In this document: in pieces, positions 1-64,000 of the stretch
How positions within the stretch are numbered: the stretch's first letter is position 1
How the letters are laid out: each line of letters opens with the position of its first letter
Source of the DNA: a virus
Taxonomy: Duplodnaviria > Caudoviricetes
Direction: 5' to 3' (one strand)
Virus record (IMG/VR): IMGVR_UViG_3300031993_000016
Length of the DNA: 64,000 nt
Notes under the pieces: generated by a model
Databases searched by the model: none
Told to the model about the DNA's origin: nothing
What the model saw: only the letters and a program-made list of their open reading frames with translations
Made by a program: the position numbers and the translations under genes

Positions 1-204
1 GATGTCAAAATCAAGTGCATAAAATTGTCTAAGCTGGCTCTCTAAAAACTTCTGTATAGGGTCAAGCACTTTACGTTCAGCTTCTCTTAATGCAGATTGG
101 TGTTCTTTATATCTAGCATCATAAGCAGCTTTATCCGCATCATACTGTGCTTTTCGCTTGAGTATATCATCTTTCTTACTAGCTGTAATCTTTGTGATTT
201 TCAA
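1..204 (-). CDS. Hypothetical protein, runs off window edge; starts MKITKITAS
   Basis: Not in ORF track. TTG start at 204 with GGAGGT RBS; open for 68 codons to the window edge (MKITKITASKKDDILKRKAQYDADKAAY...). Confidence 0.7.
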   Translation of the reverse strand, partial: MKITKITASKKDDILKRKAQYDADKAAYDARYKEHQSALREAERKVLDPIQKFLESQLRQFYALDFDI

Positions 205-224
205 CTTTGTTACCTCCTATATAA

Positions 225-320
225 CTATTTGATCTTCTTTATCTCATCAGGTGAAAATATTAATGTAGTAACAGGATCATTATACATTGCTACATAATAA
301 TAGTCACCGTCAAAATCTTT
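225..320 (-). pseudogene. 3' fragment of a small gene interrupted by the IscB element
   Basis: Startless open frame KDFDGDYYYVAMYNDPVTTLIFSPDEIKKIK* begins just beyond the IscB right-end hairpin. Confidence 0.5.
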
Positions 321-379
321 AAAATGCTGTCGCAAGAACTCCCCGACTCTTTAGAGTCGTGGGATGAATTGCGACCTTG

Positions 380-1663
380 TTATGTTGTCATGGGTATGTA
401 TTGCCAATTATTGTTATGACAAAGCAAATGTAAATTAGCAATACCAACCTGTTTATAAGATTTACTTGGCAAAGTAATATAATTGTTTTCTGCGTCCTTG
501 ATATATGCTCCACCAGAGGTAAATCCTGTAATATACCCTATCTTGTCTAATACTGATACTTTATCATTTAGATAGAAACCTTTGTAAAATGGTGTATTCT
601 TACTATTACGTTTAGCGGTACGATTAGGCTCTTTTCTCCCTTTACGAGCAGTAGCTTCGTGTAAAGACCTCTTCTTTTTGCGGAATTGCCTTATAAGCAA
701 CCATTCGTTAGGATTTTCTTTTATAGTTTCTATACCACTTATTACAATAGCGTCATTGTAATGAGTTTTCTCTAAACCTAACTCTTTACGCCTTGGTGTG
801 GTTACAGAACCATAAGTAATCTCCGCATTTGGATACTTTGCAAAAATCCTTTTACGCAAGGAGTTCATAAATGGCGGTTCTTTATACTGTTTTACCTTTT
901 TGTGTTCTTCTTGCCATTTATATAAGATACCACCCTTCTTATGATTATCAGAAGTGTGACAATCCGTACATACAGTAATAAGATTGTCCACTCTGTCTGT
1001 ACCGCCATTACTGCGATAGATTATGTGATGTGTCTGCAAAATCTTATCTTTTGATTTACCACAAACCTGACAAGTGTAATTATCTCTTGCAAAAACAAAG
1101 TATCTTTCGTCATAAAAGCCGTAAGTCTGCCCCTGCTGATAATCTACTCCTTGTATGTCGGGATTTATCATTTTCGCTGTATCAAATTTACCAACTTCTA
1201 TATGCAATTCTGCATTTGGTACAAGACTATTAAAAGTATTTATCCACCTAAAATGTTTGTCTATTCTGCTTTGTAAACTCGGCGGCAACCACTTTTCAGA
1301 TTTCTTGCGATTAAGAAATCTTGGCTTGCGATACCTTATTTTGCGGTTTCTACGGCTCCTGCGATAAATACGCTTTGTATCTATGTTTGAAGATATATCT
1401 TGCCTTAACTCGATTTCAGCCTTATACAAAACCTTATCCTCGGACGTAATAGCAAGGCCTATGTGTTTTGCACCAGTGTCTACGCCTATATTTACGTCTT
1501 GTTTGTTTTCTCCCGTAGGATAATCAAGCTGTATCGTAAAAGGGTTGTATTTTACGATTTTGGCTTTTTTCTCTTTTAGAAGAATACGTGCTTTCCTCTG
1601 AGTGGTAGGCATTAACGGCTCACCTCTCATATTGAGTACGAATACTCTGTTGCCATTACTCAT
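380..1663 (-). CDS. iscB: IscB RNA-guided endonuclease (PLMP, split RuvC, HNH)
   Basis: PLMP motif, RuvC-I GVDTG, Arg-rich bridge helix RRSRRNRK, RuvC-II HIEVGKFD, HNH QTHHII...NLITVCTDCH, RuvC-III HYNDA; probable start MSNGNRVFVL at 1663 rather than 1732. Confidence 0.95.
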   Translation of the reverse strand: MSNGNRVFVLNMRGEPLMPTTQRKARILLKEKKAKIVKYNPFTIQLDYPTGENKQDVNIGVDTGAKHIGLAITSEDKVLYKAEIELRQDISSNIDTKRIYRRSRRNRKIRYRKPRFLNRKKSEKWLPPSLQSRIDKHFRWINTFNSLVPNAELHIEVGKFDTAKMINPDIQGVDYQQGQTYGFYDERYFVFARDNYTCQVCGKSKDKILQTHHIIYRSNGGTDRVDNLITVCTDCHTSDNHKKGGILYKWQEEHKKVKQYKEPPFMNSLRKRIFAKYPNAEITYGSVTTPRRKELGLEKTHYNDAIVISGIETIKENPNEWLLIRQFRKKKRSLHEATARKGRKEPNRTAKRNSKNTPFYKGFYLNDKVSVLDKIGYITGFTSGGAYIKDAENNYITLPSKSYKQVGIANLHLLCHNNNWQYIPMTT

Positions 1664-1924
1664 AATTGTTACCTTTGATACCGACTCGCAAGTGGTATCC
1701 CTTTCGTATGAAAGTTTGTTTCCCTTCGCCAATGTTATAATCGTTTGACTGATGAGGTTGACTGTTCCTACCCAACAGAACTGTTTACAGAGCCTCCACA
1801 GTTGCTACAGACTTGGGAATCATCCGTAGGTGTGATAACGAAAATAACGTAGTTCTCGAAGAACTTAGGCTAGTCAATATGGGCTTTTGCAAGCCCCGAC
1901 TCTTTAGAGTCGTGGGTTATTGAC
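1664..1924 (-). ncRNA. IscB omegaRNA scaffold
   Basis: About 260-nt non-coding, hairpin-containing region upstream of iscB, starting GTCAATAACCCACGAC...GGGGCTTG...ATTGACTAGCCTAAG, the usual omegaRNA 5' pattern. Confidence 0.8.
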
Positions 1925-1991
1925 TATCCCAATCTCCTCGATATTTAGATGTGATAATTACTTTATTAGTAGATGTAATCACTCGTTTCAT
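1925..1991 (-). pseudogene. 5' fragment (MKRVITSTNKVIITSKYRGDWD) of the IscB-interrupted gene
   Basis: ATG overlaps the helicase stop (ATGA) with GGGAG upstream; the frame runs into the element boundary. Confidence 0.55.
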
Positions 1992-3814
1992 GAATATTCG
2001 CTCCCTAATAAGAAATCAAATAGCTCTGGGTTGTGTCTAAGATCTAGTTTACCATCTACAATGTATTTTGCTACACCCTCTTTAGTTGAAAGTACCTGTT
2101 CAACTCGATCATCTACTGTATCTTTTGTTACAAGTGTAAATACATTGACGGATTGCGTAGTACCAATACGATAGATTCTGTCCGAAGCTTGTTCCTTATC
2201 TGAAGGATTCCAAGGGCTGTCGTAAAACACAACATTTCTTGCAGCTGTAAACGTTTGAGCTGTACCAGCTGCACCGACGGTACCTAGTAGTATTTTATAC
2301 TCAGGATTTGTTTGAAACACTTTCTTGTGCTTTTCACGATCTTCTACTGACATTGTACCAGTAAATACACAAGTTTTGTATTTCTTTGTGATGAACTTAT
2401 ATAAGGTTCTGAGTGGTTCTACCCAATTAGAAAATACAACTACTTTCTCACCACGTTCGTCTGCTTCATCTAATAGCTCAAGCAAACGTTGTAACTTAGC
2501 ATTCTTCTTAAGATAATTAGGATCGTCTGCGGATAATGTGTTATCAATTAATTCTGGAGATCCATTTACTTGTCGAAGTCGTAAGAATTTTGCCATAGGG
2601 TTTAAAGATGATATGATTTCAGTTTCTTGTTTCTTAAGCTCATCTAAGATCTTCTCATACAACTTACGCTGATATTCTGTATTTTCAACATATTCTGTGT
2701 ATTTGATTTTTGGAGGTAGATCCAAAACTTCTTCTTTAGTTCTGCGAATCATGTTTTTCTCTAGTATGCCTTTTAAATATGGAATATTCTTATATCCAAT
2801 AACTTCATGATCACCGAATCCACCATATATACAGAAAGACTGACACCACTTATAGTATGATGTAAAATCATGACCATCTACTAATTTTAACGGTGTATAT
2901 ACATCAATTGGCTGTTTAGTAATTGGTGTACCGGTCATAGGAATCCACATAGCTTTATCGCCTGTTTTCTTCTTTATTTCAAGTATCTGCTTTCCTTGCT
3001 GACTAGTAGGTGATAGGCCTTTATGTACTTCGTCTGCGATTATCATATTCAATTCACCTGCATTAATCAATTCAATCAATCGCTGTGTGATCAGGTAGTT
3101 TCTACCTTCTTTATATCGAAGTGCTTCTACATTGAGTATCAAGAAGTATGGGACTTCTTCCCCATCTAAGTCGTTATACTTCATACCAGATAGCAGATCT
3201 TCATATTTTGCCTTGCTACCATTTTCATATTTCTCTGACCCATCACGTCGTAATCGTGTACCTAGCACATAAGGTATCTCTCTACCTCGTGTATGCTGTT
3301 TTATATCATCTTGCCAGTTGAATTTAGCACTATTTATGCAACATAGCACAAGGCAATGTTTAAATTTGTTTTGCACTTTGTTGTATAGTGCAAGATTTGT
3401 AGACATCACAGATTTTCCAGTGCCCATCTCGTCTGCACATATGAATCCATGCATATTACCTTTGATTTGCCTATCAATTGCCCATTTCATGAAATCTAAT
3501 TGATGTTTGTACGGCGTTGCACCTTCTTTTACATAAAACGGAATACTAGAAATATCTATATCAGGTATTTTAGTAGTACTGCCTAATTCTTCATTTTGAT
3601 TGATATTTTCATCAGAATGTATCTTAACTAACGGTTCGTATTTTGTACCTTTGAATTCATTAATAAAAAATCCAAGTCGATCCACAGGTATAGTCCACAT
3701 TTTAGCTTCGGGACTCCAGCGTCGACCTGGAACATTTTTCAGTGTATTTATTATACCTGTATCATATGGAAAAGTTATTTCATAGACCTCCCCATTCTGT
3801 ATAACATTTATCAT
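1988..3814 (-). CDS. SNF2-family helicase/ATPase with HARP-like N-terminus
   Basis: ADEMGTGKS, DEVH, MTGTP, WNPS..EQASDRIYRIG motifs; probable start MINVIQ at 3814 with AGGAG RBS. Confidence 0.92.
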   Translation of the reverse strand: MINVIQNGEVYEITFPYDTGIINTLKNVPGRRWSPEAKMWTIPVDRLGFFINEFKGTKYEPLVKIHSDENINQNEELGSTTKIPDIDISSIPFYVKEGATPYKHQLDFMKWAIDRQIKGNMHGFICADEMGTGKSVMSTNLALYNKVQNKFKHCLVLCCINSAKFNWQDDIKQHTRGREIPYVLGTRLRRDGSEKYENGSKAKYEDLLSGMKYNDLDGEEVPYFLILNVEALRYKEGRNYLITQRLIELINAGELNMIIADEVHKGLSPTSQQGKQILEIKKKTGDKAMWIPMTGTPITKQPIDVYTPLKLVDGHDFTSYYKWCQSFCIYGGFGDHEVIGYKNIPYLKGILEKNMIRRTKEEVLDLPPKIKYTEYVENTEYQRKLYEKILDELKKQETEIISSLNPMAKFLRLRQVNGSPELIDNTLSADDPNYLKKNAKLQRLLELLDEADERGEKVVVFSNWVEPLRTLYKFITKKYKTCVFTGTMSVEDREKHKKVFQTNPEYKILLGTVGAAGTAQTFTAARNVVFYDSPWNPSDKEQASDRIYRIGTTQSVNVFTLVTKDTVDDRVEQVLSTKEGVAKYIVDGKLDLRHNPELFDFLLGSEYS

Positions 3815-3824
3815 GCTACAACTC

Positions 3825-4145
3825 CTAGATGTATCCCATAGAAATAAGCTGTTCTTTGAATATGTCTTTCTCATAGCTGTCTAACATGTAGTATTCGGCT
3901 TCGGTTCCATGAAGTCCATAAACTATTATTTCTAATTCGTTTGCGATGCTTCCGGTAACTTTGTTATATGTTGCAGCTATGTGCTTAATTTCGGTAGTGT
4001 TTGGTAATCCGAACAACTTTCTACCGGCAAGCTGATCATATCCAACAGCCATTAGGATTGTATTGTCTACATTGTCCTTAACTCTCCAAGGGCCTACGAA
4101 ATTTTCTTCTTTCAAATGATTTGTATATATTGTATTTGATTGCAT
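3825..4145 (-). CDS. Hypothetical protein
   Basis: Start MQSNTIY at 4145 has a GGAGGTG RBS and a TCGTTATA motif upstream. Confidence 0.75.
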   Translation of the reverse strand: MQSNTIYTNHLKEENFVGPWRVKDNVDNTILMAVGYDQLAGRKLFGLPNTTEIKHIAATYNKVTGSIANELEIIVYGLHGTEAEYYMLDSYEKDIFKEQLISMGYI

Positions 4146-4185
4146 TGACCGCACCTCCAAATCTTGATATGTAGTATAACGATTT

Positions 4186-4293
4186 TTAGTTGTCTGACTC
4201 CCAAGGAAATACAATCCATTTATTATCTTTAGTAGCCCAACAGTAATCTGGATGTTTGTCTGCATGAATGTTGTGTACGATGGTTATTATGTG
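4186..4293 (-). pseudogene. C-terminal remnant of a purine phosphoribosyltransferase-like gene
   Basis: Frame HIITIVHNIHADKHPDYCWATKDNKWIVFPWESDN* carries the PDY...WIVFPWE C-terminal signature of type I PRTases; abuts the TnpB 3' region. Confidence 0.55.
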
Positions 4294-4396
4294 AGGCTCT
4301 GTCACACCTAATGGTTGATTTTGAGGAAAAACTAAAAGGTCTGTTCGACCATCTAATCTCCTGTGGGGTGAGCCTACTCCCTATACCTAATCTAAC
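4290..4396 (-). ncRNA. Putative TnpB right-end/reRNA region
   Basis: GC-richer non-coding stretch directly after the tnpB stop, ending near TCAA/TCAC tetramers; boundary uncertain. Confidence 0.45.
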
Positions 4397-5740
4397 TTAG
4401 GCTACATTTAACTGCGTTACTTTTTCGTTCAAGTATACGGGTGAGTTAACTTTTGCCTTCTTCATTATCTGGTAAGAAGCATTGACATCTGCATTTATCA
4501 AGACCCCTGTGTTACTTTGAAACTGTCCTCGGCTAACTCGTCTTTGAGGATTGTAATTTGATTGTATAGGCTGTTCGTTATCAAGATAAGAAGTTCCGCT
4601 TGTATAACTTTCTTCAACAACTGTTACCGCAATACCTAATCTTTCTGCTTTGTATTGTATCTTTTGTATCAAGTTATGAAAAGGTATGCTTACGAAAGTC
4701 TGGTTTGTTTTCTTACCCATATCAACATTCTGTTTCCAACCTTTGTTGTTACCTATTACAATCGTGTCTATATCATACTTTTCTGCAAGAGCTATGATTT
4801 TTGCACTTGCTTTATGCAGACAGTCAGCAACTTTATTGTTTCGTTTGTCTGTCAATCTGTATAAACGCATAGTGTTGAATGTATCATTCATAGTCTTTGC
4901 CGTTTCCTGTAAGTATGCTTTCTTTTTGTTGTAGTAATGGTTAATGCTTTTAAGTGGTCCGCCGTTAATGATAACTGGCTGCATTTCTGTATTGCTTGTA
5001 AGTGTTGCAAGATTGTCTACACCTAAGTCAATACCCATTACTCTGTTTTTCTTTTGTTTAGGCTTTACATCAGGTACTTCGTATGCGATTTCAAAATCTA
5101 TTGCATTAGGTTTTGTAACTACCCTAACTTGATTGATTTTTGTCGCATACCTTACTTTGAAATGTAAGTTTAGTTTCTCCAAAAACTTCGGTTTTATATG
5201 AATTGTTCCGTCATTTTCAACCTCTGTCTGTTGACCTGTGATGATTAAAGCATTTCTTCCTGTGTTCTTGTCGTAATATTTAGGCGGTTTTGGTCTGCCT
5301 AACATATTTTTGTTACCTTTCTTATATGCCTTCATACCCTCATAATATGCTTTCCAATTCTGGCAAAGTTTTATTACGCATTGTTGAGCCGAAACCGCAT
5401 AAGGCATTTCCTTATAGTCAAATGTATCTTTCAAGAACGGAAGTAAGAAGAAGTGGTTTGCTACAAAACCGTTGTTTTCGTCAATGTAGTTCATTAGTTT
5501 CTTGCCTTTATTATCATTAAAGGCTTTTATACCACAATTTACCCTGTATATGAGAGACTTTTCCCAACTTTCAAGTATTTCGCCTTGTTTTAACTTGTAA
5601 CTGATACGGCTGCATTGTGTAATTAGATAGTTTGCTGAATTGTAGAGGTTTTTAGATTTGTAGCAGAAATCATCAATGGTTTTGTATAGTTCTTTCGTTT
5701 TTGGTTTTCGTTTTATACTATGTTTCTCTACTAATATCAA
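4397..5740 (-). CDS. tnpB: TnpB RNA-guided endonuclease, rearranged RuvC-II clade
   Basis: SKNLYN N-terminal motif, RuvC-I GIDLGVDN, IVIGNNKGWKQ, VEESYTS, RuvC-III NADVNAS; probable TTG start at 5740 with GGAGGT RBS. Confidence 0.92.
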   Translation of the reverse strand: MILVEKHSIKRKPKTKELYKTIDDFCYKSKNLYNSANYLITQCSRISYKLKQGEILESWEKSLIYRVNCGIKAFNDNKGKKLMNYIDENNGFVANHFFLLPFLKDTFDYKEMPYAVSAQQCVIKLCQNWKAYYEGMKAYKKGNKNMLGRPKPPKYYDKNTGRNALIITGQQTEVENDGTIHIKPKFLEKLNLHFKVRYATKINQVRVVTKPNAIDFEIAYEVPDVKPKQKKNRVMGIDLGVDNLATLTSNTEMQPVIINGGPLKSINHYYNKKKAYLQETAKTMNDTFNTMRLYRLTDKRNNKVADCLHKASAKIIALAEKYDIDTIVIGNNKGWKQNVDMGKKTNQTFVSIPFHNLIQKIQYKAERLGIAVTVVEESYTSGTSYLDNEQPIQSNYNPQRRVSRGQFQSNTGVLINADVNASYQIMKKAKVNSPVYLNEKVTQLNVA

Positions 5741-5776
5741 ATCTGTGTACCTCCTTCCTTTGATTTTTATTTGCAT

Positions 5777-5926
5777 TTAATCATCAGAATACCCAAAGAA
5801 GTTATCTAGGTCTCCTCCACAGAACTCCCAATCAATATCATCTATTGTGAGTGGTTCATCATCAAGAACCCCAACTTGTTCTTTATCTCTCCATTCTTTT
5901 TCAAAATTGAAATCTGGATTGCTCAT
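5777..5926 (-). CDS. 49-aa highly acidic protein
   Basis: AAGGAGG RBS; MSNPDFNFEKEWRDKEQVGVLDDEPLTIDDIDWEFCGGDLDNFFGYSDD*. Confidence 0.6.
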   Translation of the reverse strand: MSNPDFNFEKEWRDKEQVGVLDDEPLTIDDIDWEFCGGDLDNFFGYSDD

Positions 5927-5956
5927 ATAAGTGCCTCCTTCCTATTATTTGATAGG

Positions 5957-6263
5957 TTAATGAATAGTGTAATACACTATATTTTCTCTCTTTCCATTTA
6001 TTAACTGCGCTGATACTTCATAATTTGAAGATATTGCTGGTTCAAGTTTAACTTCTCTACCATAATAATACTTATACAAAGTTTCTATCGCATTTTGTGA
6101 TGTAGAACCTGACATTTCAATTTCTACTGTTCCGTATTGTGCTACAATCTGTATTTTATACTTATGTAATTTACTATTAAAAGTATTTAACTTATTGATA
6201 ACTGATGTTAGTGGTATTGCTGTACGATTACATATCGTACAGATCTACTAATGATTTCTCCAT
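5957..6263 (-). pseudogene. Frameshifted ~100-aa gene
   Basis: RBS + MEKSLVDLYDM*, then about 90 open codons in the +1 frame (NRTAIPLTSVINKLN...YYTIH*); adding one AT unit at GATATG restores a single ORF. Confidence 0.55.
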
Positions 6264-6274
6264 AATAATTCTCC

Positions 6275-6460
6275 TTATTCTGATTTGAAATTTTTACTAG
6301 ACACTACGAAACCTTTTTGAGCCGCTTCTCCAGTTGATTCCATATATCGTCGTAGTAAAATCTGTTGTTTAGCTGCTTGGATACGCTCTGCAAGTTCGTC
6401 GGTATGCTCAAATTCTATATCTGTAGCCCAGTCTGTAACTTGTATCTTATCATCATCCAT
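6275..6460 (-). CDS. Hypothetical protein
   Basis: ORF with GAGGTG RBS. Confidence 0.7.
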   Translation of the reverse strand: MDDDKIQVTDWATDIEFEHTDELAERIQAAKQQILLRRYMESTGEAAQKGFVVSSKNFKSE

Positions 6461-6475
6461 AACAACACCTCATAA

Positions 6476-6739
6476 TTACTGATTGTTCATATGGTCAGGG
6501 AAATCTTCATATACTTTCTTAGAATTTACATATCGTTTACAGAACCATCCATGCCATTTCGGCCGCTCCATATAGTTGTGTTCATGCCAGAGCATACTTT
6601 GACCCATTTTGCACTTCCAAGTATAGAATGGATGAAATGCAAGACGACACCAGAAGCAAGATTTACATGATTTCACTGCAATCACCTCCTTGTACACTAA
6701 TATGTAAGGTGATTGAAAGGTTTTGGGAGTGGTTGCCAA
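6476..6739 (-). CDS. Cys-rich small protein (start probably internal)
   Basis: CKSCFWC...C...C; an internal GGAGGTG suggests a start near 6680. Confidence 0.55.
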   Translation of the reverse strand: MATTPKTFQSPYILVYKEVIAVKSCKSCFWCRLAFHPFYTWKCKMGQSMLWHEHNYMERPKWHGWFCKRYVNSKKVYEDFPDHMNNQ

Positions 6740-6924
6740 GCAGCTACTCTAACTTGTATGCCGTTTACAAACCATCGTTCATTGAACATGTACCCAATAG
6801 TTGTTACTGCATCTTCGGCTGAATCTTCATCATCAATTGTTATAAGCACATAAGTATCTTCTTCAGGCAGTGCATCAGAAACATGTATCCAGTTGTAATC
6901 AGCAGTTTCGTTCATTAATACCAC
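6697..6924 (-). CDS. DUF551-like phage protein
   Basis: WIHVSDALPE...VAAWQPLPKP signature. Confidence 0.75.
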   Translation of the reverse strand: MVLMNETADYNWIHVSDALPEEDTYVLITIDDEDSAEDAVTTIGYMFNERWFVNGIQVRVAAWQPLPKPFNHLTY

Positions 6925-6931
6925 CTACCCC

Positions 6932-7264
6932 TCAATCCTCGGCTACCGATGCAATGTTGCTAGCATCACTCATGTACTCCTTCAAGCATTCAGTACGTTC
7001 CTTTTTTATCCAAGCGTTCTCAAGTAACGTACTTACCTGAAATCTCAAACACTTTAGCTCACATAACCAAGCAGCTAGCTGATTGTATTCTGCATACAAT
7101 GCTCTGTCATGTATCGCACCATCAGGGTTGAAATATTCTTTTGAAGCTGCAGTGCGTTTATAAGCTTCTGCTTTAGTTACATATGTTTTAATAGCTTCAT
7201 CAATAGCCACAGTATCATCTGTTTTCATCGCACTCGTAACATCCTCAATGTTTTTGTTTGTCAT
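6932..7264 (-). CDS. Hypothetical phage protein
   Basis: RBS; EYNQLAAWLCELK motif common in Firmicute phages. Confidence 0.7.
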   Translation of the reverse strand: MTNKNIEDVTSAMKTDDTVAIDEAIKTYVTKAEAYKRTAASKEYFNPDGAIHDRALYAEYNQLAAWLCELKCLRFQVSTLLENAWIKKERTECLKEYMSDASNIASVAED

Positions 7265-7285
7265 AACACCACTCCTATATGATTG

Positions 7286-7669
7286 TTAATAGTTATCATC
7301 CTGCTCATCTCTGAAGTATGATTCATCATCGCTGCCATCTTCATCTTTTTCATCATCCTCAGACTGTGCATATCGAGCATTCAAGTATTCTGATAATTCT
7401 TGTACAAATTGATCGTAACCATCATCATTTGAATCTCCTAAATCATGTAATGTTTCTAAAGATTTACTAACAGCTTCAAATAATCCGCTTACTAGCAGTA
7501 TGTTAGCTGCACCTTCAGCATTTTCATAGTCGTTAGAATTCAATTTATCCATCGTATCAAGTACCATACATTCATGGATCTTAGATGTTAGTGTAATCCA
7601 CTCCTGATAAAGATCTATACCTTTGCCCTTTATTATAAGTTTTCCTGTATTAGAATCAAAAGATATCAT
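7286..7669 (-). CDS. Hypothetical protein with acidic tail
   Basis: GAGGAGG RBS, TCGTTATA motif upstream. Confidence 0.75.
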   Translation of the reverse strand: MISFDSNTGKLIIKGKGIDLYQEWITLTSKIHECMVLDTMDKLNSNDYENAEGAANILLVSGLFEAVSKSLETLHDLGDSNDDGYDQFVQELSEYLNARYAQSEDDEKDEDGSDDESYFRDEQDDNY

Positions 7670-7710
7670 AATATGTACCTCCTCAAATGTTATAACGATT
7701 TTATGTAAAT

Positions 7711-7750
7711 AAGAAGAGGCTACACCGATGGCAAGTACAGTGTAGCCTCT
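7711..7750 (-). terminator. Intrinsic terminator after the endolysin
   Basis: AGAGGCTACAC...GTGTAGCCTCT stem followed by a T-rich tail on the minus strand. Confidence 0.7.
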
Positions 7751-7792
7751 AAATAGAAGGAAGCAAGTAAATGCTGGATACGTTAATTAGAT

Positions 7793-9088
7793 CTATGCTC
7801 TTACTTTAATCTTCTGACCGTCTTTAAATGTGATTCCGTTTAACTCAAGCAACTTATCAACTGTAAGATTGTATTTGGCTGCGATCTTTTCAATAGAATC
7901 ACCATCTTTATATGTGTAGGTGGTTTCTGGCTCTTTCAGATACTTATCTGCAACACGTTTTTCACGCTGCCCATATCCTATATAATGCATGTAATATGCT
8001 GGCCAATCATTACCAAATTTATTTTCAAGATCTGCATAATTAGCTCTATAGCATGCAGGGTTGAAGTTTTTACTAGCTTGGCGATGTTCTCTAGCTTGCA
8101 TGCCCCACTTAACAAAATGCATGATATATTTATCGAAGTTATCTCCGTATGCTTTTTTCAGATCTGGATATTTTTCTTGGTAGAATTTTCCATCATATAC
8201 TGCCGAATAGTCAACACCATCATATATTGAATACGGTACTACGTGATAATTAGCAACTCGTTTCTCTCTGATACCATTCTTGATATAGTGCTGATAATAT
8301 TTCGGTAAGTCTTCCTTAAATGCGTCTCTAAGATCGGAGTAGTTGTATTTGTAGATTCCGATGATAAATGCTTCATTGGCTTGACGACCCTCTTTCATAC
8401 CATGGCTAAGGAAATGATTGAATACACCTACCTTGTTTGGCTTACCATCTGGCTCTAATACAGCCTTAATGTCTGCATATTTCTTAATGTAGAAATTATA
8501 ATCGTATACTTTGGAGTAATCTAATCCATCTACTACAAGGTCAGGTTCAATGACTTCCTCATCATATTTGGGTCTACCATATCCGTCAATTCGACTATAA
8601 TTACGGCTGTACTTCTTATTATATACTCCGCCACCATTATCTATAACTCCAGAATCTGGTGCAGTATTACCTTCAACTGTGTATACATATATGTCGTCTA
8701 CATCAACTACAACACCTGTATGCCCTTGTTCACCATAACTGTCTAAGAAGTATATGACATCACCCTTCTGTGGATTGCTGTAATAATAAGAATTCATTTG
8801 TTTGAAGTAATAAGCAGATGTTGGACAATACGCACTCCATCCGCCTAATAACTTTTTGGCTTGATCTATACCAAATGCTTTAACAAATAGCCAATCTACA
8901 AACATATCACACCAATATACTCCATCCATATATGGTGATCCAATCCATGCAGCTAAATCACGACCGTATTTGGTATAGTTGTTAAAGCCCGCGTTTTTAG
9001 TCTTATCATCTTCATATTCTGGGGACTTCTTTTCTTTGTAACCAATTTCCGCTTTAGCGAGTTTTATAAGGTCCTTTGCATAATTCAT
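7793..9088 (-). CDS. Endolysin: CHAP domain + four cell-wall-binding repeats + LysM
   Basis: YWCDMFVDW / GHTGVV / TVEGNT catalytic motifs; Y..Y.DL..AF......HF...G..E.R repeats; C-terminal LysM (GDSIEKIAAKYNLTVDKLLELN). Confidence 0.9.
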   Translation of the reverse strand: MNYAKDLIKLAKAEIGYKEKKSPEYEDDKTKNAGFNNYTKYGRDLAAWIGSPYMDGVYWCDMFVDWLFVKAFGIDQAKKLLGGWSAYCPTSAYYFKQMNSYYYSNPQKGDVIYFLDSYGEQGHTGVVVDVDDIYVYTVEGNTAPDSGVIDNGGGVYNKKYSRNYSRIDGYGRPKYDEEVIEPDLVVDGLDYSKVYDYNFYIKKYADIKAVLEPDGKPNKVGVFNHFLSHGMKEGRQANEAFIIGIYKYNYSDLRDAFKEDLPKYYQHYIKNGIREKRVANYHVVPYSIYDGVDYSAVYDGKFYQEKYPDLKKAYGDNFDKYIMHFVKWGMQAREHRQASKNFNPACYRANYADLENKFGNDWPAYYMHYIGYGQREKRVADKYLKEPETTYTYKDGDSIEKIAAKYNLTVDKLLELNGITFKDGQKIKVRA

Positions 9089-9105
9089 ATAGCTACCTCC
9101 TTCAA

Positions 9106-12099
9106 TTATCTAGCATACAAATATATGTACGAACTACTTGTTACATTTGTTGTTTGGTTATATACCGAGTTTAATGACACTTGCGAGCTACTTACGTTAA
9201 CCGCAATGTAACCATCTGAGAATGATGTATAACCATTTGTGTATCTGTAAGATGTGGATGACAGCGCAACGGCCGGCAGAGTAAATGTCCAAGCAATTGT
9301 ATTATTTCCTATTGTAACAACTACGCAAATTTCGCTTATGCCGGAAGGTACTGCAATAGCAGTTGTTCCGCCTTTATGATCTACTTCATACCAGCTTGCC
9401 GCTTTTGCCGCGCCAATTGCCGATCTGAAATTGTCCGGCGAACTAACTTCGTAAGTAGAAGTGCCGTCCTTGTTAGCTATTATCTTGAGTAAGTTGCTGA
9501 CATTATCACCGTTTGTCTTCTTATTATATGCGCCGATTTGCGTTGTAACAGCTCCAGTATATTCGCCGAAGTTTGTTATTGCACCAGTAGCCGTATCATC
9601 ACTACCTTTGAAATACACTGTACCTGAGTACTTTGTAGTATCTAAGTTGTTAGTTGCATCTGTTGAAATAGTCCATGTATCTGTTTTTGCATTAAGTATT
9701 GCAGCAGTAGCACCACTTTCGTTTGTAAGTGTTGCACCAACTGATGTAATATAATTAGATTTAACAGAACTACCTAGATGTAATGTGTCAGTGCTTGGCG
9801 CATAATACATTCTAGGCTCAACATATGGTTCAATATAATTACAAGGATTTACGCCAACAACATCCGAATTGTCATTTAAATAGAAGAATGTAATTGGATA
9901 TTTGCTTCCCGCAAGCGCAGTATAGGGAGTTGATGCTATGTGGACATATGTGTTTACAGGCGCATCATTCATCATCCATGCTGTTCCGTCATAAGTAAAA
10001 CTTACAACCGAATTATCTTGCCAAGATCTTGCATTATTTGTACCCGGTTTAGTTGTTCCATTACGATATATAGGTTTTTCAGTACTACTTGCACTATCAG
10101 ATTGTAATGTAAGTGTTATTGTACCGCTATTAGTGTTACTATATGTAAACTTAATATAAACAACCATACCAGTTTCCAATGTAGTAAATTTTGGTACTAC
10201 CGCTACTTTCGCAGCAGTAGCTGCACTAGTACTACATGTTCCATATAACGCCATGCCAGTAGCTTCGCTATTAAATGCCTCCCACGTACCTTTCTGTGTA
10301 AGACAATTAGTATCCGTGGTTCCGTCAAATGATATTGATGTGCGGGCGATCTTGTTACTGTCAGAGCTATCAGTCACCACCAGCTTGTCGCCGCTTGCTA
10401 TAGTTATATCGTTTGTCTGCAATGTGCCGCCGTTCTGTATATTACCATGTGTATGCGATGTAGGCGTACGAGAATCTGATAATCTTGTATCATTGCCTAT
10501 AACCACTTGAGAAGTAGATGCATTTCCGGTTGACGGCACATCTTTTGCTGCCGCTGTACCGAGTGTTGGAAAATCGCTTACTTGCGACTTTGTTATACTG
10601 ATATCCCCGAATGTTGCACTTACTTTACCGTCTGTCTGCGAGAATGCTGTAAGTGTTTTTCCCGCGCCAGCTGAACCTGAGACTGTACCGTCAAGTGTGC
10701 CGAGGGCAGCAGCTACTGCTTTGCCGCTAGTAGCGTCTGATCCTGTTGATGAATATGTGTCGGTAACAGTAGTAGTAGGTATATCATACACATTGCCGTT
10801 TATAAACACAGTTTCAAGTGTGTCTACCGGAGATACGTCTTCAGGATTTGCAATAACTTGACTACCGGCGTATGTTGTATCATTGAACTTTAGCTCAGGT
10901 TGTGTAGATGTACCGCCGTAGGTGAAATATACGAGTTCTTTTACGTCCCCCGAATCAGCCCAAATATTGTTGTTGCCGAGAAGCGTCTTGACCTCGGTTG
11001 GGGTGAGTTGTACGGTTGTTGGAGTTGCGGATTTTATAACAAATTCAGAACCGTCATAAGCAGTCTGAAATTGTTCTGCGTCCTCATACGCTAAATCTCT
11101 GAATATCAACTTACCATCATAAGTTCCTGTTGTGCCAACACCACAAAGAAAATCCGAAGTTGGATTATTCAATATGGTATTAACTGATTCTGTTTTGAAT
11201 TTAGTAGCTAACATATTCGGTACGGCTGTTCCCGCGGTCGGTTCGAATGGTACAGATGGTGATGCAGTAAATATCTTTCTTGCTGAAACATAAGTAAAAG
11301 TAAAATCACCCATATCATACTTTACCCTATCAACCGTCAGCACCCCAGTCGTGACGTTCAACTCACCGCCGTAGCGTGTTCCGTCAAGGTCGATGGTGTA
11401 TGTTTGTCCGTTGTATGATTGATAGGTTGTGGTTTCTGAACCCACTTCAACTTGTATATTAAATCTTGCAAGGATTGAATCAAGTGTATTTTTAGGATAA
11501 ACAGTAATATATCTTTTGCCAGTGATTACAAGTGACCTACTTTGTATTGCGCCATTTGTCACTATCCACGAATAGCCTTGTGTACTATCTCCCTCTGAGA
11601 CAAACGCTCCAAGATAAGCACCACTAATATCTACGCTTGTATCCTTGTCCGTAATGGAAATATTTATCACAGAATCACTTTTGACAGAAATTAGCTGTTG
11701 CAAATAATTATAAGATTCTATGTTAAATGCTCCACTTGTCTCATTTAGCAAATTCTTTCCACAATCCGTAACATTCACGCTACTCCATCCGCTGATTGGA
11801 CGCACGTTGCTTGGCGATGGGTCTCCACTACCGCTCTGTACTGGCTCTATCCCTACTACCAACGACTTAAGTGGTACGTTGTCTGCTCCATCGCTGAAAC
11901 TTGCGACTGCTCCGGGATCAGCAGTTCTCTCAACTAATTCCGCATTACTTGGTGCATCAGGTATAAAGTACGCAGTATCTGAATGTTTTTGTTCATAACT
12001 TAATTCTTGGTAATCATCCCAACTAATAGTTGCGACATTCTTACCATATATATCATAAGTACTGTTATTAGGCAGTTCTATTTCATTTAATCTTGCCAT
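9106..12099 (-). CDS. Tail fibre / receptor-binding protein (mosaic)
   Basis: Ser/Thr/Gly-rich; modules IEPVQSGSGDPSP..VRPISG, LGTAAAKDV, HTHGNI, YGTCSTSAATAAKV typical of gut phage fibres. Confidence 0.75.
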   Translation of the reverse strand: MARLNEIELPNNSTYDIYGKNVATISWDDYQELSYEQKHSDTAYFIPDAPSNAELVERTADPGAVASFSDGADNVPLKSLVVGIEPVQSGSGDPSPSNVRPISGWSSVNVTDCGKNLLNETSGAFNIESYNYLQQLISVKSDSVINISITDKDTSVDISGAYLGAFVSEGDSTQGYSWIVTNGAIQSRSLVITGKRYITVYPKNTLDSILARFNIQVEVGSETTTYQSYNGQTYTIDLDGTRYGGELNVTTGVLTVDRVKYDMGDFTFTYVSARKIFTASPSVPFEPTAGTAVPNMLATKFKTESVNTILNNPTSDFLCGVGTTGTYDGKLIFRDLAYEDAEQFQTAYDGSEFVIKSATPTTVQLTPTEVKTLLGNNNIWADSGDVKELVYFTYGGTSTQPELKFNDTTYAGSQVIANPEDVSPVDTLETVFINGNVYDIPTTTVTDTYSSTGSDATSGKAVAAALGTLDGTVSGSAGAGKTLTAFSQTDGKVSATFGDISITKSQVSDFPTLGTAAAKDVPSTGNASTSQVVIGNDTRLSDSRTPTSHTHGNIQNGGTLQTNDITIASGDKLVVTDSSDSNKIARTSISFDGTTDTNCLTQKGTWEAFNSEATGMALYGTCSTSAATAAKVAVVPKFTTLETGMVVYIKFTYSNTNSGTITLTLQSDSASSTEKPIYRNGTTKPGTNNARSWQDNSVVSFTYDGTAWMMNDAPVNTYVHIASTPYTALAGSKYPITFFYLNDNSDVVGVNPCNYIEPYVEPRMYYAPSTDTLHLGSSVKSNYITSVGATLTNESGATAAILNAKTDTWTISTDATNNLDTTKYSGTVYFKGSDDTATGAITNFGEYTGAVTTQIGAYNKKTNGDNVSNLLKIIANKDGTSTYEVSSPDNFRSAIGAAKAASWYEVDHKGGTTAIAVPSGISEICVVVTIGNNTIAWTFTLPAVALSSTSYRYTNGYTSFSDGYIAVNVSSSQVSLNSVYNQTTNVTSSSYIYLYAR

Positions 12100-12177
12100 A
12101 ATTCTATGTTTCTCCTTCCATATAATTAGAGAGCCAACGTATGTTTCTTATACATCAGCTCTCTATAATGTATAAAA

Positions 12178-13536
12178 TTAAGAAACAGTAATAGAAACAG
12201 TCTTGCTTTCTGTACCGGCAGTAGTTGTGCTTATGCTGTCGGCTTCCGGTGTATAGCTTCCCGTAGAAGTTGTTGCTGTGCCAGTAAAGCTTGAGCTTAC
12301 GCTACCAGCTGGCGTGTATTTATTAGCAGCAGTACCGGTTGCAGACGGCGCGATTTCTACGTTTGATTTTGTAACGCTTACCGAACCAGCTGTTGTACCG
12401 GTTACAGATACGCTTCCCTGTGTACCAGTAAACTTGAGTTCTGCGCCAGTTCCACTAAACGTCTGACCAACAGCTGTACCGCTAATTGTTCCAGTAGATG
12501 CACTACCCGTAAACTTAAGCTCTGCACCAGTTCCGCTGAAGCTGTATGCCGCATCACCAGTCTTGACAGTAGTATTAGACGTTGTGATTGAATCGCCAGT
12601 TGTCTCTACAAATTTCTTGAGTGATAACTTTGTGCCGCTAACTGAGCAATAAACAAGCTCACCAGTTGCTTGAGTAGCACTTGGATCAGCGACGGACATA
12701 TCTGTTACTACAGTTTTTGATGTAGGATTCTTAATTGTTGTAGTACCGCCCGCAGATGAAACTGATATACTACCAGCCGGCGTATAATTAGCTGTACCAG
12801 TGCCTACCGAAATAGAACCAGTAGGTGTGACACTGCAGCTGCCGGATACACTTGAGTCTGCGTTAGATCCCGCCGGTGTATAGTTGGCAGTTCCTGTTCC
12901 AACCGAAATACTTCCGCTAGGCGTAAAGTTTCCGGTAGAAGTCATTGACGCTGGGGTGAATGAAGCACCAGTAGCAACTTCGTCAGCAGTCTTAAAATAC
13001 GTATCGCTTCCGCTGAAGCTTGAAGATACGCTACCATCAGGTGTGCCGCTTACAGATATGGTTGCAGCCTTACCAGTAAAGGTTGTAGTATATGAATTTG
13101 GTACAGCTACAGTTGTACTGCCGCTTGCTGTATCTTTGTATGCAAGGTCGCCGGCAGTTCCGCCACTGTGGCCTGTTTTGTTTTTCACGTAATCGCTCAT
13201 ATCAGGAAGACTGATTTGACCCATAACTTCCCATATGTATCTAGGTGTGCCAGAACCTTTATCTACTGTAATGTATTCATCATATGCATCATTTGTTTGA
13301 GATGTTGCAGCAGGTACAAGGTATATTTTATACATCGTATCTGCAGATGCTGCAAGTGTACCTGTAGTACTACCAATAACTACACCTGCAGGAATATCAG
13401 ATGCAGGTGAGCTAGCACTAAGTACAACGTATTCCCAATTATTTATCGCTGCTATTAAGTCACGCGCCCCAGAATCGACAAGATCATAAGTGGAACCGCT
13501 CGGCAGCTCTATTTGTGTTAATTGCGGATTAGGCAT
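12178..13536 (-). CDS. Fibre/needle-like structural protein with internal repeats
   Basis: SISVGTGTANYTPAG x2, FSGTGAELKFTG x2, GSVSSSF.G x2; N-terminus similar to 9106-12099 (IELP...TYD). Confidence 0.7.
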   Translation of the reverse strand: MPNPQLTQIELPSGSTYDLVDSGARDLIAAINNWEYVVLSASSPASDIPAGVVIGSTTGTLAASADTMYKIYLVPAATSQTNDAYDEYITVDKGSGTPRYIWEVMGQISLPDMSDYVKNKTGHSGGTAGDLAYKDTASGSTTVAVPNSYTTTFTGKAATISVSGTPDGSVSSSFSGSDTYFKTADEVATGASFTPASMTSTGNFTPSGSISVGTGTANYTPAGSNADSSVSGSCSVTPTGSISVGTGTANYTPAGSISVSSAGGTTTIKNPTSKTVVTDMSVADPSATQATGELVYCSVSGTKLSLKKFVETTGDSITTSNTTVKTGDAAYSFSGTGAELKFTGSASTGTISGTAVGQTFSGTGAELKFTGTQGSVSVTGTTAGSVSVTKSNVEIAPSATGTAANKYTPAGSVSSSFTGTATTSTGSYTPEADSISTTTAGTESKTVSITVS

Positions 13537-14095
13537 TGTTATATTCCTCCTCGCTTTGCTTTGTAAATACTAATTTATCGCCTTTATCAGGATCTATAAA
13601 ACATGTTACTTTGTTGTCCCAAAAGTTTCTGTCTCCTTGAGTAACATGGATTACACTATCTGCAATATGCTGTATATATACAGCATCTATGAATGGTAAA
13701 TCTATCAGATACGCATTACCGTCACCAATTTTGATACCAGGTATATTAACATTATCAAGAGTTTGGTGATCGGTGTAAACATATAAATAGCCTGATTGAG
13801 ATTGTAATGATGCTTGAGCTCCCCAACCTGCAGTCGTATTGAATAATATGTGCGGTACATTTAAACTTGATAATAATGTGTTGCCTTGAAGTACATTACC
13901 ATCAAGTTGTGGCTTATTGTCTAAATTGTTGTAGTTGTATGTACCTGCAGATGTAACAGATGCTACTAAGTTACTGCCTACATATATCTGTTGTGCACCA
14001 TTTAATATGTATATAGTTGCCGGATCTGGATTTGCAGGTAATGTACTACCCGATACGTATACAAATTGTACGCGGTCACCTGTAACAAGTGGCAT
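13529..14095 (-). CDS. Fibre-associated structural protein
   Basis: YNNLDNKPQ, KIGDG...DLPF and IHVTQGDRNFWDNK motifs seen in phage tail proteins. Confidence 0.65.
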   Translation of the reverse strand: MPLVTGDRVQFVYVSGSTLPANPDPATIYILNGAQQIYVGSNLVASVTSAGTYNYNNLDNKPQLDGNVLQGNTLLSSLNVPHILFNTTAGWGAQASLQSQSGYLYVYTDHQTLDNVNIPGIKIGDGNAYLIDLPFIDAVYIQHIADSVIHVTQGDRNFWDNKVTCFIDPDKGDKLVFTKQSEEEYNNA

Positions 14096-14130
14096 AATAG
14101 CTCATACCTCCTAAAAATCACTGCTAGTTC

Positions 14131-14595
14131 TTATAAGAAATCATTATCTTTAAGAGCTTTAGCATAAACGGCGTTTATATTATCTATAGCATGTTTTGCT
14201 TTATTATTGACAAATTCTGGATGATCTCTACAATATGTTTCATAAAATGTAATATCATCGTTTAACTGATCAAACCATTCTTTTGAATGACGCATCTTAT
14301 GAAGTATTTCATCAGAAGCACGAAGTATTCTAACACGAGCAGTAGTAGCTTTATTAGCTTCAAGTGACGCTCTAGTTTCTTCATCATTTATATTCATTTC
14401 AGTTCTTACAGCTTCAATCTTATCGTTCAATGCCGTGAATCCGTCGCTCATCTCAACTTTTACGGTGTCGATTTTTGATATAACTTTATCTAGCTTATCA
14501 TTCTTATTATCTTTACGAGTGATGAGGAACTGAAAAAATGTAAATATTGCAGAACTTCCTAGAACTGCAAGTAATATAGTTACTAACGTATTCAT
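14131..14595 (-). CDS. Membrane-anchored coiled-coil protein, holin-like
   Basis: N-terminal hydrophobic helix followed by coiled coil; Y..YC..HP.F.N motif; upstream of the lysin. Confidence 0.6.
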   Translation of the reverse strand: MNTLVTILLAVLGSSAIFTFFQFLITRKDNKNDKLDKVISKIDTVKVEMSDGFTALNDKIEAVRTEMNINDEETRASLEANKATTARVRILRASDEILHKMRHSKEWFDQLNDDITFYETYCRDHPEFVNNKAKHAIDNINAVYAKALKDNDFL

Positions 14596-14623
14596 CGTTG
14601 AATCTGCCCCTTCAATAATCTAA

Positions 14624-15535
14624 TTAAAATTTCATATGCGAATCTGTACGAATATATCCGAAGTAGAATCTGCCTACGCCCGGCATTTTAAATCGTATTC
14701 TATAAAAATCATTTATTTCATCTAAAATAGTAATAGGCCCTATAATAGTTGCTATGCATGATTTAGTAGATGGTGAGCCATATACAGGTGTAGACGTAGT
14801 TAATACTGCCGATCTAGGATAATCAGATGTAGCAGTGGTTGCAGTAACCCCGAGTTCATCGGATTCAACAGCTACATCTTTATTAGATTCTTCAGCTTCA
14901 GCTGCGACATCTTCAGTTTCATCGAGTTCAGTAGTTACATCTTCGACAATAATATCTTCGACAGTCGAATCATCAATGATCTCTGCGCTAATAACTTCAG
15001 CACCATTTGTAGCATTCACCTTTATACCTGCAACATCTACATTCACTTTAGTACGATTACCATCAGCAACAATATCATACTCAGAAGATGATGCAAATTT
15101 ACCACTCTCAATATTTGCAGATCCACCCTTTTCTATGTATATAGCAGCGGATGCAATAGACCCAGATTTGAATGTTATATTAGAGTTGTCTTTTGCAAGT
15201 GTGAAACCTGTTACGCATACTCCCCAATCTTTTGCAGTAATTGTAGCTCCGTCAACTATCAGCTTGCCACGTTTTTCTACATATATAGCAGAAGAATCAC
15301 TGATTACATCTAAGTTATTGCCAAATGTGACTTTTGCATCTGTACCAGATACAATGATACCATAATCACCTTCACATACAATCGTACCATTTATGACAGT
15401 TGTTTCACAGTCTTGAAACTTAATATGATCACCACTAGGTACTGTAATAGTTTCACCTGCTAAATCAATTACATCTGCACCTTCAGCTATTTTAAATAAA
15501 ACATCGTCTAAAGTCATACCGGTTGTATCACTCAT
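14624..15535 (-). CDS. Beta-helix-like protein with acidic linker and SH3b-like C-terminus
   Basis: Repeating I/V-x-G beta-strand pattern; C-terminal FYRIRF...GYIR. Confidence 0.55.
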   Translation of the reverse strand: MSDTTGMTLDDVLFKIAEGADVIDLAGETITVPSGDHIKFQDCETTVINGTIVCEGDYGIIVSGTDAKVTFGNNLDVISDSSAIYVEKRGKLIVDGATITAKDWGVCVTGFTLAKDNSNITFKSGSIASAAIYIEKGGSANIESGKFASSSEYDIVADGNRTKVNVDVAGIKVNATNGAEVISAEIIDDSTVEDIIVEDVTTELDETEDVAAEAEESNKDVAVESDELGVTATTATSDYPRSAVLTTSTPVYGSPSTKSCIATIIGPITILDEINDFYRIRFKMPGVGRFYFGYIRTDSHMKF

Positions 15536-15546
15536 TTGCTTACCTC

Positions 15547-15984
15547 CTAAAAATCAATTGAATTATCAATATGCATTTTTTGTATTTCGTCCCATATGAT
15601 ATTAGATAGTATGCGAACTCTTGCTTGCCTGCAAATATCTAATATGTTGTTGTAACAATATATAAGGTGACCTTCATGTTTTGATGTGTCAATAGTTATC
15701 TTTACAGCAGCTCGAATTTCTATATCGTCAATATAGTATAGACGATCATTTACATATGTTTTAGCCCTATGTTTAATACGTTTTAAATTATCACGATATG
15801 TAGCAATCTGTGCAGGTTCTTCTCCTGTTATGACCCATGCAACGGCTTGAGATTCTGATATACAATTATGCACAGATTTTGCACGTCTTCGAGCTAACTG
15901 CGAAACATATCTTATAGCAGCAAATGTGCTACCTAATGCTGTTACGTATTTATTGAATTCTGAATTGTTTGTCCAATAATTCAT
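15547..15984 (-). CDS. Hypothetical protein (N-terminus weakly RpoZ-like)
   Basis: AAGGTGG RBS; GSTFAAIRYVSQLARR. Confidence 0.65.
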   Translation of the reverse strand: MNYWTNNSEFNKYVTALGSTFAAIRYVSQLARRRAKSVHNCISESQAVAWVITGEEPAQIATYRDNLKRIKHRAKTYVNDRLYYIDDIEIRAAVKITIDTSKHEGHLIYCYNNILDICRQARVRILSNIIWDEIQKMHIDNSIDF

Positions 15985-15992
15985 TTACCACC

Positions 15993-16481
15993 TTAATACT
16001 GTGCACCACCATCAGCAATATCAGCAACTTCTGCATCATCATCCCCAGAACAACGTTTAAGCAGCTTTGTTGCCATAGCTCTAATCATTTCGCCACCACG
16101 CTTTTCTACATCTTCATCAGATTCATCTTCGCCTTGTTGTTTATATGTCGCAGTATCACTAGCTGTATTAGACCCATCAGGTGATTTCATATCAAATCTA
16201 ACCGAAACATAATCTTCGTCTTCACCTAATCTTTTAACTAACATCTTATATATAGGGCTTTCATCCCAATCCTCAATATCACCTGCAGGCATAATATTCA
16301 AAACAACATGTTTAGGAAGTGACGCAGCTGCTTGACCATTACCAGATTCATCTGCAGCAGCTTCTGCCCATTGGCTGATTATATCTAAGCTATGCTCTGC
16401 ATGGTTGAAAATAGATCTTAATAGTCGAGACACTACATCAAGAGCACCTGCTTCAATTGGATACTTAACTAATCGTTTCAT
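15993..16481 (-). CDS. Hypothetical acidic protein starting MKRLVKYPIEAG
   Basis: Start at 16481 has a GAGGTG RBS; the longer ORF-track start lies within a terminator. Confidence 0.7.
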   Translation of the reverse strand: MKRLVKYPIEAGALDVVSRLLRSIFNHAEHSLDIISQWAEAAADESGNGQAAASLPKHVVLNIMPAGDIEDWDESPIYKMLVKRLGEDEDYVSVRFDMKSPDGSNTASDTATYKQQGEDESDEDVEKRGGEMIRAMATKLLKRCSGDDDAEVADIADGGAQY

Positions 16482-16496
16482 ATGACACCTCACATA

Positions 16497-16550
16497 AAAT
16501 AAAAGACCTCTTCGCAGTGAGCTAATACACTCATCAACGAAAAGGTCTAG
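16497..16550 (-). terminator. Intrinsic terminator
   Basis: AGACCT..TCG / CGA..AGGTCT stem with a TTTTATTTT tail on the minus strand. Confidence 0.55.
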
Positions 16551-16585
16551 CATCGTCTGCTAAATTAATCAGAATGTCTTACAAC

Positions 16586-16945
16586 TTATCTCTTTGTTGT
16601 AGGAACTTTTCTAACTGCCTTCTTTGTAGAAGCAGCAACAGCCTTCTTAGCAACCGGTGTACGTGAAGCCTTAACAGCCTTCTTGCCCAGGAATGCTCTT
16701 CTTGAAGACTCAAGAATTTCCTCATCACCTTCAGCAGTAACTGTGAACTCTTCAGCTTCCTCACCTTCGCCAATTGCGAAAGTAACTTCATCACCTTCAG
16801 CTGTAACCTCCACAGGCTGTCCTGTAACTTCTGCTACAAGCTCTGCAACGTCTTCTGACTCGAAAAGAAGCTCTGTAGCCTCTGGAGCTACCATAACTTC
16901 ATCTTCAGCAACGATTCTACGTTTATTGTTCTTTGAAATAAACAT
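16586..16945 (-). CDS. Small acidic/basic protein, possible prohead core or internal protein
   Basis: Acidic core, Lys/Ala-rich tail with VKAS and VAAS motifs; AAGGAG RBS. Confidence 0.75.
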   Translation of the reverse strand: MFISKNNKRRIVAEDEVMVAPEATELLFESEDVAELVAEVTGQPVEVTAEGDEVTFAIGEGEEAEEFTVTAEGDEEILESSRRAFLGKKAVKASRTPVAKKAVAASTKKAVRKVPTTKR

Positions 16946-16987
16946 ACGCGTATCTCCTTTACTTTTATAAAATAATATATTATTTTG

Positions 16988-17698
16988 CTAGTTTAGAACT
17001 ACCAATTTGTTCTTACGTTCTTCAAGTTCTGCACGGATAGCTTCAAGTTCTGCATTAGCTTCAGCTAAAAGCGTATCACCATCTAAAGATACGTTAGAAC
17101 CCTCTACTTTATATTTAGAACGAGTTCGCCCTAAAGCTTTTTTCATATTAGCTTCACTCATTCGAATAAGATAATTGATCCAAACTTCTTGTTTAATTTC
17201 AGATACATCTTGATAATCAGGAATATATCTGATAGTAACTACAGACGGTCTAGGATCTCTGTGAGCACAATAGATAACTTGATTATTAGAATCATATCTC
17301 CACTGGAAATCAGTTCCTAATGTGTTTCTAACTTGTGCCATTGCCATTTCGGTAACTATTGGATCAATGTTGATTGAACTTGTATTACCAATCTGGCTAT
17401 AAGCATTGACAGCAGCTGCAACTTGAAATACATTACCGCTATCAATTGAGCTCATTGTTAAGCCTATACGAGGAATTGCTGCTTGAACATATAATACATT
17501 TGAGGTAACTATACCAACTGCTTTTAGATCTATACGAGTACTGAATGGCACTGTTTTCTCAACAGGTGTTTTCATATATCGTTTAAGTTCTCTAAAAGCG
17601 ATTAAAACAGCTTGCTCAATCTGCAATCCTTCGGTATTATCATTAGCAGGAAGGCCTAACATGAAACTAATTTGATCAACGATCTCTTCCATTCTCAT
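16988..17698 (-). CDS. Neck/head-completion protein (T4 gp13-like)
   Basis: C-terminal KKALGRTRSKY...VSLDGDTLLAEANAEL resembles the gp13-family C-terminus. Confidence 0.7.
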   Translation of the reverse strand: MRMEEIVDQISFMLGLPANDNTEGLQIEQAVLIAFRELKRYMKTPVEKTVPFSTRIDLKAVGIVTSNVLYVQAAIPRIGLTMSSIDSGNVFQVAAAVNAYSQIGNTSSINIDPIVTEMAMAQVRNTLGTDFQWRYDSNNQVIYCAHRDPRPSVVTIRYIPDYQDVSEIKQEVWINYLIRMSEANMKKALGRTRSKYKVEGSNVSLDGDTLLAEANAELEAIRAELEERKNKLVVLN

Positions 17699-17730
17699 TT
17701 GCAGGCCCTCCTTCTTATGAATTCATACAA

Positions 17731-18109
17731 TTAAGCTTCTGGTGTAAGTACAATATCTTCAAGACTTAATGTCGTTGTAACTGTATCTTTACCTTCAGCT
17801 TCTGCGGTGATTGTTACAGGAGTACTGGTTCCCTTTACAATGAGTACAATGTTACCATCCTCATCAAGTGTAGTCATCTTAGTGATTCCTACTTTTACAG
17901 TGGCAGCTTCATCATTAGCTTCTGCATGAATTGCAAGATAATTACCTTGCTGCTCTGCAGGATTGCTAGAGAATCCTGTATAGTCTGTGACGTATTTAAG
18001 AGTTCCTGTAATCTTGTCATCTGAGATTGCAATGTTCTCTTGGAGATCTGTTGCATCTTTTCCGAAAAGATCTACACCGCTAGGAATGGCGCTGACTGTT
18101 ATAGTTAAG
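17731..18109 (-). CDS. Ig-like extension domain, probably fused to the upstream protein by recoding
   Basis: DLFGKDATDLQENIAI..DKITGTLKYVTDYTGFS...QQGNYLAIH resembles accessory domains on phage structural proteins; no usable start codon/RBS spacing of its own. Confidence 0.65.
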
Positions 18110-18562
18110 TCAGTCACCCTCCGATTCTGCAGGCTTCTCGCCATATTCCTTATCACCAACTTTGGTGTAGAAATAATCGGCCATATTAGCTGCGATCTGA
18201 TTCCAATAGATCTCATCCTCGTAGCCCTCGATATCAAATGTGATACCTTCATTCTCTTCGCCTGCTGCTGCAGCTTCAGCTGCTGCAAGAACTGCTCTTT
18301 CATACTGCGCAAACTTAGTAGTTGTTGAAGCCATTGGAAGAAGTCCAGCAAGCTTGCCCCAACCATCTACGTTTGTAGCATAAATTGACTTTCCATATGT
18401 GCCCTTATCACCAACGGCATCTGCATTCTCATAACCATCTGTGAATACCGGAGTATCAACATATGAATTCTGAGGAGCAAAATAACGAGGGATCTGAGCG
18501 CCTTCTCTAACATCATCTACAATTGTGCCTGTGTAGATAATTGTAACAGAAACACTAGCCAT
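18110..18562 (-). CDS. Probable virion structural/decoration protein
   Basis: Start MASVSVT at 18562 with GGAGGT RBS; class II (late-type) motif upstream; codon usage resembles the capsid gene. Confidence 0.75.
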   Translation of the reverse strand: MASVSVTIIYTGTIVDDVREGAQIPRYFAPQNSYVDTPVFTDGYENADAVGDKGTYGKSIYATNVDGWGKLAGLLPMASTTTKFAQYERAVLAAAEAAAAGEENEGITFDIEGYEDEIYWNQIAANMADYFYTKVGDKEYGEKPAESEGD

Positions 18563-18649
18563 GTTTTTTACCTCCATGTTAATAATAGATATAGATCTCA
18601 CCCTCTATCTATCTTACATCTATATTAAAGGTTAAAGATTTTTAGCACT

Positions 18650-19513
18650 TTAACCTAATATGAACCTCGGTCTTATACAGCCCCAAATACCTTCTGCATT
18701 CTCATAATATGACATATTGCAGCTGTATACAAATGGGAAATATTTTGTAGATACAATATCACGCAACCACCAAGGATTTTTACCATTTGTTATGATTCTA
18801 ATATCTTTGAATGCAGGGAACCTTGTAGGTCGTCCTCCAACATCATATTTAGAACTAGCCCATATGGTTTTACCATACACTTCATACTCACTAAGAATTA
18901 CAGCTTGGCAGGGTACACTATCATCTTCAGATGCATCACTGCTATATTGTGTCATAGAAGATGAACAACCTGTGTATAGTCCTAATCTGTTATATCCGGT
19001 TGGATTTACTTTGTTTGTTAACTCTTCATTACGTGTAATAAGATGTGTAGTGAATTCATTATACAGTTGCTGATTTATGGTTAAATCCGTGCCAGTTGTA
19101 GTAGATGTAGCTACAGGACCTAATAATTCATTATGTATATAGCTTCCAGCGTATCCTTGAGTAGATTCAGTTTCGTCTAATCGCATCTTATATCTACCGA
19201 AATGGAATGAATCATTATATCCTTTACCTGGCACACACACTATATGATGTGATTTAGATACACGAGATAACCAATCAATTCCGATAATAGTTATGTAACT
19301 AGATCCGGTGATGTCGGAATTTGGTGCAGTTATATGACCGTAATCACCATTAACATGCATTTTGAAATAATCACCTGCATATAGGTCTTGATATAAACCA
19401 TATCCATTTATGCCATATAATCTATCCCATAAAGATCCGTCAGTATAATAGTCTGTAATATCTTTAGGGCCTTGAGGTCTTATAGTATTATGTAATTCTT
19501 TTGCTGATGCCAT
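18650..19513 (-). CDS. Receptor-binding-type protein with C-type-lectin-fold (DUF6273/Mtd-like) C-terminus
   Basis: LSEYEVYG...RFPAF...WWLRD...IRPRFILG pattern. Confidence 0.7.
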   Translation of the reverse strand: MASAKELHNTIRPQGPKDITDYYTDGSLWDRLYGINGYGLYQDLYAGDYFKMHVNGDYGHITAPNSDITGSSYITIIGIDWLSRVSKSHHIVCVPGKGYNDSFHFGRYKMRLDETESTQGYAGSYIHNELLGPVATSTTTGTDLTINQQLYNEFTTHLITRNEELTNKVNPTGYNRLGLYTGCSSSMTQYSSDASEDDSVPCQAVILSEYEVYGKTIWASSKYDVGGRPTRFPAFKDIRIITNGKNPWWLRDIVSTKYFPFVYSCNMSYYENAEGIWGCIRPRFILG

Positions 19514-19566
19514 AGAAAAAAAAACCTCCTATGAATAGCTTTCGCCATTATAAAAGGTTCTCATCA

Positions 19567-19917
19567 CTAAATGATTATTTTGTTACTTGGAGTATCTTTT
19601 AAGATTGAAATCTTAGCTTTCATGCCATCTAGCATTTCAAGTGCTTCATCGGCTTGCTCAATCATTACATCAATATCATTAATAACACCGATAACTGGAT
19701 TATTCTGATAAGTGTTCTGAAGAAGTTTTGTTAATTGGATTGCATCTTCTGTACGATCGCTAGGAAATGAAACTACGATAACTTCACCTTCCATCACATC
19801 TAGCACATCAGATTCTAAATTGTTGTTATCATCAGCAATTAACTTTGCTTTGAATGCATCTAAAGTTTTGCAGCCCTCTAACATATCTTCTATATTTGTT
19901 TCTGTGTAGAATTTCAT
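19567..19917 (-). CDS. Hypothetical protein
   Basis: AAGGAG RBS, clean ORF. Confidence 0.7.
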   Translation of the reverse strand: MKFYTETNIEDMLEGCKTLDAFKAKLIADDNNNLESDVLDVMEGEVIVVSFPSDRTEDAIQLTKLLQNTYQNNPVIGVINDIDVMIEQADEALEMLDGMKAKISILKDTPSNKIII

Positions 19918-19982
19918 ATAATCTCCTTACAATCTATTTATGAACACAATATAGCGATTTTCGTCATCAACTAAACCATTAA

Positions 19983-20207
19983 TTACTCTATTTCTTCTGC
20001 AGCAAAAAACTCTAAATGTTCGGCAAAGAAATATCCATCTATAGTTATTTGTTTGAGCTTGTTAATAGCGTCTTCATGACTATCACAGCTGTATTTGAAC
20101 CAGCGTTTAGATTCAAGCTCGGCTTCAAATATGATATTAGATCCAGTTACGTTTGCTAACCGAAATGTTATTAAGCACTTACAATCGGCTACATACACTC
20201 GAATCAT
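19983..20207 (-). CDS. Hypothetical protein
   Basis: AGGAG RBS. Confidence 0.65.
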   Translation of the reverse strand: MIRVYVADCKCLITFRLANVTGSNIIFEAELESKRWFKYSCDSHEDAINKLKQITIDGYFFAEHLEFFAAEEIE

Positions 20208-20211
20208 ATTA

Positions 20212-20412
20212 TCATCTCCTATCTTCTTTTCCTCTAAATCTGCGGCCGCAATGTTCGCAAAACTTAGGGCTGCTACTATTCAAATACTTCTTGCAACGGC
20301 TACACTTGTAAACTGTCTTTGTACTATTTACCCAACCGCCTTGTCTATAATCTTCGTGATACTCTCGATATGTTTCCGTTGTTATGATAATTTTTGCAGT
20401 TCCATCATCCAT
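20212..20412 (-). CDS. Small zinc-ribbon protein
   Basis: YKCSRC...KFCEHCG; GGAGGTG RBS. Confidence 0.75.
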   Translation of the reverse strand: MDDGTAKIIITTETYREYHEDYRQGGWVNSTKTVYKCSRCKKYLNSSSPKFCEHCGRRFRGKEDRR

Positions 20413-20452
20413 AACCTACACCTCCTAATTTCTTATATCTGCTATAACGATT

Positions 20453-22597
20453 TTAGGATCTAGAGGCCCACTCCCATGTAATAGTACCAGAATCAAATAC
20501 TTGTACAAATCCATGCTCAACCATTATCTGTACTTCTGTCTTGTTTAAATCAATTGTGTCGTCATGAAGGAATCTCTTAAGATTTCGTTTCTGAGCATTG
20601 ATTCTGTGATATGCAATATCTGTCATTGTATCTACCCATACATAATTAGGATCCGATCTTCGTATTTCTCTAAATCCTAATGTTTCATAAAGAGTACCCT
20701 TTGTATGCGCTCTATCCGAAAACGAACGAATTTGAGTGGGTGAATAATGTTTGATGAAATATTTAAATAACTTGCTTGCACCACCGACTACCGAAGTATC
20801 TAATTGTGAACAAAATCTAACTAATTCATAACAATTTGATAAATCTGAATCATCGGTACCGATAGTATTTCGCATCTTACCAAAGGTCATCAATGAAACT
20901 AACTCATTTTCATAATACAGCCCTAATCTTATAGAAGCACCTGCAGCACCCTGTCTGTGATTAATTTGTAAAAATTTTCTAGCATCAGAAGATGATACTT
21001 CTTGAACCTTGCATTTTCGAGCATATATAGTATGGCTAGAATCATGTATGAGATTCTTAAGCATTGATATTATTATATTTTGTCGATGAGTCCACTCATA
21101 ACCGAATATATGGAATAGAAATATTCCTTTATCTTTACATTCAACTGATTTATCATAATGATATCTAGGATATTTTGGCTCTGAACCCCAAGGATCTCTT
21201 AAAGATGAATTATGTGTTACTGTAGGATTAAACTCGATTGCTACGTTGTATTTGGGTAGAACTATATCTAGCTCTTTATTATGGAGAATAGTTCTATCAT
21301 GCCGTTTGATTTCAATAGTTGGATTAATTTGTTTTAGTATACTTACAATATCATCTTCACCTGTAGACAACGTAAACTTTATGTAATCTTGCAGACCTAA
21401 TACATTCACCCAATATGATATTGTAGTAGAATTTACACCTAATGCTTCTTCGAGTTCGTGGTATGCAGGAACGTGTGAAAATGATGTTAAATAAGTTTTA
21501 GGGTCATCTAAGAATCTCAGCCACTCGTCTACTTTAGCTGGATCAGATATTTGGTTTTGCTTCCAAGCTTTTAATTGTGAGTATTTATCTACACCAAACT
21601 TAGCTTTGAATCGTTCATGCGCATGCTGCTTACCAACTTCAGAACCTAAATAAGTTGTAGCACCATATCGCTGCATACAAGTTTCGGCTGACTTAGCTTG
21701 TACTTCAGGTGATTGCATAGCATTGTCTACATTGAAGCGTTTTTGTATAGTTTGCTTAGATTTAAATCTTACGATATCAGATGCAATGGCCTCTTCTACA
21801 TTATACACAGATAAGTTTGTTTTACGCCGTTTAGCTACAACTTCGGGATTATTTGCAGGATGTGCATATCCAGTTTTCTGTAGATAGCTTTTCTTATACT
21901 GCTCAATTATTTCTTGAGATTGAAATGGATTCAATACATGATAATGTTCAAACAGTGTAGCTTGTTGCTTTTTCTGAATCTCTGGATTCTGCATAGGCCA
22001 CGCTGCACCATATTTCTTTACATTAGTATCTATAGTTTTTTCGATATATTCTGCGGTACGTGTAAATGATGTATCATCATATCGTTCTAGCATTGTAGCT
22101 TGCATTTTTGCAACAACTTCAGGATTTTGCATAGGATGGTCATATCCTGTTCGTTCTTTATATTTCATGAGTGCTGCTTTACGTTTCTCCGGATCTTGAA
22201 AAGGGTTACCATTTTGAAATCTTAGTTTAAGCATACACTCCTTAGAACAAGTAACTGCATGCTCAACTATACTAAGATCTGTAGTAAATAATTTTCCACA
22301 TATCTTACAAGGGATTTCGTGTATAGATTTGCAAAATCGTTGCGTATTAGATTTAGGTTGAAATGGTTCTCCGCATATTTCACAATATTTTATCACACTA
22401 GCATATCGATTGATTGCACTCAATTTGTTTGTGCATTCTGTACTACAAGCTTGTCTTGTATCATTTTTAGAACATTTAGCTTCAAATTGTGAACCGCATA
22501 CAGTACAAGTTCTTATAATGAGCTTACCACAATCTAATTGACGGGATGATTTAGGTACAAATAATTCACCGCATATTCTACATCGTTTTTCTTTCAT
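20453..22597 (-). CDS. Zn-finger repeats + KYG repeats + Vsr/PD-(D/E)xK-like nuclease + GNAT/Mom-like domain (Hef-like endonuclease)
   Basis: CxxCG..F.P repeats; [KR]YG...P[MF]Q repeats; ELDIVLPKYNVAIEFN; YARKC...NHRQG...ELVRFCS...GGASKLF...SDR...LYETLGF. Confidence 0.8.
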   Translation of the reverse strand: MKEKRCRICGELFVPKSSRQLDCGKLIIRTCTVCGSQFEAKCSKNDTRQACSTECTNKLSAINRYASVIKYCEICGEPFQPKSNTQRFCKSIHEIPCKICGKLFTTDLSIVEHAVTCSKECMLKLRFQNGNPFQDPEKRKAALMKYKERTGYDHPMQNPEVVAKMQATMLERYDDTSFTRTAEYIEKTIDTNVKKYGAAWPMQNPEIQKKQQATLFEHYHVLNPFQSQEIIEQYKKSYLQKTGYAHPANNPEVVAKRRKTNLSVYNVEEAIASDIVRFKSKQTIQKRFNVDNAMQSPEVQAKSAETCMQRYGATTYLGSEVGKQHAHERFKAKFGVDKYSQLKAWKQNQISDPAKVDEWLRFLDDPKTYLTSFSHVPAYHELEEALGVNSTTISYWVNVLGLQDYIKFTLSTGEDDIVSILKQINPTIEIKRHDRTILHNKELDIVLPKYNVAIEFNPTVTHNSSLRDPWGSEPKYPRYHYDKSVECKDKGIFLFHIFGYEWTHRQNIIISMLKNLIHDSSHTIYARKCKVQEVSSSDARKFLQINHRQGAAGASIRLGLYYENELVSLMTFGKMRNTIGTDDSDLSNCYELVRFCSQLDTSVVGGASKLFKYFIKHYSPTQIRSFSDRAHTKGTLYETLGFREIRRSDPNYVWVDTMTDIAYHRINAQKRNLKRFLHDDTIDLNKTEVQIMVEHGFVQVFDSGTITWEWASRS

Positions 22598-22706
22598 TAG
22601 CTCACCTCCTCTATGTAACGATGTATCTATATTATATATTATAACGATATTGATGTCAATAGAATTACCTAAAATCGTTATAGATATTGAAAGGAGGTAT
22701 GTTACA

Positions 22707-24644
22707 TTGCCACAGCATATCTCAGAAAATATAAAACGAATATGTAAAGGTTGTAATAACGAGTTTAAACCGCATGCTAGAAAGCAATTTTACTGCGGTG
22801 AACTTCGTGTGTTTAAATGTAAGAATTGCGGGAAAGAGTTTGAAGCTATATGTAATAGTAGTGTTAAAGCTACATGTTCTGCAAACTGCCAAGCGGAGTA
22901 TATTAAAACTAGACGGAAAGCTTCTGCAGCTAAATTGATTAAAATCTGTAAATGGTGTGGCGAAGAATTTCATCCCGAGTCAGTTAGAGATGCATATTGT
23001 AAAAATATACATTATCAGAAATGTGTTATATGTGGCGCACAATTTGAGATTGATGTTCGGCGAGATCCTTACGTCAAAACTTGTTCAGACAATTGTAGAT
23101 ACATATATGCATTGCAACACCGTGATATTCCTGCAGAAACTCAAAAGTTGAAACAAACACTGCTTGACAAATATGGTGTAGATAATCCTATGAAAATTCT
23201 GGGTACTGTAGATAAAATCAAAGCTACAAATAACATGAGGTTTAATACAGATTGGTATACACAGACGGATGAATATAAAGAACGTGTTAAAGTAACAGAT
23301 CTAGAAAAATATGGAGTAGATCATCATCTGAAATCTGAAGAAGTTATCAATAAACGCATAGCTACTACTCAAAGTCGATACGGTTCTGATAATGTGTTTT
23401 CATCAGAATACGGCAAATCTAAAGTAAAGCAGCGAATGAAGGAGTTATATGGAGTAGAAAATCCATCCCAGTATTTTGAATTTAAGCGAAAAGCCACCGC
23501 TAGTGCAAGAAATTCAAAGTTAGAAATAAAGATAATAGATTTATTCATTAACTATGACATTGAATTTGAGCATCATCGTTTCATTAGCAATAATGATGTT
23601 TCACATGAATTTGACTTCTATCTACCAAAATATAAGATACTTATAGATGCAGATGGTTTATATTATCATAGTTATTTAAATGACCCTGACGGAGGTCGTG
23701 TAAATGATTATTATGATGATATAAGAATAAGTTTAGTTCCTGAGGATCATATGTTTTTCTTGCTTGTAGAAGGCTCTGAAGAGGCACAAGTTAAAGAATT
23801 AGTTAATATATTAGAGCAGATAGATTCTAACATATTCAGCTATGATTCATATTTGTTCAACTGGTGTAGAAGTATCGATTTTCCATATCCGCGATACCCG
23901 GACAATAGGATGCAGAAAGATTATAAACACTTATGCCAATGTGATGTTACAACTTATAATCCAAAATCAAGGTTAGGTTCATCTATTATTGACCAATTCC
24001 ATCGTTCTATATATGATGCGCACGTAGGCAATAATCTGTCACCGGTTGAAGCTTGGTATGATGATAATAAACTAAAACAAGTAATCAAAAACCGACTCAT
24101 ATATAAAAATAATGTCAACCCTTTTAAAATAATGAGAGGTTTCAACATCAGTAAAATATGCCCAAAAATTTCAATATTCAATCCAGTTCTTGCTAGATAT
24201 TTGACAACGAAATATTTAGATTCATATAGTTGCGTATTTGACCCATTTTCAGGATATTCAGGTAGGTTGCTCGGTGTAGCATCGGTAGGTAAACAATATA
24301 TTGGACAAGATTTAAATAATACGGCTGTAAAAGAGTCAAATCAGATAATTGATTATTTAAATCTAATCAACTGCTCAATAACAAATGTTGATATCTTACA
24401 AGATATAGATACAGAATACGAATGCTTACTTACCTGTCCACCATATAATAACAAAGAAATCTATAATGATGAACAAGAATTTAAATCTTGTGATGATTGG
24501 ATTGAGCTGATTTTAAATAAATACAAATGTAGACGATATGTATTTGTAGTAGATAATACGTCACGATATACAGATCATATTGCAGAAACTTTGCAGTCAA
24601 CTTCGCATTTCAATACAGTTGTAGAAAAAGTAATAGTGCTTTAA
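22707..24644 (+). CDS. Zn-finger repeats + KYG repeats + nuclease-like domain + amino-methyltransferase domain
   Basis: Probable TTG start at 22707 behind AGGAGGT; EFDFYLPKYKILIDADGLYYH; SAM motif FDPFSGYSGR; motif IV-like TCPPY; only convincing plus-strand gene. Confidence 0.8.
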   Translation: MPQHISENIKRICKGCNNEFKPHARKQFYCGELRVFKCKNCGKEFEAICNSSVKATCSANCQAEYIKTRRKASAAKLIKICKWCGEEFHPESVRDAYCKNIHYQKCVICGAQFEIDVRRDPYVKTCSDNCRYIYALQHRDIPAETQKLKQTLLDKYGVDNPMKILGTVDKIKATNNMRFNTDWYTQTDEYKERVKVTDLEKYGVDHHLKSEEVINKRIATTQSRYGSDNVFSSEYGKSKVKQRMKELYGVENPSQYFEFKRKATASARNSKLEIKIIDLFINYDIEFEHHRFISNNDVSHEFDFYLPKYKILIDADGLYYHSYLNDPDGGRVNDYYDDIRISLVPEDHMFFLLVEGSEEAQVKELVNILEQIDSNIFSYDSYLFNWCRSIDFPYPRYPDNRMQKDYKHLCQCDVTTYNPKSRLGSSIIDQFHRSIYDAHVGNNLSPVEAWYDDNKLKQVIKNRLIYKNNVNPFKIMRGFNISKICPKISIFNPVLARYLTTKYLDSYSCVFDPFSGYSGRLLGVASVGKQYIGQDLNNTAVKESNQIIDYLNLINCSITNVDILQDIDTEYECLLTCPPYNNKEIYNDEQEFKSCDDWIELILNKYKCRRYVFVVDNTSRYTDHIAETLQSTSHFNTVVEKVIVL

Positions 24645-24663
24645 ACATATTTAATAATGTCAT

Positions 24664-24705
24664 AAAAAAAATAACGCCTGCAAATTATTGCAGGCGTTAT
24701 TTATT
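24664..24705. terminator. Bidirectional intrinsic terminator
   Basis: AAATAACGCCTGCAA / TTGCAGGCGTTATTT perfect stem with A/T tails, between convergent genes. Confidence 0.9.
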
Positions 24706-24758
24706 CATATGATAGACGAGAGGGTGAGATTTCTTTCGTCAAATTTATCTAGGCGATA

Positions 24759-26225
24759 TTAGAATACGCCGAGGATCTTTCCAGAAACTACGGTGTCTGG
24801 GTTGATGACTTTCATGCCGTACATTGTTGCGTAACCCTGCTGTACAGAAGCATTTGCAAGACCAATTGCATCTGTATTGGTTAACGGCATATATTCTCCG
24901 AACAGAGCTGAGTTTCTTCTGATATCCTGAGACTTACAAGCCATTACCCATGTATCTGGGTTGTAGTTAGGATCGCAATAGATCTCGAAGTTGTCAAGCT
25001 TTCCGAGTCTGTAAGGACCTACGTTATCTGTAGCAGTATCTGCTACAAATCCGTTGATCATGCTGATGTAAGAAGCTACGTTTGTACCAACTACAAGTCT
25101 GTTTGCCTGAGCAAGTCTTGTTGCCTGATAGATAGATGAAGCTGCCTGATTCAGCTTAAGCTTGAACATGTTGAGATAATCTGAAGGTACTACAGAACCT
25201 GTAAGTACTGGAGATGCATCCCAGTTGAACTGTGGCTTGAACTGAGCTGCTTTGAGGAGCTCTGCAAATCCTTGTGTATTGATCTCAGCTGTGAGCTCTG
25301 CGAAAGCTGCTTCTTTAGCGATATCAGCGATGTTGCTGCCGTACTCCTGCTGAGCTGCAAATGCAGAATAGATTGACCAATAGCAAGCAAGCTCATGTGC
25401 TTCTGCTACGAGGTTAATCTCATCGAGCTGAAGATATCCTTTAGCCATCTGAGCGCCGTAATCATATCCATATCCACCGTTACCAGGTGTTCTAGGTCCT
25501 ACGTTCTCGTTGTCGTACTGATATGTAGCCTTTACTGAGTTACCAGCTGCAGGTGAAAATGTACCAGCATCTGTGCTGATCATACCTGTTGAATAATCAA
25601 TGTATCCTACAGGTGTTGTGCTACCAGCTGCACAAATATTTCCATTACCATCGTCTACGTAAGATGTAACTGTACCAGCTGCATCATACTTGATTGTAAC
25701 TGTGTTCGGGAGGATTGGAGTATACATGAACATCATGTTATCCTGAATCTCTGTATCTTCAGCTACAACTTCATTCTTTACAACACGTCCTGTGAAGTTA
25801 GGATCAATACCCTGACGGTTTGCAAATGGACTTGAAAGAACGTCACCGGCCTTAGTCTCACCCTTTGTGTTCTCAGCAATGAACTTGAAGTAAGGGATGA
25901 GCTGCTGACGAGATCTCATTGCTACTGAACCAAATACGTCCAGGATGTAAAGCTTCTGAACGAACATTGGGAGGAGCTCAAGAAAATCAGGTCTTGCCAT
26001 GATGTTTGTTGTGTTAGTAGCTGCTGTAATTGTAGCAGAACGCTTGATGTTGCTCTGGAGCTGACGAGTAAAAGCTCTCTGCTCTGGTGTGAGCTTTGCC
26101 ATACTTGCCATTACAGATGACTGAGCCTGACGTCTCTGTACACCTGATGTAACAGATGTAGAAGCAGTTACAGGTCTACGAGCAGCACTGATAGGCATTC
26201 TACGAGTAGTCTTTCTAATAGCCAT
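24759..26225 (-). CDS. Major capsid protein (T4 gp23-like)
   Basis: Directly after the protease gene; ELTAEIN, FGEYMPL...QGYATMYG gp23-like motifs; basic propeptide; strong codon bias. Confidence 0.88.
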   Translation of the reverse strand: MAIRKTTRRMPISAARRPVTASTSVTSGVQRRQAQSSVMASMAKLTPEQRAFTRQLQSNIKRSATITAATNTTNIMARPDFLELLPMFVQKLYILDVFGSVAMRSRQQLIPYFKFIAENTKGETKAGDVLSSPFANRQGIDPNFTGRVVKNEVVAEDTEIQDNMMFMYTPILPNTVTIKYDAAGTVTSYVDDGNGNICAAGSTTPVGYIDYSTGMISTDAGTFSPAAGNSVKATYQYDNENVGPRTPGNGGYGYDYGAQMAKGYLQLDEINLVAEAHELACYWSIYSAFAAQQEYGSNIADIAKEAAFAELTAEINTQGFAELLKAAQFKPQFNWDASPVLTGSVVPSDYLNMFKLKLNQAASSIYQATRLAQANRLVVGTNVASYISMINGFVADTATDNVGPYRLGKLDNFEIYCDPNYNPDTWVMACKSQDIRRNSALFGEYMPLTNTDAIGLANASVQQGYATMYGMKVINPDTVVSGKILGVF

Positions 26226-26262
26226 AGTACTAATCTCCTTTGCTATATATTAAATTTGAATT

Positions 26263-27726
26263 TTATATTGTTACGAGGCCATCATCATCTACGTCATCAA
26301 TAACATCGATTAACTGTGTAGTTTCAAGTATTGGTTGTTGACGTACTGTAGAACTTCCGATTATGGATTCAAGTTCTTTTACAGATGTGGTTGAAGTCAC
26401 TCGCACATCTTCGAGGTGAACACCAAGTGCACTTGCATATAATGAAGCATATGCATTTTGATAGTCCTCTATCAATGCAGTCGCTGCTGACACCTCGTCT
26501 TTAAGCTTCTTAATCTTTGCATCCAGGTTAGATGTCCTCTCTTCAGCATTCGTTGCTGCGGTGACGGTTTCACTAAGTTCCGAGCGAAGATTGGAAATGA
26601 CAGAATCTTTTTCTTGAATGTCATTAGCGGTGGCTTCTATCCTCTGTTTATATTTAAGGTTATCCTTCAATATACGATCATTTTCCATTTTTAATCTACT
26701 AGAAGCAGTAATCAATTGAGAATTTTTCTGCTCTAATCTAGTATTTGCTGCGATCAATTTTGCATTTTCTGATTTCAATTTACGTGAAGCTGCTTGAATT
26801 GTTTTATATGCAGTGATTGATTTTGCAAGTTCTGTTTCATAATCCTGTGTCTGGGCAGCTGTTATTCTACGAATTGAATCTATTTTACGAGCAGAATCTT
26901 TGGTAAATTTTCTTAAATTTGTACTTGCTGTAAGCAATTCAGACTCAAGAGTTGTGTTTTTAGCTTTTTCTGCTAAATATAGCTCCATAACACCTTCTAA
27001 TTGCTCTTCAGTTATATCAATGTCATCTTCAATGATCGGATCTAGATCATTAGGGTCAAGCAATTCAGCCTTTCTATCCTCAATCATCTGATATTCGTCA
27101 GATTGTCCTGCAAACTGTGATTGAACTAAGTCAAGTGTTTCGGCAGATGTAATTTCAGATAAGTTGGCTTTAACTGCTGCGCATACTGCTTGATATTTCT
27201 TACGCTTCTCTAAATCAGTTGAAGCTGCAATCTCTGTAAATGTTGGAATAGCTTCTTTATATGCAGGAAACGATACAAGATCAAATCCACGAAATACAAA
27301 TGTATCAGGGTCAACGGAATTGTCGATAATGTCGCCAGCGCCTCTAACAGATATTCCGAAAGTAACTCCGGCATCAATGAATGATTTAATTACACGACCT
27401 ACAGGAGTATCAATGAGATCAAATTCACCATAAACTTTACCGTCATCTGCAATATGACCTTCTCGCATGATGATGCAAGCATCTTTAAATTCTTGACAAT
27501 TTGGGTCTTCTGGATGTCCTGCGAATCCTAAATACCACCCGTTTTCAATTGCTTGTTTATAGATGTCAGATGCAAATACATTCTCCCATACTTCTCGAGT
27601 TATGTCTAACCCATTCTCGTTTGTAATATTAGCATCGGCACACATACCCGAAAAGTGACCAATGACAGTCGGCTTCTTATTAGCAACATCTGCTTCCACT
27701 TTATTAATCTTACTCAAACATATCAC
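26263..27726 (-). CDS. Prohead protease (T4 gp21-like) fused to a coiled-coil scaffold
   Basis: GHP, DTPVGR, GISVRG.G, FDLVSFPA motifs; long heptad C-terminus. Confidence 0.88.
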   Translation of the reverse strand: MICLSKINKVEADVANKKPTVIGHFSGMCADANITNENGLDITREVWENVFASDIYKQAIENGWYLGFAGHPEDPNCQEFKDACIIMREGHIADDGKVYGEFDLIDTPVGRVIKSFIDAGVTFGISVRGAGDIIDNSVDPDTFVFRGFDLVSFPAYKEAIPTFTEIAASTDLEKRKKYQAVCAAVKANLSEITSAETLDLVQSQFAGQSDEYQMIEDRKAELLDPNDLDPIIEDDIDITEEQLEGVMELYLAEKAKNTTLESELLTASTNLRKFTKDSARKIDSIRRITAAQTQDYETELAKSITAYKTIQAASRKLKSENAKLIAANTRLEQKNSQLITASSRLKMENDRILKDNLKYKQRIEATANDIQEKDSVISNLRSELSETVTAATNAEERTSNLDAKIKKLKDEVSAATALIEDYQNAYASLYASALGVHLEDVRVTSTTSVKELESIIGSSTVRQQPILETTQLIDVIDDVDDDGLVTI

Positions 27727-27731
27727 CTCTC

Positions 27732-28082
27732 TTATTTCATCAACTTACCTGCAAGCCGAACCATACCGCCTACAAGTAGTGTTTTAGCAATTTCTTTAAG
27801 TACTCCGGACTCTATTAGCTGTTCGTCATCTAGCATAACTTCAATAGAATCGTCTAAATTTTCGTATGCTTCTACATTTGCATCTTCTACTGCATCTACG
27901 ACAGATTCATCGACACTAATTTCAGTAACATCTTTATCATCTATTATATATGTAGAATCTCCAATGTTAAGCTGAAGTTTATCGTCTATAGTTTCTGTAA
28001 TACCTATTTCATACTCATTGAGCTCATCAATCTGAGATAATAAATCTATTAATGATGCAGGAGTAAACACTATATTGCTCAT
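27732..28082 (-). CDS. Acidic protein in the head operon
   Basis: Start MSNIVF at 28082 with AAGGAGG RBS; class II motif upstream. Confidence 0.75.
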   Translation of the reverse strand: MSNIVFTPASLIDLLSQIDELNEYEIGITETIDDKLQLNIGDSTYIIDDKDVTEISVDESVVDAVEDANVEAYENLDDSIEVMLDDEQLIESGVLKEIAKTLLVGGMVRLAGKLMK

Positions 28083-28121
28083 AATAAGCCTCCTTAGTAC
28101 CAATGTTATCTATATAGAAGG

Positions 28122-31100
28122 TTAATTGTTTTCATATATTCTCATACCGGTTATCTTAGCAGATACATGACCACCGCTTATAGCAAATGGTATTTGTAAT
28201 ACTGAATTATCCCAGAAGAATGGAGTTACACCATCACTTTGATACTCGTCTGTGCTGAATACTAATGCGTTATCTTTGTAGAAATCCCATATAACGTTGT
28301 TATTAGATGTGATTCGATTGATAATCTTCATTGTACTATTAGCAAAGTATGTTGTAGATGTTATGGATGATTCTGAAGCAGCAAAGCTTCCGGTTGAATC
28401 ATATACATCAACGCTGAATGCTCCAAAGTCTGTGTTAATTCCACTTACAATCGAACTTGTATATGGGTCAGCAGCGATATTCATAACAAATCCAACATTC
28501 CAAGAAGCTGGTTCTAACGTACAATCCGTGAAGTCAATTTCTACTGCATAAGAAGTTGAAGTAGAAAGTAAGTCAACTGGAATCTTTAGAGCATAGTATC
28601 CGCTGGATATTGCTAATGCGTTATCAGCATATTGACCTGTTGCAGGTGTAGTAGTTATCGATGATGCATCTGTTGTATCTGTGAAGAATTCTGCATCAAC
28701 ACCATTAGTATCAACTAAACTAGTTGTAAAGTCCCAATCGTAATCTGCACCGCTAGGGGTTGGGCTTGGATCTATGATTTCATCTATTAAGAATGAACTA
28801 GTTACATTAGGATATTCTGTCATGTATATACTGATAGTTACATTTGTACATGCACCTAATATATAAACTTCAATACCATCTTCTGGGTAATATGTGTGAT
28901 ATGATAATGATAGCTTACCTGGTGCAGTAACAGTCCAGGAGCAATCACCTGGATTAGATGTATCATACTCCCTTTCTACAGTAGTTATACCGTCCCCAGA
29001 TATATCACAATATATGTATCCATAAAATTCTTGGTATTGATTATCTAAGCAGAAAGTTGGAGTTGTTGTAACACCTACAGTAAAATAGTCACCGGGTTCA
29101 TATTCAGAAAAATCTACAGGTACATTTGTAAAGTTGATCTGCGTTGATGGCTGAGCTGTAACAGTGAGTTCAACAGACTTGCTTTGCTCATCACCATTCT
29201 CATCATAATATGGGACAGAAATAACTGCAGTTCCTGGATAACCATTATCACTATTCACATCGATGTAACCATATAAACATGGATCATCCATTGGTACCTC
29301 ATGTTCATACGTGGAATCTACATATATGTTTGCATCTCCTGAATAGCCGCAGTATATGAAAGGATATTCAGCTTGATGTCTATCTACGCCAGTCTGTTCA
29401 ATGTGATTCGCAGTCCAATGTGTTGGTAAAAGATTCAGTTTCAGATGCTTTTCTTCATATAACCCCATCTGCAAATCAGCCGGTGTAACATCAAAAGCAA
29501 CATCTGTGAGATTTACATATGATGCAACATCTATATCTTGATAAATGTTTTCATTATCTAGCGAATATACTCGCATCATATCTGAATGAAGTCTGCCGTA
29601 GCAGCATGCTTCAATTTTTATCTGTGTATCAGATAATTTAGTTATCTTAGAAGCAAAATCCGTCCTAGGCGGCGAATCCCACCAAGGGTAGTCGCCATCA
29701 TCATTTCTGATCCGTTCAGCTCTTACACCTATAGATTTATTGGTTGCATTCTCTGGCAGAACTTTCACATAAAAGATTTCATATGGTGGATATTCTGAAA
29801 TCTGTATAGCCGATTCTATAGGATTTAGACATAATATAGAATTGTCACGTGGTATTGTATATTCTGCATCTTCATATACTTCAATAGATTCTACAGGTAC
29901 ATATGGTATTAATTCTTCTACCATTGTAATATCTGTGCCTTCGATTATTCCAGCATCACCAATTTTTGTTACAACACCTTCAGCAAGCTCAAAGCTAATT
30001 GTATTAGAAGTTGCATAGCCACTCGGTGTTGTCATTTGATGCATGTAATACACGCCATCATTCAGATATGCAACTTTCTTGACATCAGAAGTTGTCCAAA
30101 GTAATTCTCGCTGCGTCCTAGCATCATAAGCAACATGTTCGCCAGCTGCATCCGTTGTTATTTTGATAACAACACCAGACATCTGCTGTTCAGAAATTTC
30201 ATCAATCACATGAAATGATAGCTTTGTATAGTTTTCAGGTACAGGTTCGTCTTGATCAAACTTCTCTATCGCACCTATCTGTATCTTCCATACAACTTGA
30301 ACTACTTGATTCTTACCTACCTTAAGTATATTTTCTTTAAGTATCTGACGATTTGCAGGTACTGTCATATCCCAATTATCATCATTTGGTGGAACAATTC
30401 TATAACCTGCAAGTAAGCCATTTTCACCACTATCTTCCCAAGTACGTTTTGACCATAATCCAGCTTCAGTTATGAATATGTAATCTTGTCCTTCAGGTCT
30501 AAATTGTTTAAGTGCTCCTGTAGATATCATTGCACTAAACACTACATCAATTGTTTTAGATATTTCTGCTTGATATTCTGGTACGATATCACGATATTCA
30601 ATTGATGCACGAGGGAAGGACGGGCTGATTAATTCGAGTTGTATAGTTGTACCAAGTGATGGCTGCACAGCATCATCCATTTGCCGCCAGTTAATTGTAT
30701 TGAATGCACCAGCTGGATTTGATGTAGCTACATCGCATACATATAATATGCCCATATACATAACTACATCACCTACGTCGTACTGTTCTGTTACATCATA
30801 TGAAGAATATGCGTAGCCGAGACCTAGATATTTACGCCCATTATTTTCATTTGCATCATAACCATCAGCGCCGTAGCCAGGTCTATGTTTCATATATTCA
30901 ACAAATCTAGCTTCTTCATTGTAGTTCATGAATGCATCATATGCTTCTGTATATGCAACTTGTGCATCATCGACAGCTTGTCGCTTAGCTCCTATACGAG
31001 TTGCACATGTTTCGCATTCTGTACAAGCATCGCACGCAGGCCAATATTGACAATCATCTGCAAGCGCTTCCTTTGCAGCATCTAACGCATCTTTTGCTGC

Positions 31101-31457
31101 ATTCATCGCCTCTTGTAACCTAATGAATTCTGGATCAGAAGAACTAGGAACTGTATCACCAACACCTGCAGGTAATCCATTTGAATCTTGATTCTGATTT
31201 ATAAGGCCCATTGTACCTAATGAAATATATCTCGGCACATAGTTTGCAAGCATCGAATATGCAGGATGTAACCCTATAGCCTCATTAGGTAAAAAATCCC
31301 CAGCAAGATGATGAGCAATTCCGTATAACAATGAATTGGTTGCAGAATTATGTCCGACATGTTCCTGCACAACTGCACCAGTAGCTTCATCAATTACTTG
31401 GATAGCTACATTCTGTTTAATTGATAAATTCTTGTAGGCTGATAATTTATTATTCAC
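28122..31457 (-). CDS. Large tail-fibre/baseplate-attached protein with Ig-like domains
   Basis: ITEAGLW fibre-attachment motif; prealbumin-like TPSGY domain; VLPENATNK Big_2-like repeats. Confidence 0.7.
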   Translation of the reverse strand: MNNKLSAYKNLSIKQNVAIQVIDEATGAVVQEHVGHNSATNSLLYGIAHHLAGDFLPNEAIGLHPAYSMLANYVPRYISLGTMGLINQNQDSNGLPAGVGDTVPSSSDPEFIRLQEAMNAAKDALDAAKEALADDCQYWPACDACTECETCATRIGAKRQAVDDAQVAYTEAYDAFMNYNEEARFVEYMKHRPGYGADGYDANENNGRKYLGLGYAYSSYDVTEQYDVGDVVMYMGILYVCDVATSNPAGAFNTINWRQMDDAVQPSLGTTIQLELISPSFPRASIEYRDIVPEYQAEISKTIDVVFSAMISTGALKQFRPEGQDYIFITEAGLWSKRTWEDSGENGLLAGYRIVPPNDDNWDMTVPANRQILKENILKVGKNQVVQVVWKIQIGAIEKFDQDEPVPENYTKLSFHVIDEISEQQMSGVVIKITTDAAGEHVAYDARTQRELLWTTSDVKKVAYLNDGVYYMHQMTTPSGYATSNTISFELAEGVVTKIGDAGIIEGTDITMVEELIPYVPVESIEVYEDAEYTIPRDNSILCLNPIESAIQISEYPPYEIFYVKVLPENATNKSIGVRAERIRNDDGDYPWWDSPPRTDFASKITKLSDTQIKIEACCYGRLHSDMMRVYSLDNENIYQDIDVASYVNLTDVAFDVTPADLQMGLYEEKHLKLNLLPTHWTANHIEQTGVDRHQAEYPFIYCGYSGDANIYVDSTYEHEVPMDDPCLYGYIDVNSDNGYPGTAVISVPYYDENGDEQSKSVELTVTAQPSTQINFTNVPVDFSEYEPGDYFTVGVTTTPTFCLDNQYQEFYGYIYCDISGDGITTVEREYDTSNPGDCSWTVTAPGKLSLSYHTYYPEDGIEVYILGACTNVTISIYMTEYPNVTSSFLIDEIIDPSPTPSGADYDWDFTTSLVDTNGVDAEFFTDTTDASSITTTPATGQYADNALAISSGYYALKIPVDLLSTSTSYAVEIDFTDCTLEPASWNVGFVMNIAADPYTSSIVSGINTDFGAFSVDVYDSTGSFAASESSITSTTYFANSTMKIINRITSNNNVIWDFYKDNALVFSTDEYQSDGVTPFFWDNSVLQIPFAISGGHVSAKITGMRIYENN

Positions 31458-31468
31458 GTTTGATCCTC

Positions 31469-31816
31469 CTACGGGGTTTCGTCATCTATAGATTCTTCGT
31501 CGTGTACATTTATTTGCGTTGTCCGATACGAGCGAACATTTTGTAAGTTTAACTGATACTGACGCGGTGATAGTTCTTGATTCTTAGGATCATCTGCAAT
31601 CGGTGGATCATGTGGTTCCACTCTACGATGTAGATTAGGATTAGTAAATCCTAATTCATCTCGATCTAAATCATCTTCATCCGCCAATATCGCAGGACCT
31701 TGACCCATCCTTGGATAAGGATGCTCATTGCCCTGCGAATCAGTATATTGGAAATCAAAATCATACCTTGTAACTACTGCGTCAATATTAGCTTGTGTTG
31801 CAGAATCATTTGCCAT
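31469..31816 (-). CDS. Hypothetical late protein
   Basis: GAGGTG RBS, class II motif upstream. Confidence 0.7.
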   Translation of the reverse strand: MANDSATQANIDAVVTRYDFDFQYTDSQGNEHPYPRMGQGPAILADEDDLDRDELGFTNPNLHRRVEPHDPPIADDPKNQELSPRQYQLNLQNVRSYRTTQINVHDEESIDDETP

Positions 31817-31853
31817 AAATGTACACCTCTCTTATGGCAATATACAAGGTTCA

Positions 31854-32144
31854 TTATAGATTTTTTATGAAATTATGTATTGCTTGATATACATGTGCAT
31901 CAAAATCACGGTCATCATAATACTCATCATATGCAGTAAATTGAAAATATCCGTCACGTTTCATTTCACCATTTACATATACAATGATAAGTACACGAAG
32001 TGAATTAGGATCATCATACCATTCAACTTCGTCAAAATCTACATCTATCATTCTACCTGGTCGCCTATAATAATCCCTGATCTTATCTGAAAGTTCATCT
32101 AAGATATTATCAACGACCTCTTCGGTAAATTTCGGATAATACAT
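31854..32144 (-). CDS. Hypothetical protein
   Basis: Start MYYPKF at 32144 with GGAGGG RBS. Confidence 0.7.
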   Translation of the reverse strand: MYYPKFTEEVVDNILDELSDKIRDYYRRPGRMIDVDFDEVEWYDDPNSLRVLIIVYVNGEMKRDGYFQFTAYDEYYDDRDFDAHVYQAIHNFIKNL

Positions 32145-32167
32145 ACAATCACCCTCCCCCATTAACT

Positions 32168-32557
32168 TTAACTAGATTTGGTATATCTAAAAATAATATA
32201 AGTATCAGTATAATTGCTTATTGTCCTTGAGCCAAACTCAAAATATATGTTTTGATAAGCTGAATCTGAAGGATCAGTTATGTAATATATGCGTGAAAAA
32301 TAGTTATCATTTGCATGATACGGTATGGTGGTTATATTTGTACCAATAAGTAAACCACGTAACTCAACAACACTATCAACATTCAACGCACTGCAATCAA
32401 TTGTAGCTCCCATTGATATATTAGTTGTATGAAAACATATCTGATATATTTCTTTCCCATCAACCCATTTTAGTCCTGTAGCTTGTTCTTCGTATGAATA
32501 ATTAGCACCGCCGTCACCTGCTGTATAGCTTTTGCCATTAAGCATTAAATTTGCCAT
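32168..32557 (-). CDS. Fibre-tip-like module protein
   Basis: YS.EE..TG.KWVDGK.IY...RYTK domain. Confidence 0.7.
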   Translation of the reverse strand: MANLMLNGKSYTAGDGGANYSYEEQATGLKWVDGKEIYQICFHTTNISMGATIDCSALNVDSVVELRGLLIGTNITTIPYHANDNYFSRIYYITDPSDSAYQNIYFEFGSRTISNYTDTYIIFRYTKSS

Positions 32558-32569
32558 GATTGCTCCTCC

Positions 32570-33736
32570 TTATGTTGTACTCTTGGTATATCTCAAAGTC
32601 ACTTTAATATCTGCTCCACTAAACCAACTTGAACACATTATACGGATATTATTGCCCGAACAATGGACATTGAGCCAGTCACTGCCGTCCCTGTAATCCA
32701 TTCCAAATCTAATGGTACTGCCTCCCGAGGTCTTCTCTCCCGATGCCTCAATATCTACTAACCTCCCAATATTTAGGTTGGTTGTGATAGCCGTATTCGT
32801 CCCCGATATTGTTCCCGAGAATGTCTTCTCATACACAGTCTCTCCGAACCATGTGCCGATGACCTTCTCACTGTCATCATAATGCACCATCGGGATTCCT
32901 AATGAGCCATACGAGCCACTGCCTGCTGTATCGTTGTCCTTGGTGTATAGGATGGTGAGATATAATGTACCCGAGTCAAAACCCACATTATTGCCGATTG
33001 CAAAATACATATCCCCTTGGTAATAGTAGAGGCTTGAGCCGTTTGATTGTGCATAAGGGATTGTATAATCATAGCCCGAGCTTGTCTCGATATAATGTCC
33101 GTAAGCATTAACCACTTCAATGTCTGCTATGCTCTCAACAACATGCTCTCCCGAACTGACTCCGCTTGGATAACTTGCTACAATGGTTTTCTGATACAGA
33201 GGTTTGTCATCAATCCAAGCTCCGATTTCTCGCTCTGTCTCGCTGTATATCATAGGGGCTAGTCTATCTGTATATAAGAAATAACCAAATTTTACTCCAC
33301 GAATTCTTTTATATGTTGCTTCAATCTCAGCAGATATTGCACATAACCAAATAGTATCAGCAGCTTTTGGGATGATGTATATTAAGTTATCAGCTTTATA
33401 TCCGGTATCAATTACTAGATCTTTAGATAGGAAAAATCCAGTTGATCTAACAGTGGTATTAGTACCTTCAGCTTCTATAACGATTGCATCATAATCTGTT
33501 ACAGGGTTATTAAGCGTTGCTTCGTATACGCTTAATCCTGAAGGTGTTTCAGATCCTTCCCATAGTGTATCTATTTTACTGACATTTCCAGCACTGCCTA
33601 CTCCGTCTGTTATGAAGTATAATGTACCGTTATTTTTGGCACCATCACTTAATGCGTCATATTCTTGTTGAGTTAATTCAATATAAGTTGCGCCACCTCC
33701 AGTGTAACTTATATCATTAAGTCGTAATTCACCCAT
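32570..33736 (-). CDS. Fibre protein with two YS.E..IG.W...YTK modules
   Basis: ELTQQEYDAL...YFITD motif plus two module copies. Confidence 0.72.
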   Translation of the reverse strand: MGELRLNDISYTGGGATYIELTQQEYDALSDGAKNNGTLYFITDGVGSAGNVSKIDTLWEGSETPSGLSVYEATLNNPVTDYDAIVIEAEGTNTTVRSTGFFLSKDLVIDTGYKADNLIYIIPKAADTIWLCAISAEIEATYKRIRGVKFGYFLYTDRLAPMIYSETEREIGAWIDDKPLYQKTIVASYPSGVSSGEHVVESIADIEVVNAYGHYIETSSGYDYTIPYAQSNGSSLYYYQGDMYFAIGNNVGFDSGTLYLTILYTKDNDTAGSGSYGSLGIPMVHYDDSEKVIGTWFGETVYEKTFSGTISGTNTAITTNLNIGRLVDIEASGEKTSGGSTIRFGMDYRDGSDWLNVHCSGNNIRIMCSSWFSGADIKVTLRYTKSTT

Positions 33737-33751
33737 AATACGTTACTCCTT

Positions 33752-34783
33752 TTACGATATTGGTTTAGTATACTGTATTGTGATGATTATATCTGTAGGA
33801 CTGTGTGTGTTTTTAAGATATAGATCACCATTTTTGTTTGGTACATAGAAGACTTCATTATAATTTGGTGCAATATCTACATAGCCGATAGACGCATCAC
33901 CTCTTGCCATATATATTTGTCGCACATCTATGTATTCAAATGGCGGTAAACAATTCTGATAAATTTCAGAAGAATATGTATATTTGTCAACATTGTTTGC
34001 TTTAAGGATGATTGTCTTTTCGTACAAAGGCTGACTGAACCAAGTTCCGACTAACTTTTCAGTATCATCATATGTATGAAACTCTGGGACACTGGCTTTA
34101 GCTGCTTGTATAGCATATGCTCTAATAGTAACTCCAGAATATCCTGCAGCAATTGCTACTTTATTAGTAGATATGTCATAAGTATATGCGATTGTATCAT
34201 GGTCTGACCACACAACCCACTCAAGTCCGTAATTAACTCGAGTGCGACCTGCAGACTTAGCAAGTCGTATCTGTTCTGCTAAATTAAATACGGCTGGCAT
34301 CCAGATTTGATTCTGATAATCTACGGCAATTGCTATATGTGTTGTTCCTGCAGGTACAGCAGTTTCTGTGCTAAATCCAGCAGCACCTTGCTGTGTAATT
34401 AATAATGACCAAACACCTCCAGCTATATCTTCCGAAAATGCAATGGCTTGACCATCTCCACCACGCTTATCTGTGATGAAATACATCATATCTTCTACAA
34501 GTTGCCCTGATTCTTTAAGCGCTTCATATTCAGCTTCGGTTAATTCGGTGAGGTTAGCACTACCACCCCCACCACCTGTAATACCATATATTATCTGGCC
34601 AACTTTTAACTTTGTAAGATCCTCTGATGCAGTCCCTGCTGGATTAGCTTCAACACCTACGCTATCTTGTAGATCATGGACTGCAGTATCTAATATGTCC
34701 ATATTAGCATTGAGCACATTTACATCAGCTTTATCTACACCGATTTCCGGTTTATTAAGATTGAGATATTCTGTCTGTTGCAA
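33752..34783 (-). CDS. Tail fibre protein
   Basis: TEYLNLNKP...LNANMDILD baseplate-attachment N-terminus; one YTK module. Confidence 0.72.
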   Translation of the reverse strand: MQQTEYLNLNKPEIGVDKADVNVLNANMDILDTAVHDLQDSVGVEANPAGTASEDLTKLKVGQIIYGITGGGGGSANLTELTEAEYEALKESGQLVEDMMYFITDKRGGDGQAIAFSEDIAGGVWSLLITQQGAAGFSTETAVPAGTTHIAIAVDYQNQIWMPAVFNLAEQIRLAKSAGRTRVNYGLEWVVWSDHDTIAYTYDISTNKVAIAAGYSGVTIRAYAIQAAKASVPEFHTYDDTEKLVGTWFSQPLYEKTIILKANNVDKYTYSSEIYQNCLPPFEYIDVRQIYMARGDASIGYVDIAPNYNEVFYVPNKNGDLYLKNTHSPTDIIITIQYTKPIS

Positions 34784-34807
34784 TTACCTGTACCTCCTAT
34801 ATAAGTT

Positions 34808-35062
34808 TTACCATACGAATGTATCATATACATCTTGCCAAAGCATATCTTCTATATCTGCCCAAGTCCATCCACCAAAGTATAAAGATGAATTTGTGTG
34901 AGGTATTATCTGACCATCCGGAATAACATGTGCAGTTGTTAAATAACCTTTCTGTACTTCTGGATGTGACTGACCATGTTTAATGTGTGAAGTTCGTTCA
35001 AGTGGATAAGACCCATCTTGGTTCACAGCAACTATGTAGTATTCATTAGTTGGACCACTCAT
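34808..35062 (-). CDS. Hypothetical baseplate-operon protein
   Basis: RBS; TW.D...W.D tail typical of baseplate genes. Confidence 0.6.
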   Translation of the reverse strand: MSGPTNEYYIVAVNQDGSYPLERTSHIKHGQSHPEVQKGYLTTAHVIPDGQIIPHTNSSLYFGGWTWADIEDMLWQDVYDTFVW

Positions 35063-35073
35063 ATCAACACCCC

Positions 35074-36402
35074 CTATTCACCTACTGGATAGCTTGGTTC
35101 ATCTATTGAAATTGCATCACCAATAACATGCATAACAGGATTAACTGCAGGTCTTGGATTAACAATATCTGTACTTCTATCATCTTCAATTGTCCATATA
35201 TCTGAACTTTCAGCTTCTTCACGAGCTTTATCATATCGAAGATTCCAATCGCTCGGACGCCGAACTCCATCAACTGTAAAATAAGAATCAGCTTCATCTG
35301 GCAATACATAATCATCCGGATAACTTACAGATACATCCTGCGGCTCCCACCCTAATCCAAAAATCTGCTCTTTGTTATGCAGGTCTACATCTTCAATTGG
35401 TTCACCTGGTTTTATAGGTACTAAAGATCTAACTATGTGTTCATTGTTACAAAGCTGCAGTGAATAAAGTGATCTATATCCTGGATTGATATCACGGTTG
35501 CGAGCTTGTACTGGATCATCTTCTAAACCGCCCTCATAATCAGCATTACGATACCACACATTACGACGCGTATCTGTAAGTTCTTGTTTTGGCACGCGAA
35601 CTGTTCTATCAGCTTTATCAACCCATTCAAGATGTAATGGATCACGAATTGTACCGCGGCGTAATTTCTTATCTGTCGATTCAGCTGTATGAATTTCTGT
35701 AAGATCTTGAGATGTATTGGTAAGACGTTGTAATCTGGCGTAATCATCACGACTGTAATGCCCAACATGTGTCGGACCTATAGATAAACCTACATCATTC
35801 ATATTTGTAAGTCTACCATCAATTGTGAGCTTTGTTCTACCATCCATCCTTACACCTGCATGTTGAAAACAATACATCCCAAGCGGTCTTACATATTCAA
35901 TACATGCGTCTATTGGTAGCTTGTCTGAGAAATATACTACCTCAATATACCCTTCTGCAGTATGGGGAGTAACTTGTGCAGAGTTTACAGGTAAACTTGT
36001 ATCTTCTAATCTATCATACAAGATATCTTTAGGCGGAATTACGTCGCCTTGACTGTTAGTATAACCTACGCCTGCAAGTGTTTCAATATCAAACTGTTTC
36101 AGATTAGCTTCAGCTGCGAGAGTAACCCCATCCTTGCTGCCTCGATTTCGTATCATCGACATGAAGTATACTAGTACAAATCGATTGAACGCTGTAGGTA
36201 ATCTGTCATCATATTTGAACCCAATTGTATCTGCTAGCATCCAAAGCAGATTAGCGGGGCAGCGCAAACAATCATATAAATCATATCCATTCTCTGTATC
36301 ATAGTTAATTTTAGTTAAACATTGATCAAACCATTCTAAGAAGAATCGAAAATCTTGACTTTCTGTGTATATTTCAGGAACAGCAATATCTTTGAATCGC
36401 AT
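35074..36402 (-). CDS. Baseplate wedge protein (P2 gpI / T4 gp7-like)
   Basis: LLWMLADTIGF...RNRGSKDG...YVRPLG; follows the gp6-like gene. Confidence 0.7.
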   Translation of the reverse strand: MRFKDIAVPEIYTESQDFRFFLEWFDQCLTKINYDTENGYDLYDCLRCPANLLWMLADTIGFKYDDRLPTAFNRFVLVYFMSMIRNRGSKDGVTLAAEANLKQFDIETLAGVGYTNSQGDVIPPKDILYDRLEDTSLPVNSAQVTPHTAEGYIEVVYFSDKLPIDACIEYVRPLGMYCFQHAGVRMDGRTKLTIDGRLTNMNDVGLSIGPTHVGHYSRDDYARLQRLTNTSQDLTEIHTAESTDKKLRRGTIRDPLHLEWVDKADRTVRVPKQELTDTRRNVWYRNADYEGGLEDDPVQARNRDINPGYRSLYSLQLCNNEHIVRSLVPIKPGEPIEDVDLHNKEQIFGLGWEPQDVSVSYPDDYVLPDEADSYFTVDGVRRPSDWNLRYDKAREEAESSDIWTIEDDRSTDIVNPRPAVNPVMHVIGDAISIDEPSYPVGE

Positions 36403-36406
36403 CTAG

Positions 36407-38485
36407 TTACCTCCGAGTTTCTATAAGACATTCTGGAGCAATACGTAATCCATTTGTAGCACTACTAGGCGTATAACGAGCGAAGCTGATTATATTGAAA
36501 TATTCCGGATCACATTTATCATATACAATCACTGGATTACTTATGTTACCAGCATCAAAATAGTCTACACGGTCATCTGCATTCTGTATTACTTTAACCA
36601 CCTCCATTGTGGTTGGTTTCTGACCCATGTGCCTGCTTGCTGGTGCGAAACATAACGCCAAAGCTTCTTGCACTTTTGCAATTATAACCTCACCAACATC
36701 TTTGCTTACAGGTTTCTTTGTATATATTTGACCTACAATATAGAAGTTAAACACTCGTACATCACCGAATTCTAATTCTACTGACATAGCTTGTAACGGC
36801 CTATAATCTCGCTTAACTGCATCTATGAATTGATCTGATGGTCTGTATTTGATAAATACTTGTCTATTAGATACTTTCGCAGATGATGTAACTCCTGGAC
36901 CCCATATACTATTTTTTGCAAAATCATTATGTATTGCAAAACACATCGCTGTATATGTTTTGAAATTAGTAGTAAAATCAATTTCAGGTTCTGCACCGAC
37001 TGCTTTAGGTATTTTTAACATGTAACCTGGATTAACTACAGAATCTGGAGTTAAGTTGTTATACTCTAATAAATCATCATAGGAAACATTATACATGTTT
37101 GCAATTTCTTCTAATGTCTCTCCAGGTGCTACTTTGTGCATTGTTTTAGTGACGAATGTCTCTGTATCTATCTTAGATGCCCAATCTTTTGAAAGATCTC
37201 CTACTGGAAAATCATAATTGGTGATGTACATTTTACGTTTTTGGCTGACGGACAGATTATCATCTTGATAAATTGCTAAATTAGTTTCGAGTGCTTTTTG
37301 ACAATCTAATACAATACCACAATCTACACCAGGCTCTCTATTTAAGAATCTATTGAAGTCAGGTAATGTAATTAAACTATCCCAGGTGTTGATATAATTT
37401 CTGCTGTTGAAATATGCCTCTTTAGCAGTTTCGGGACTCTTACCAGTTACTGTGTGCGTGTTTGGCAATTCTACAGTATTAGATAAGTTAGATACTGCCC
37501 AAGCATTCGAAGACTCTTCGGGTAATCCAGTTGAATCATTGGCTTGAAGATAATTAGATAATACATCTGTACCAACACAACCAATAACTCCAGAACAATC
37601 TAACCAATATATCATTATGTACGAATTATCATCATAAGATTCGAGCTGATCTAAGTAATTACTTATTTGAATCTGTGCATTTGAATAAGAATCATAAGTT
37701 ACAGCGAATCTAGGTTCTGGGGTAACAAATTCTGCAGGACTAGCACATTGTACCCACTGTGTTGCTAAGAAGTTATCTGCGTCTTTAGATGCTTTGGCCT
37801 TCACCCAAATAGCAGTAGTATCAATATGCTGTGATGGTATATTTATTATGTAGTTGTTTTTACGAATGTAATCTACAGATACTGCATAGTATCTGAATTC
37901 GCCTTCAACAGCTACACGAGTTACAGTTTCACCGGGATTAAGTGTAACTTGATCACTCTCAGCAAATACATTTAAATTATCTGTTGTAACAGAGCGTCTA
38001 CTACGACTTTCAGAAGCTCCATACTTATTTGTAAGTGGCAATATATTATAAGTAATTACTCTGGACTGATTAGTTATGTCTGTATACGCATTCAACGTAC
38101 AGAAATTAGATCCGTTGAATCCAAAATCAAATGTAATCGGATTCTGAGAGTTATTTGTAAACGTTACTTCAGTCCTTGCAGCTGTATACCAACCAAGCTC
38201 ATAACCTATTAACGCAAACAGCTTCTCAGCATCCTTTCGTTGACGAACAGAAGGTGCATATATCTCGGTTGCAAGTGCATCTAAGTTAACACCCAGCATA
38301 TTAGCTGCACTCGCAAGTAACTTACCTAATACAACTCCTGGATCCGCATCAGCTTCAGGCTTCCACAACTCAGTAAGTTTAGGCACCATATCCCAAAAAT
38401 CTGCTAATATGGACTCATAATCACGGCTTGTATATTTAACTAGACCCTTTTCTTCATAATCTGTATTATTAATATCTACCGCCAT
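36407..38485 (-). CDS. Baseplate wedge protein (T4 gp6 / J-like) with inserted LysM
   Basis: YTSRDYESI...DPGVVL...LIGY; G.SPET; LITLPDF; LysM HKVAPGETLEEIA...YNNL...LKIP. Confidence 0.85.
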   Translation of the reverse strand: MAVDINNTDYEEKGLVKYTSRDYESILADFWDMVPKLTELWKPEADADPGVVLGKLLASAANMLGVNLDALATEIYAPSVRQRKDAEKLFALIGYELGWYTAARTEVTFTNNSQNPITFDFGFNGSNFCTLNAYTDITNQSRVITYNILPLTNKYGASESRSRRSVTTDNLNVFAESDQVTLNPGETVTRVAVEGEFRYYAVSVDYIRKNNYIINIPSQHIDTTAIWVKAKASKDADNFLATQWVQCASPAEFVTPEPRFAVTYDSYSNAQIQISNYLDQLESYDDNSYIMIYWLDCSGVIGCVGTDVLSNYLQANDSTGLPEESSNAWAVSNLSNTVELPNTHTVTGKSPETAKEAYFNSRNYINTWDSLITLPDFNRFLNREPGVDCGIVLDCQKALETNLAIYQDDNLSVSQKRKMYITNYDFPVGDLSKDWASKIDTETFVTKTMHKVAPGETLEEIANMYNVSYDDLLEYNNLTPDSVVNPGYMLKIPKAVGAEPEIDFTTNFKTYTAMCFAIHNDFAKNSIWGPGVTSSAKVSNRQVFIKYRPSDQFIDAVKRDYRPLQAMSVELEFGDVRVFNFYIVGQIYTKKPVSKDVGEVIIAKVQEALALCFAPASRHMGQKPTTMEVVKVIQNADDRVDYFDAGNISNPVIVYDKCDPEYFNIISFARYTPSSATNGLRIAPECLIETRR

Positions 38486-38938
38486 TTATTGCTCCTCCGT
38501 ATTGAAAAGTTTAGCTCGCTCTTCTTCAATGTCAAGAGTCATGTTTAATCTATCTTTATAGATAGTTTGTAAACCGATTGTCATTTTAAGCTCATTAGCT
38601 TCTATAGCTGTACCTGAATACTGTGTATCACCTGTAAATGCTAAACCATCAGCAAATTGTGTTTGTTCAGCATCAACATAAGGTTCATGAGCTTTAAGCT
38701 GCTCTTTTATCCTAGCTTGTATGATGGCCTTTGTGTTAGGTGTATTATACTGCCATAAGTATCGTTTGAGCCCTACACCTTGCGTAGGTTCATTATACAG
38801 CTCTGTTGGGTTTGTTAATATAAGTAATCGAGTTCGATTTACAATAGATTTGTCTCCTGTATATGTTGATACACAATTTCGCGTAACGTCTATCATATTT
38901 GGGAAACTGATACTAGATGTTGTGTTATTCATAATCAA
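38486..38938 (-). CDS. Baseplate protein gp25/GPW-like
   Basis: LILTNPTEL..EP..GVGLKRYL...HEPYV. Confidence 0.8.
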   Translation of the reverse strand: MIMNNTTSSISFPNMIDVTRNCVSTYTGDKSIVNRTRLLILTNPTELYNEPTQGVGLKRYLWQYNTPNTKAIIQARIKEQLKAHEPYVDAEQTQFADGLAFTGDTQYSGTAIEANELKMTIGLQTIYKDRLNMTLDIEEERAKLFNTEEQ

Positions 38939-39234
38939 TCTCCTGTATTATTAACTGATGTATAATATGAACCACCTGTAAGACCTATTACCATAAAATG
39001 TGAGGTATTTTCGGTAGTATTCATGAGAGCTACTACTTCGCCTTCGACGGGTAGATGTGGTAACAGCACAGATGGGTAATATGGTAGATCTCCGTCACGT
39101 GTGTAGCTCTTTACAGATCTACCCTCATATTCTCTTTGATTCATAGGCCCATGAATAGAAGGAATTCGCACTTGAATAAGTAATGTCCCATCACCAGCAT
39201 ACTTATAATCTTTTACATAACCATTTACTACCAA
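38935..39234 (-). CDS. Spike OB-fold protein (gp5/gpV N-terminal-like)
   Basis: IQVRIPSIHG...LPVEGEVV...VIG. Confidence 0.65.
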   Translation of the reverse strand: MVVNGYVKDYKYAGDGTLLIQVRIPSIHGPMNQREYEGRSVKSYTRDGDLPYYPSVLLPHLPVEGEVVALMNTTENTSHFMVIGLTGGSYYTSVNNTGD

Positions 39235-39243
39235 TCTATCACC

Positions 39244-41862
39244 TCAGCTCAACCATGAACCATAATTAACTATTCTATCTATCTTTTTATCTAACCAACC
39301 AGCATCTTGTAGACCTTTACGAAGTACATTTTGATCATGTCCATATGCTTCCCATTCAACTACATCTACTTGATTGCCGAAATAATGCCCCCATTCAGAA
39401 GGAGAATCACCACCCTTTGCATCTGCAATAATTGCATTGAAATAGGTCCCATCTTTGAATACTACTGACACAACATCTCCGACATCACCAAACACCGGTT
39501 TAAGTGCAATCAAATAATATCCGCTAATTGTTGCTACACTATAAGTATTAGGCCTACCTTGTGATGCCCATATATCCGCTAATTTACGCTGTACACCTAC
39601 CCATTCATTAAAGTATTCTGTATAACTAGTATAGTTAGCGATTATACCTGTTTGAGGCACCGAGTCAGGTATTGATACCGCAGTACCTTGAGTCACCTTC
39701 ACACCAGATTGTTTAGTTATTACTTCTTGAGCACTAGCAGAAACGCCAGTAGGTCCTGCATTGCTGTTAACTACAACTACTTGGTTCCAATACTCTTCTG
39801 CATAACCTTGTCGTTCTATAGATTTACGATTAACTTCTGCAGGAAATTCAAAGTTTCTGATAAATGCATCAGTAGCTGTTTTAGCACCCTCAAGTGTATT
39901 AGGTACACTTTGTAATGTATGTAACAAATCAATATAATATGATTGATTAAGCTCTATCCATAAGTATTCAAGTTGGCCTGTTAAATTAGTACTCCAATTT
40001 GTACCAGCAACTTGACGCATAGCGGTATTTCGCTCATTATGCCATTGACATAATCCAAATGATGTACCATAATCACCAACAGCATCTGTTCTAAATGAGC
40101 TTTCAGCACGAATGTTAGCAATTACACCAATAGCTGCAGCAGTGTTTAGACCTTTGCTTAAAAGAAATTCTACAATTTCACGAGGTATTGGATCTAATCC
40201 ATCTATGTTATCAGGACTACCTAAGTATCCATCAGGAACTGCTTCTACAACACCCCCAAGTAACCTAACAAGCACCTGTAACATTGATGTGTAATTGATA
40301 ACAGATAACTTTACACTTGTTAATGATATAGAAGGTTTACAGTCATAAGTCATGTAGCAAACTTCACGAATAGATGCATCCAATCTATCGTTTTCTGTAT
40401 CATATAGATCTCTGCGAATGTAAGATGCAGTACCCGTACCAATTGTTGCAGTGCCGCCTACTTTTGTCCAATCAGGTCGAGCATACCAACCAATACCACT
40501 ACCTGTTCGATTCTTCTCTCTAAATTTGTATTCGCTATTACCGGTATTACCTTCAACAGTATACACGATATCACCTTCGCAATATCTAACAATGCCGATA
40601 TGTTGACCATCCCAATATGGATCACCTGGGTTTTGATAAATGATCAAATCGCCAGCTTGTGGCACAGCGTCTGAATTACCACACATAGGCCCATCAATTC
40701 GAGTACCGCCATATTTTTTGACAATTTGTTCTCCAAATGACGGAGCTACATAATCGTCTCCTGGCATGATTACACCAGCATACCCACAGGCCTTAGCAAC
40801 AGCACAACAAGTAGCTGCGCACCAAGCTTGATTCCCTATGTTGGTCATGGACTGAACCCAAGCATGCCCTCCAGTGCCTACATGACTTTCAGCTTCGGCT
40901 ACAAATTTCCTTGCAGGGTGTTCAGGGCTTGTTATGTCTACAATACTAACAGCATCACCACTAACTGCAGGATTGTATATGAATCCTACAAATGTATATC
41001 CGCTATAATCATCATAATTAGGTGGATATCTTTTAGTAGTCCAAAACCGATTGCTCCACCCTACACGACTAGACCATCCGCTTTCGGATGTAGTTATCGA
41101 AATAACTTTGCCAGTAGCGTCTCGTTCAATTTCTTCTACAATACCTACATGGTTAGGCTTCCATACAATTACAGCACCTAACCTTGGTTGATATGGGTCT
41201 GTAGTTTTTTGATATACTTGCGACTCATCATACCAATCGCCTGCATTACCTGTAGGAAGTGCATCAGGAAATCCATTCATAATCTCAGCAAATCTGCCCC
41301 AAGCATATCCAACACACTGACCTGTTAGCTCGCCTCCACTTAATACACAAGTATGCGTGATAGGTTCTACTGGACAATATACTGTAGCAAATTCATGAGT
41401 ATTATATACATTAGCGATTTCAACAAATTCCTCAGTTGCTACAAGTTTAACACTCATACCTTCGCATAAACATTCGGTAGTAATGATTTGATAGTCTTCT
41501 GCATCAGCTAGATTATATATCAGCCATCTGTGATTTGCGCTAGCTCGATAAGTATGACCATTATTAAATGTAACTGACCAAAGTTCTTGTAACCCAAACT
41601 CGCATATTTGAGCTTTTCGATATATTCCGTCTATAGTTAGAATATTTGGCGATGTATTCACTGCATCTCGTAAACACACATTACCTAAATCTGTCATGAT
41701 TTCAGTATCTCCTGAAAAGCAATTTGGTAACACACAATTATATGTTTGCGATTCTGGAGAGTTACCAATTAGTAATCTACCTTGAGCAAAGTCATAGTTC
41801 CACCACTGTGCAGTAGGTTCTGGAGTTGTTAATCTAGGACTATATCCTGTATTACTTGGCAT
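39244..41862 (-). CDS. Virion-associated peptidoglycan hydrolase: intein-containing CHAP + CHAP + phage tail lysozyme + C-terminal domain
   Basis: N/CVGYAWGRF...HVGIVE...SES; AWCAA...HIGIV...VEGNT; AAIGVIANIRAES...FGLCQW...FEFP. Confidence 0.85.
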   Translation of the reverse strand: MPSNTGYSPRLTTPEPTAQWWNYDFAQGRLLIGNSPESQTYNCVLPNCFSGDTEIMTDLGNVCLRDAVNTSPNILTIDGIYRKAQICEFGLQELWSVTFNNGHTYRASANHRWLIYNLADAEDYQIITTECLCEGMSVKLVATEEFVEIANVYNTHEFATVYCPVEPITHTCVLSGGELTGQCVGYAWGRFAEIMNGFPDALPTGNAGDWYDESQVYQKTTDPYQPRLGAVIVWKPNHVGIVEEIERDATGKVISITTSESGWSSRVGWSNRFWTTKRYPPNYDDYSGYTFVGFIYNPAVSGDAVSIVDITSPEHPARKFVAEAESHVGTGGHAWVQSMTNIGNQAWCAATCCAVAKACGYAGVIMPGDDYVAPSFGEQIVKKYGGTRIDGPMCGNSDAVPQAGDLIIYQNPGDPYWDGQHIGIVRYCEGDIVYTVEGNTGNSEYKFREKNRTGSGIGWYARPDWTKVGGTATIGTGTASYIRRDLYDTENDRLDASIREVCYMTYDCKPSISLTSVKLSVINYTSMLQVLVRLLGGVVEAVPDGYLGSPDNIDGLDPIPREIVEFLLSKGLNTAAAIGVIANIRAESSFRTDAVGDYGTSFGLCQWHNERNTAMRQVAGTNWSTNLTGQLEYLWIELNQSYYIDLLHTLQSVPNTLEGAKTATDAFIRNFEFPAEVNRKSIERQGYAEEYWNQVVVVNSNAGPTGVSASAQEVITKQSGVKVTQGTAVSIPDSVPQTGIIANYTSYTEYFNEWVGVQRKLADIWASQGRPNTYSVATISGYYLIALKPVFGDVGDVVSVVFKDGTYFNAIIADAKGGDSPSEWGHYFGNQVDVVEWEAYGHDQNVLRKGLQDAGWLDKKIDRIVNYGSWLS
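41317..41721 (-). mobile_element. 135-aa mini-intein (Cys1 ... Gly-Gln / Cys+1), no endonuclease
   Basis: Block A CFSGDTEIMT, block B ASANHRW, block F VYCPVEPITHT, block G LTGQ/C; removal restores LPN-CVGYAWGRF. Confidence 0.85.
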
Positions 41863-41874
41863 GAATCTACCTCT

Positions 41875-43125
41875 CTATAACTGCTGTAAGATGCTACTGT
41901 TAGAATCATAGAATTCACGCTGTGCATCTGTGTCAAAAAATGTAGGGTCTAATAAAGTATCTAATTCAGATAAATCGCTAACATGATTTAATGTCCACAA
42001 GAAGAATTTATCTTTGTAACTATCCCAATCAATATATGATAGTTGTAAACCAGTGGCCATTATACCCATTTGATCTTTGTAGCCTAATCTAACTAGACCT
42101 TTCCAATATCTATCCATTATCCCATTGTTAATTTCTTTGTTTCGTCCTAGATCTAAGTATATCCACACACCTAATTGTGGTACTCTAGAACGTATAGGAA
42201 ATGAAAATTGGAATATTTCCTCATCTGCTTCTTTTTGTGTAATGGCTCGGCCATACATGAACAAACCGTACGGCATATTTATTTCTTCTAATGCATCCGC
42301 TTGTTGTGTAAAGTTAGGATTTAAAAATTCTTTGGTACGTCGTCTGTTATCTTCAAACACATATCCAGCTTCAATAACACCACCAATAACACCTGCATCG
42401 TGTAATTTTGAATAATCAATTTTAGAATTTCGTACTAGTGTAACTAAATATGGATTATATTCTGTGTAATCAACCGGTGCCGATTCGGGAGTACCTGTGG
42501 ATGTATAAGAAGCACTTCCATAAAGGTATGTGACTGAATTAGTAACGGTTGCAGCAGTCATCCTACCCTTCTTAGCAAGCGTCAACTGTTCGTTTACTTC
42601 ATTTGCAATCTGATCCATATGCATAAACAGCCAATTACCTGGACAAGATTTGTCCATATTAAACCATCTATGCACGAACATATTCTGTTCTCGAACCGGT
42701 CCACCATCTGCTGCAGCAAGTGCATAATGTATATCATTTTTCCATTTAAGTTCATATATATTATGTCGATAACATATATCTACTAATAGTTTGATTAATG
42801 CTGCATAAGCTTCATTTGTAGGTTGATAAGGCTCATCATCTGTCATACTAGCAACTTCAATTGTAATTGCCCTATGATCAACTCCACAGCTATCTGTACA
42901 CCAAGCACGATTGTCTTCATCAACGTATCCTGCGATTTTTCCGCTAGAGTCTATACCATAGTTAGATGAAGCTTGTGCTTCAGGATTCTGAAACCAAGTA
43001 CCGCAGCTTTCTACAGAAATATTAGCTGCCATAGTATGTATAGCCACAGAATCAATAATATGATTTCTAGGTTTATTACAATGTAGAGAATACATTATTA
43101 CAGATGCATATTTACTAAATCCCAT
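41875..43125 (-). CDS. N-acetylmuramoyl-L-alanine amidase (Amidase_2) + GH25-like domain
   Basis: IHTMA, ASSNYGI, RAW, ITIEVA, VHRWF..KSCPG; second domain PYGLFMY..A...A.EE...YLDL. Confidence 0.85.
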   Translation of the reverse strand: MGFSKYASVIMYSLHCNKPRNHIIDSVAIHTMAANISVESCGTWFQNPEAQASSNYGIDSSGKIAGYVDEDNRAWCTDSCGVDHRAITIEVASMTDDEPYQPTNEAYAALIKLLVDICYRHNIYELKWKNDIHYALAAADGGPVREQNMFVHRWFNMDKSCPGNWLFMHMDQIANEVNEQLTLAKKGRMTAATVTNSVTYLYGSASYTSTGTPESAPVDYTEYNPYLVTLVRNSKIDYSKLHDAGVIGGVIEAGYVFEDNRRRTKEFLNPNFTQQADALEEINMPYGLFMYGRAITQKEADEEIFQFSFPIRSRVPQLGVWIYLDLGRNKEINNGIMDRYWKGLVRLGYKDQMGIMATGLQLSYIDWDSYKDKFFLWTLNHVSDLSELDTLLDPTFFDTDAQREFYDSNSSILQQL

Positions 43126-43128
43126 AAT

Positions 43129-43638
43129 TTATTCTCCTTTGTTGTTAGATAATATAAATTTACTATATCCAGAAACTTCTACTGTTTTACCACTAGGATA
43201 ATTTGAAATTTCTCGAATGTTTAGGGTATCAAATGAATGTTCATTTGCTGCTGATAACGTGTCAGTAAATATGTTTGACGGATCTGCTTTGTACCAAGTC
43301 GTTGCACCTATGCGAACGGGCCATGCTGACTGTGTTAATCTGAGTAACTCTAGATGTACATATCTATCTGCAACACCAATCAATTCACCTGCAGCTACGT
43401 ACTGCCCTGCATGAACATTCATAGATGCCAAATGACCATATACAACACAGAAGGACATCCCAGTTTGTATTATAACTGAATGTCCTAGATGTCCTTGATT
43501 AGCTACTACAACAGTACCATCGTATGCTGTGTAAATAGAATCACCTGATATATCAATTCCGATGTGTGATTGATTAGTTGTGCAACCCTCAATGACTTGA
43601 GACGTTTGCTTAGTGATTACACAGTTTGAAATCACCAT
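43129..43638 (-). CDS. M23 peptidase-like protein (possibly degenerate)
   Basis: HIGID, AYDGTV, YGHL; HxH reduced to YVH; start at 43638. Confidence 0.7.
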   Translation of the reverse strand: MVISNCVITKQTSQVIEGCTTNQSHIGIDISGDSIYTAYDGTVVVANQGHLGHSVIIQTGMSFCVVYGHLASMNVHAGQYVAAGELIGVADRYVHLELLRLTQSAWPVRIGATTWYKADPSNIFTDTLSAANEHSFDTLNIREISNYPSGKTVEVSGYSKFILSNNKGE

Positions 43639-43657
43639 AATGTCACCCCTATTTATG

Positions 43658-45118
43658 TTAATATGATGCACCCGCACCGAGATTCTGGAATGTTGGGTAC
43701 AATGTTCCAAAATCTACTTTATACGCAGATTTTACATTAGTTGTTTGTGTATACGCATTACTTGGGTAGTTACTGCTACCAGATACAAATATATTTTGAG
43801 CCGAAGCTACTTGATTAGCTGAACTCATTGTAAGTCGCTGTAGTTTAAGTGTTGTTATGAATTGATTAGATATTAGATGACTTACTGACATTATATTATA
43901 TACACCGGAAATTGGCGATACAGTATTGCCCACCATGACAAGTAATGTTACTGGTTGAGCTACATCGTATTTCTTTACACTACCAGCAATACTTACTGTA
44001 AAATCACCACTAAACTGTGACGCAATTGCATTGATATCATTTACAATGTTTACCGATTGAAATACTTCTGATAATGAATTGCTCCAGCTGTTTACTACTT
44101 GTTCATCTTGTATAAGTGTATTACCGCTGCCATCAAGTGAAAATCCTACTGATGCAAAATTCATGTCAGTCATGTTATATGCGATACCATTATATGAACC
44201 TGATATAGATAATATATTAGTATCTTTAGTACCATATTGTAATATATCTCCGATATGTGATGTCATTAATCCTGCGTTACTCTTGTAATGTATAACTCCT
44301 GGAGATGTCATTGTCGGCTCATCTACCCAGTAGGAGAATGAAGCACACTGTGGTGAAGTATCTGTTAAACTTTTCTTCATAAATTCTTTGAGCGGTGTAA
44401 CTGTAGTGTTATTGATGAGCTGACTTAGTTTCTTATATGGATAAGTTATGCCAGCAGCATCTCGAGATCCGCTATATGATTTTGATAGTTTTAGCAATCC
44501 TGGAAACGTGTCATAATCATCATCACCGCTCATTGTACCACGCACGTAGCGATTGAAACTTGTAGTCATTGCACCATGACTAATAAGCGTAGGTGCATCA
44601 TTGTGGTCTATATCTAACTCATAGTAGTAATCAGCTTTTACAGCTTTTGCAAGTGCTTCTACTACTGCAGACGGTTGCACAACACCGGTAAGTTCTGGAA
44701 TCCGTAATACAGGCATACTGCTCTGTACAGCCTGTGAAGCATATCCGCTGACTGTATATGTCATATATAATCCAGAAGTAGAAACATTGAATTTAAGCGT
44801 AAATCCTTGATATGATAGATATTCTGCAACTTGACCGTTATCGTCTAACCATCCAAATGCAAATGCAACTGGAACACCCTCAGCTTCAGGATATGCACTA
44901 GCAGCTTGTGCAGCACTATAAAGCAGAGCTTCAAATGCAGCTATATTTATTTTCTTAGAGTCATCTCCACCAACTACTATCTTAAGCTCCCAGTTTGTGA
45001 AACTCGCTATCTCAGAATTTGATAATGCGAGGCTACAAAATGGTGAAGGAATCTCTGCACCGAATTCTGTTAAGCTAGTTCCTGCGATAGAAAATGCTGC
45101 CCAATGTTGTTTCTTCAT
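43658..45118 (-). CDS. Baseplate hub protein (gp27/gpD-like)
   Basis: SGVYNIMSVSHLI...FITTLKLQR C-terminal signature; operon position. Confidence 0.7.
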   Translation of the reverse strand: MKKQHWAAFSIAGTSLTEFGAEIPSPFCSLALSNSEIASFTNWELKIVVGGDDSKKINIAAFEALLYSAAQAASAYPEAEGVPVAFAFGWLDDNGQVAEYLSYQGFTLKFNVSTSGLYMTYTVSGYASQAVQSSMPVLRIPELTGVVQPSAVVEALAKAVKADYYYELDIDHNDAPTLISHGAMTTSFNRYVRGTMSGDDDYDTFPGLLKLSKSYSGSRDAAGITYPYKKLSQLINNTTVTPLKEFMKKSLTDTSPQCASFSYWVDEPTMTSPGVIHYKSNAGLMTSHIGDILQYGTKDTNILSISGSYNGIAYNMTDMNFASVGFSLDGSGNTLIQDEQVVNSWSNSLSEVFQSVNIVNDINAIASQFSGDFTVSIAGSVKKYDVAQPVTLLVMVGNTVSPISGVYNIMSVSHLISNQFITTLKLQRLTMSSANQVASAQNIFVSGSSNYPSNAYTQTTNVKSAYKVDFGTLYPTFQNLGAGASY

Positions 45119-45133
45119 CTATGTTACCTCTGA

Positions 45134-45559
45134 TTATTCACTACCTAAATTCAATGTATTAGGACTTACACTAGCTAAGCACTCACCTTTTTCAAATAGT
45201 TGAGTAATAGATTTAGGTATCATAAGCTTCTGACCTGCATGTACAGTGAATCCATCTTCAATCCCATTGAAATATGCAAGTACCCATGAATAAGAAGCTG
45301 CACCTAATGCTTTGTACGCGATAACATCTAATCGATTTTCTTCGGTTTGAGGTACGATATAATAATTTACTTCTGAATTTGTTTCAAAAGGATTAGGTGT
45401 TTCTAGTGTTATGAATCTGTCTGTAAGCTCTTGTGGATTGTTAACTACTTGTCTCAGACGTCTGTACCTAGAAATATGGCTAAAATCTCGACATACACCA
45501 TATTGAATACCTTTATGCTCTATTATATTGTAAGGCGTTAATGTGTCATACCATTTCAT
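45134..45559 (-). CDS. LysM-type baseplate wedge protein (gp53/gpX-like)
   Basis: RLDVIAYKALG...WVLAYFNGI...GQKLMIP. Confidence 0.78.
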   Translation of the reverse strand: MKWYDTLTPYNIIEHKGIQYGVCRDFSHISRYRRLRQVVNNPQELTDRFITLETPNPFETNSEVNYYIVPQTEENRLDVIAYKALGAASYSWVLAYFNGIEDGFTVHAGQKLMIPKSITQLFEKGECLASVSPNTLNLGSE

Positions 45560-45571
45560 ACACTGAACCCC

Positions 45572-46585
45572 CTAACCTACTAATGGTTTATTTTTCACTA
45601 CATGATAATCAAGTGCTTGTTGTGAAACTTCTGTAATAGTTAAACTTAATTTACAATGTAAGTACCAATTATCACGTTTACCTAACGGCCCGTCCCAACT
45701 CACAGATACATCTGTCATTATTCCTGATATCAGAGGTTTACCTGCAACGTACAATGTAACTTGCGAAGTATACACTGCAGAACCTCGATACTCAGGATAG
45801 CAATTAGCTTCGCAGAATCGAATAAGCTGATTAGCTTTACCGTCACCATGATCTCCTGTCCACATATCTCTATGAAAATCAAATGTATATGTTTGAGATC
45901 GTGGGCCTGAGCTATTGTATATCTGCCAAGGCTCATATTGATAAAGTAAGTCAGGCATTGTAGAGTAGTTTGCTTTAACCCCATCAGAAATTTCTTCAGG
46001 ATATACAGGGAAGTCCATCTTTTCATCGCTAAGTGATGAATATAACGATACCATGCCCCAAGGTATTCTGAACCACTGCATCGGATCACTACCATCACCT
46101 GTACGAAATAACCCACTTATAGATGCTGTTCGAATTGTGCTGTAATCATTAAATATACCAGGATCAACTACATGTGGTATAGACACTAATGACTGTATTA
46201 CTTTATCATAAACCGTTGTTGCAACAGGCTGCCCATTACCTAAGATAGAAGTTGACGCAGGTACTTCTATAGATTCAGGTATTCGTAAGTATCCGAGTAA
46301 CGTGTTTGCAGCTGAAAGTAATTTCCACCCAGAAGTACTAGACAATGCTGCAGTTTCAAATACGTCTGAATCAGATGTTAGTCCGTTCAGTAATGATATC
46401 TTCTTATCATAGCTTATGTCTGTTGCATCTTGAATCTTATCACCGCAAACCTTCCAAAATGCTTCACCTACATTAGGAGTTCGTGGAGTATCGTTCAGAT
46501 GAAGTATACTCTCTACATTTCTAGATCCAACTGCAGCCGCAACATCAGTTAATTTTGTTTTTCTATCAATTGCTAAGAATTGCAT
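45572..46585 (-). CDS. Tail tube initiator-like baseplate protein
   Basis: PEEISDGVKANY...EPWQIYNSSGPRS..FDF...GIMTDVSVSWD. Confidence 0.65.
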   Translation of the reverse strand: MQFLAIDRKTKLTDVAAAVGSRNVESILHLNDTPRTPNVGEAFWKVCGDKIQDATDISYDKKISLLNGLTSDSDVFETAALSSTSGWKLLSAANTLLGYLRIPESIEVPASTSILGNGQPVATTVYDKVIQSLVSIPHVVDPGIFNDYSTIRTASISGLFRTGDGSDPMQWFRIPWGMVSLYSSLSDEKMDFPVYPEEISDGVKANYSTMPDLLYQYEPWQIYNSSGPRSQTYTFDFHRDMWTGDHGDGKANQLIRFCEANCYPEYRGSAVYTSQVTLYVAGKPLISGIMTDVSVSWDGPLGKRDNWYLHCKLSLTITEVSQQALDYHVVKNKPLVG

Positions 46586-46588
46586 ACA

Positions 46589-47176
46589 TTAGCCCTCATT
46601 TACATGTGAGTTATATTCTATATCAGTTAAATTAGCAGCTTTGAGTCTCAATGACTTGATTACATGTGGCTCACCAAACATTGTAGGTGGTCTATGAATC
46701 TTTTTAGCTGGTAACAACTTATTTATCCAATTAACGCTTTCAGCATAGCATGCATCAGCACATTCAACAGTGAATTCATCATAGAGATTATCCGTGCCGA
46801 GTAGCACAAACAAATCATGTAGATCTAGCTGACTTGAATTAACACTCAATACTGCGTTTAACATATAACTATATACCCAATTAGGTAATATGTATGTGTC
46901 ATTAGCTTGTTTCAGTTGATTAAGATGCCAAGCAATCTCGGACACTAGTTTCTTGTAAGGCTCTAGTAAAGACTCATCAATTAATGGATAGTAGTCTCTA
47001 AAGAAGTTGATAGGCGCATCCATACATGCATCATATCCAGCATATGGATCAGCAGAATCATATTCATAAGGTAGAAACGCATCACACATCTCAATATCTG
47101 ATATGAGATGATATGGATAGTTAGGTAAATATCCTAAACTAGATAATCTTATTTTGACAATGTCATGTATAAACAT
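46589..47176 (-). CDS. Hypothetical baseplate-operon protein
   Basis: Coupled ORF with RBS. Confidence 0.7.
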   Translation of the reverse strand: MFIHDIVKIRLSSLGYLPNYPYHLISDIEMCDAFLPYEYDSADPYAGYDACMDAPINFFRDYYPLIDESLLEPYKKLVSEIAWHLNQLKQANDTYILPNWVYSYMLNAVLSVNSSQLDLHDLFVLLGTDNLYDEFTVECADACYAESVNWINKLLPAKKIHRPPTMFGEPHVIKSLRLKAANLTDIEYNSHVNEG

Positions 47177-50100
47177 TAGTCAATTGCACCTCCTATGAAA
47201 TAATGTGGAGTATTAAGATCCCAACAATCAACTGTAGTAGTAGGTGATACACCACTAATATGATCAACTAATTCTGCGTCTGTATAGAATGCAATTGTAC
47301 CGGTTGTTATGTTTGTAGCAGAGATTGGATCATATTTTTGAGTCAATGCTGAGAACTCTGTAGATTTCATCATATAAGCTGAATCAGATGCTACATAATA
47401 GTGTGATACAAATGTACCAGTTACTTTGATCTGATGTGTCATCTTAGTTGCAGGGTAGGTAAGTCCTACACTTTGTGGTAACATAAACTGTGATACAAAT
47501 ACAGATTTACCTTCATCTATGTTAGCTGTAGTAGAATCACCTACAAGCATTCCTACATTTATAATAGAACCATCGTTACCAAATGTTATAGACCTTAATG
47601 CATATGAATAATGATTATCATTTGCATATGTACTATCCCATGGATCAATATCTTCGGTTGTTTCAATTGGGCCTGTAAGCGATACGGTCATACCGTCAAC
47701 TTGTAATTCTGGATCCATATCTGACCATCGTTGATACCAAAGTGACAAGTTACTTATAGTTTCGCAAGCATCTAATACAGTTGCATTATAGTATAAATTT
47801 ACATTCTGTAATATGATTTGAGGAGCCCCTTCAATGTCTTCATCAATTCTGAGCTTATCACAATTTTCAAATACAAGGGTTGTTGCATTAGTAGCGTTAC
47901 CACGAATATGCACATATAAACTAGATTCGTATCGACTTCCAATATCATGTATTGTTATTGTACCCGATTCTTCTGGAAGTGTTAAGTAAAGGTGAATGAT
48001 ATGTGGATCAACTTCTGACTCAATAGCAGATGCAATCTGTGCAGAATTTGGGAAGCATACACGATCATTTACTTCCTCATCTAATATAGATTGTAATTCT
48101 GCAACTGTTAAACCAGCACCTTCACTCCTATCTTGACCCAGCTGATATGCTAATACACCTGTTAGTAATAATTCATAATCCATTACTTTCAGGTAGCCGT
48201 TCTCATCCATCCTAACATATCCGCCACCATAAGCGCCTTCCGGTACATTTACGAATCCACCAACAGATGTTTCGGTAGCTAATGGAACACCACCTGTAAT
48301 CCAAATTGGGTCTAAATAACTAAATCTGTCTTCAGTCAATGCTGGTGTATAATACCAACATGTCCATGTTTCTATATGAGTAGATTCATTGTAGGTACGG
48401 CGTCTGGCAACAAAGTAATCAATGCCAGGCGCACCTTTATACATACCATTAACGAGATCCCATGCATTTGGTAATTCAGATTCATCAGTTACCATACGAC
48501 TATCAAGCTCTACACCACCAGCTAATTGTTCTGGCACTTGTCGAAGCATCTGAGCATACAATTTATCATACTCAGGATCTTGTACATCTATAGGAATACT
48601 AAGAGCAGTAACACCAGTAATTGTAAGTACTTTACCTGGGCCTATTACATACATTGTAGATGGAGATCTACCATTTATTGTAGCACCTACAGTGTTATCT
48701 TGACCTACTAAAACATAATCACCAGGTGACCAAGTCCAGGTAGTAAATACGTTTTTCTTATCAAGCGCTTCATTCACTCGATTAGTTATATATGTCTGTA
48801 AATCTGTTTCTAGACCTACAATACGAGTTGCATAATTAGCAACTGCATCATCTATTTGACTCATCAGTGTTAAAAATTGATTTCTAACAGCTTCTGGAAC
48901 TGTAGATGTTTGGATATTTTGAATATCTGTACTGAGCTGAGTTACAGTAGTACTAAGTGCATTTACACTACTTACAAGTTGATTGAATTCTTCACGAGTA
49001 GGGGCAGTACCACCAGACGACTCTGACTGGCTAAGCTGATTCCATATAGAATTTAACTGAGTCTCTATAGTAGTAAGTCTACTAGTTATGCTATCAATTT
49101 CGCCTGACTGTCGTAAAGCTTCTGGAATGCTATCAGATACGATGCTTGGAATACTGTTGCGAAGCTCTTCTAATTCTGCACGTATCTGGGCAATATCTGA
49201 CTTCAAACCTGATATATCTAATTTGTATTCTGATGCAGCATACGGCCAACGTTCATCTTTTGAAGTTGGAATAACAGGCAAGTCTGCTCGATCATTTAAT
49301 ACTGGGATGTATTGACGCATTCTACCATTTGGTAATCTGTAATATGTATTTATTTTATTTTCAATTTCTAATACTCGCCTAGAATATTCGGGACTTATAA
49401 CACCGCCGTGTCCTGCAAAATCAGCTGCAGGTAATACTAATTGCTTATCTTGAAAGTAAACATGTTGTCCTTGTGTATTGACCATACCGTCTACTTGTTT
49501 GTGTGGAATATTAAGTACTGTCTGACCGGTAGTATCATCATATACAAATGCTGCTTGCGTACTAGGGGCGGTTGTAGAGATGTTTGGGTGCGTATCCCAC
49601 TGCATCAAACTATCAGTAGCATCACACCAAGTATCACGCCCATCAATAGATTCACCATCTGCACTTTTACCTGCGAATACATATAACTTATTCGGATCTA
49701 GTCCAGTTTTAGTAACAAATACATCTGAAAATGTTCCACCCATATTAGAGATTCTATCAGCTGTAATACTGCAGATCTTCTCAGGATTCTGTATCATATT
49801 GCTGATTACACCGTTTCTATAAGTGAATGTTGCAAGTAACAAGTGCATATTTACTTTGCTGAATTCGGTCTCACCAGGTGCATCCTTTGGAAGAATTACT
49901 TTATCTGCAGGTAATATTACTGCTTGGATTCCATTGAAAAACTCACCATGTTCGTCTTCTACAAGTGCAGAACCTGCAAGTGTTTGATAAGTGCTATAAG
50001 CCATGCGAAGACCAATTGCTAATTTACCTTTAAGTGCAGCTATCCCTTCGCGACCTGCATATGTGTTAGCATCATTTAGATCAATAACAATAGGTGTAAG

Positions 50101-50376
50101 AGATTCTACATAATGCCCATTAACTAATGCACGACCTGGTTGAATCTGTACAGCAGTGTTACTTATGGTAACATCTTGTCCATCTTTCTGACAATATACT
50201 GCGAAATCATCCATAGAATGTGCATAAGATGGTCCAATGAAGTATTTAACAGTTGGATCTGTTTGCACGCTTTCACGAGATCTAATATTAAACTCAGACA
50301 TCAATTGACCACCGGCTGATGAGTTAGCTAATGGAAATATATTTGTTGCTCCGACAGGAAATACAACGAAATTCAT
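47176..50376 (-). CDS. Large structural protein with central coiled coil
   Basis: IQPGRALVNGHY N-terminal structural motif; first gene after a class II motif. Confidence 0.7.
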   Translation of the reverse strand: MNFVVFPVGATNIFPLANSSAGGQLMSEFNIRSRESVQTDPTVKYFIGPSYAHSMDDFAVYCQKDGQDVTISNTAVQIQPGRALVNGHYVESLTPIVIDLNDANTYAGREGIAALKGKLAIGLRMAYSTYQTLAGSALVEDEHGEFFNGIQAVILPADKVILPKDAPGETEFSKVNMHLLLATFTYRNGVISNMIQNPEKICSITADRISNMGGTFSDVFVTKTGLDPNKLYVFAGKSADGESIDGRDTWCDATDSLMQWDTHPNISTTAPSTQAAFVYDDTTGQTVLNIPHKQVDGMVNTQGQHVYFQDKQLVLPAADFAGHGGVISPEYSRRVLEIENKINTYYRLPNGRMRQYIPVLNDRADLPVIPTSKDERWPYAASEYKLDISGLKSDIAQIRAELEELRNSIPSIVSDSIPEALRQSGEIDSITSRLTTIETQLNSIWNQLSQSESSGGTAPTREEFNQLVSSVNALSTTVTQLSTDIQNIQTSTVPEAVRNQFLTLMSQIDDAVANYATRIVGLETDLQTYITNRVNEALDKKNVFTTWTWSPGDYVLVGQDNTVGATINGRSPSTMYVIGPGKVLTITGVTALSIPIDVQDPEYDKLYAQMLRQVPEQLAGGVELDSRMVTDESELPNAWDLVNGMYKGAPGIDYFVARRRTYNESTHIETWTCWYYTPALTEDRFSYLDPIWITGGVPLATETSVGGFVNVPEGAYGGGYVRMDENGYLKVMDYELLLTGVLAYQLGQDRSEGAGLTVAELQSILDEEVNDRVCFPNSAQIASAIESEVDPHIIHLYLTLPEESGTITIHDIGSRYESSLYVHIRGNATNATTLVFENCDKLRIDEDIEGAPQIILQNVNLYYNATVLDACETISNLSLWYQRWSDMDPELQVDGMTVSLTGPIETTEDIDPWDSTYANDNHYSYALRSITFGNDGSIINVGMLVGDSTTANIDEGKSVFVSQFMLPQSVGLTYPATKMTHQIKVTGTFVSHYYVASDSAYMMKSTEFSALTQKYDPISATNITTGTIAFYTDAELVDHISGVSPTTTVDCWDLNTPHYFIGGAID

Positions 50377-50428
50377 TGTGTTACCTCCATAAATATTCTT
50401 ATATGACTATAGTAATATACAAGGTGTT

Positions 50429-53400
50429 TTACAATACTGTACCGTTAGGCTGTGTAATAGATCCGTTACTAGTAAGTCCTAATGCTAATGAATTCAATCT
50501 ATCTATTAGAGAAGAACCTTCTACACTAGCGCCCGTTGGTGCATTATTCTGTGCTCTAATAGCTTCAGTAACCAGTAAGATTTGGGCCAATAAGGCGTTG
50601 GTTTGTTTCGTAGGATCTGTAAGATCCATAAGATTACTTGTAAGCATTTCAGCAAGTGCGTTAACTACAGTACCTTGCTCTTTTATCTTTTCAGATTGTT
50701 GTACTGCTTGCACATCTTGATATCTATAGCCTGTTGTATTGCTGTAATATATGTGATTGATGAAGTAGTTCATAAATTCGTTGTAGAATTTATTGAATAA
50801 GCCATTGCTTCCTTGAGATGAAACAAATGCTGCCCAACCCTTGTTTAACCACTCAAGTCGATACATCAACAAAAACTTTTCACTATCATCATAGATGTTC
50901 TGTAGCTTATTATCCATCTTGCTGAGTATATCATTAGTTGTGTTTAATGTACTAAACAACGGAGTTTGAAATCCATCCGGGAAGGAAGTGTTCCAGAAAT
51001 TGATACCAGCTTCACGGAATACAGCTTCTTGCATCTTGATTTCATGTGCTTCTTGCACACCTTGCTCTGTTTCTTTAGCTTGGAAATAATTCATAATATC
51101 CGAAGCTGTGTAGCCTGCAGCTTGTAATGCAGCATCTAGATCTGATATCCCATATTTAGAAGCACTCTGTGCCCAATCTGCATAAGATTTGCCTTGCTTC
51201 ACGTATTGATCTACTAAATAGGTATCTGAAAGCATTGCGTTGATTCTAGACTTAACTGCAGAAGCAGATGACGACTCCATCATTGTACCTACTTCAGATA
51301 AAACTTTAGATACTGACGAATCTATTAAATTGCCTGAAAGCTCTTTTAATATATTTTGAGCAGCAAGTCCTTGAGTCTTAGATACACTACCCCAGCTATA
51401 AGATGATGATGGTGAGTGTATATTGTTCAGCATATTTTGTGTTGCAAGTTGACTTGACATACCAACAAATTGAGTAGCACCACTACCAAACAGCACGTTT
51501 GACAGATTCTGAAAACTAGTTGTACTTGCTCTAGCACGTCCATAAGCCGATCTACCTCCTAGCAGATCTGCCATAGAGCTAATCAAGTTTAAACTCATGT
51601 TACGCGTAGATAATTGATATAAAGAGGTCGCATTACCTTGACCTACTTTACCTAATTCAAGTATCTGTCGCACATCAGCTTGCATAGCCTCTGCTTCAGT
51701 TTTAGTACTAACTAAATTTCCGAGTTTCTTAACCCATGCAATAGGGTTGAGGAAATTAAGTATGTTATTTACTAATTCTTTGATTGCTAAGAATACTTCC
51801 ATTGTAGATGACGAAAGATTGACAGCATACTCTTGTTCCATCATCTCTCGAGCTAATTGCTCATCCCACATATGCTGTTGGATAAGCTGTGCAGCTTCAT
51901 TATCTATTACATATGAAAGTCCTTCTTCAATCATATATTGATTGATTTGCTGAGCTTTCAGCTGTTCTGCAGTAGTTGTTGTTTGACCCTCGGCAAGTAA
52001 CTTCATGTTCTCATTAAGAGCACTTGAAGATGAATTCATGTTTTTGATAGCATCAGCTAATCCTTGGAAATCAACCCTCTGGAAAGCTTCTACAGATAAT
52101 CCAAATAACTGTGCATAGCCTTCAGCTTTTTCCATGTATGCATCAGAAGAACTGCTATACATTCTAGCAAGATTTGTGAATAAGCTTGTAAATATCTTCT
52201 GAGGGTTGCTAGCAAATTCACGAAGGAATTCTGTATTAGATGCATTTATATTAGCAAGTGATCTTAAAGCTACTATATCAGAAGCATTACCACCTACAAG
52301 GGCTTTGTATATTGTATCTACTAAACCACTTGCAAGATCTGGAGCAACAGCTCCGATGTAACTCTGTGTAGCTAATAATACGCTCGAAATTGCTGCCATA
52401 TTTTCAGATCTAGCAGCTTGTGCTATCTTTGCAGATTGTTCATATATAGAACTAGCATTCTGTAATCCTGTAGTAAATCCACCAGATAATTCCCTACTAG
52501 CATATAATAAACTTGATGCAAAATCCTGCAAACTCTTTGTAGCAGTCTGTATAGCTTGATTCTGAGATTGTCCCGCTCTAACAGCATTTGCTGCTATAGA
52601 AGCATAAGTGCTAGCATATCCGAAGAAATCTTGTGTAGGTATAGCTTTATTTAATATTGTAGCTTGATATGCAAATTCTTCTGCAATTGCACCGCTCATG
52701 CCAGAAGATAAAACTCTTGCAAGATTATCAAATATATCAGAACCACTTATGTAACTGGATAAACCCTCTGACTGTAATCGTTGTGCAATGACAGACATAA
52801 GATCTTGCACATCTGCTTTTGTATAACCTTGAGTAGCAGCAACTGTTGTAAGATTTTGATTCCAGCTATTTATTACGCTCTGTGCAGCTTCTTTGAGAAT
52901 TTTGAAAGGTTCTTCAATAAGCGTATTGAAATCTTCTTTCATACGTTTATTTGCATATTCAAGATTTTTCTTTCGACTTTCCGAATCACGATTAGCTGCT
53001 GCAGTAGCTGCACTGAATGCTTTGCTGAGTGCTTCACCAATTCTTTTTAATCCATCAAATGCAGTTTTGAGTAACTTAGCAGCAACTGCAACTGCTGCAA
53101 GTTGTGGTGCAAGTTTAAGTAAACTAGACCCCATAGATTTAAATGCAGCAACACCCGTAGTACGTATCTCTTTTGCAATACTGCCGACCTCACCTAATGC
53201 ACCGCTAGTATTACCCTCTTTAAGCAACTTTGCAACTTGGCTTGAACGACTTTCAAGTATCTGACCTACATCAGATTTAAATGATTGCCCTTTGCTTATA
53301 ATATCGCGTACATTCTGATTCTTCAGCAATTTGCTACGAGCGCTTTCACCAAGCCGCTTACCTACTTCATTTGGAATATCTTTAATAGAAACTCCGAGTT

Positions 53401-53788
53401 CTTTTGCAAAATTATTAAATATATTTGATACGTTTTTCTTGAAGCCTGATGCATTAAATCCACCAAACAAAGCATTTTCAAAGTTATCTAGAAATCCTTG
53501 AGGCCCATTACCTTGACCTGATCTAGATCGCACGGAATTAGCACCATATCTACGCGGATCATAACCACGAGTATATTGCTGTTCACGATACGCTGTTCTG
53601 AAGCTGTCTCGAGCCGCAGATTGAGATAATCCTAAACTACCAGCACCGCGTAAAGCGTTGCTAAGTGTTGCAAGATTATCATCAATGTTATCTAATGTTT
53701 TCTGTAATGCTTTGATATCTTGATTCTGTGATTCTGATGTAGTTGTAACATTACCAGTTACATTGATTATATCGCGCACATCTGCCAT
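50429..53788 (-). CDS. Tape-measure-like protein
   Basis: 1119 aa, Ala/Ser/Gln-rich and helical, downstream of the chaperone pair and upstream of the baseplate genes. Confidence 0.72.
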   Translation of the reverse strand: MADVRDIINVTGNVTTTSESQNQDIKALQKTLDNIDDNLATLSNALRGAGSLGLSQSAARDSFRTAYREQQYTRGYDPRRYGANSVRSRSGQGNGPQGFLDNFENALFGGFNASGFKKNVSNIFNNFAKELGVSIKDIPNEVGKRLGESARSKLLKNQNVRDIISKGQSFKSDVGQILESRSSQVAKLLKEGNTSGALGEVGSIAKEIRTTGVAAFKSMGSSLLKLAPQLAAVAVAAKLLKTAFDGLKRIGEALSKAFSAATAAANRDSESRKKNLEYANKRMKEDFNTLIEEPFKILKEAAQSVINSWNQNLTTVAATQGYTKADVQDLMSVIAQRLQSEGLSSYISGSDIFDNLARVLSSGMSGAIAEEFAYQATILNKAIPTQDFFGYASTYASIAANAVRAGQSQNQAIQTATKSLQDFASSLLYASRELSGGFTTGLQNASSIYEQSAKIAQAARSENMAAISSVLLATQSYIGAVAPDLASGLVDTIYKALVGGNASDIVALRSLANINASNTEFLREFASNPQKIFTSLFTNLARMYSSSSDAYMEKAEGYAQLFGLSVEAFQRVDFQGLADAIKNMNSSSSALNENMKLLAEGQTTTTAEQLKAQQINQYMIEEGLSYVIDNEAAQLIQQHMWDEQLAREMMEQEYAVNLSSSTMEVFLAIKELVNNILNFLNPIAWVKKLGNLVSTKTEAEAMQADVRQILELGKVGQGNATSLYQLSTRNMSLNLISSMADLLGGRSAYGRARASTTSFQNLSNVLFGSGATQFVGMSSQLATQNMLNNIHSPSSSYSWGSVSKTQGLAAQNILKELSGNLIDSSVSKVLSEVGTMMESSSASAVKSRINAMLSDTYLVDQYVKQGKSYADWAQSASKYGISDLDAALQAAGYTASDIMNYFQAKETEQGVQEAHEIKMQEAVFREAGINFWNTSFPDGFQTPLFSTLNTTNDILSKMDNKLQNIYDDSEKFLLMYRLEWLNKGWAAFVSSQGSNGLFNKFYNEFMNYFINHIYYSNTTGYRYQDVQAVQQSEKIKEQGTVVNALAEMLTSNLMDLTDPTKQTNALLAQILLVTEAIRAQNNAPTGASVEGSSLIDRLNSLALGLTSNGSITQPNGTVL

Positions 53789-53814
53789 ACTACGATATGA
53801 CCTCCTGAAAGTTA

Positions 53815-53860
53815 AACAAAGAGGATAAGATGTTATATTGAAAGTTACACCTTATCCTCA
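53815..53860 (-). terminator. Stem-loop/attenuator between the chaperones and tape measure
   Basis: GAGGATAAG...CTTATCCTC stem with a TTTGTTT tail. Confidence 0.5.
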
Positions 53861-53867
53861 TATCGCA

Positions 53868-54137
53868 TCATCGTTTTGTAGATTTTAAAGATTGTTCACG
53901 TTCTTTAAGTTCTTGTGTGAACGAATCTACATATTTCTTTCTTATGAATATTGGCTGTTCCATCAACCATTCCGCTGATACGGCGCCTTCAGACGCTCTA
54001 GAAATAAAAAGTGCTTCATCAATTATACTCTCATACAGTTGTTGCCTTATCTCGTGATACGACTTTGTCTGCCCGTTCACTTCTAGACTTCTTCCATTCC
54101 CGTAGATCTCCCACGGTCGGACGAAAAAATTTATCAT
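53868..54137 (-). CDS. Small tail/baseplate assembly chaperone partner
   Basis: WLMEQPIFIRKKYV resembles the small chaperone found before tape-measure genes; start uncertain. Confidence 0.6.
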   Translation of the reverse strand: MINFFVRPWEIYGNGRSLEVNGQTKSYHEIRQQLYESIIDEALFISRASEGAVSAEWLMEQPIFIRKKYVDSFTQELKEREQSLKSTKR

Positions 54138-54855
54138 CTACAAGTGCGAAAAATGCAGCGTCTGTATGACCGCATTTTGGACAAGTTGTAGTACCTCCAA
54201 TTCTTAGACCGTAATCTGTAAGTTCTTTGATTACTTGAGTAAGTATGATGTAATCTGCAGATGAAAGCTCGTTCTGCAGAATCATTTTGATTTCTACTGG
54301 TGTAAGATTACTATTATCTTTTATAGATGAAATCATGTAACATGTTCTTGCAAGTTCTGCGTTAACAGAACCATCAGCTTTCTGGAAAATCTTATCCTTT
54401 TCCGCATTTAACATCTGCTGGATGGTCGGCAGCTTAACATGTATATCACCAGTGAAATCAAGGAATTCATCCTTAGATATTGCGATATCATTGACAAATC
54501 CTGGCGGAAGTGGTTTACATTCAATTGTTTCAAGATTTACTCGATATTCGCCATATGATACTTTACCGCATTTGTCGCAGAATATAGAATTTGTAGTGAA
54601 ATACGGACCGTAGTTTAAAAGTCTTAAACATCTACAAATCCACTGATAATCGATTTCAAGTAACTGCTTAAAATCGATTTTCTCTTCGACAGCCTTTGGC
54701 AGAATCACTTCAAGCATTGTTTTATCAAAATCCTCACTACCAACATATTCAAGTTCAGAAGCTGTTGGAATGCTTGTAAGTGTAAGCACATCAGGTATGA
54801 TACTGCTATCATACACACCTTTACCGAGTAACTCAATTTTTTCTGACATAGCCAT
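54031..54855 (-). CDS. Baseplate hub assembly / tail chaperone (gp26-like)
   Basis: Two CxxC motifs, VKLPT, CPKCG...FFRP. Confidence 0.7.
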   Translation of the reverse strand: MAMSEKIELLGKGVYDSSIIPDVLTLTSIPTASELEYVGSEDFDKTMLEVILPKAVEEKIDFKQLLEIDYQWICRCLRLLNYGPYFTTNSIFCDKCGKVSYGEYRVNLETIECKPLPPGFVNDIAISKDEFLDFTGDIHVKLPTIQQMLNAEKDKIFQKADGSVNAELARTCYMISSIKDNSNLTPVEIKMILQNELSSADYIILTQVIKELTDYGLRIGGTTTCPKCGHTDAAFFALVDDKFFRPTVGDLREWKKSRSERADKVVSRDKATTV

Positions 54856-54956
54856 TTGATTATACCTCCAATTAACAGTTTTAAAAGGATTTACTTTTAC
54901 TACATTATTAAAGGTTCCCCTTAATGTGCCTAGATTAAGAAGAACCTAATTATATA

Positions 54957-55217
54957 TTATAAATCATTGTATTGTTTCTGTAATTCGATTAATTCATTAT
55001 TGGATATTCTATGTACATCATCTGAAATCTGTTGCATGAAATCTTCTATCAAAATTGCCGAATTGTTTCGTAAATATGTTTGAACAGTATTGAGTATGGT
55101 TTGTTTGAATACATGTACTTGTAGCTCAATTGGATAGTGATTAACAGTTAGTTGCGAAACTGTTGATGCTGATTCAGCTGCAGATTCATCTAGTATCTTA
55201 TTTGTGATATCTTCCAT
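54957..55217 (-). CDS. Hypothetical protein
   Basis: GAGGA RBS. Confidence 0.65.
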   Translation of the reverse strand: MEDITNKILDESAAESASTVSQLTVNHYPIELQVHVFKQTILNTVQTYLRNNSAILIEDFMQQISDDVHRISNNELIELQKQYNDL

Positions 55218-55220
55218 AAG

Positions 55221-55700
55221 CTATTCCTCTATATCCCAACGCCATGAGTCAAAATTTTCTTCAAATGTAGCATCATTGCATATGGATACGTCTGCCGAAC
55301 CTCGCTTTGCATATATGATAGATGTGTTAGGATTATCTTGAATACATACTAAGATATTAGATCTTCTTACACCTACAAGTGAATCACCTGGTGATAATGA
55401 TAATGTTGTACCATCATCATATACAATGTAGTACCATTCGTCTTCTTCAACATAATCATCACTGTGATAATTGTATAGTCCATTTTTCTCTGCATAAGAA
55501 GCAGGCATCAACCACTTGCGTACCTCAGCTAATGACATCTTTTCAAATATACTGTATGTATCAGCTTCAAAAGCAGATTTGCCAGGTTTATCAAGCCATC
55601 TTGCGAAATCTGCGATTACAGCTGCGTTGTGAGCTTCCCATTCTTCTTTTGTCATATTCAAGTAGTTTGTCTCGATATCGGACTGGATGTATTTTTTCAT
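55221..55700 (-). CDS. Leader-family protein (MKKYIQSD)
   Basis: RBS and shared N-terminal motif. Confidence 0.8.
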   Translation of the reverse strand: MKKYIQSDIETNYLNMTKEEWEAHNAAVIADFARWLDKPGKSAFEADTYSIFEKMSLAEVRKWLMPASYAEKNGLYNYHSDDYVEEDEWYYIVYDDGTTLSLSPGDSLVGVRRSNILVCIQDNPNTSIIYAKRGSADVSICNDATFEENFDSWRWDIEE

Positions 55701-55703
55701 ATA

Positions 55704-56009
55704 CTACACCTCTTTGAGCTGGTCTGTGACTGCTTTCTTGAACTGACGGTATGAGATTTCGCTGTCATCAGCTGCTCCTATGACTGTTCCGTCGTCATAC
55801 ATGTATCCTCCAAACATGTGGTCAACCATATATCTGATTTCATCACGGATGTCTGATGCTTCGTAATCGTTTACTTGACAGAATTCTTTGAAAGAATCGC
55901 ATTCCTGCTCTTTCATATCTTTTCTCCATTCATCTACTATGTCTTGAATTAGTTTCTGCATAGCAGGTGTGAATTGAGCTTCTTCAGCTGCCTTAATATA
56001 TCTTTTCAT
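55704..56009 (-). CDS. Leader-family protein (MKRYIKAA), paralogue of 57444-57737
   Basis: TPAMQKLIQD...EASDIR.EI.YMV shared with the paralogue. Confidence 0.85.
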   Translation of the reverse strand: MKRYIKAAEEAQFTPAMQKLIQDIVDEWRKDMKEQECDSFKEFCQVNDYEASDIRDEIRYMVDHMFGGYMYDDGTVIGAADDSEISYRQFKKAVTDQLKEV

Positions 56010-56074
56010 ATATCATGTCCTCCTGCATGTACTATAACGAATCTATAGAGATGCTATAGTACCTGCAACCTGAT

Positions 56075-56306
56075 TTAATTTAAAATATGTTTCGGATAGT
56101 AACTATCACCACGAAATAATGAGATAAACACAGTAGCCCTAAATTTTTCATCGAGGTCTACGTAACACCTAAAAAACAACAAGGTCCGATGATTTATCTA
56201 CAGTATATTCAATAACATGTGCAGCTAAATATCTTTCAAATACATCAGATTCATATGATCGAAGGTTTAAAGTCCACCAAAACTTTGTTGCATCAATTGA
56301 TCGCAT
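56075..56306 (-). pseudogene. Frameshifted small gene (MRSIDATKFWW...)
   Basis: GGAGGTG RBS and class I motif; stop follows a T6 run at 56171-56176; removing one T extends the ORF to ...YYPKHILN*. Confidence 0.55.
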
Positions 56307-56425
56307 AGTAACTACACCTCCTTCGTGTATTATAACGAAGCTACAGATTTTTCTATAATTATCTGATCGCTTAGCTGTAACACATAAAATGAGTTCATAT
56401 GTAAAATTATCTTCTAATTTTCAAT

Positions 56426-57331
56426 CTATTCAGCTATATCATATCTATTTACATGCTGTTTAGCCCAATAGATTTTATAGATTTCATTGACAACTTCTCT
56501 TAGATCATACTGATTTAAGTGATTATCATCTGCCCACGCATATATATCGTCAATCTGCTTCTGAACATTAGGATCATTGTATCTAGTAGATCTGCGATTA
56601 TTAACAGATTTAGCTTCCACTTCTTGCTGTGCACTACTTAAATCATTTGCATATGTACTTAGTATAAATGTTTTTAGCTCTAACGCAGCATCTACTATGC
56701 TATCATCTGCATCATACGGATATGGTTTAGACGCTACTGCCTTATCTTTATGATACGACTTCAAATAATCATGAACCTTTTTCTCGGCTGCCTTTACAGT
56801 TTTAGGAAAGTATCTTCGAAGTTGTTCATCAATCTGACCTCCATGAACTAATATACGAAATAATCCATCTTTAGAAGGATAGAACTTATCATCCCCTACG
56901 GACGTAATTATGTCATAGTTCCTTATATAGATTGTATCCTCAAATATATGCCAATCGGAATTCAATGGATCAATATCATAGAAATCAAATACACACTGAC
57001 TTGCAGGGTCATGGACCATATTTAGAAAGATTTGAGTAACTGCGTGTATTAACTGTGTATCTGACGAATAACTTGAAGGGTCTATTTGTAGTTTAGATAG
57101 TTCTGTAGCCCATGTACCTACAAAATTGATATTCTGATTAGGCAACTCACCTACAAAATATTTTGTTTCTGGGCCGGAATCAAACTCGCAAGTTATGCAA
57201 AACACATGCATATCACCTATACACTCACCTACATCTTCAACTGTGCATTTAGTCGACGGCTTTCGACCAGCATAGTTGCGATTATATTCGCTTTCATATG
57301 TGAGCCTTGTAGATTTAATATATTTTTTCAT
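56426..57331 (-). CDS. Leader-family protein (MKKYIKST)
   Basis: AAGGAG RBS, 301 aa. Confidence 0.8.
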   Translation of the reverse strand: MKKYIKSTRLTYESEYNRNYAGRKPSTKCTVEDVGECIGDMHVFCITCEFDSGPETKYFVGELPNQNINFVGTWATELSKLQIDPSSYSSDTQLIHAVTQIFLNMVHDPASQCVFDFYDIDPLNSDWHIFEDTIYIRNYDIITSVGDDKFYPSKDGLFRILVHGGQIDEQLRRYFPKTVKAAEKKVHDYLKSYHKDKAVASKPYPYDADDSIVDAALELKTFILSTYANDLSSAQQEVEAKSVNNRRSTRYNDPNVQKQIDDIYAWADDNHLNQYDLREVVNEIYKIYWAKQHVNRYDIAE

Positions 57332-57443
57332 GTAGTCTATCTCCTTTTATGACATATTATCTTACATATAACATAACAAATTTACCTACGAATTAGAGCG
57401 TGGATTTCATATATCTGTCCCCTGTCTATGTGCTATAACGAAG

Positions 57444-57737
57444 CTACAGAGCTGCAGTAACTTGCTTTTTGAATTCTCTGTAAGAGACTCCAGAACCATT
57501 TGAAGCTTCTACATATGATCCGTCATCAAACATTAAGCCACCATACATACGATTAACCATGTAATCAATTTCTTCACGTATGTCAGATGCTTCCCAATCA
57601 TTTGTCTGTACAAACTCTTTCCAGGTTTCGCACTCCATTTCTTTCATGCTCTTTTTGAAGTCATCGGCTACATCTTGGATGAGCTTCTGCATAGCAGGTG
57701 TTAAAGATTCGGTAGATGATTTGATATACCCTTTCAT
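57444..57737 (-). CDS. Leader-family protein (MKGYIKSS)
   Basis: Paralogue of 55704-56009. Confidence 0.85.
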   Translation of the reverse strand: MKGYIKSSTESLTPAMQKLIQDVADDFKKSMKEMECETWKEFVQTNDWEASDIREEIDYMVNRMYGGLMFDDGSYVEASNGSGVSYREFKKQVTAAL

Positions 57738-57749
57738 GATAACCTCCTA

Positions 57750-59120
57750 TCACCCTACGCCGAATGGATGAACGCTATCGCCATATCCATAAGAATCTTC
57801 ATAGAAGTATTTGCAACCGTTTTCAACTTGCTTTTCTGCTTCTGCTATAAGCCAATCAAGTTTGTAAGGACATCTAGAAAAATTCTCCCTCAATGCCGTA
57901 AGCAATTCTGGTGTAGCTGCTTCTAACAATTTCAATGCAAGTTTCTTTGTAGGGCACATTATAGCTACATCGGTCGGATACTTCTCCTCATATTGAAACC
58001 ATTTTTTAATGGCACTTACAGGGTTATCACATCTGAATGAAAGATCGTGTCCGCCATGTACGAGGTAATTATACTTACCATATGGTGACCAATCATCATC
58101 GTCCTCTTCATCAATATCTGTATCACTTGTAATGCCTTGAGGTGCTAATTCTCTGAGGTCGTAGTAATCAAGTTCATCAGTATTAAGTACACCATCTAAA
58201 CAGATGTATGTGCCCCAAGTACCTTTGTCGTTCTGACCTTCTTGTACTTCTAATACATTTAAGTCCTTTGGAATAGTACCAGGACCAATTCCGTGTGTTG
58301 TAAAGTACCAATACTTTCTTTCTTCATAGGGTCTTACGTCTGAATATCGGTTAATTTCACCGGCAGATTCAATTGGTAATGATTCAGAGCGGTCAAACAT
58401 GTCTGTATGTCCTACAACAGGACCAACATAGTCCTCAGGCCAGAAATGTAAGATGATTGTATCTCGTGTTGCAGTACCTTCGCATTCAAAGGTCAAGACA
58501 GGTTCTCCGCTTATACTATAACTGTCCGGGTCAGAAGAGTCTACTCGGATAATCTCAACTTCTGTTCCAAGATCACACTCAGCAGCATCTTCTGTAACCT
58601 TAACAATGTCGCCTACTTTCAGTTCATCAGCAGTAACTGCTCCAGGAGTACGATATGGATCTACCTTATACTTAGTAAATGTAGCAAGGTCAAAAGGCTT
58701 ACCATTTTCAATAGCCCAGTTAAGTTGATCCTCTTCACTGATAGATGAATGAATATAGTCGTCTGGTTCAGGTTCAATAGTTGACGCATCGATGAATTTG
58801 TCAGAACCGTGTCTTGCGATGTACTCACGTACATCTATCAAATTTGGATGTTCTTCGAGCCATTCATCTCTGAATTCAGTGTCACCTGCGAATTCATCTA
58901 TGACATCAATGATTTCACCGCCGTCATATTCTTCAGGATAGTCACGCTTAAGTATCTGGTCTGCATACCACCATTCGTCTTCACCATCAGGTACCCAAAC
59001 ACCACCTCCAGATTCTTTACCATCAAAAGTCACCCAGAGGATATTCCAATAGGTGTAACCTTCTGGGCGATCTTCCCAAGTATCATCAATGTAATCAGAA
59101 GAACTTATATATCGTTTCAT
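57750..59120 (-). CDS. Leader-family multi-module protein (MKRYISSS) with a DarA_C-like module
   Basis: Acidic modules separated by IDAS, IHSS, IESA, ITSD; YWYFTTHGIGPGTIPK...LNTDELDYYDL. Confidence 0.8.
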   Translation of the reverse strand: MKRYISSSDYIDDTWEDRPEGYTYWNILWVTFDGKESGGGVWVPDGEDEWWYADQILKRDYPEEYDGGEIIDVIDEFAGDTEFRDEWLEEHPNLIDVREYIARHGSDKFIDASTIEPEPDDYIHSSISEEDQLNWAIENGKPFDLATFTKYKVDPYRTPGAVTADELKVGDIVKVTEDAAECDLGTEVEIIRVDSSDPDSYSISGEPVLTFECEGTATRDTIILHFWPEDYVGPVVGHTDMFDRSESLPIESAGEINRYSDVRPYEERKYWYFTTHGIGPGTIPKDLNVLEVQEGQNDKGTWGTYICLDGVLNTDELDYYDLRELAPQGITSDTDIDEEDDDDWSPYGKYNYLVHGGHDLSFRCDNPVSAIKKWFQYEEKYPTDVAIMCPTKKLALKLLEAATPELLTALRENFSRCPYKLDWLIAEAEKQVENGCKYFYEDSYGYGDSVHPFGVG

Positions 59121-59168
59121 AAGTCACCTCCATATGTAAAATAATGTCCTAACATTATGTAAGGTTCA

Positions 59169-59630
59169 TCATTTAAAAAAGTAGAAGAAAGAATTCGGAC
59201 TAGCTATTGGGAGTCCTACATCTTCTACATCGTCATCTATTGTCAGATCTTTAATAGCTTCTACAAGGAATCCATAAGGCTTGTTTGGTTTAACCTTAAC
59301 GAGATATTTATGACCTTTGACGAATCCACAAGCACCATCTTTACCTGTATAAGTTCTTTCTACATAATCTGTAGGTAATCCATATTCTGAATCTTCTGCA
59401 GCAGGTGCAGTAGATGGCTGCATCAACGGTGATTTCTTTCCAAGTTTAACTCCGTTCTTTCTGCATTCTGCACATCTCGGAGTAGGGTCTGTTAAATACT
59501 TTATTTCAACGGGCTTACCACAAGTAGGACACGGACGATAGTGAATATCATCACAGTATCTCTGCTTTGGATTTCTTGGATGAAATAGTTTTCCACATTC
59601 TTTACAAGTTTTCTGTATGTCCATAAGCAT
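59169..59630 (-). CDS. Zinc-finger protein
   Basis: CKECGKLFHP...QRYC...H...CPTCG, same repeat type as the 20.4-24.6 kb pair. Confidence 0.78.
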   Translation of the reverse strand: MLMDIQKTCKECGKLFHPRNPKQRYCDDIHYRPCPTCGKPVEIKYLTDPTPRCAECRKNGVKLGKKSPLMQPSTAPAAEDSEYGLPTDYVERTYTGKDGACGFVKGHKYLVKVKPNKPYGFLVEAIKDLTIDDDVEDVGLPIASPNSFFYFFK

Positions 59631-59639
59631 TATACCTCC

Positions 59640-60071
59640 TTAGTATTCGAAATTATCTAATGCAGGATTACCAGTTAACTGAAACACTCTGTAATGAGGT
59701 TCTGTAATAACATCATATCGTTTGTTATCTATTTCAAATTCTTCAGCTATCTTGCTAATTAAATCAGCATCTGCAGCTACAGATTCGCTACAAATGATTT
59801 CATACACCTGAGCTCTGATGCTGTAAACAACTCTTCCTCGTTCAATGCATCCGAACCCTTTATTTACAATTGACTGAGCAGATTCAGGTAATTGATTCAT
59901 AACAACATCTCTCCACTCTGTCATATGATTCTTCGTATTGCTATACTGGATGTACCCTCTATCATCTACGCCATCATCAAGTGGAACGCATTTTCCAATT
60001 ATTTTATCTTCATATATCCACCATATACCAATTAGTCCGTCAGTATAGCTTGACTTAATGTATCTTTTCAT
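59640..60071 (-). CDS. Leader-family protein (MKRYIKSS), paralogue of 60079-60456
   Basis: Start at 60071 with GAGG RBS; GIWW...H..EW...RGRV...HY. Confidence 0.8.
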   Translation of the reverse strand: MKRYIKSSYTDGLIGIWWIYEDKIIGKCVPLDDGVDDRGYIQYSNTKNHMTEWRDVVMNQLPESAQSIVNKGFGCIERGRVVYSIRAQVYEIICSESVAADADLISKIAEEFEIDNKRYDVITEPHYRVFQLTGNPALDNFEY

Positions 60072-60078
60072 ATTAACC

Positions 60079-60456
60079 TCATTTCTGCGGAACGTATCCG
60101 TCATCTAAATGACATTTGTAATGGTTGCTGTTATCATAATTAACGATGGGTTCAGTTCTTAGCCCAAACTGTCTTTTAATTTCAGGTATCATTGAATCAT
60201 CAATGTTTGGATTCATATAAATTACTGGCTGCCCATTTGATTTAAATTCTACTCTACCACGAGGATAGTAGTCAAACGGTTTATTCCTATGTTCTTTAGG
60301 GGCAATTTCTTTCCACAAGTTACGGTGATTATAAGTACTGCCCGATTTAGCAATACCTATAGTACTACCTTCATAATAAGGGAATGCAAATAACTCTCCA
60401 TCTATCACCCAAAATACTCCATTTGATTCTTCAGCAGCTTTGATATATTTCTTCAT
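60079..60456 (-). CDS. Leader-family protein (MKKYIKAA)
   Basis: GVFW...H..LW...PRGRV...HY. Confidence 0.8.
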   Translation of the reverse strand: MKKYIKAAEESNGVFWVIDGELFAFPYYEGSTIGIAKSGSTYNHRNLWKEIAPKEHRNKPFDYYPRGRVEFKSNGQPVIYMNPNIDDSMIPEIKRQFGLRTEPIVNYDNSNHYKCHLDDGYVPQK

Positions 60457-60465
60457 GTGAACCTC

Positions 60466-61263
60466 CTACAATGTAGCAAGCTTCAACGGTTTTACTAAAA
60501 CTCTAAGATGGTATCTCTGGATATTCCAACCTCCGGCATCAATTGTTTCTACCTCTGCACTACCATTCTCACCTACAACTATACCATTGAGTGCTTTTCC
60601 ACTCCAATGTATGTCAGAACAATCTATGATAGGGCCGGTGATGTTGTATACTCTATTATAAAGATCGAGTAACCAATCATCTGCAGATTTTTCATTCATC
60701 TGTCTGAATTCTTCATCTGTATGCTTGAGAGATTCTTCCTTTGAATATGAATAAAGATTTCTCCACGCTCTGCTGAATTCACGATATGCTTTCATATCAA
60801 ATCCACCATATCCGTCACGCTTGTTAACCTGATATTCTTCTTCCATTTCTATTTTTCTCTGCTTCATGCGCTCACGAGCGTTTATATCCCACTGTGTCCA
60901 AAGGTCTACGAGTTCATCCCTAGCTTCTTTAAAAGCTTCCGGAATTTCTGTCTGAAGCGTTTTCTCTACTTCGAGCTGTCTTTCAAGACGACCTCTCCAA
61001 TTATCTGCAGTCTTCTGAGCTTCTGCAAGTCGCTTTTCTGCATTCTTTGCATCACTCAACTTATCTTCGTACTCGCATATTGTCCAGTACGCATCTTCAT
61101 GATTACCATCTGTATAATCGCGCCTATTAAGTGTCCAACCATTCTTATTGATGATTTCAAGCTTTTTCTGAGCCTGAGCTTTATGACGTTCTATAGTCTT
61201 CTGAATCTTTGCTACATTTGCTTCAGCCTTCTCAAGGCGTTCTCTTAAATCTATACTATTCAT
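60466..61263 (-). CDS. Coiled-coil phage protein
   Basis: C-terminal LNG...G.A.VETI.AGGWNIQRYH.RVL motif. Confidence 0.8.
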   Translation of the reverse strand: MNSIDLRERLEKAEANVAKIQKTIERHKAQAQKKLEIINKNGWTLNRRDYTDGNHEDAYWTICEYEDKLSDAKNAEKRLAEAQKTADNWRGRLERQLEVEKTLQTEIPEAFKEARDELVDLWTQWDINARERMKQRKIEMEEEYQVNKRDGYGGFDMKAYREFSRAWRNLYSYSKEESLKHTDEEFRQMNEKSADDWLLDLYNRVYNITGPIIDCSDIHWSGKALNGIVVGENGSAEVETIDAGGWNIQRYHLRVLVKPLKLATL

Positions 61264-61276
61264 ATACTAATCCTCC

Positions 61277-62590
61277 TTATGAATTAACTGCATCGAAAAA
61301 TGTATCAAGAGCTTCATCTACGTCCTTGGTGCCGGTTTCATGCCCTTCACTATTCTTAGGCTTTTCTGCATACTTAACTCTGCATCTTGTAAGCCATGTC
61401 TGCTTAACTCCGTTGTACTCATCTAACTTCTTAATAGTTCCGGTTATAGAAACAACTTCTTCTCTATCATTATCTCTGATTCCTGATGAGCTATCCCACA
61501 TGATTACGTTACCATTGGTATCTACTATCTTATAACGAATTGTAATACCATAGTCAGTCTCCCAACTTGTTATGATTGAAATCTCACAATCACCAGTAAG
61601 TGTAACTCGTTGACCTACTTCTCCGATGTAGTTAGAAATTTTAGCTTCTGCTTCATGAGCTTCAGCTCTTCTATCTGCTTCAGTCTTCTTCTCAATGTAC
61701 TTATTATATGTAGGAATAATAGATACAGCGTAGCCGAAATTCTTAGCCTGGATGTATTCAGAGTCTACAATGACTTTAAGATTATGCATGTAATCTGAAT
61801 TGTCTTCTGAATCCTTAACCCACTTCATTGCGTCTTCTACATAACTGATGAGTTCTGGATCGTTGTAATCCGGGTTGAATCGAGTTCTATAAGTTTCTAT
61901 TGCTTCTTTATAAGCAGGCATAAGTGAATGTGGGTTGATGTCGTACTTAAGAGATGTGTGTGTCTGTACTCGTGTATTCATCTCATTCCTTGGGCCGTCC
62001 CAAGATGATGAACGATAGCCGATATGATCTACTATATCTGCTGCATGCTTAAGTACGTCTACTGTCCTGAAATATGGTGCTGAATATCCACCTTCATAAG
62101 GAGCTTCGCCTTTGATAAGCTCATCGAATAATGCGATATATGCTGCAGCTGCTTCTGCATCAAATCCATGTGTGAAATCGCATAAGCAAGAAGATCCAAC
62201 CTGTTTGTATTCATTAGTGTCTTGATTATAGATAAGGTATGTGTCCTTGCGATGGCGGATTGAATGACAATGATCGCAAGTTGGTTCGCAGTTGAAATAC
62301 TGCTCAGGAACAGGAACTTCGTCTATGAGCTTCCTGACGATATTGCCGTTATCATGATGCTCAAGAGTTGCGATGAATCTCCATCCGTTGATCTTTGCTG
62401 TGCCTTCGCATTCAACTACGATGAATCTACAAGTCTGCTTAGAACCATCTTCATTCTTCACTTCTTTGAACTCTTCACTTACTTCACGATAAACAAAATC
62501 GCACCCGTACTTATTACACTTAGTACGAATGCGAGTAAGCTTCTTCTGAAGTCTTTCCATGTTATCTTCAAGAATTAAATATGTATTCAT
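61277..62590 (-). CDS. Early phage protein with Zn site and C-terminal OB-fold
   Basis: CDHC...R.R..TY...VGSSCL; YIGEVGQR...GTIKK..EYNGVKQT.LTRC; start at 62590. Confidence 0.78.
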   Translation of the reverse strand: MNTYLILEDNMERLQKKLTRIRTKCNKYGCDFVYREVSEEFKEVKNEDGSKQTCRFIVVECEGTAKINGWRFIATLEHHDNGNIVRKLIDEVPVPEQYFNCEPTCDHCHSIRHRKDTYLIYNQDTNEYKQVGSSCLCDFTHGFDAEAAAAYIALFDELIKGEAPYEGGYSAPYFRTVDVLKHAADIVDHIGYRSSSWDGPRNEMNTRVQTHTSLKYDINPHSLMPAYKEAIETYRTRFNPDYNDPELISYVEDAMKWVKDSEDNSDYMHNLKVIVDSEYIQAKNFGYAVSIIPTYNKYIEKKTEADRRAEAHEAEAKISNYIGEVGQRVTLTGDCEISIITSWETDYGITIRYKIVDTNGNVIMWDSSSGIRDNDREEVVSITGTIKKLDEYNGVKQTWLTRCRVKYAEKPKNSEGHETGTKDVDEALDTFFDAVNS

Positions 62591-62668
62591 ATGAGTACCT
62601 CCTTGCTCTTGCAATCTTGATATATGTACTATAACGAATTCACCATATTATAGGTGTTATTGTATACA

Positions 62669-62697
62669 ATTATAGACGGATTGCACCAAAAAGTCAA
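62669..62697 (-). promoter_or_regulatory. Sigma-A/70 consensus early promoter
   Basis: TTGACT-N17-TATAAT with an AT-rich upstream element. Confidence 0.85.
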
Positions 62698-62790
62698 GTA
62701 AAATACAAAAATTCTTTTTAGAAATTTTAATATTTCCATAAAATTTTCTACTCACCCATCTATGAATACAATTATGTTAATTCGTCAAGT

Positions 62791-63063
62791 TCACGCATAA
62801 GGTGCAGCCATGTCTGTTGAAGCCTTCTCCCAAAGTCGGGTGAATATATCATACTCATCATCTTCAAATATGTCGTCTTCTACAGCATCTGCAAATGCCC
62901 AATCAAAATACTCTTTTGAATCTCTTGTAAATGTTGACCAAGCTTCTTCAGGTGCATCAATGTCAGGTGGGGCAGGTGATTCAGCTACACACTTATATAC
63001 ATACTGCTTTTGCTCATCTGTAACATTTGCAAGAGAATTAGTTGATTTGATATATCGTTTCAT
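62791..63063 (-). CDS. Leader-family protein (MKRYIKST)
   Basis: GGAGGT RBS. Confidence 0.8.
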   Translation of the reverse strand: MKRYIKSTNSLANVTDEQKQYVYKCVAESPAPPDIDAPEEAWSTFTRDSKEYFDWAFADAVEDDIFEDDEYDIFTRLWEKASTDMAAPYA

Positions 63064-63081
63064 GGTATACTTTTTACCTCC

Positions 63082-63615
63082 TTATGCATTGAATTGTATG
63101 TTGAAATCGAATTCATCTAAAAATTCTTCTAATTTATCTACAACCTGACCTTCGATGTCTCTTTCAAATACATCATCAGGATCATAATAGAATCTGAATG
63201 CATCAATTTCCTGGGTCTGCCCTGGTCTAGCAGTATTGCCTTTGAAACTTCCTTTAAATATAGGAATCTCAAAGCAATCTTTGCCCCATTTAATGTCATC
63301 AACTTCATAATAAGTTGTGTCTGTGCAGAATGATTTAAGGTGCTCCCTTATTTCACGCTCTGCTATATTTAACCAAGGCATAATATCTATGTTATCTGCA
63401 GCATCAGAGCTGCTCTCTATCGTCCTATTCTGATACTTATATCTAAGATCATCCATCTGCTTTTTATATTCAGCTTTCTTCTTTTTAAGTTCAGCTTGTT
63501 GCGCTTTTGGCATGTGTTTAGAAATCCTGACAGCCTTATAATTCATATAAGCTTCATCTAGATCTTTAGGTGAATCAACAACAAAATCTTCAGCTGTTTT
63601 AATATATCGCTTCAT
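63082..63615 (-). CDS. Leader-family two-module protein (MKRYIKTA ... TIESSS)
   Basis: GGAGGT RBS; basic helical module then acidic module. Confidence 0.8.
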   Translation of the reverse strand: MKRYIKTAEDFVVDSPKDLDEAYMNYKAVRISKHMPKAQQAELKKKKAEYKKQMDDLRYKYQNRTIESSSDAADNIDIMPWLNIAEREIREHLKSFCTDTTYYEVDDIKWGKDCFEIPIFKGSFKGNTARPGQTQEIDAFRFYYDPDDVFERDIEGQVVDKLEEFLDEFDFNIQFNA

Positions 63616-63624
63616 TATTACCTC

Positions 63625-63783
63625 CTATCCAAAGTAATCAGGTAATGCCTCTGGATTACTTTCAAAGTAATCAAGCATCGCTTCAATTACTTCTGCATCT
63701 GTTGCCAACCCACTTGGATCTAAAACATTAGAAAGATTATCAAGTCGATCTACATCTGTGTCATATATTTGTATTGATGTCAT
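63625..63783 (-). CDS. Small protein, possible ribbon-helix-helix
   Basis: Start MTSIQIY at 63783 with GGAGGT RBS. Confidence 0.6.
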   Translation of the reverse strand: MTSIQIYDTDVDRLDNLSNVLDPSGLATDAEVIEAMLDYFESNPEALPDYFG

Positions 63784-63809
63784 GAGATACCTCCTATTCA
63801 CTTGCATTT

Positions 63810-63998
63810 TTAATATATCTTTTCATATGCTGCTAGCACCTCATCTCTTGTCTTAAATGAATCTGCAATCTTATTTTGCTTCTTCATTATGTCAACAGTA
63901 GCTAAGATTGTGTCATCATCCTCTAAGATGTTATCTAGTGTTGCATTGAAGAAAAATGCTTTGTAGCCATCGGAATCTTCTCTTAATATGTTAAATCT
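63810..63998 (-). CDS. 3' end of a gene entering from outside the window
   Basis: Open frame ...RDEVLAAYEKIY*. Confidence 0.6.
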   Translation of the reverse strand, partial: RFNILREDSDGYKAFFFNATLDNILEDDDTILATVDIMKKQNKIADSFKTRDEVLAAYEKIY

Positions 63999-64000
63999 GG

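Follow-up and report, generated by a model that had tools for sequence, protein, structure and literature searches.

Why do nine genes in one part of the genome of this large, uncultured phage from gut or rumen begin with nearly the same eight residues, when the proteins that they encode diverge immediately afterwards? The original prediction, made on the window (the whole 64-kb stretch of DNA analyzed here), took the shared leader for a portable tag that loads a variable set of cargo into the phage head for injection. A six-frame scan of the whole window finds the pattern MK.YI at ten minus-strand positions between 55700 and 63826, all reading MK[RKG]YI, and nowhere else in the 64 kb. Nine of these are gene starts (55700, 56009, 57331, 57737, 59120, 60071, 60456, 63063, and 63615), which confirms the predicted set of genes with an MK[RK]YIK[SA]-type leader; the tenth is a stub. 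The features of the array are:

55221..55700, minus strand: leader gene, 159 aa, MKKYIQSD; degenerate leader without an Ala/Ser site at residues 7-8
55704..56009, minus strand: leader gene, 101 aa, MKRYIKAA
56426..57331, minus strand: leader gene, 301 aa, MKKYIKST
57444..57737, minus strand: leader gene, 97 aa, MKGYIKSS; paralogue of the 101-aa gene
57750..59120, minus strand: leader gene, 456 aa, MKRYISSS; four modules
59640..60071, minus strand: leader gene, 143 aa, MKRYIKSS; 'GIWW' family
60079..60456, minus strand: leader gene, 125 aa, MKKYIKAA; distant paralogue of the 143-aa family
60466..61263, minus strand: 265-aa leaderless orthologue of a leader-bearing family
62791..63063, minus strand: leader gene, 90 aa, MKRYIKST; very acidic, pI 4.05
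63082..63615, minus strand: leader gene, 177 aa, MKRYIKTA; acidic cargo of unrecognized family
63794..63826, minus strand: 10-codon leader stub, MKRYIKNASE-stop, which overlaps the final codons of the gene before it; probably a relic

In all nine leader genes the upstream stop lies no more than 11 codons from the start, and each is preceded by a GGAGG/GAGG-type ribosome-binding site. Past residue 8 the proteins diverge apart from two pairs, as had been claimed; the 101- and 97-aa proteins are plainly paralogous, and a weak relationship via an intermediate joins the 143- and 125-aa proteins. A homologue search with the 301-aa protein found only itself. The cargo is a fast-turning set, mostly acidic (median pI 4.75) and mostly of unrecognized family. 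The array is mosaic and contains homing-endonuclease-like zinc-ribbon genes.

Conservation of the leader

In the fetched sequence of related uncultured phages, whose complete records span 159-254 kb, 177 non-redundant proteins begin with the tag, and these fall into 135 BLAST families. The clade consensus is M-K-[RKIL]-Y-[IV]-[KR]-[SA]-[SAT], with Ser rather than Ala the most frequent residue 7 and no conserved Glu anywhere in the 177 leaders. Information content exceeds 2 bits at residues 1-8 and then drops to roughly 0.5 bit or lower, starting with residue 9. Arg3 is encoded by AGA, CGA, AGG, CGC, CGT, and CGG, Ser7 by TCN and AGT, Tyr by TAT and TAC, and Ile by ATT, ATC, and ATA. Because the codons vary synonymously across the leaders and conservation ends sharply at residue 8, the leader is under selection as a peptide; the synonymous variation first remarked on in the window thus extends to the clade.

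A chance origin of the pattern is excluded. The strict pattern of ribosome-binding site plus leader has 0.00 expected matches in shuffles. A scan of relatives, also proposed with the original prediction, gives 5-26 matches of a looser leader pattern per record in five whole records, on the coding strand every time, versus 0 for the reversed control. Clade genomes carry 9-30 or more tagged genes each. The tag is also portable, as had been supposed: it heads 135 unrelated families, and the 265-aa window protein lacks exactly residues 2-9 relative to four relatives that have the leader. Within the GIWW family, 71 of 83 homologues have an MK-type leader at the start, next a linker whose length varies, and finally the conserved domain. 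Leader residue 7 is Thr or Pro-x in many homologues of this family. Residues 1-7 are disordered in the AF2 model of the 143-aa protein (pLDDT < 50 vs a mean of 86).

Conservation at the level of DNA or RNA would make the leader a recombination hotspot for cassette shuffling, or a start-codon operator for a RegA-like translational repressor. The mosaic array with its homing-endonuclease-like genes, the stub at 63826, and the leaderless orthologue suit this explanation, and they suggest frequent recombination at gene starts. However, leader variation falls mainly at synonymous positions and extends across codon families (AGA/CGA for Arg, TCN/AGT for Ser), and the 20 bases upstream hold nothing conserved except the ribosome-binding site. 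We consider a nucleic acid signal very improbable.

The leader might instead be a mere translation ramp, an expression enhancer without a sorting role in which Lys, Tyr, and Ile at codons 3-5 raise early elongation. E. coli reporter libraries favor this idea, since K or N followed by Y or I at codons 3-5 gives the highest protein yield, largely whatever the synonymous codon (PMC6920384); Tyr4-Ile5 occur in the leader, and M-K-x-Y also opens the T4 tag. Nevertheless, residue 3 is Arg in 126 of the 177 leaders, not Lys or Asn, conservation reaches past the ramp positions to residues 6-8, and the abundant structural proteins that could be recognized in the window (capsid protein, protease, tape measure, and endolysin) have no MK-x-Y-I leader. 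A ramp without any further role is therefore improbable.

Head protease and its predicted cleavage sites

Two genes elsewhere in the window bear on a role in the head:

24759..26225, minus strand: major capsid protein, Gp23 family, with a propeptide of ~70 residues
26263..27726, minus strand: prohead protease of gp21/S77 fold (~residues 19-178) with a coiled-coil scaffold-like half fused to it

Pfam and an AF2 model agree on a prohead protease of T4 gp21 type, and Pfam also identifies a capsid protein of gp23 type. The protease scores 28.9 bits against Peptidase_S77 (PF03420; cut-off 27), and the capsid protein matches PF07068 (Gp23 family) with an E of 1.8e-19. A profile of the protease found no match among PDB sequences. 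Its AF2 model (pLDDT 91.5) has T4 gp21 as the best PDB match (5JBL, E 6e-7, TM ~0.7, rmsd ~2 Å), followed by herpesvirus proteases, and 37 orthologues all keep the catalytic His53 and Ser108. One clade genome (G010) has 15 tagged genes and the protease was not found in it; this contig probably ends ahead of the head module.

All gp21-type proteases characterized so far cleave after Glu (PMC5694885). The scaffold-like half points elsewhere. It contains about eight [IVL]-x-A-[AS] sites spaced 14-25 residues apart, and seven [IV]xA[AST] sites where 1.16 are expected, a number reached in none of 2000 shuffles. Across 48 orthologous scaffold-like halves there are 280 [IVL]xA[AST] sites against 82 expected (3.4-fold, with all 48 above expectation), part of which may reflect coiled-coil repeat composition outside the shuffle model. 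The Glu motif is not enriched in the same 48 halves (563 vs 553 expected). The consensus of the scaffold sites is [VI]-T-A↓S, where the arrow marks the predicted cut. The capsid propeptide has four Ala-type sites against 0.55 expected, the last being I-T-A↓A-T at residues 66-70. Of the 49 listed orthologue ORFs, essentially all retain this last site as [IV]-[TMN]-[AG]-A-T. Leader residues 5-8, I-K-[SA]-[SAT], fit the same [IV]-x-[AS]-[AST] motif of the scaffold-like half and the propeptide end.

Cultured relatives provide a contrast. The I-T-A↓A-T of the window shares alignment columns with L-L-E↓T-T in Listeria phage LIS04, M-T-E↓S-T in Bacillus phage HSE3, and L-L-E↓S-T in Streptococcus phage GXN1. 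The Ala motif is not enriched in the scaffold halves of LIS04 or HSE3, the two tested, and that of HSE3 is enriched in the Glu motif. Leader-pattern matches number one in LIS04 and zero in HSE3 and GXN1, and LIS04 proteins share no N-terminal word. The residue before the cut thus appears to have changed from Glu to Ala/Ser in the clade, a specificity deduced from motif statistics and one alignment.

A candidate capsid-targeting propeptide

Since the scaffold-like half, the capsid site, and tag residues 5-8 share one motif, a propeptide with a Glu-to-Ala/Ser change is the most likely reading. With moderate confidence, we propose that the tag is a capsid-targeting and cleavage propeptide, cut by the phage's own gp21-type protease after Ala/Ser, and that the tagged proteins enter the head and then the host. 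Leader residues 5-8, I-K-[SA]↓[SAT], would be the cleavage site, and the clade protease would cut after Ala/Ser in the herpesvirus-like form [IV]-x-A↓S rather than after Glu. As gp21-type enzymes do their work within the prohead during assembly, the scaffolding core would incorporate the tagged proteins in the way that T4 internal proteins are brought in by their capsid targeting sequence. Maturation would remove a 7-residue peptide, and the trimmed protein would remain in the head and pass into the host together with the DNA. The N-terminal half of the tag, M-K-R-Y, may serve for docking, aid early translation elongation, or do both. With the apparent target motif of the head-maturation protease at the end of the tag, the nine tagged proteins of the window probably enter the capsid and are trimmed inside it, in analogy to T4.

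Several observations count against the propeptide reading. Ten to 30 or more tagged proteins per genome are many for one capsid, the cargo is acidic, unlike the basic T4 internal proteins, Ser outnumbers Ala at leader residue 7, with Thr or Pro-x there in many GIWW homologues, and the 55700 leader (MKKYIQSD) has no Ala/Ser site. The leaderless 265-aa orthologue demonstrates that the tag is dispensable in at least one family. Finally, a near-consensus sigma-70-like promoter inside the array (62697-62669, 11/12 match) suggests early transcription of part of it. The original capsid-targeting and injection model is partly supported, by the portable, selected tag, the gp21-type protease and gp23-type capsid protein, the shared motif, and some effector-like cargo in relatives; its T4-like details fit less well, given the predicted cut after Ala/Ser instead of Glu, the acidic cargo, and the promoter.

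The tag could also mark proteins for another partner or process, either as a degron for timed removal in the cytoplasm by a host or phage protease, or as a peptide on which a chaperone or modifying enzyme docks. Peptide-level conservation and portability suit any common partner, and the promoter in the array, together with the array's location beside small, early-looking genes, would suit early proteins that need later removal. Yet such a partner leaves unexplained the enrichment of [IV]-x-[AS]-[AST] in the scaffold-like half, the same motif at the close of the capsid propeptide, and the absence of the tag from relatives with Glu-type capsid sites, and Pfam and PHROG scans of the array neighbors yield no candidate modifying enzyme. 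We regard this explanation as unlikely.

Modules, other leader types, and cargo

The 456-aa protein carries tag-like sites internally: I-H-S-S (123), I-E-S-A (250), and I-T-S-D (330) fall at its three module boundaries. Residues 121-245 and 330-456 match different sets of proteins, and the WYFTTHGxGPG module at 250-335 has matches with 50-78% identity in proteins as long as 1560 aa, occurring also inside large multidomain proteins. This module is weakly DarA_C-like. Against PF18789 the 456-aa protein gives an E of 0.019, and all five of its small homologues tested give 1.2e-4 to 0.039 over nearly the whole profile, in every case below the 27-bit cut-off; a profile of the module found no match among PDB sequences.

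Other leader types occur on two further genes:

1..204, minus strand: gene starting with TTG at 204, MKITKITAS; second leader type
15993..16481, minus strand: 162-aa gene starting MKRLVKYPIEAG; third leader type

MKITKITAS is comparable to MKITHRKITAS on large multidomain homologues, and MKRLVKYPIEAG to MKRKFTKYPIKAG, which stands directly ahead of the HGxGPG domain in homologue P0109. Both had been listed as looser variants of the main leader, and they do match leader types on relatives of the same cargo; the variant at 56306 (MRSIDAT) is weak, and the one at 1991 is a 24-codon ORF that adjoins an IscB/HEARO element. All that these types have in common with the main tag is [IV]-x-[AS]-[AST]. 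In homologues, internal [IV]-x-[SA]-A sites and the other leader types immediately precede the HGxGPG module. That only this motif is common to the leader types, and that it recurs at module boundaries, is a further point against a translation ramp. Under the propeptide reading, multi-module proteins such as the 456-aa one might be cut into pieces in the head at these sites.

Recognizable tagged cargo in the relatives includes ART-PolyVal (the ADP-ribosyltransferase of polyvalent proteins), SAM lyase, GNAT, and LRV/HEAT. Some of it looks like injected, host-modifying or anti-restriction/anti-defense effectors, so the suggested anti-defense role may hold for part of the cargo. Most of the cargo belongs to no recognized family.

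A wider scenario is more tentative. An entire clade of large phages of gut or rumen Firmicutes may have switched a T4-type head protease from Glu to Ala/Ser and spread a 7-residue clip-off tag over 10-20% of its genes. It would thereby ship dozens of interchangeable effectors in the capsid, including single domains that are fused elsewhere into polyvalent proteins, with the fused versions being polyproteins cut in the head at the same motif.

Implications

If the propeptide reading is true, the proteins injected by an abundant uncultured phage group could be listed with the simple rule 'starts MKRYIK[SA][SAT]', and this list would point to new anti-defense and host-takeover proteins, mostly without known family. 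The protease would be the first gp21-type enzyme with a non-Glu specificity, linking phage and herpesvirus maturation proteases in function besides fold. The tag would be a very short cargo-loading peptide, usable to package foreign proteins into capsids. Cultured Thornevirus-like relatives, with Glu sites and no tag, offer an experimental way in through this contrast.

Comparison with known systems

In T4, the capsid targeting sequence MKTYQEFIAE, which is cleaved a single time, directs the loading of internal proteins and also of foreign ones (PMC5694885, PMC3012670). As in T4, a short N-terminal tag is found on otherwise unrelated, fast-evolving accessory proteins, alongside a gp21-fold protease and a gp23-type capsid protein. 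Both tags start M-K-x-Y and end in the protease's presumed P3-P1 motif, here by motif statistics. T4 cargo includes the anti-restriction protein IPI*, and T4 also packages the ADP-ribosyltransferase Alt, which carries a propeptide of its own. The two systems differ in tag length (7-8 residues here vs 10), the cut (predicted after Ser/Ala vs Glu), the number of tagged genes per genome (9-30 or more vs 3-5), and the charge of the cargo (acidic vs basic), and here the protease is fused to a scaffold-like domain.

This last feature recalls herpesvirus assemblin, which has the same fold and is fused upstream of the scaffold. Sites of the herpesvirus maturational protease are of the type V/L-x-A↓S, and the clade's deduced [VI]-T-A↓S consensus matches it. 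The likeness in specificity is probably convergent, and we know of no herpesvirus protease that loads arrays of tagged cargo.

In the giant phages phiKZ, 201phi2-1, and SPN3US a gp21-type protease likewise trims many head-internal proteins, as predicted here, and the SPN3US paralogues gp53 and gp54 have an identical N-terminal stretch (PMC5694885). Their propeptides, however, are mostly at least 100 residues long, the sites are S/A/G-x-E, and only about eight proteins are processed.

The cargo also overlaps in domains (ART-PolyVal and the DarA_C-like module) with the polyvalent proteins of phages and conjugative elements (Iyer et al. 2017, PMC5512222) and with phage P1 DarA. Delivery with the DNA is expected in both, and the 456-aa protein has modules common to the multidomain proteins. 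Unlike polyvalent proteins, most modules here are separate small genes, each with its tag, and where modules are fused, the tag-like sites between them suggest that the head protease, and not a built-in peptidase, cuts them apart.

The tagged array

The window, part of the genome of a large tailed phage that is uncultured, has a G+C content of ~37% and is transcribed almost entirely from the minus strand. Its recognizable genes include those for a tape-measure protein, a LysM protein and an amidase endolysin, together with two head genes:

24759-26225, minus strand: major capsid protein, Gp23 family
26263-27726, minus strand: head-maturation protease

The sole named match in a PHROG scan of the window genes at 9-20 kb is a head-tail adaptor. 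By sequence comparison, none of the GenBank phages is close to the window phage. The array DNA has no megablast match among them, and the capsid proteins of the Streptococcus, Bacillus and Listeria phages GXN1, HSE3 and LIS04 are just 26-28% identical to that of the window.

A six-frame scan of the window finds MK.YI exactly 10 times, always on the minus strand (55700-63826), and nine of these positions are gene starts preceded by a Shine-Dalgarno site. The nine tagged proteins range from 90 to 456 residues, are mutually unrelated save for two paralogue pairs, and match no significant family in Pfam and PHROG scans. The original prediction was therefore correct in describing a shared N-terminus on mostly unrelated proteins. 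One leader, MKKYIQSD, is without an Ala/Ser site. The 301-residue protein has no homologue besides itself, atlas look-alike searches with the 301- and 177-residue proteins gave no usable result, and tblastn of the 456-residue protein against phages returned no match. The tenth MK.YI is a 10-codon stub (63794-63826) that overlaps the end of the upstream 247-residue gene, with a perfect MKRYIK in another frame of that gene's last codons (Y-E-K-I-Y-stop); it probably records a past recombination event at a leader. A 163.8-kb copy of the window genome has the array starting ~5 kb from the contig end, after 16 small genes. One of these resembles SpoIIID (PF12116), a hint of a spore-forming Firmicute host.

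A portable peptide in related phages

Capsid proteins 57-79% identical to that of the window are encoded at 58 IMG/VR loci, and a degenerate leader DNA pattern matched 62 stretches, many on the same contigs as these capsid relatives. The loci fetched contain 177 non-redundant ORFs that begin M-K-x-Y-[IV]. Arg predominates at residue 3 (followed by Ile, Lys and Leu), Ile over Val at 5, Lys over Arg at 6, Ser over Ala at 7 and Ser over Ala over Thr at 8; information content collapses from residue 9. Arg is drawn from both codon families, Ser from TCN and AGT, and wobble bases are variable, while the 20 bases upstream contain only a ribosome-binding site. Selection thus acts on the leader peptide and not on a DNA or RNA element, bearing out the earlier reading of the synonymous variation.

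The scan of relatives against background that had been proposed yields 25, 18, 26, 11 and 5 matches to a looser pattern in five whole relative records, all on the coding strand, versus 0 for a reversed-pattern control. In the complete 162.8-kb relative G001, the strict pattern begins 21 of 213 called genes, with looser variants in several more. Most of these genes are in two arrays, one lying between the replication module and the tail module and the other following the head genes. Compared without the leader, the 177 proteins form 135 BLAST families, 115 of them singletons, as expected of the portable tag on unrelated cargo that was originally suggested.

In the family of the 143-residue tagged protein (59640-60071, minus strand), here called GIWW, an MK-type leader starts 71 of 83 homologues, with overall identity of 40-86%, and is followed by a linker variable in length and sequence and then by a conserved domain. 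The AlphaFold model (pLDDT 86.3) is confident except at residues 1-7. Foldseek finds no match to this fold at E ≤0.001, and a wide VIA search reaches a maximum Z of 3.8, which is background. The 265-residue window gene at 60466-61263 belongs to a family whose members in four relatives bear the leader, and this orthologue lacks exactly residues 2-9. The linker-domain pattern, the model and this leaderless orthologue establish the tag as a separable module; it is a peptide-selected, portable N-terminal element of eight residues.

Two loci linked to the window through the 445-residue phrog_2319 neighbor were considered as close relatives and rejected; they are not close, and the leader is absent. 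The related record G006 has a single leader-pattern match, probably by chance. Searches for the protease and the capsid protein were empty in G006 and in another record, G010. The latter shares cargo and tail genes, and its contig seems to stop short of the head module, so these absences in G010 are not counted as evidence.

Head protease, scaffold and capsid sites

[quoted passage not shown] The model built from 37 orthologues (pLDDT 91.5) finds T4 gp21 as its best match (5JBL; E 6e-7, TM ~0.7, rmsd ~2 Å, 23% identity), with herpesvirus proteases ranking next. His53 and Ser108 are invariant in the 37 orthologues. The C-terminal 300 residues form a coiled coil, and the protein is a gp21 fold fused to a scaffold-like domain.

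Sites including I-T-A-A, I-Q-A-A, L-I-A-A, I-T-A-S, V-T-A-A and V-S-A-A recur along the coiled coil every 14-25 residues. The window scaffold-like half contains seven [IV]-x-A-[AST] sites versus 1.16 expected from composition shuffles, a count that 0 of 2000 shuffles reached. The 48 distinct orthologues together hold 280 [IVL]-x-A-[AST] sites versus 82 expected, with every one of the 48 above expectation, while the T4/phiKZ-type [ILVAGS]-x-E occurs 563 times versus 553 expected. The site consensus is [VI]-T-A|S.

The capsid propeptide of ~70 residues has four Ala-type sites versus 0.55 expected. The last, [IV]-[TMN]-[AG]-A-T, directly precedes the conserved N-I-M-A-R-P-D-F, and essentially all 49 listed orthologue ORFs retain it; its position corresponds to that of the T4 gp23 cut, after residue 65. 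Leader residues 5-8, I-K-[SA]-[SAT], match the same capsid and scaffold pattern, so that a cut there would free a 7-residue peptide. Leader conservation stops exactly at the predicted P1′, the first residue past the cut.

Comparison with cultured relatives

LIS04 (Thornevirus), HSE3 and GXN1 have the same gene pair, a ~560-residue protease-scaffold fusion followed by the capsid gene. In a joint alignment, T-I-T-A-A-T of this clade occupies the same columns as A-L-L-E-T-T, H-M-T-E-S-T and Q-L-L-E-S-T of the three phages, respectively, placing Ala at P1 in the clade and Glu in the cultured phages. In the two phages tested, the Ala motif is not enriched in the scaffold half (LIS04, 2 vs 2.1 expected; HSE3, 1 vs 1.3), and that of HSE3 is enriched in the Glu motif (36 vs 26, p 0.005). 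The LIS04, HSE3 and GXN1 genomes contain 1, 0 and 0 leader-pattern matches, and LIS04 N-termini have no over-represented word. An Ala/Ser-type site falls within the first 12 residues of 11 of 67 window genes (3 at a control position) and 34 of 213 G001 genes (8 at control), compared with 7 in LIS04 (11 at control). The tag, the Ala-type scaffold sites and Ala at the capsid site therefore co-occur, and the sister group lacks all three. The main rival explanation, that the tag addresses some partner or fate other than the head protease and capsid, leaves this link to the protease's own substrates unexplained.

Other leader types and module boundaries

In a full HMMER search, the 456-residue tagged protein (57750-59120, minus strand) is modular (approximately residues 121-245, 250-335 and 330-456), and each module recurs alone or within proteins of up to 1560 residues. 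Match starts cluster at 120-129, 250-259 and 330-344, which hold I-H-S-S (123), I-E-S-A (250) and I-T-S-D (330). We estimate the chance of these three coincidences at roughly 0.003, given seven internal sites in 456 residues. The MKRYIK leader is found in 20 of 150 homologues of the modules. Others begin with a second leader type, MKITHRKITAS, or a third, MKRKFTKYPIKAG, or are embedded in a larger protein, immediately behind [IV]-x-[SA]-A. The element common to all leader forms and internal sites is [IV]-x-[AS]-[AST]. Two of the looser variants in the original prediction are explained in this way, the start at 204 being of the second type and that at 16481 of the third. For all 115 copies of the HGxGPG module (residues 250-335) pooled, an upstream site is present in 20% versus 12% of control windows, a signal confined to the subfamily with [VI]-D-T-G-L.

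On a related fragment, L132, a 131-residue protein (1050-1445) has three consecutive tag-like sites near its N-terminus (V-I-K-S-T, P-V-E-A-S and K-R-Y-I-K-A-A). Its gene adjoins an MKKYIRSS gene and that of a 1192-residue MKITHKKITAS multidomain protein.

The first half of the tag could plausibly be a translation ramp and nothing more, given that K|N-Y|I at codons 3-5 gives maximal yield in E. coli (PMC6920384). Such a ramp leaves unexplained residues 6-8, the confinement of the tag to accessory genes, the other kinds of leader and the internal sites.

Cargo

Most of 150 tagged proteins searched against Pfam are without any family. The matches are LRV/HEAT repeats (six proteins), DUF5662 (two), and ART-PolyVal, S-adenosylmethionine lyase, GNAT acetyltransferase and a BspA-type leucine-rich repeat (one each); the additional PHROG families are all unnamed. 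DarA_C matches to the WYFTTHGxGPG module are weak but recur, and a profile search of PDB sequences with this module found no match. The median pI of the cargo is 4.75, on the acidic side. Textbook cases of effectors packaged in the head and injected are ADP-ribosyltransferases (T4 Alt), DarA and polyvalent proteins (PMC5512222). By this analogy, the ART-PolyVal and DarA_C-like cargo fits an injection model, although it is no proof for the nine window proteins.

Promoters and mobile elements

A near-consensus sigma-70-type promoter (TTGACT, 17 bases, TATAAT; 62669-62697, minus strand) lies upstream of the 437-residue phrog_2319 gene and the leader genes after it. The octamer TCGTTATA has 14 occurrences in the window versus 2.7 expected (4175, 7691, 20443, 22640, 22675 on the plus strand, 56033, 56331, 57434, 62630 and others), and all but two are on the minus strand. 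About half are intergenic, several precede a ribosome-binding site by 15-30 bases, and the usual extension is TCGTTATA[AG]TACA. The octamer lies upstream of several leader genes and of the homing-endonuclease genes and is a candidate phage promoter element.

A further unit occupies 380-1924:

1714-1924, minus strand: HEARO (IscB omega) RNA, 146 bits
380-1612, minus strand: 410-residue ORF downstream of the HEARO RNA

The 23-bp direct repeat CCCACGACTCTAAAGAGTCGGGG flanks this unit, which resembles an IscB-type mobile element residing in the phage. Directly before it is a 24-codon ORF (start at 1991, MKRVITST...), perhaps a leader gene that has been truncated. A zinc-ribbon module, CxxCG...HY..C..CG, is found in a 153-residue array gene (59169-59630) and at the N-terminus of two large genes that neighbor the capsid gene and are HNH homing-endonuclease-like (20453-22597; 22707-24644, plus strand). 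In most relatives, copies directly follow the capsid gene.

Proposed mechanism and known systems

We propose that the protease cuts [IV]-x-[AS]|[AST] and that the tag is such a cleavage site. If so, the tagged proteins would be inside the prohead when the protease fires, and they would remain in the head and then be ejected. Several points stand against this capsid-loading model: the sigma-70-like promoter inside the array, the acidic cargo, the leaderless orthologue, Ser/Thr instead of Ala before the predicted cut in many leaders, and the window leader MKKYIQSD.

No paper in the literature searched contains the leader strings. The precedent comes from T4, whose capsid targeting sequence, MKTYQEFIAE, is sufficient to load foreign proteins and is removed by one gp21 cut (PMC5694885, PMC3012670). 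All gp21-type proteases characterized so far cut after Glu (PMC5694885), whereas the predicted cut in this clade follows Ala or Ser. On this reading, the tag would be a variation on the T4 system and not a separate category.
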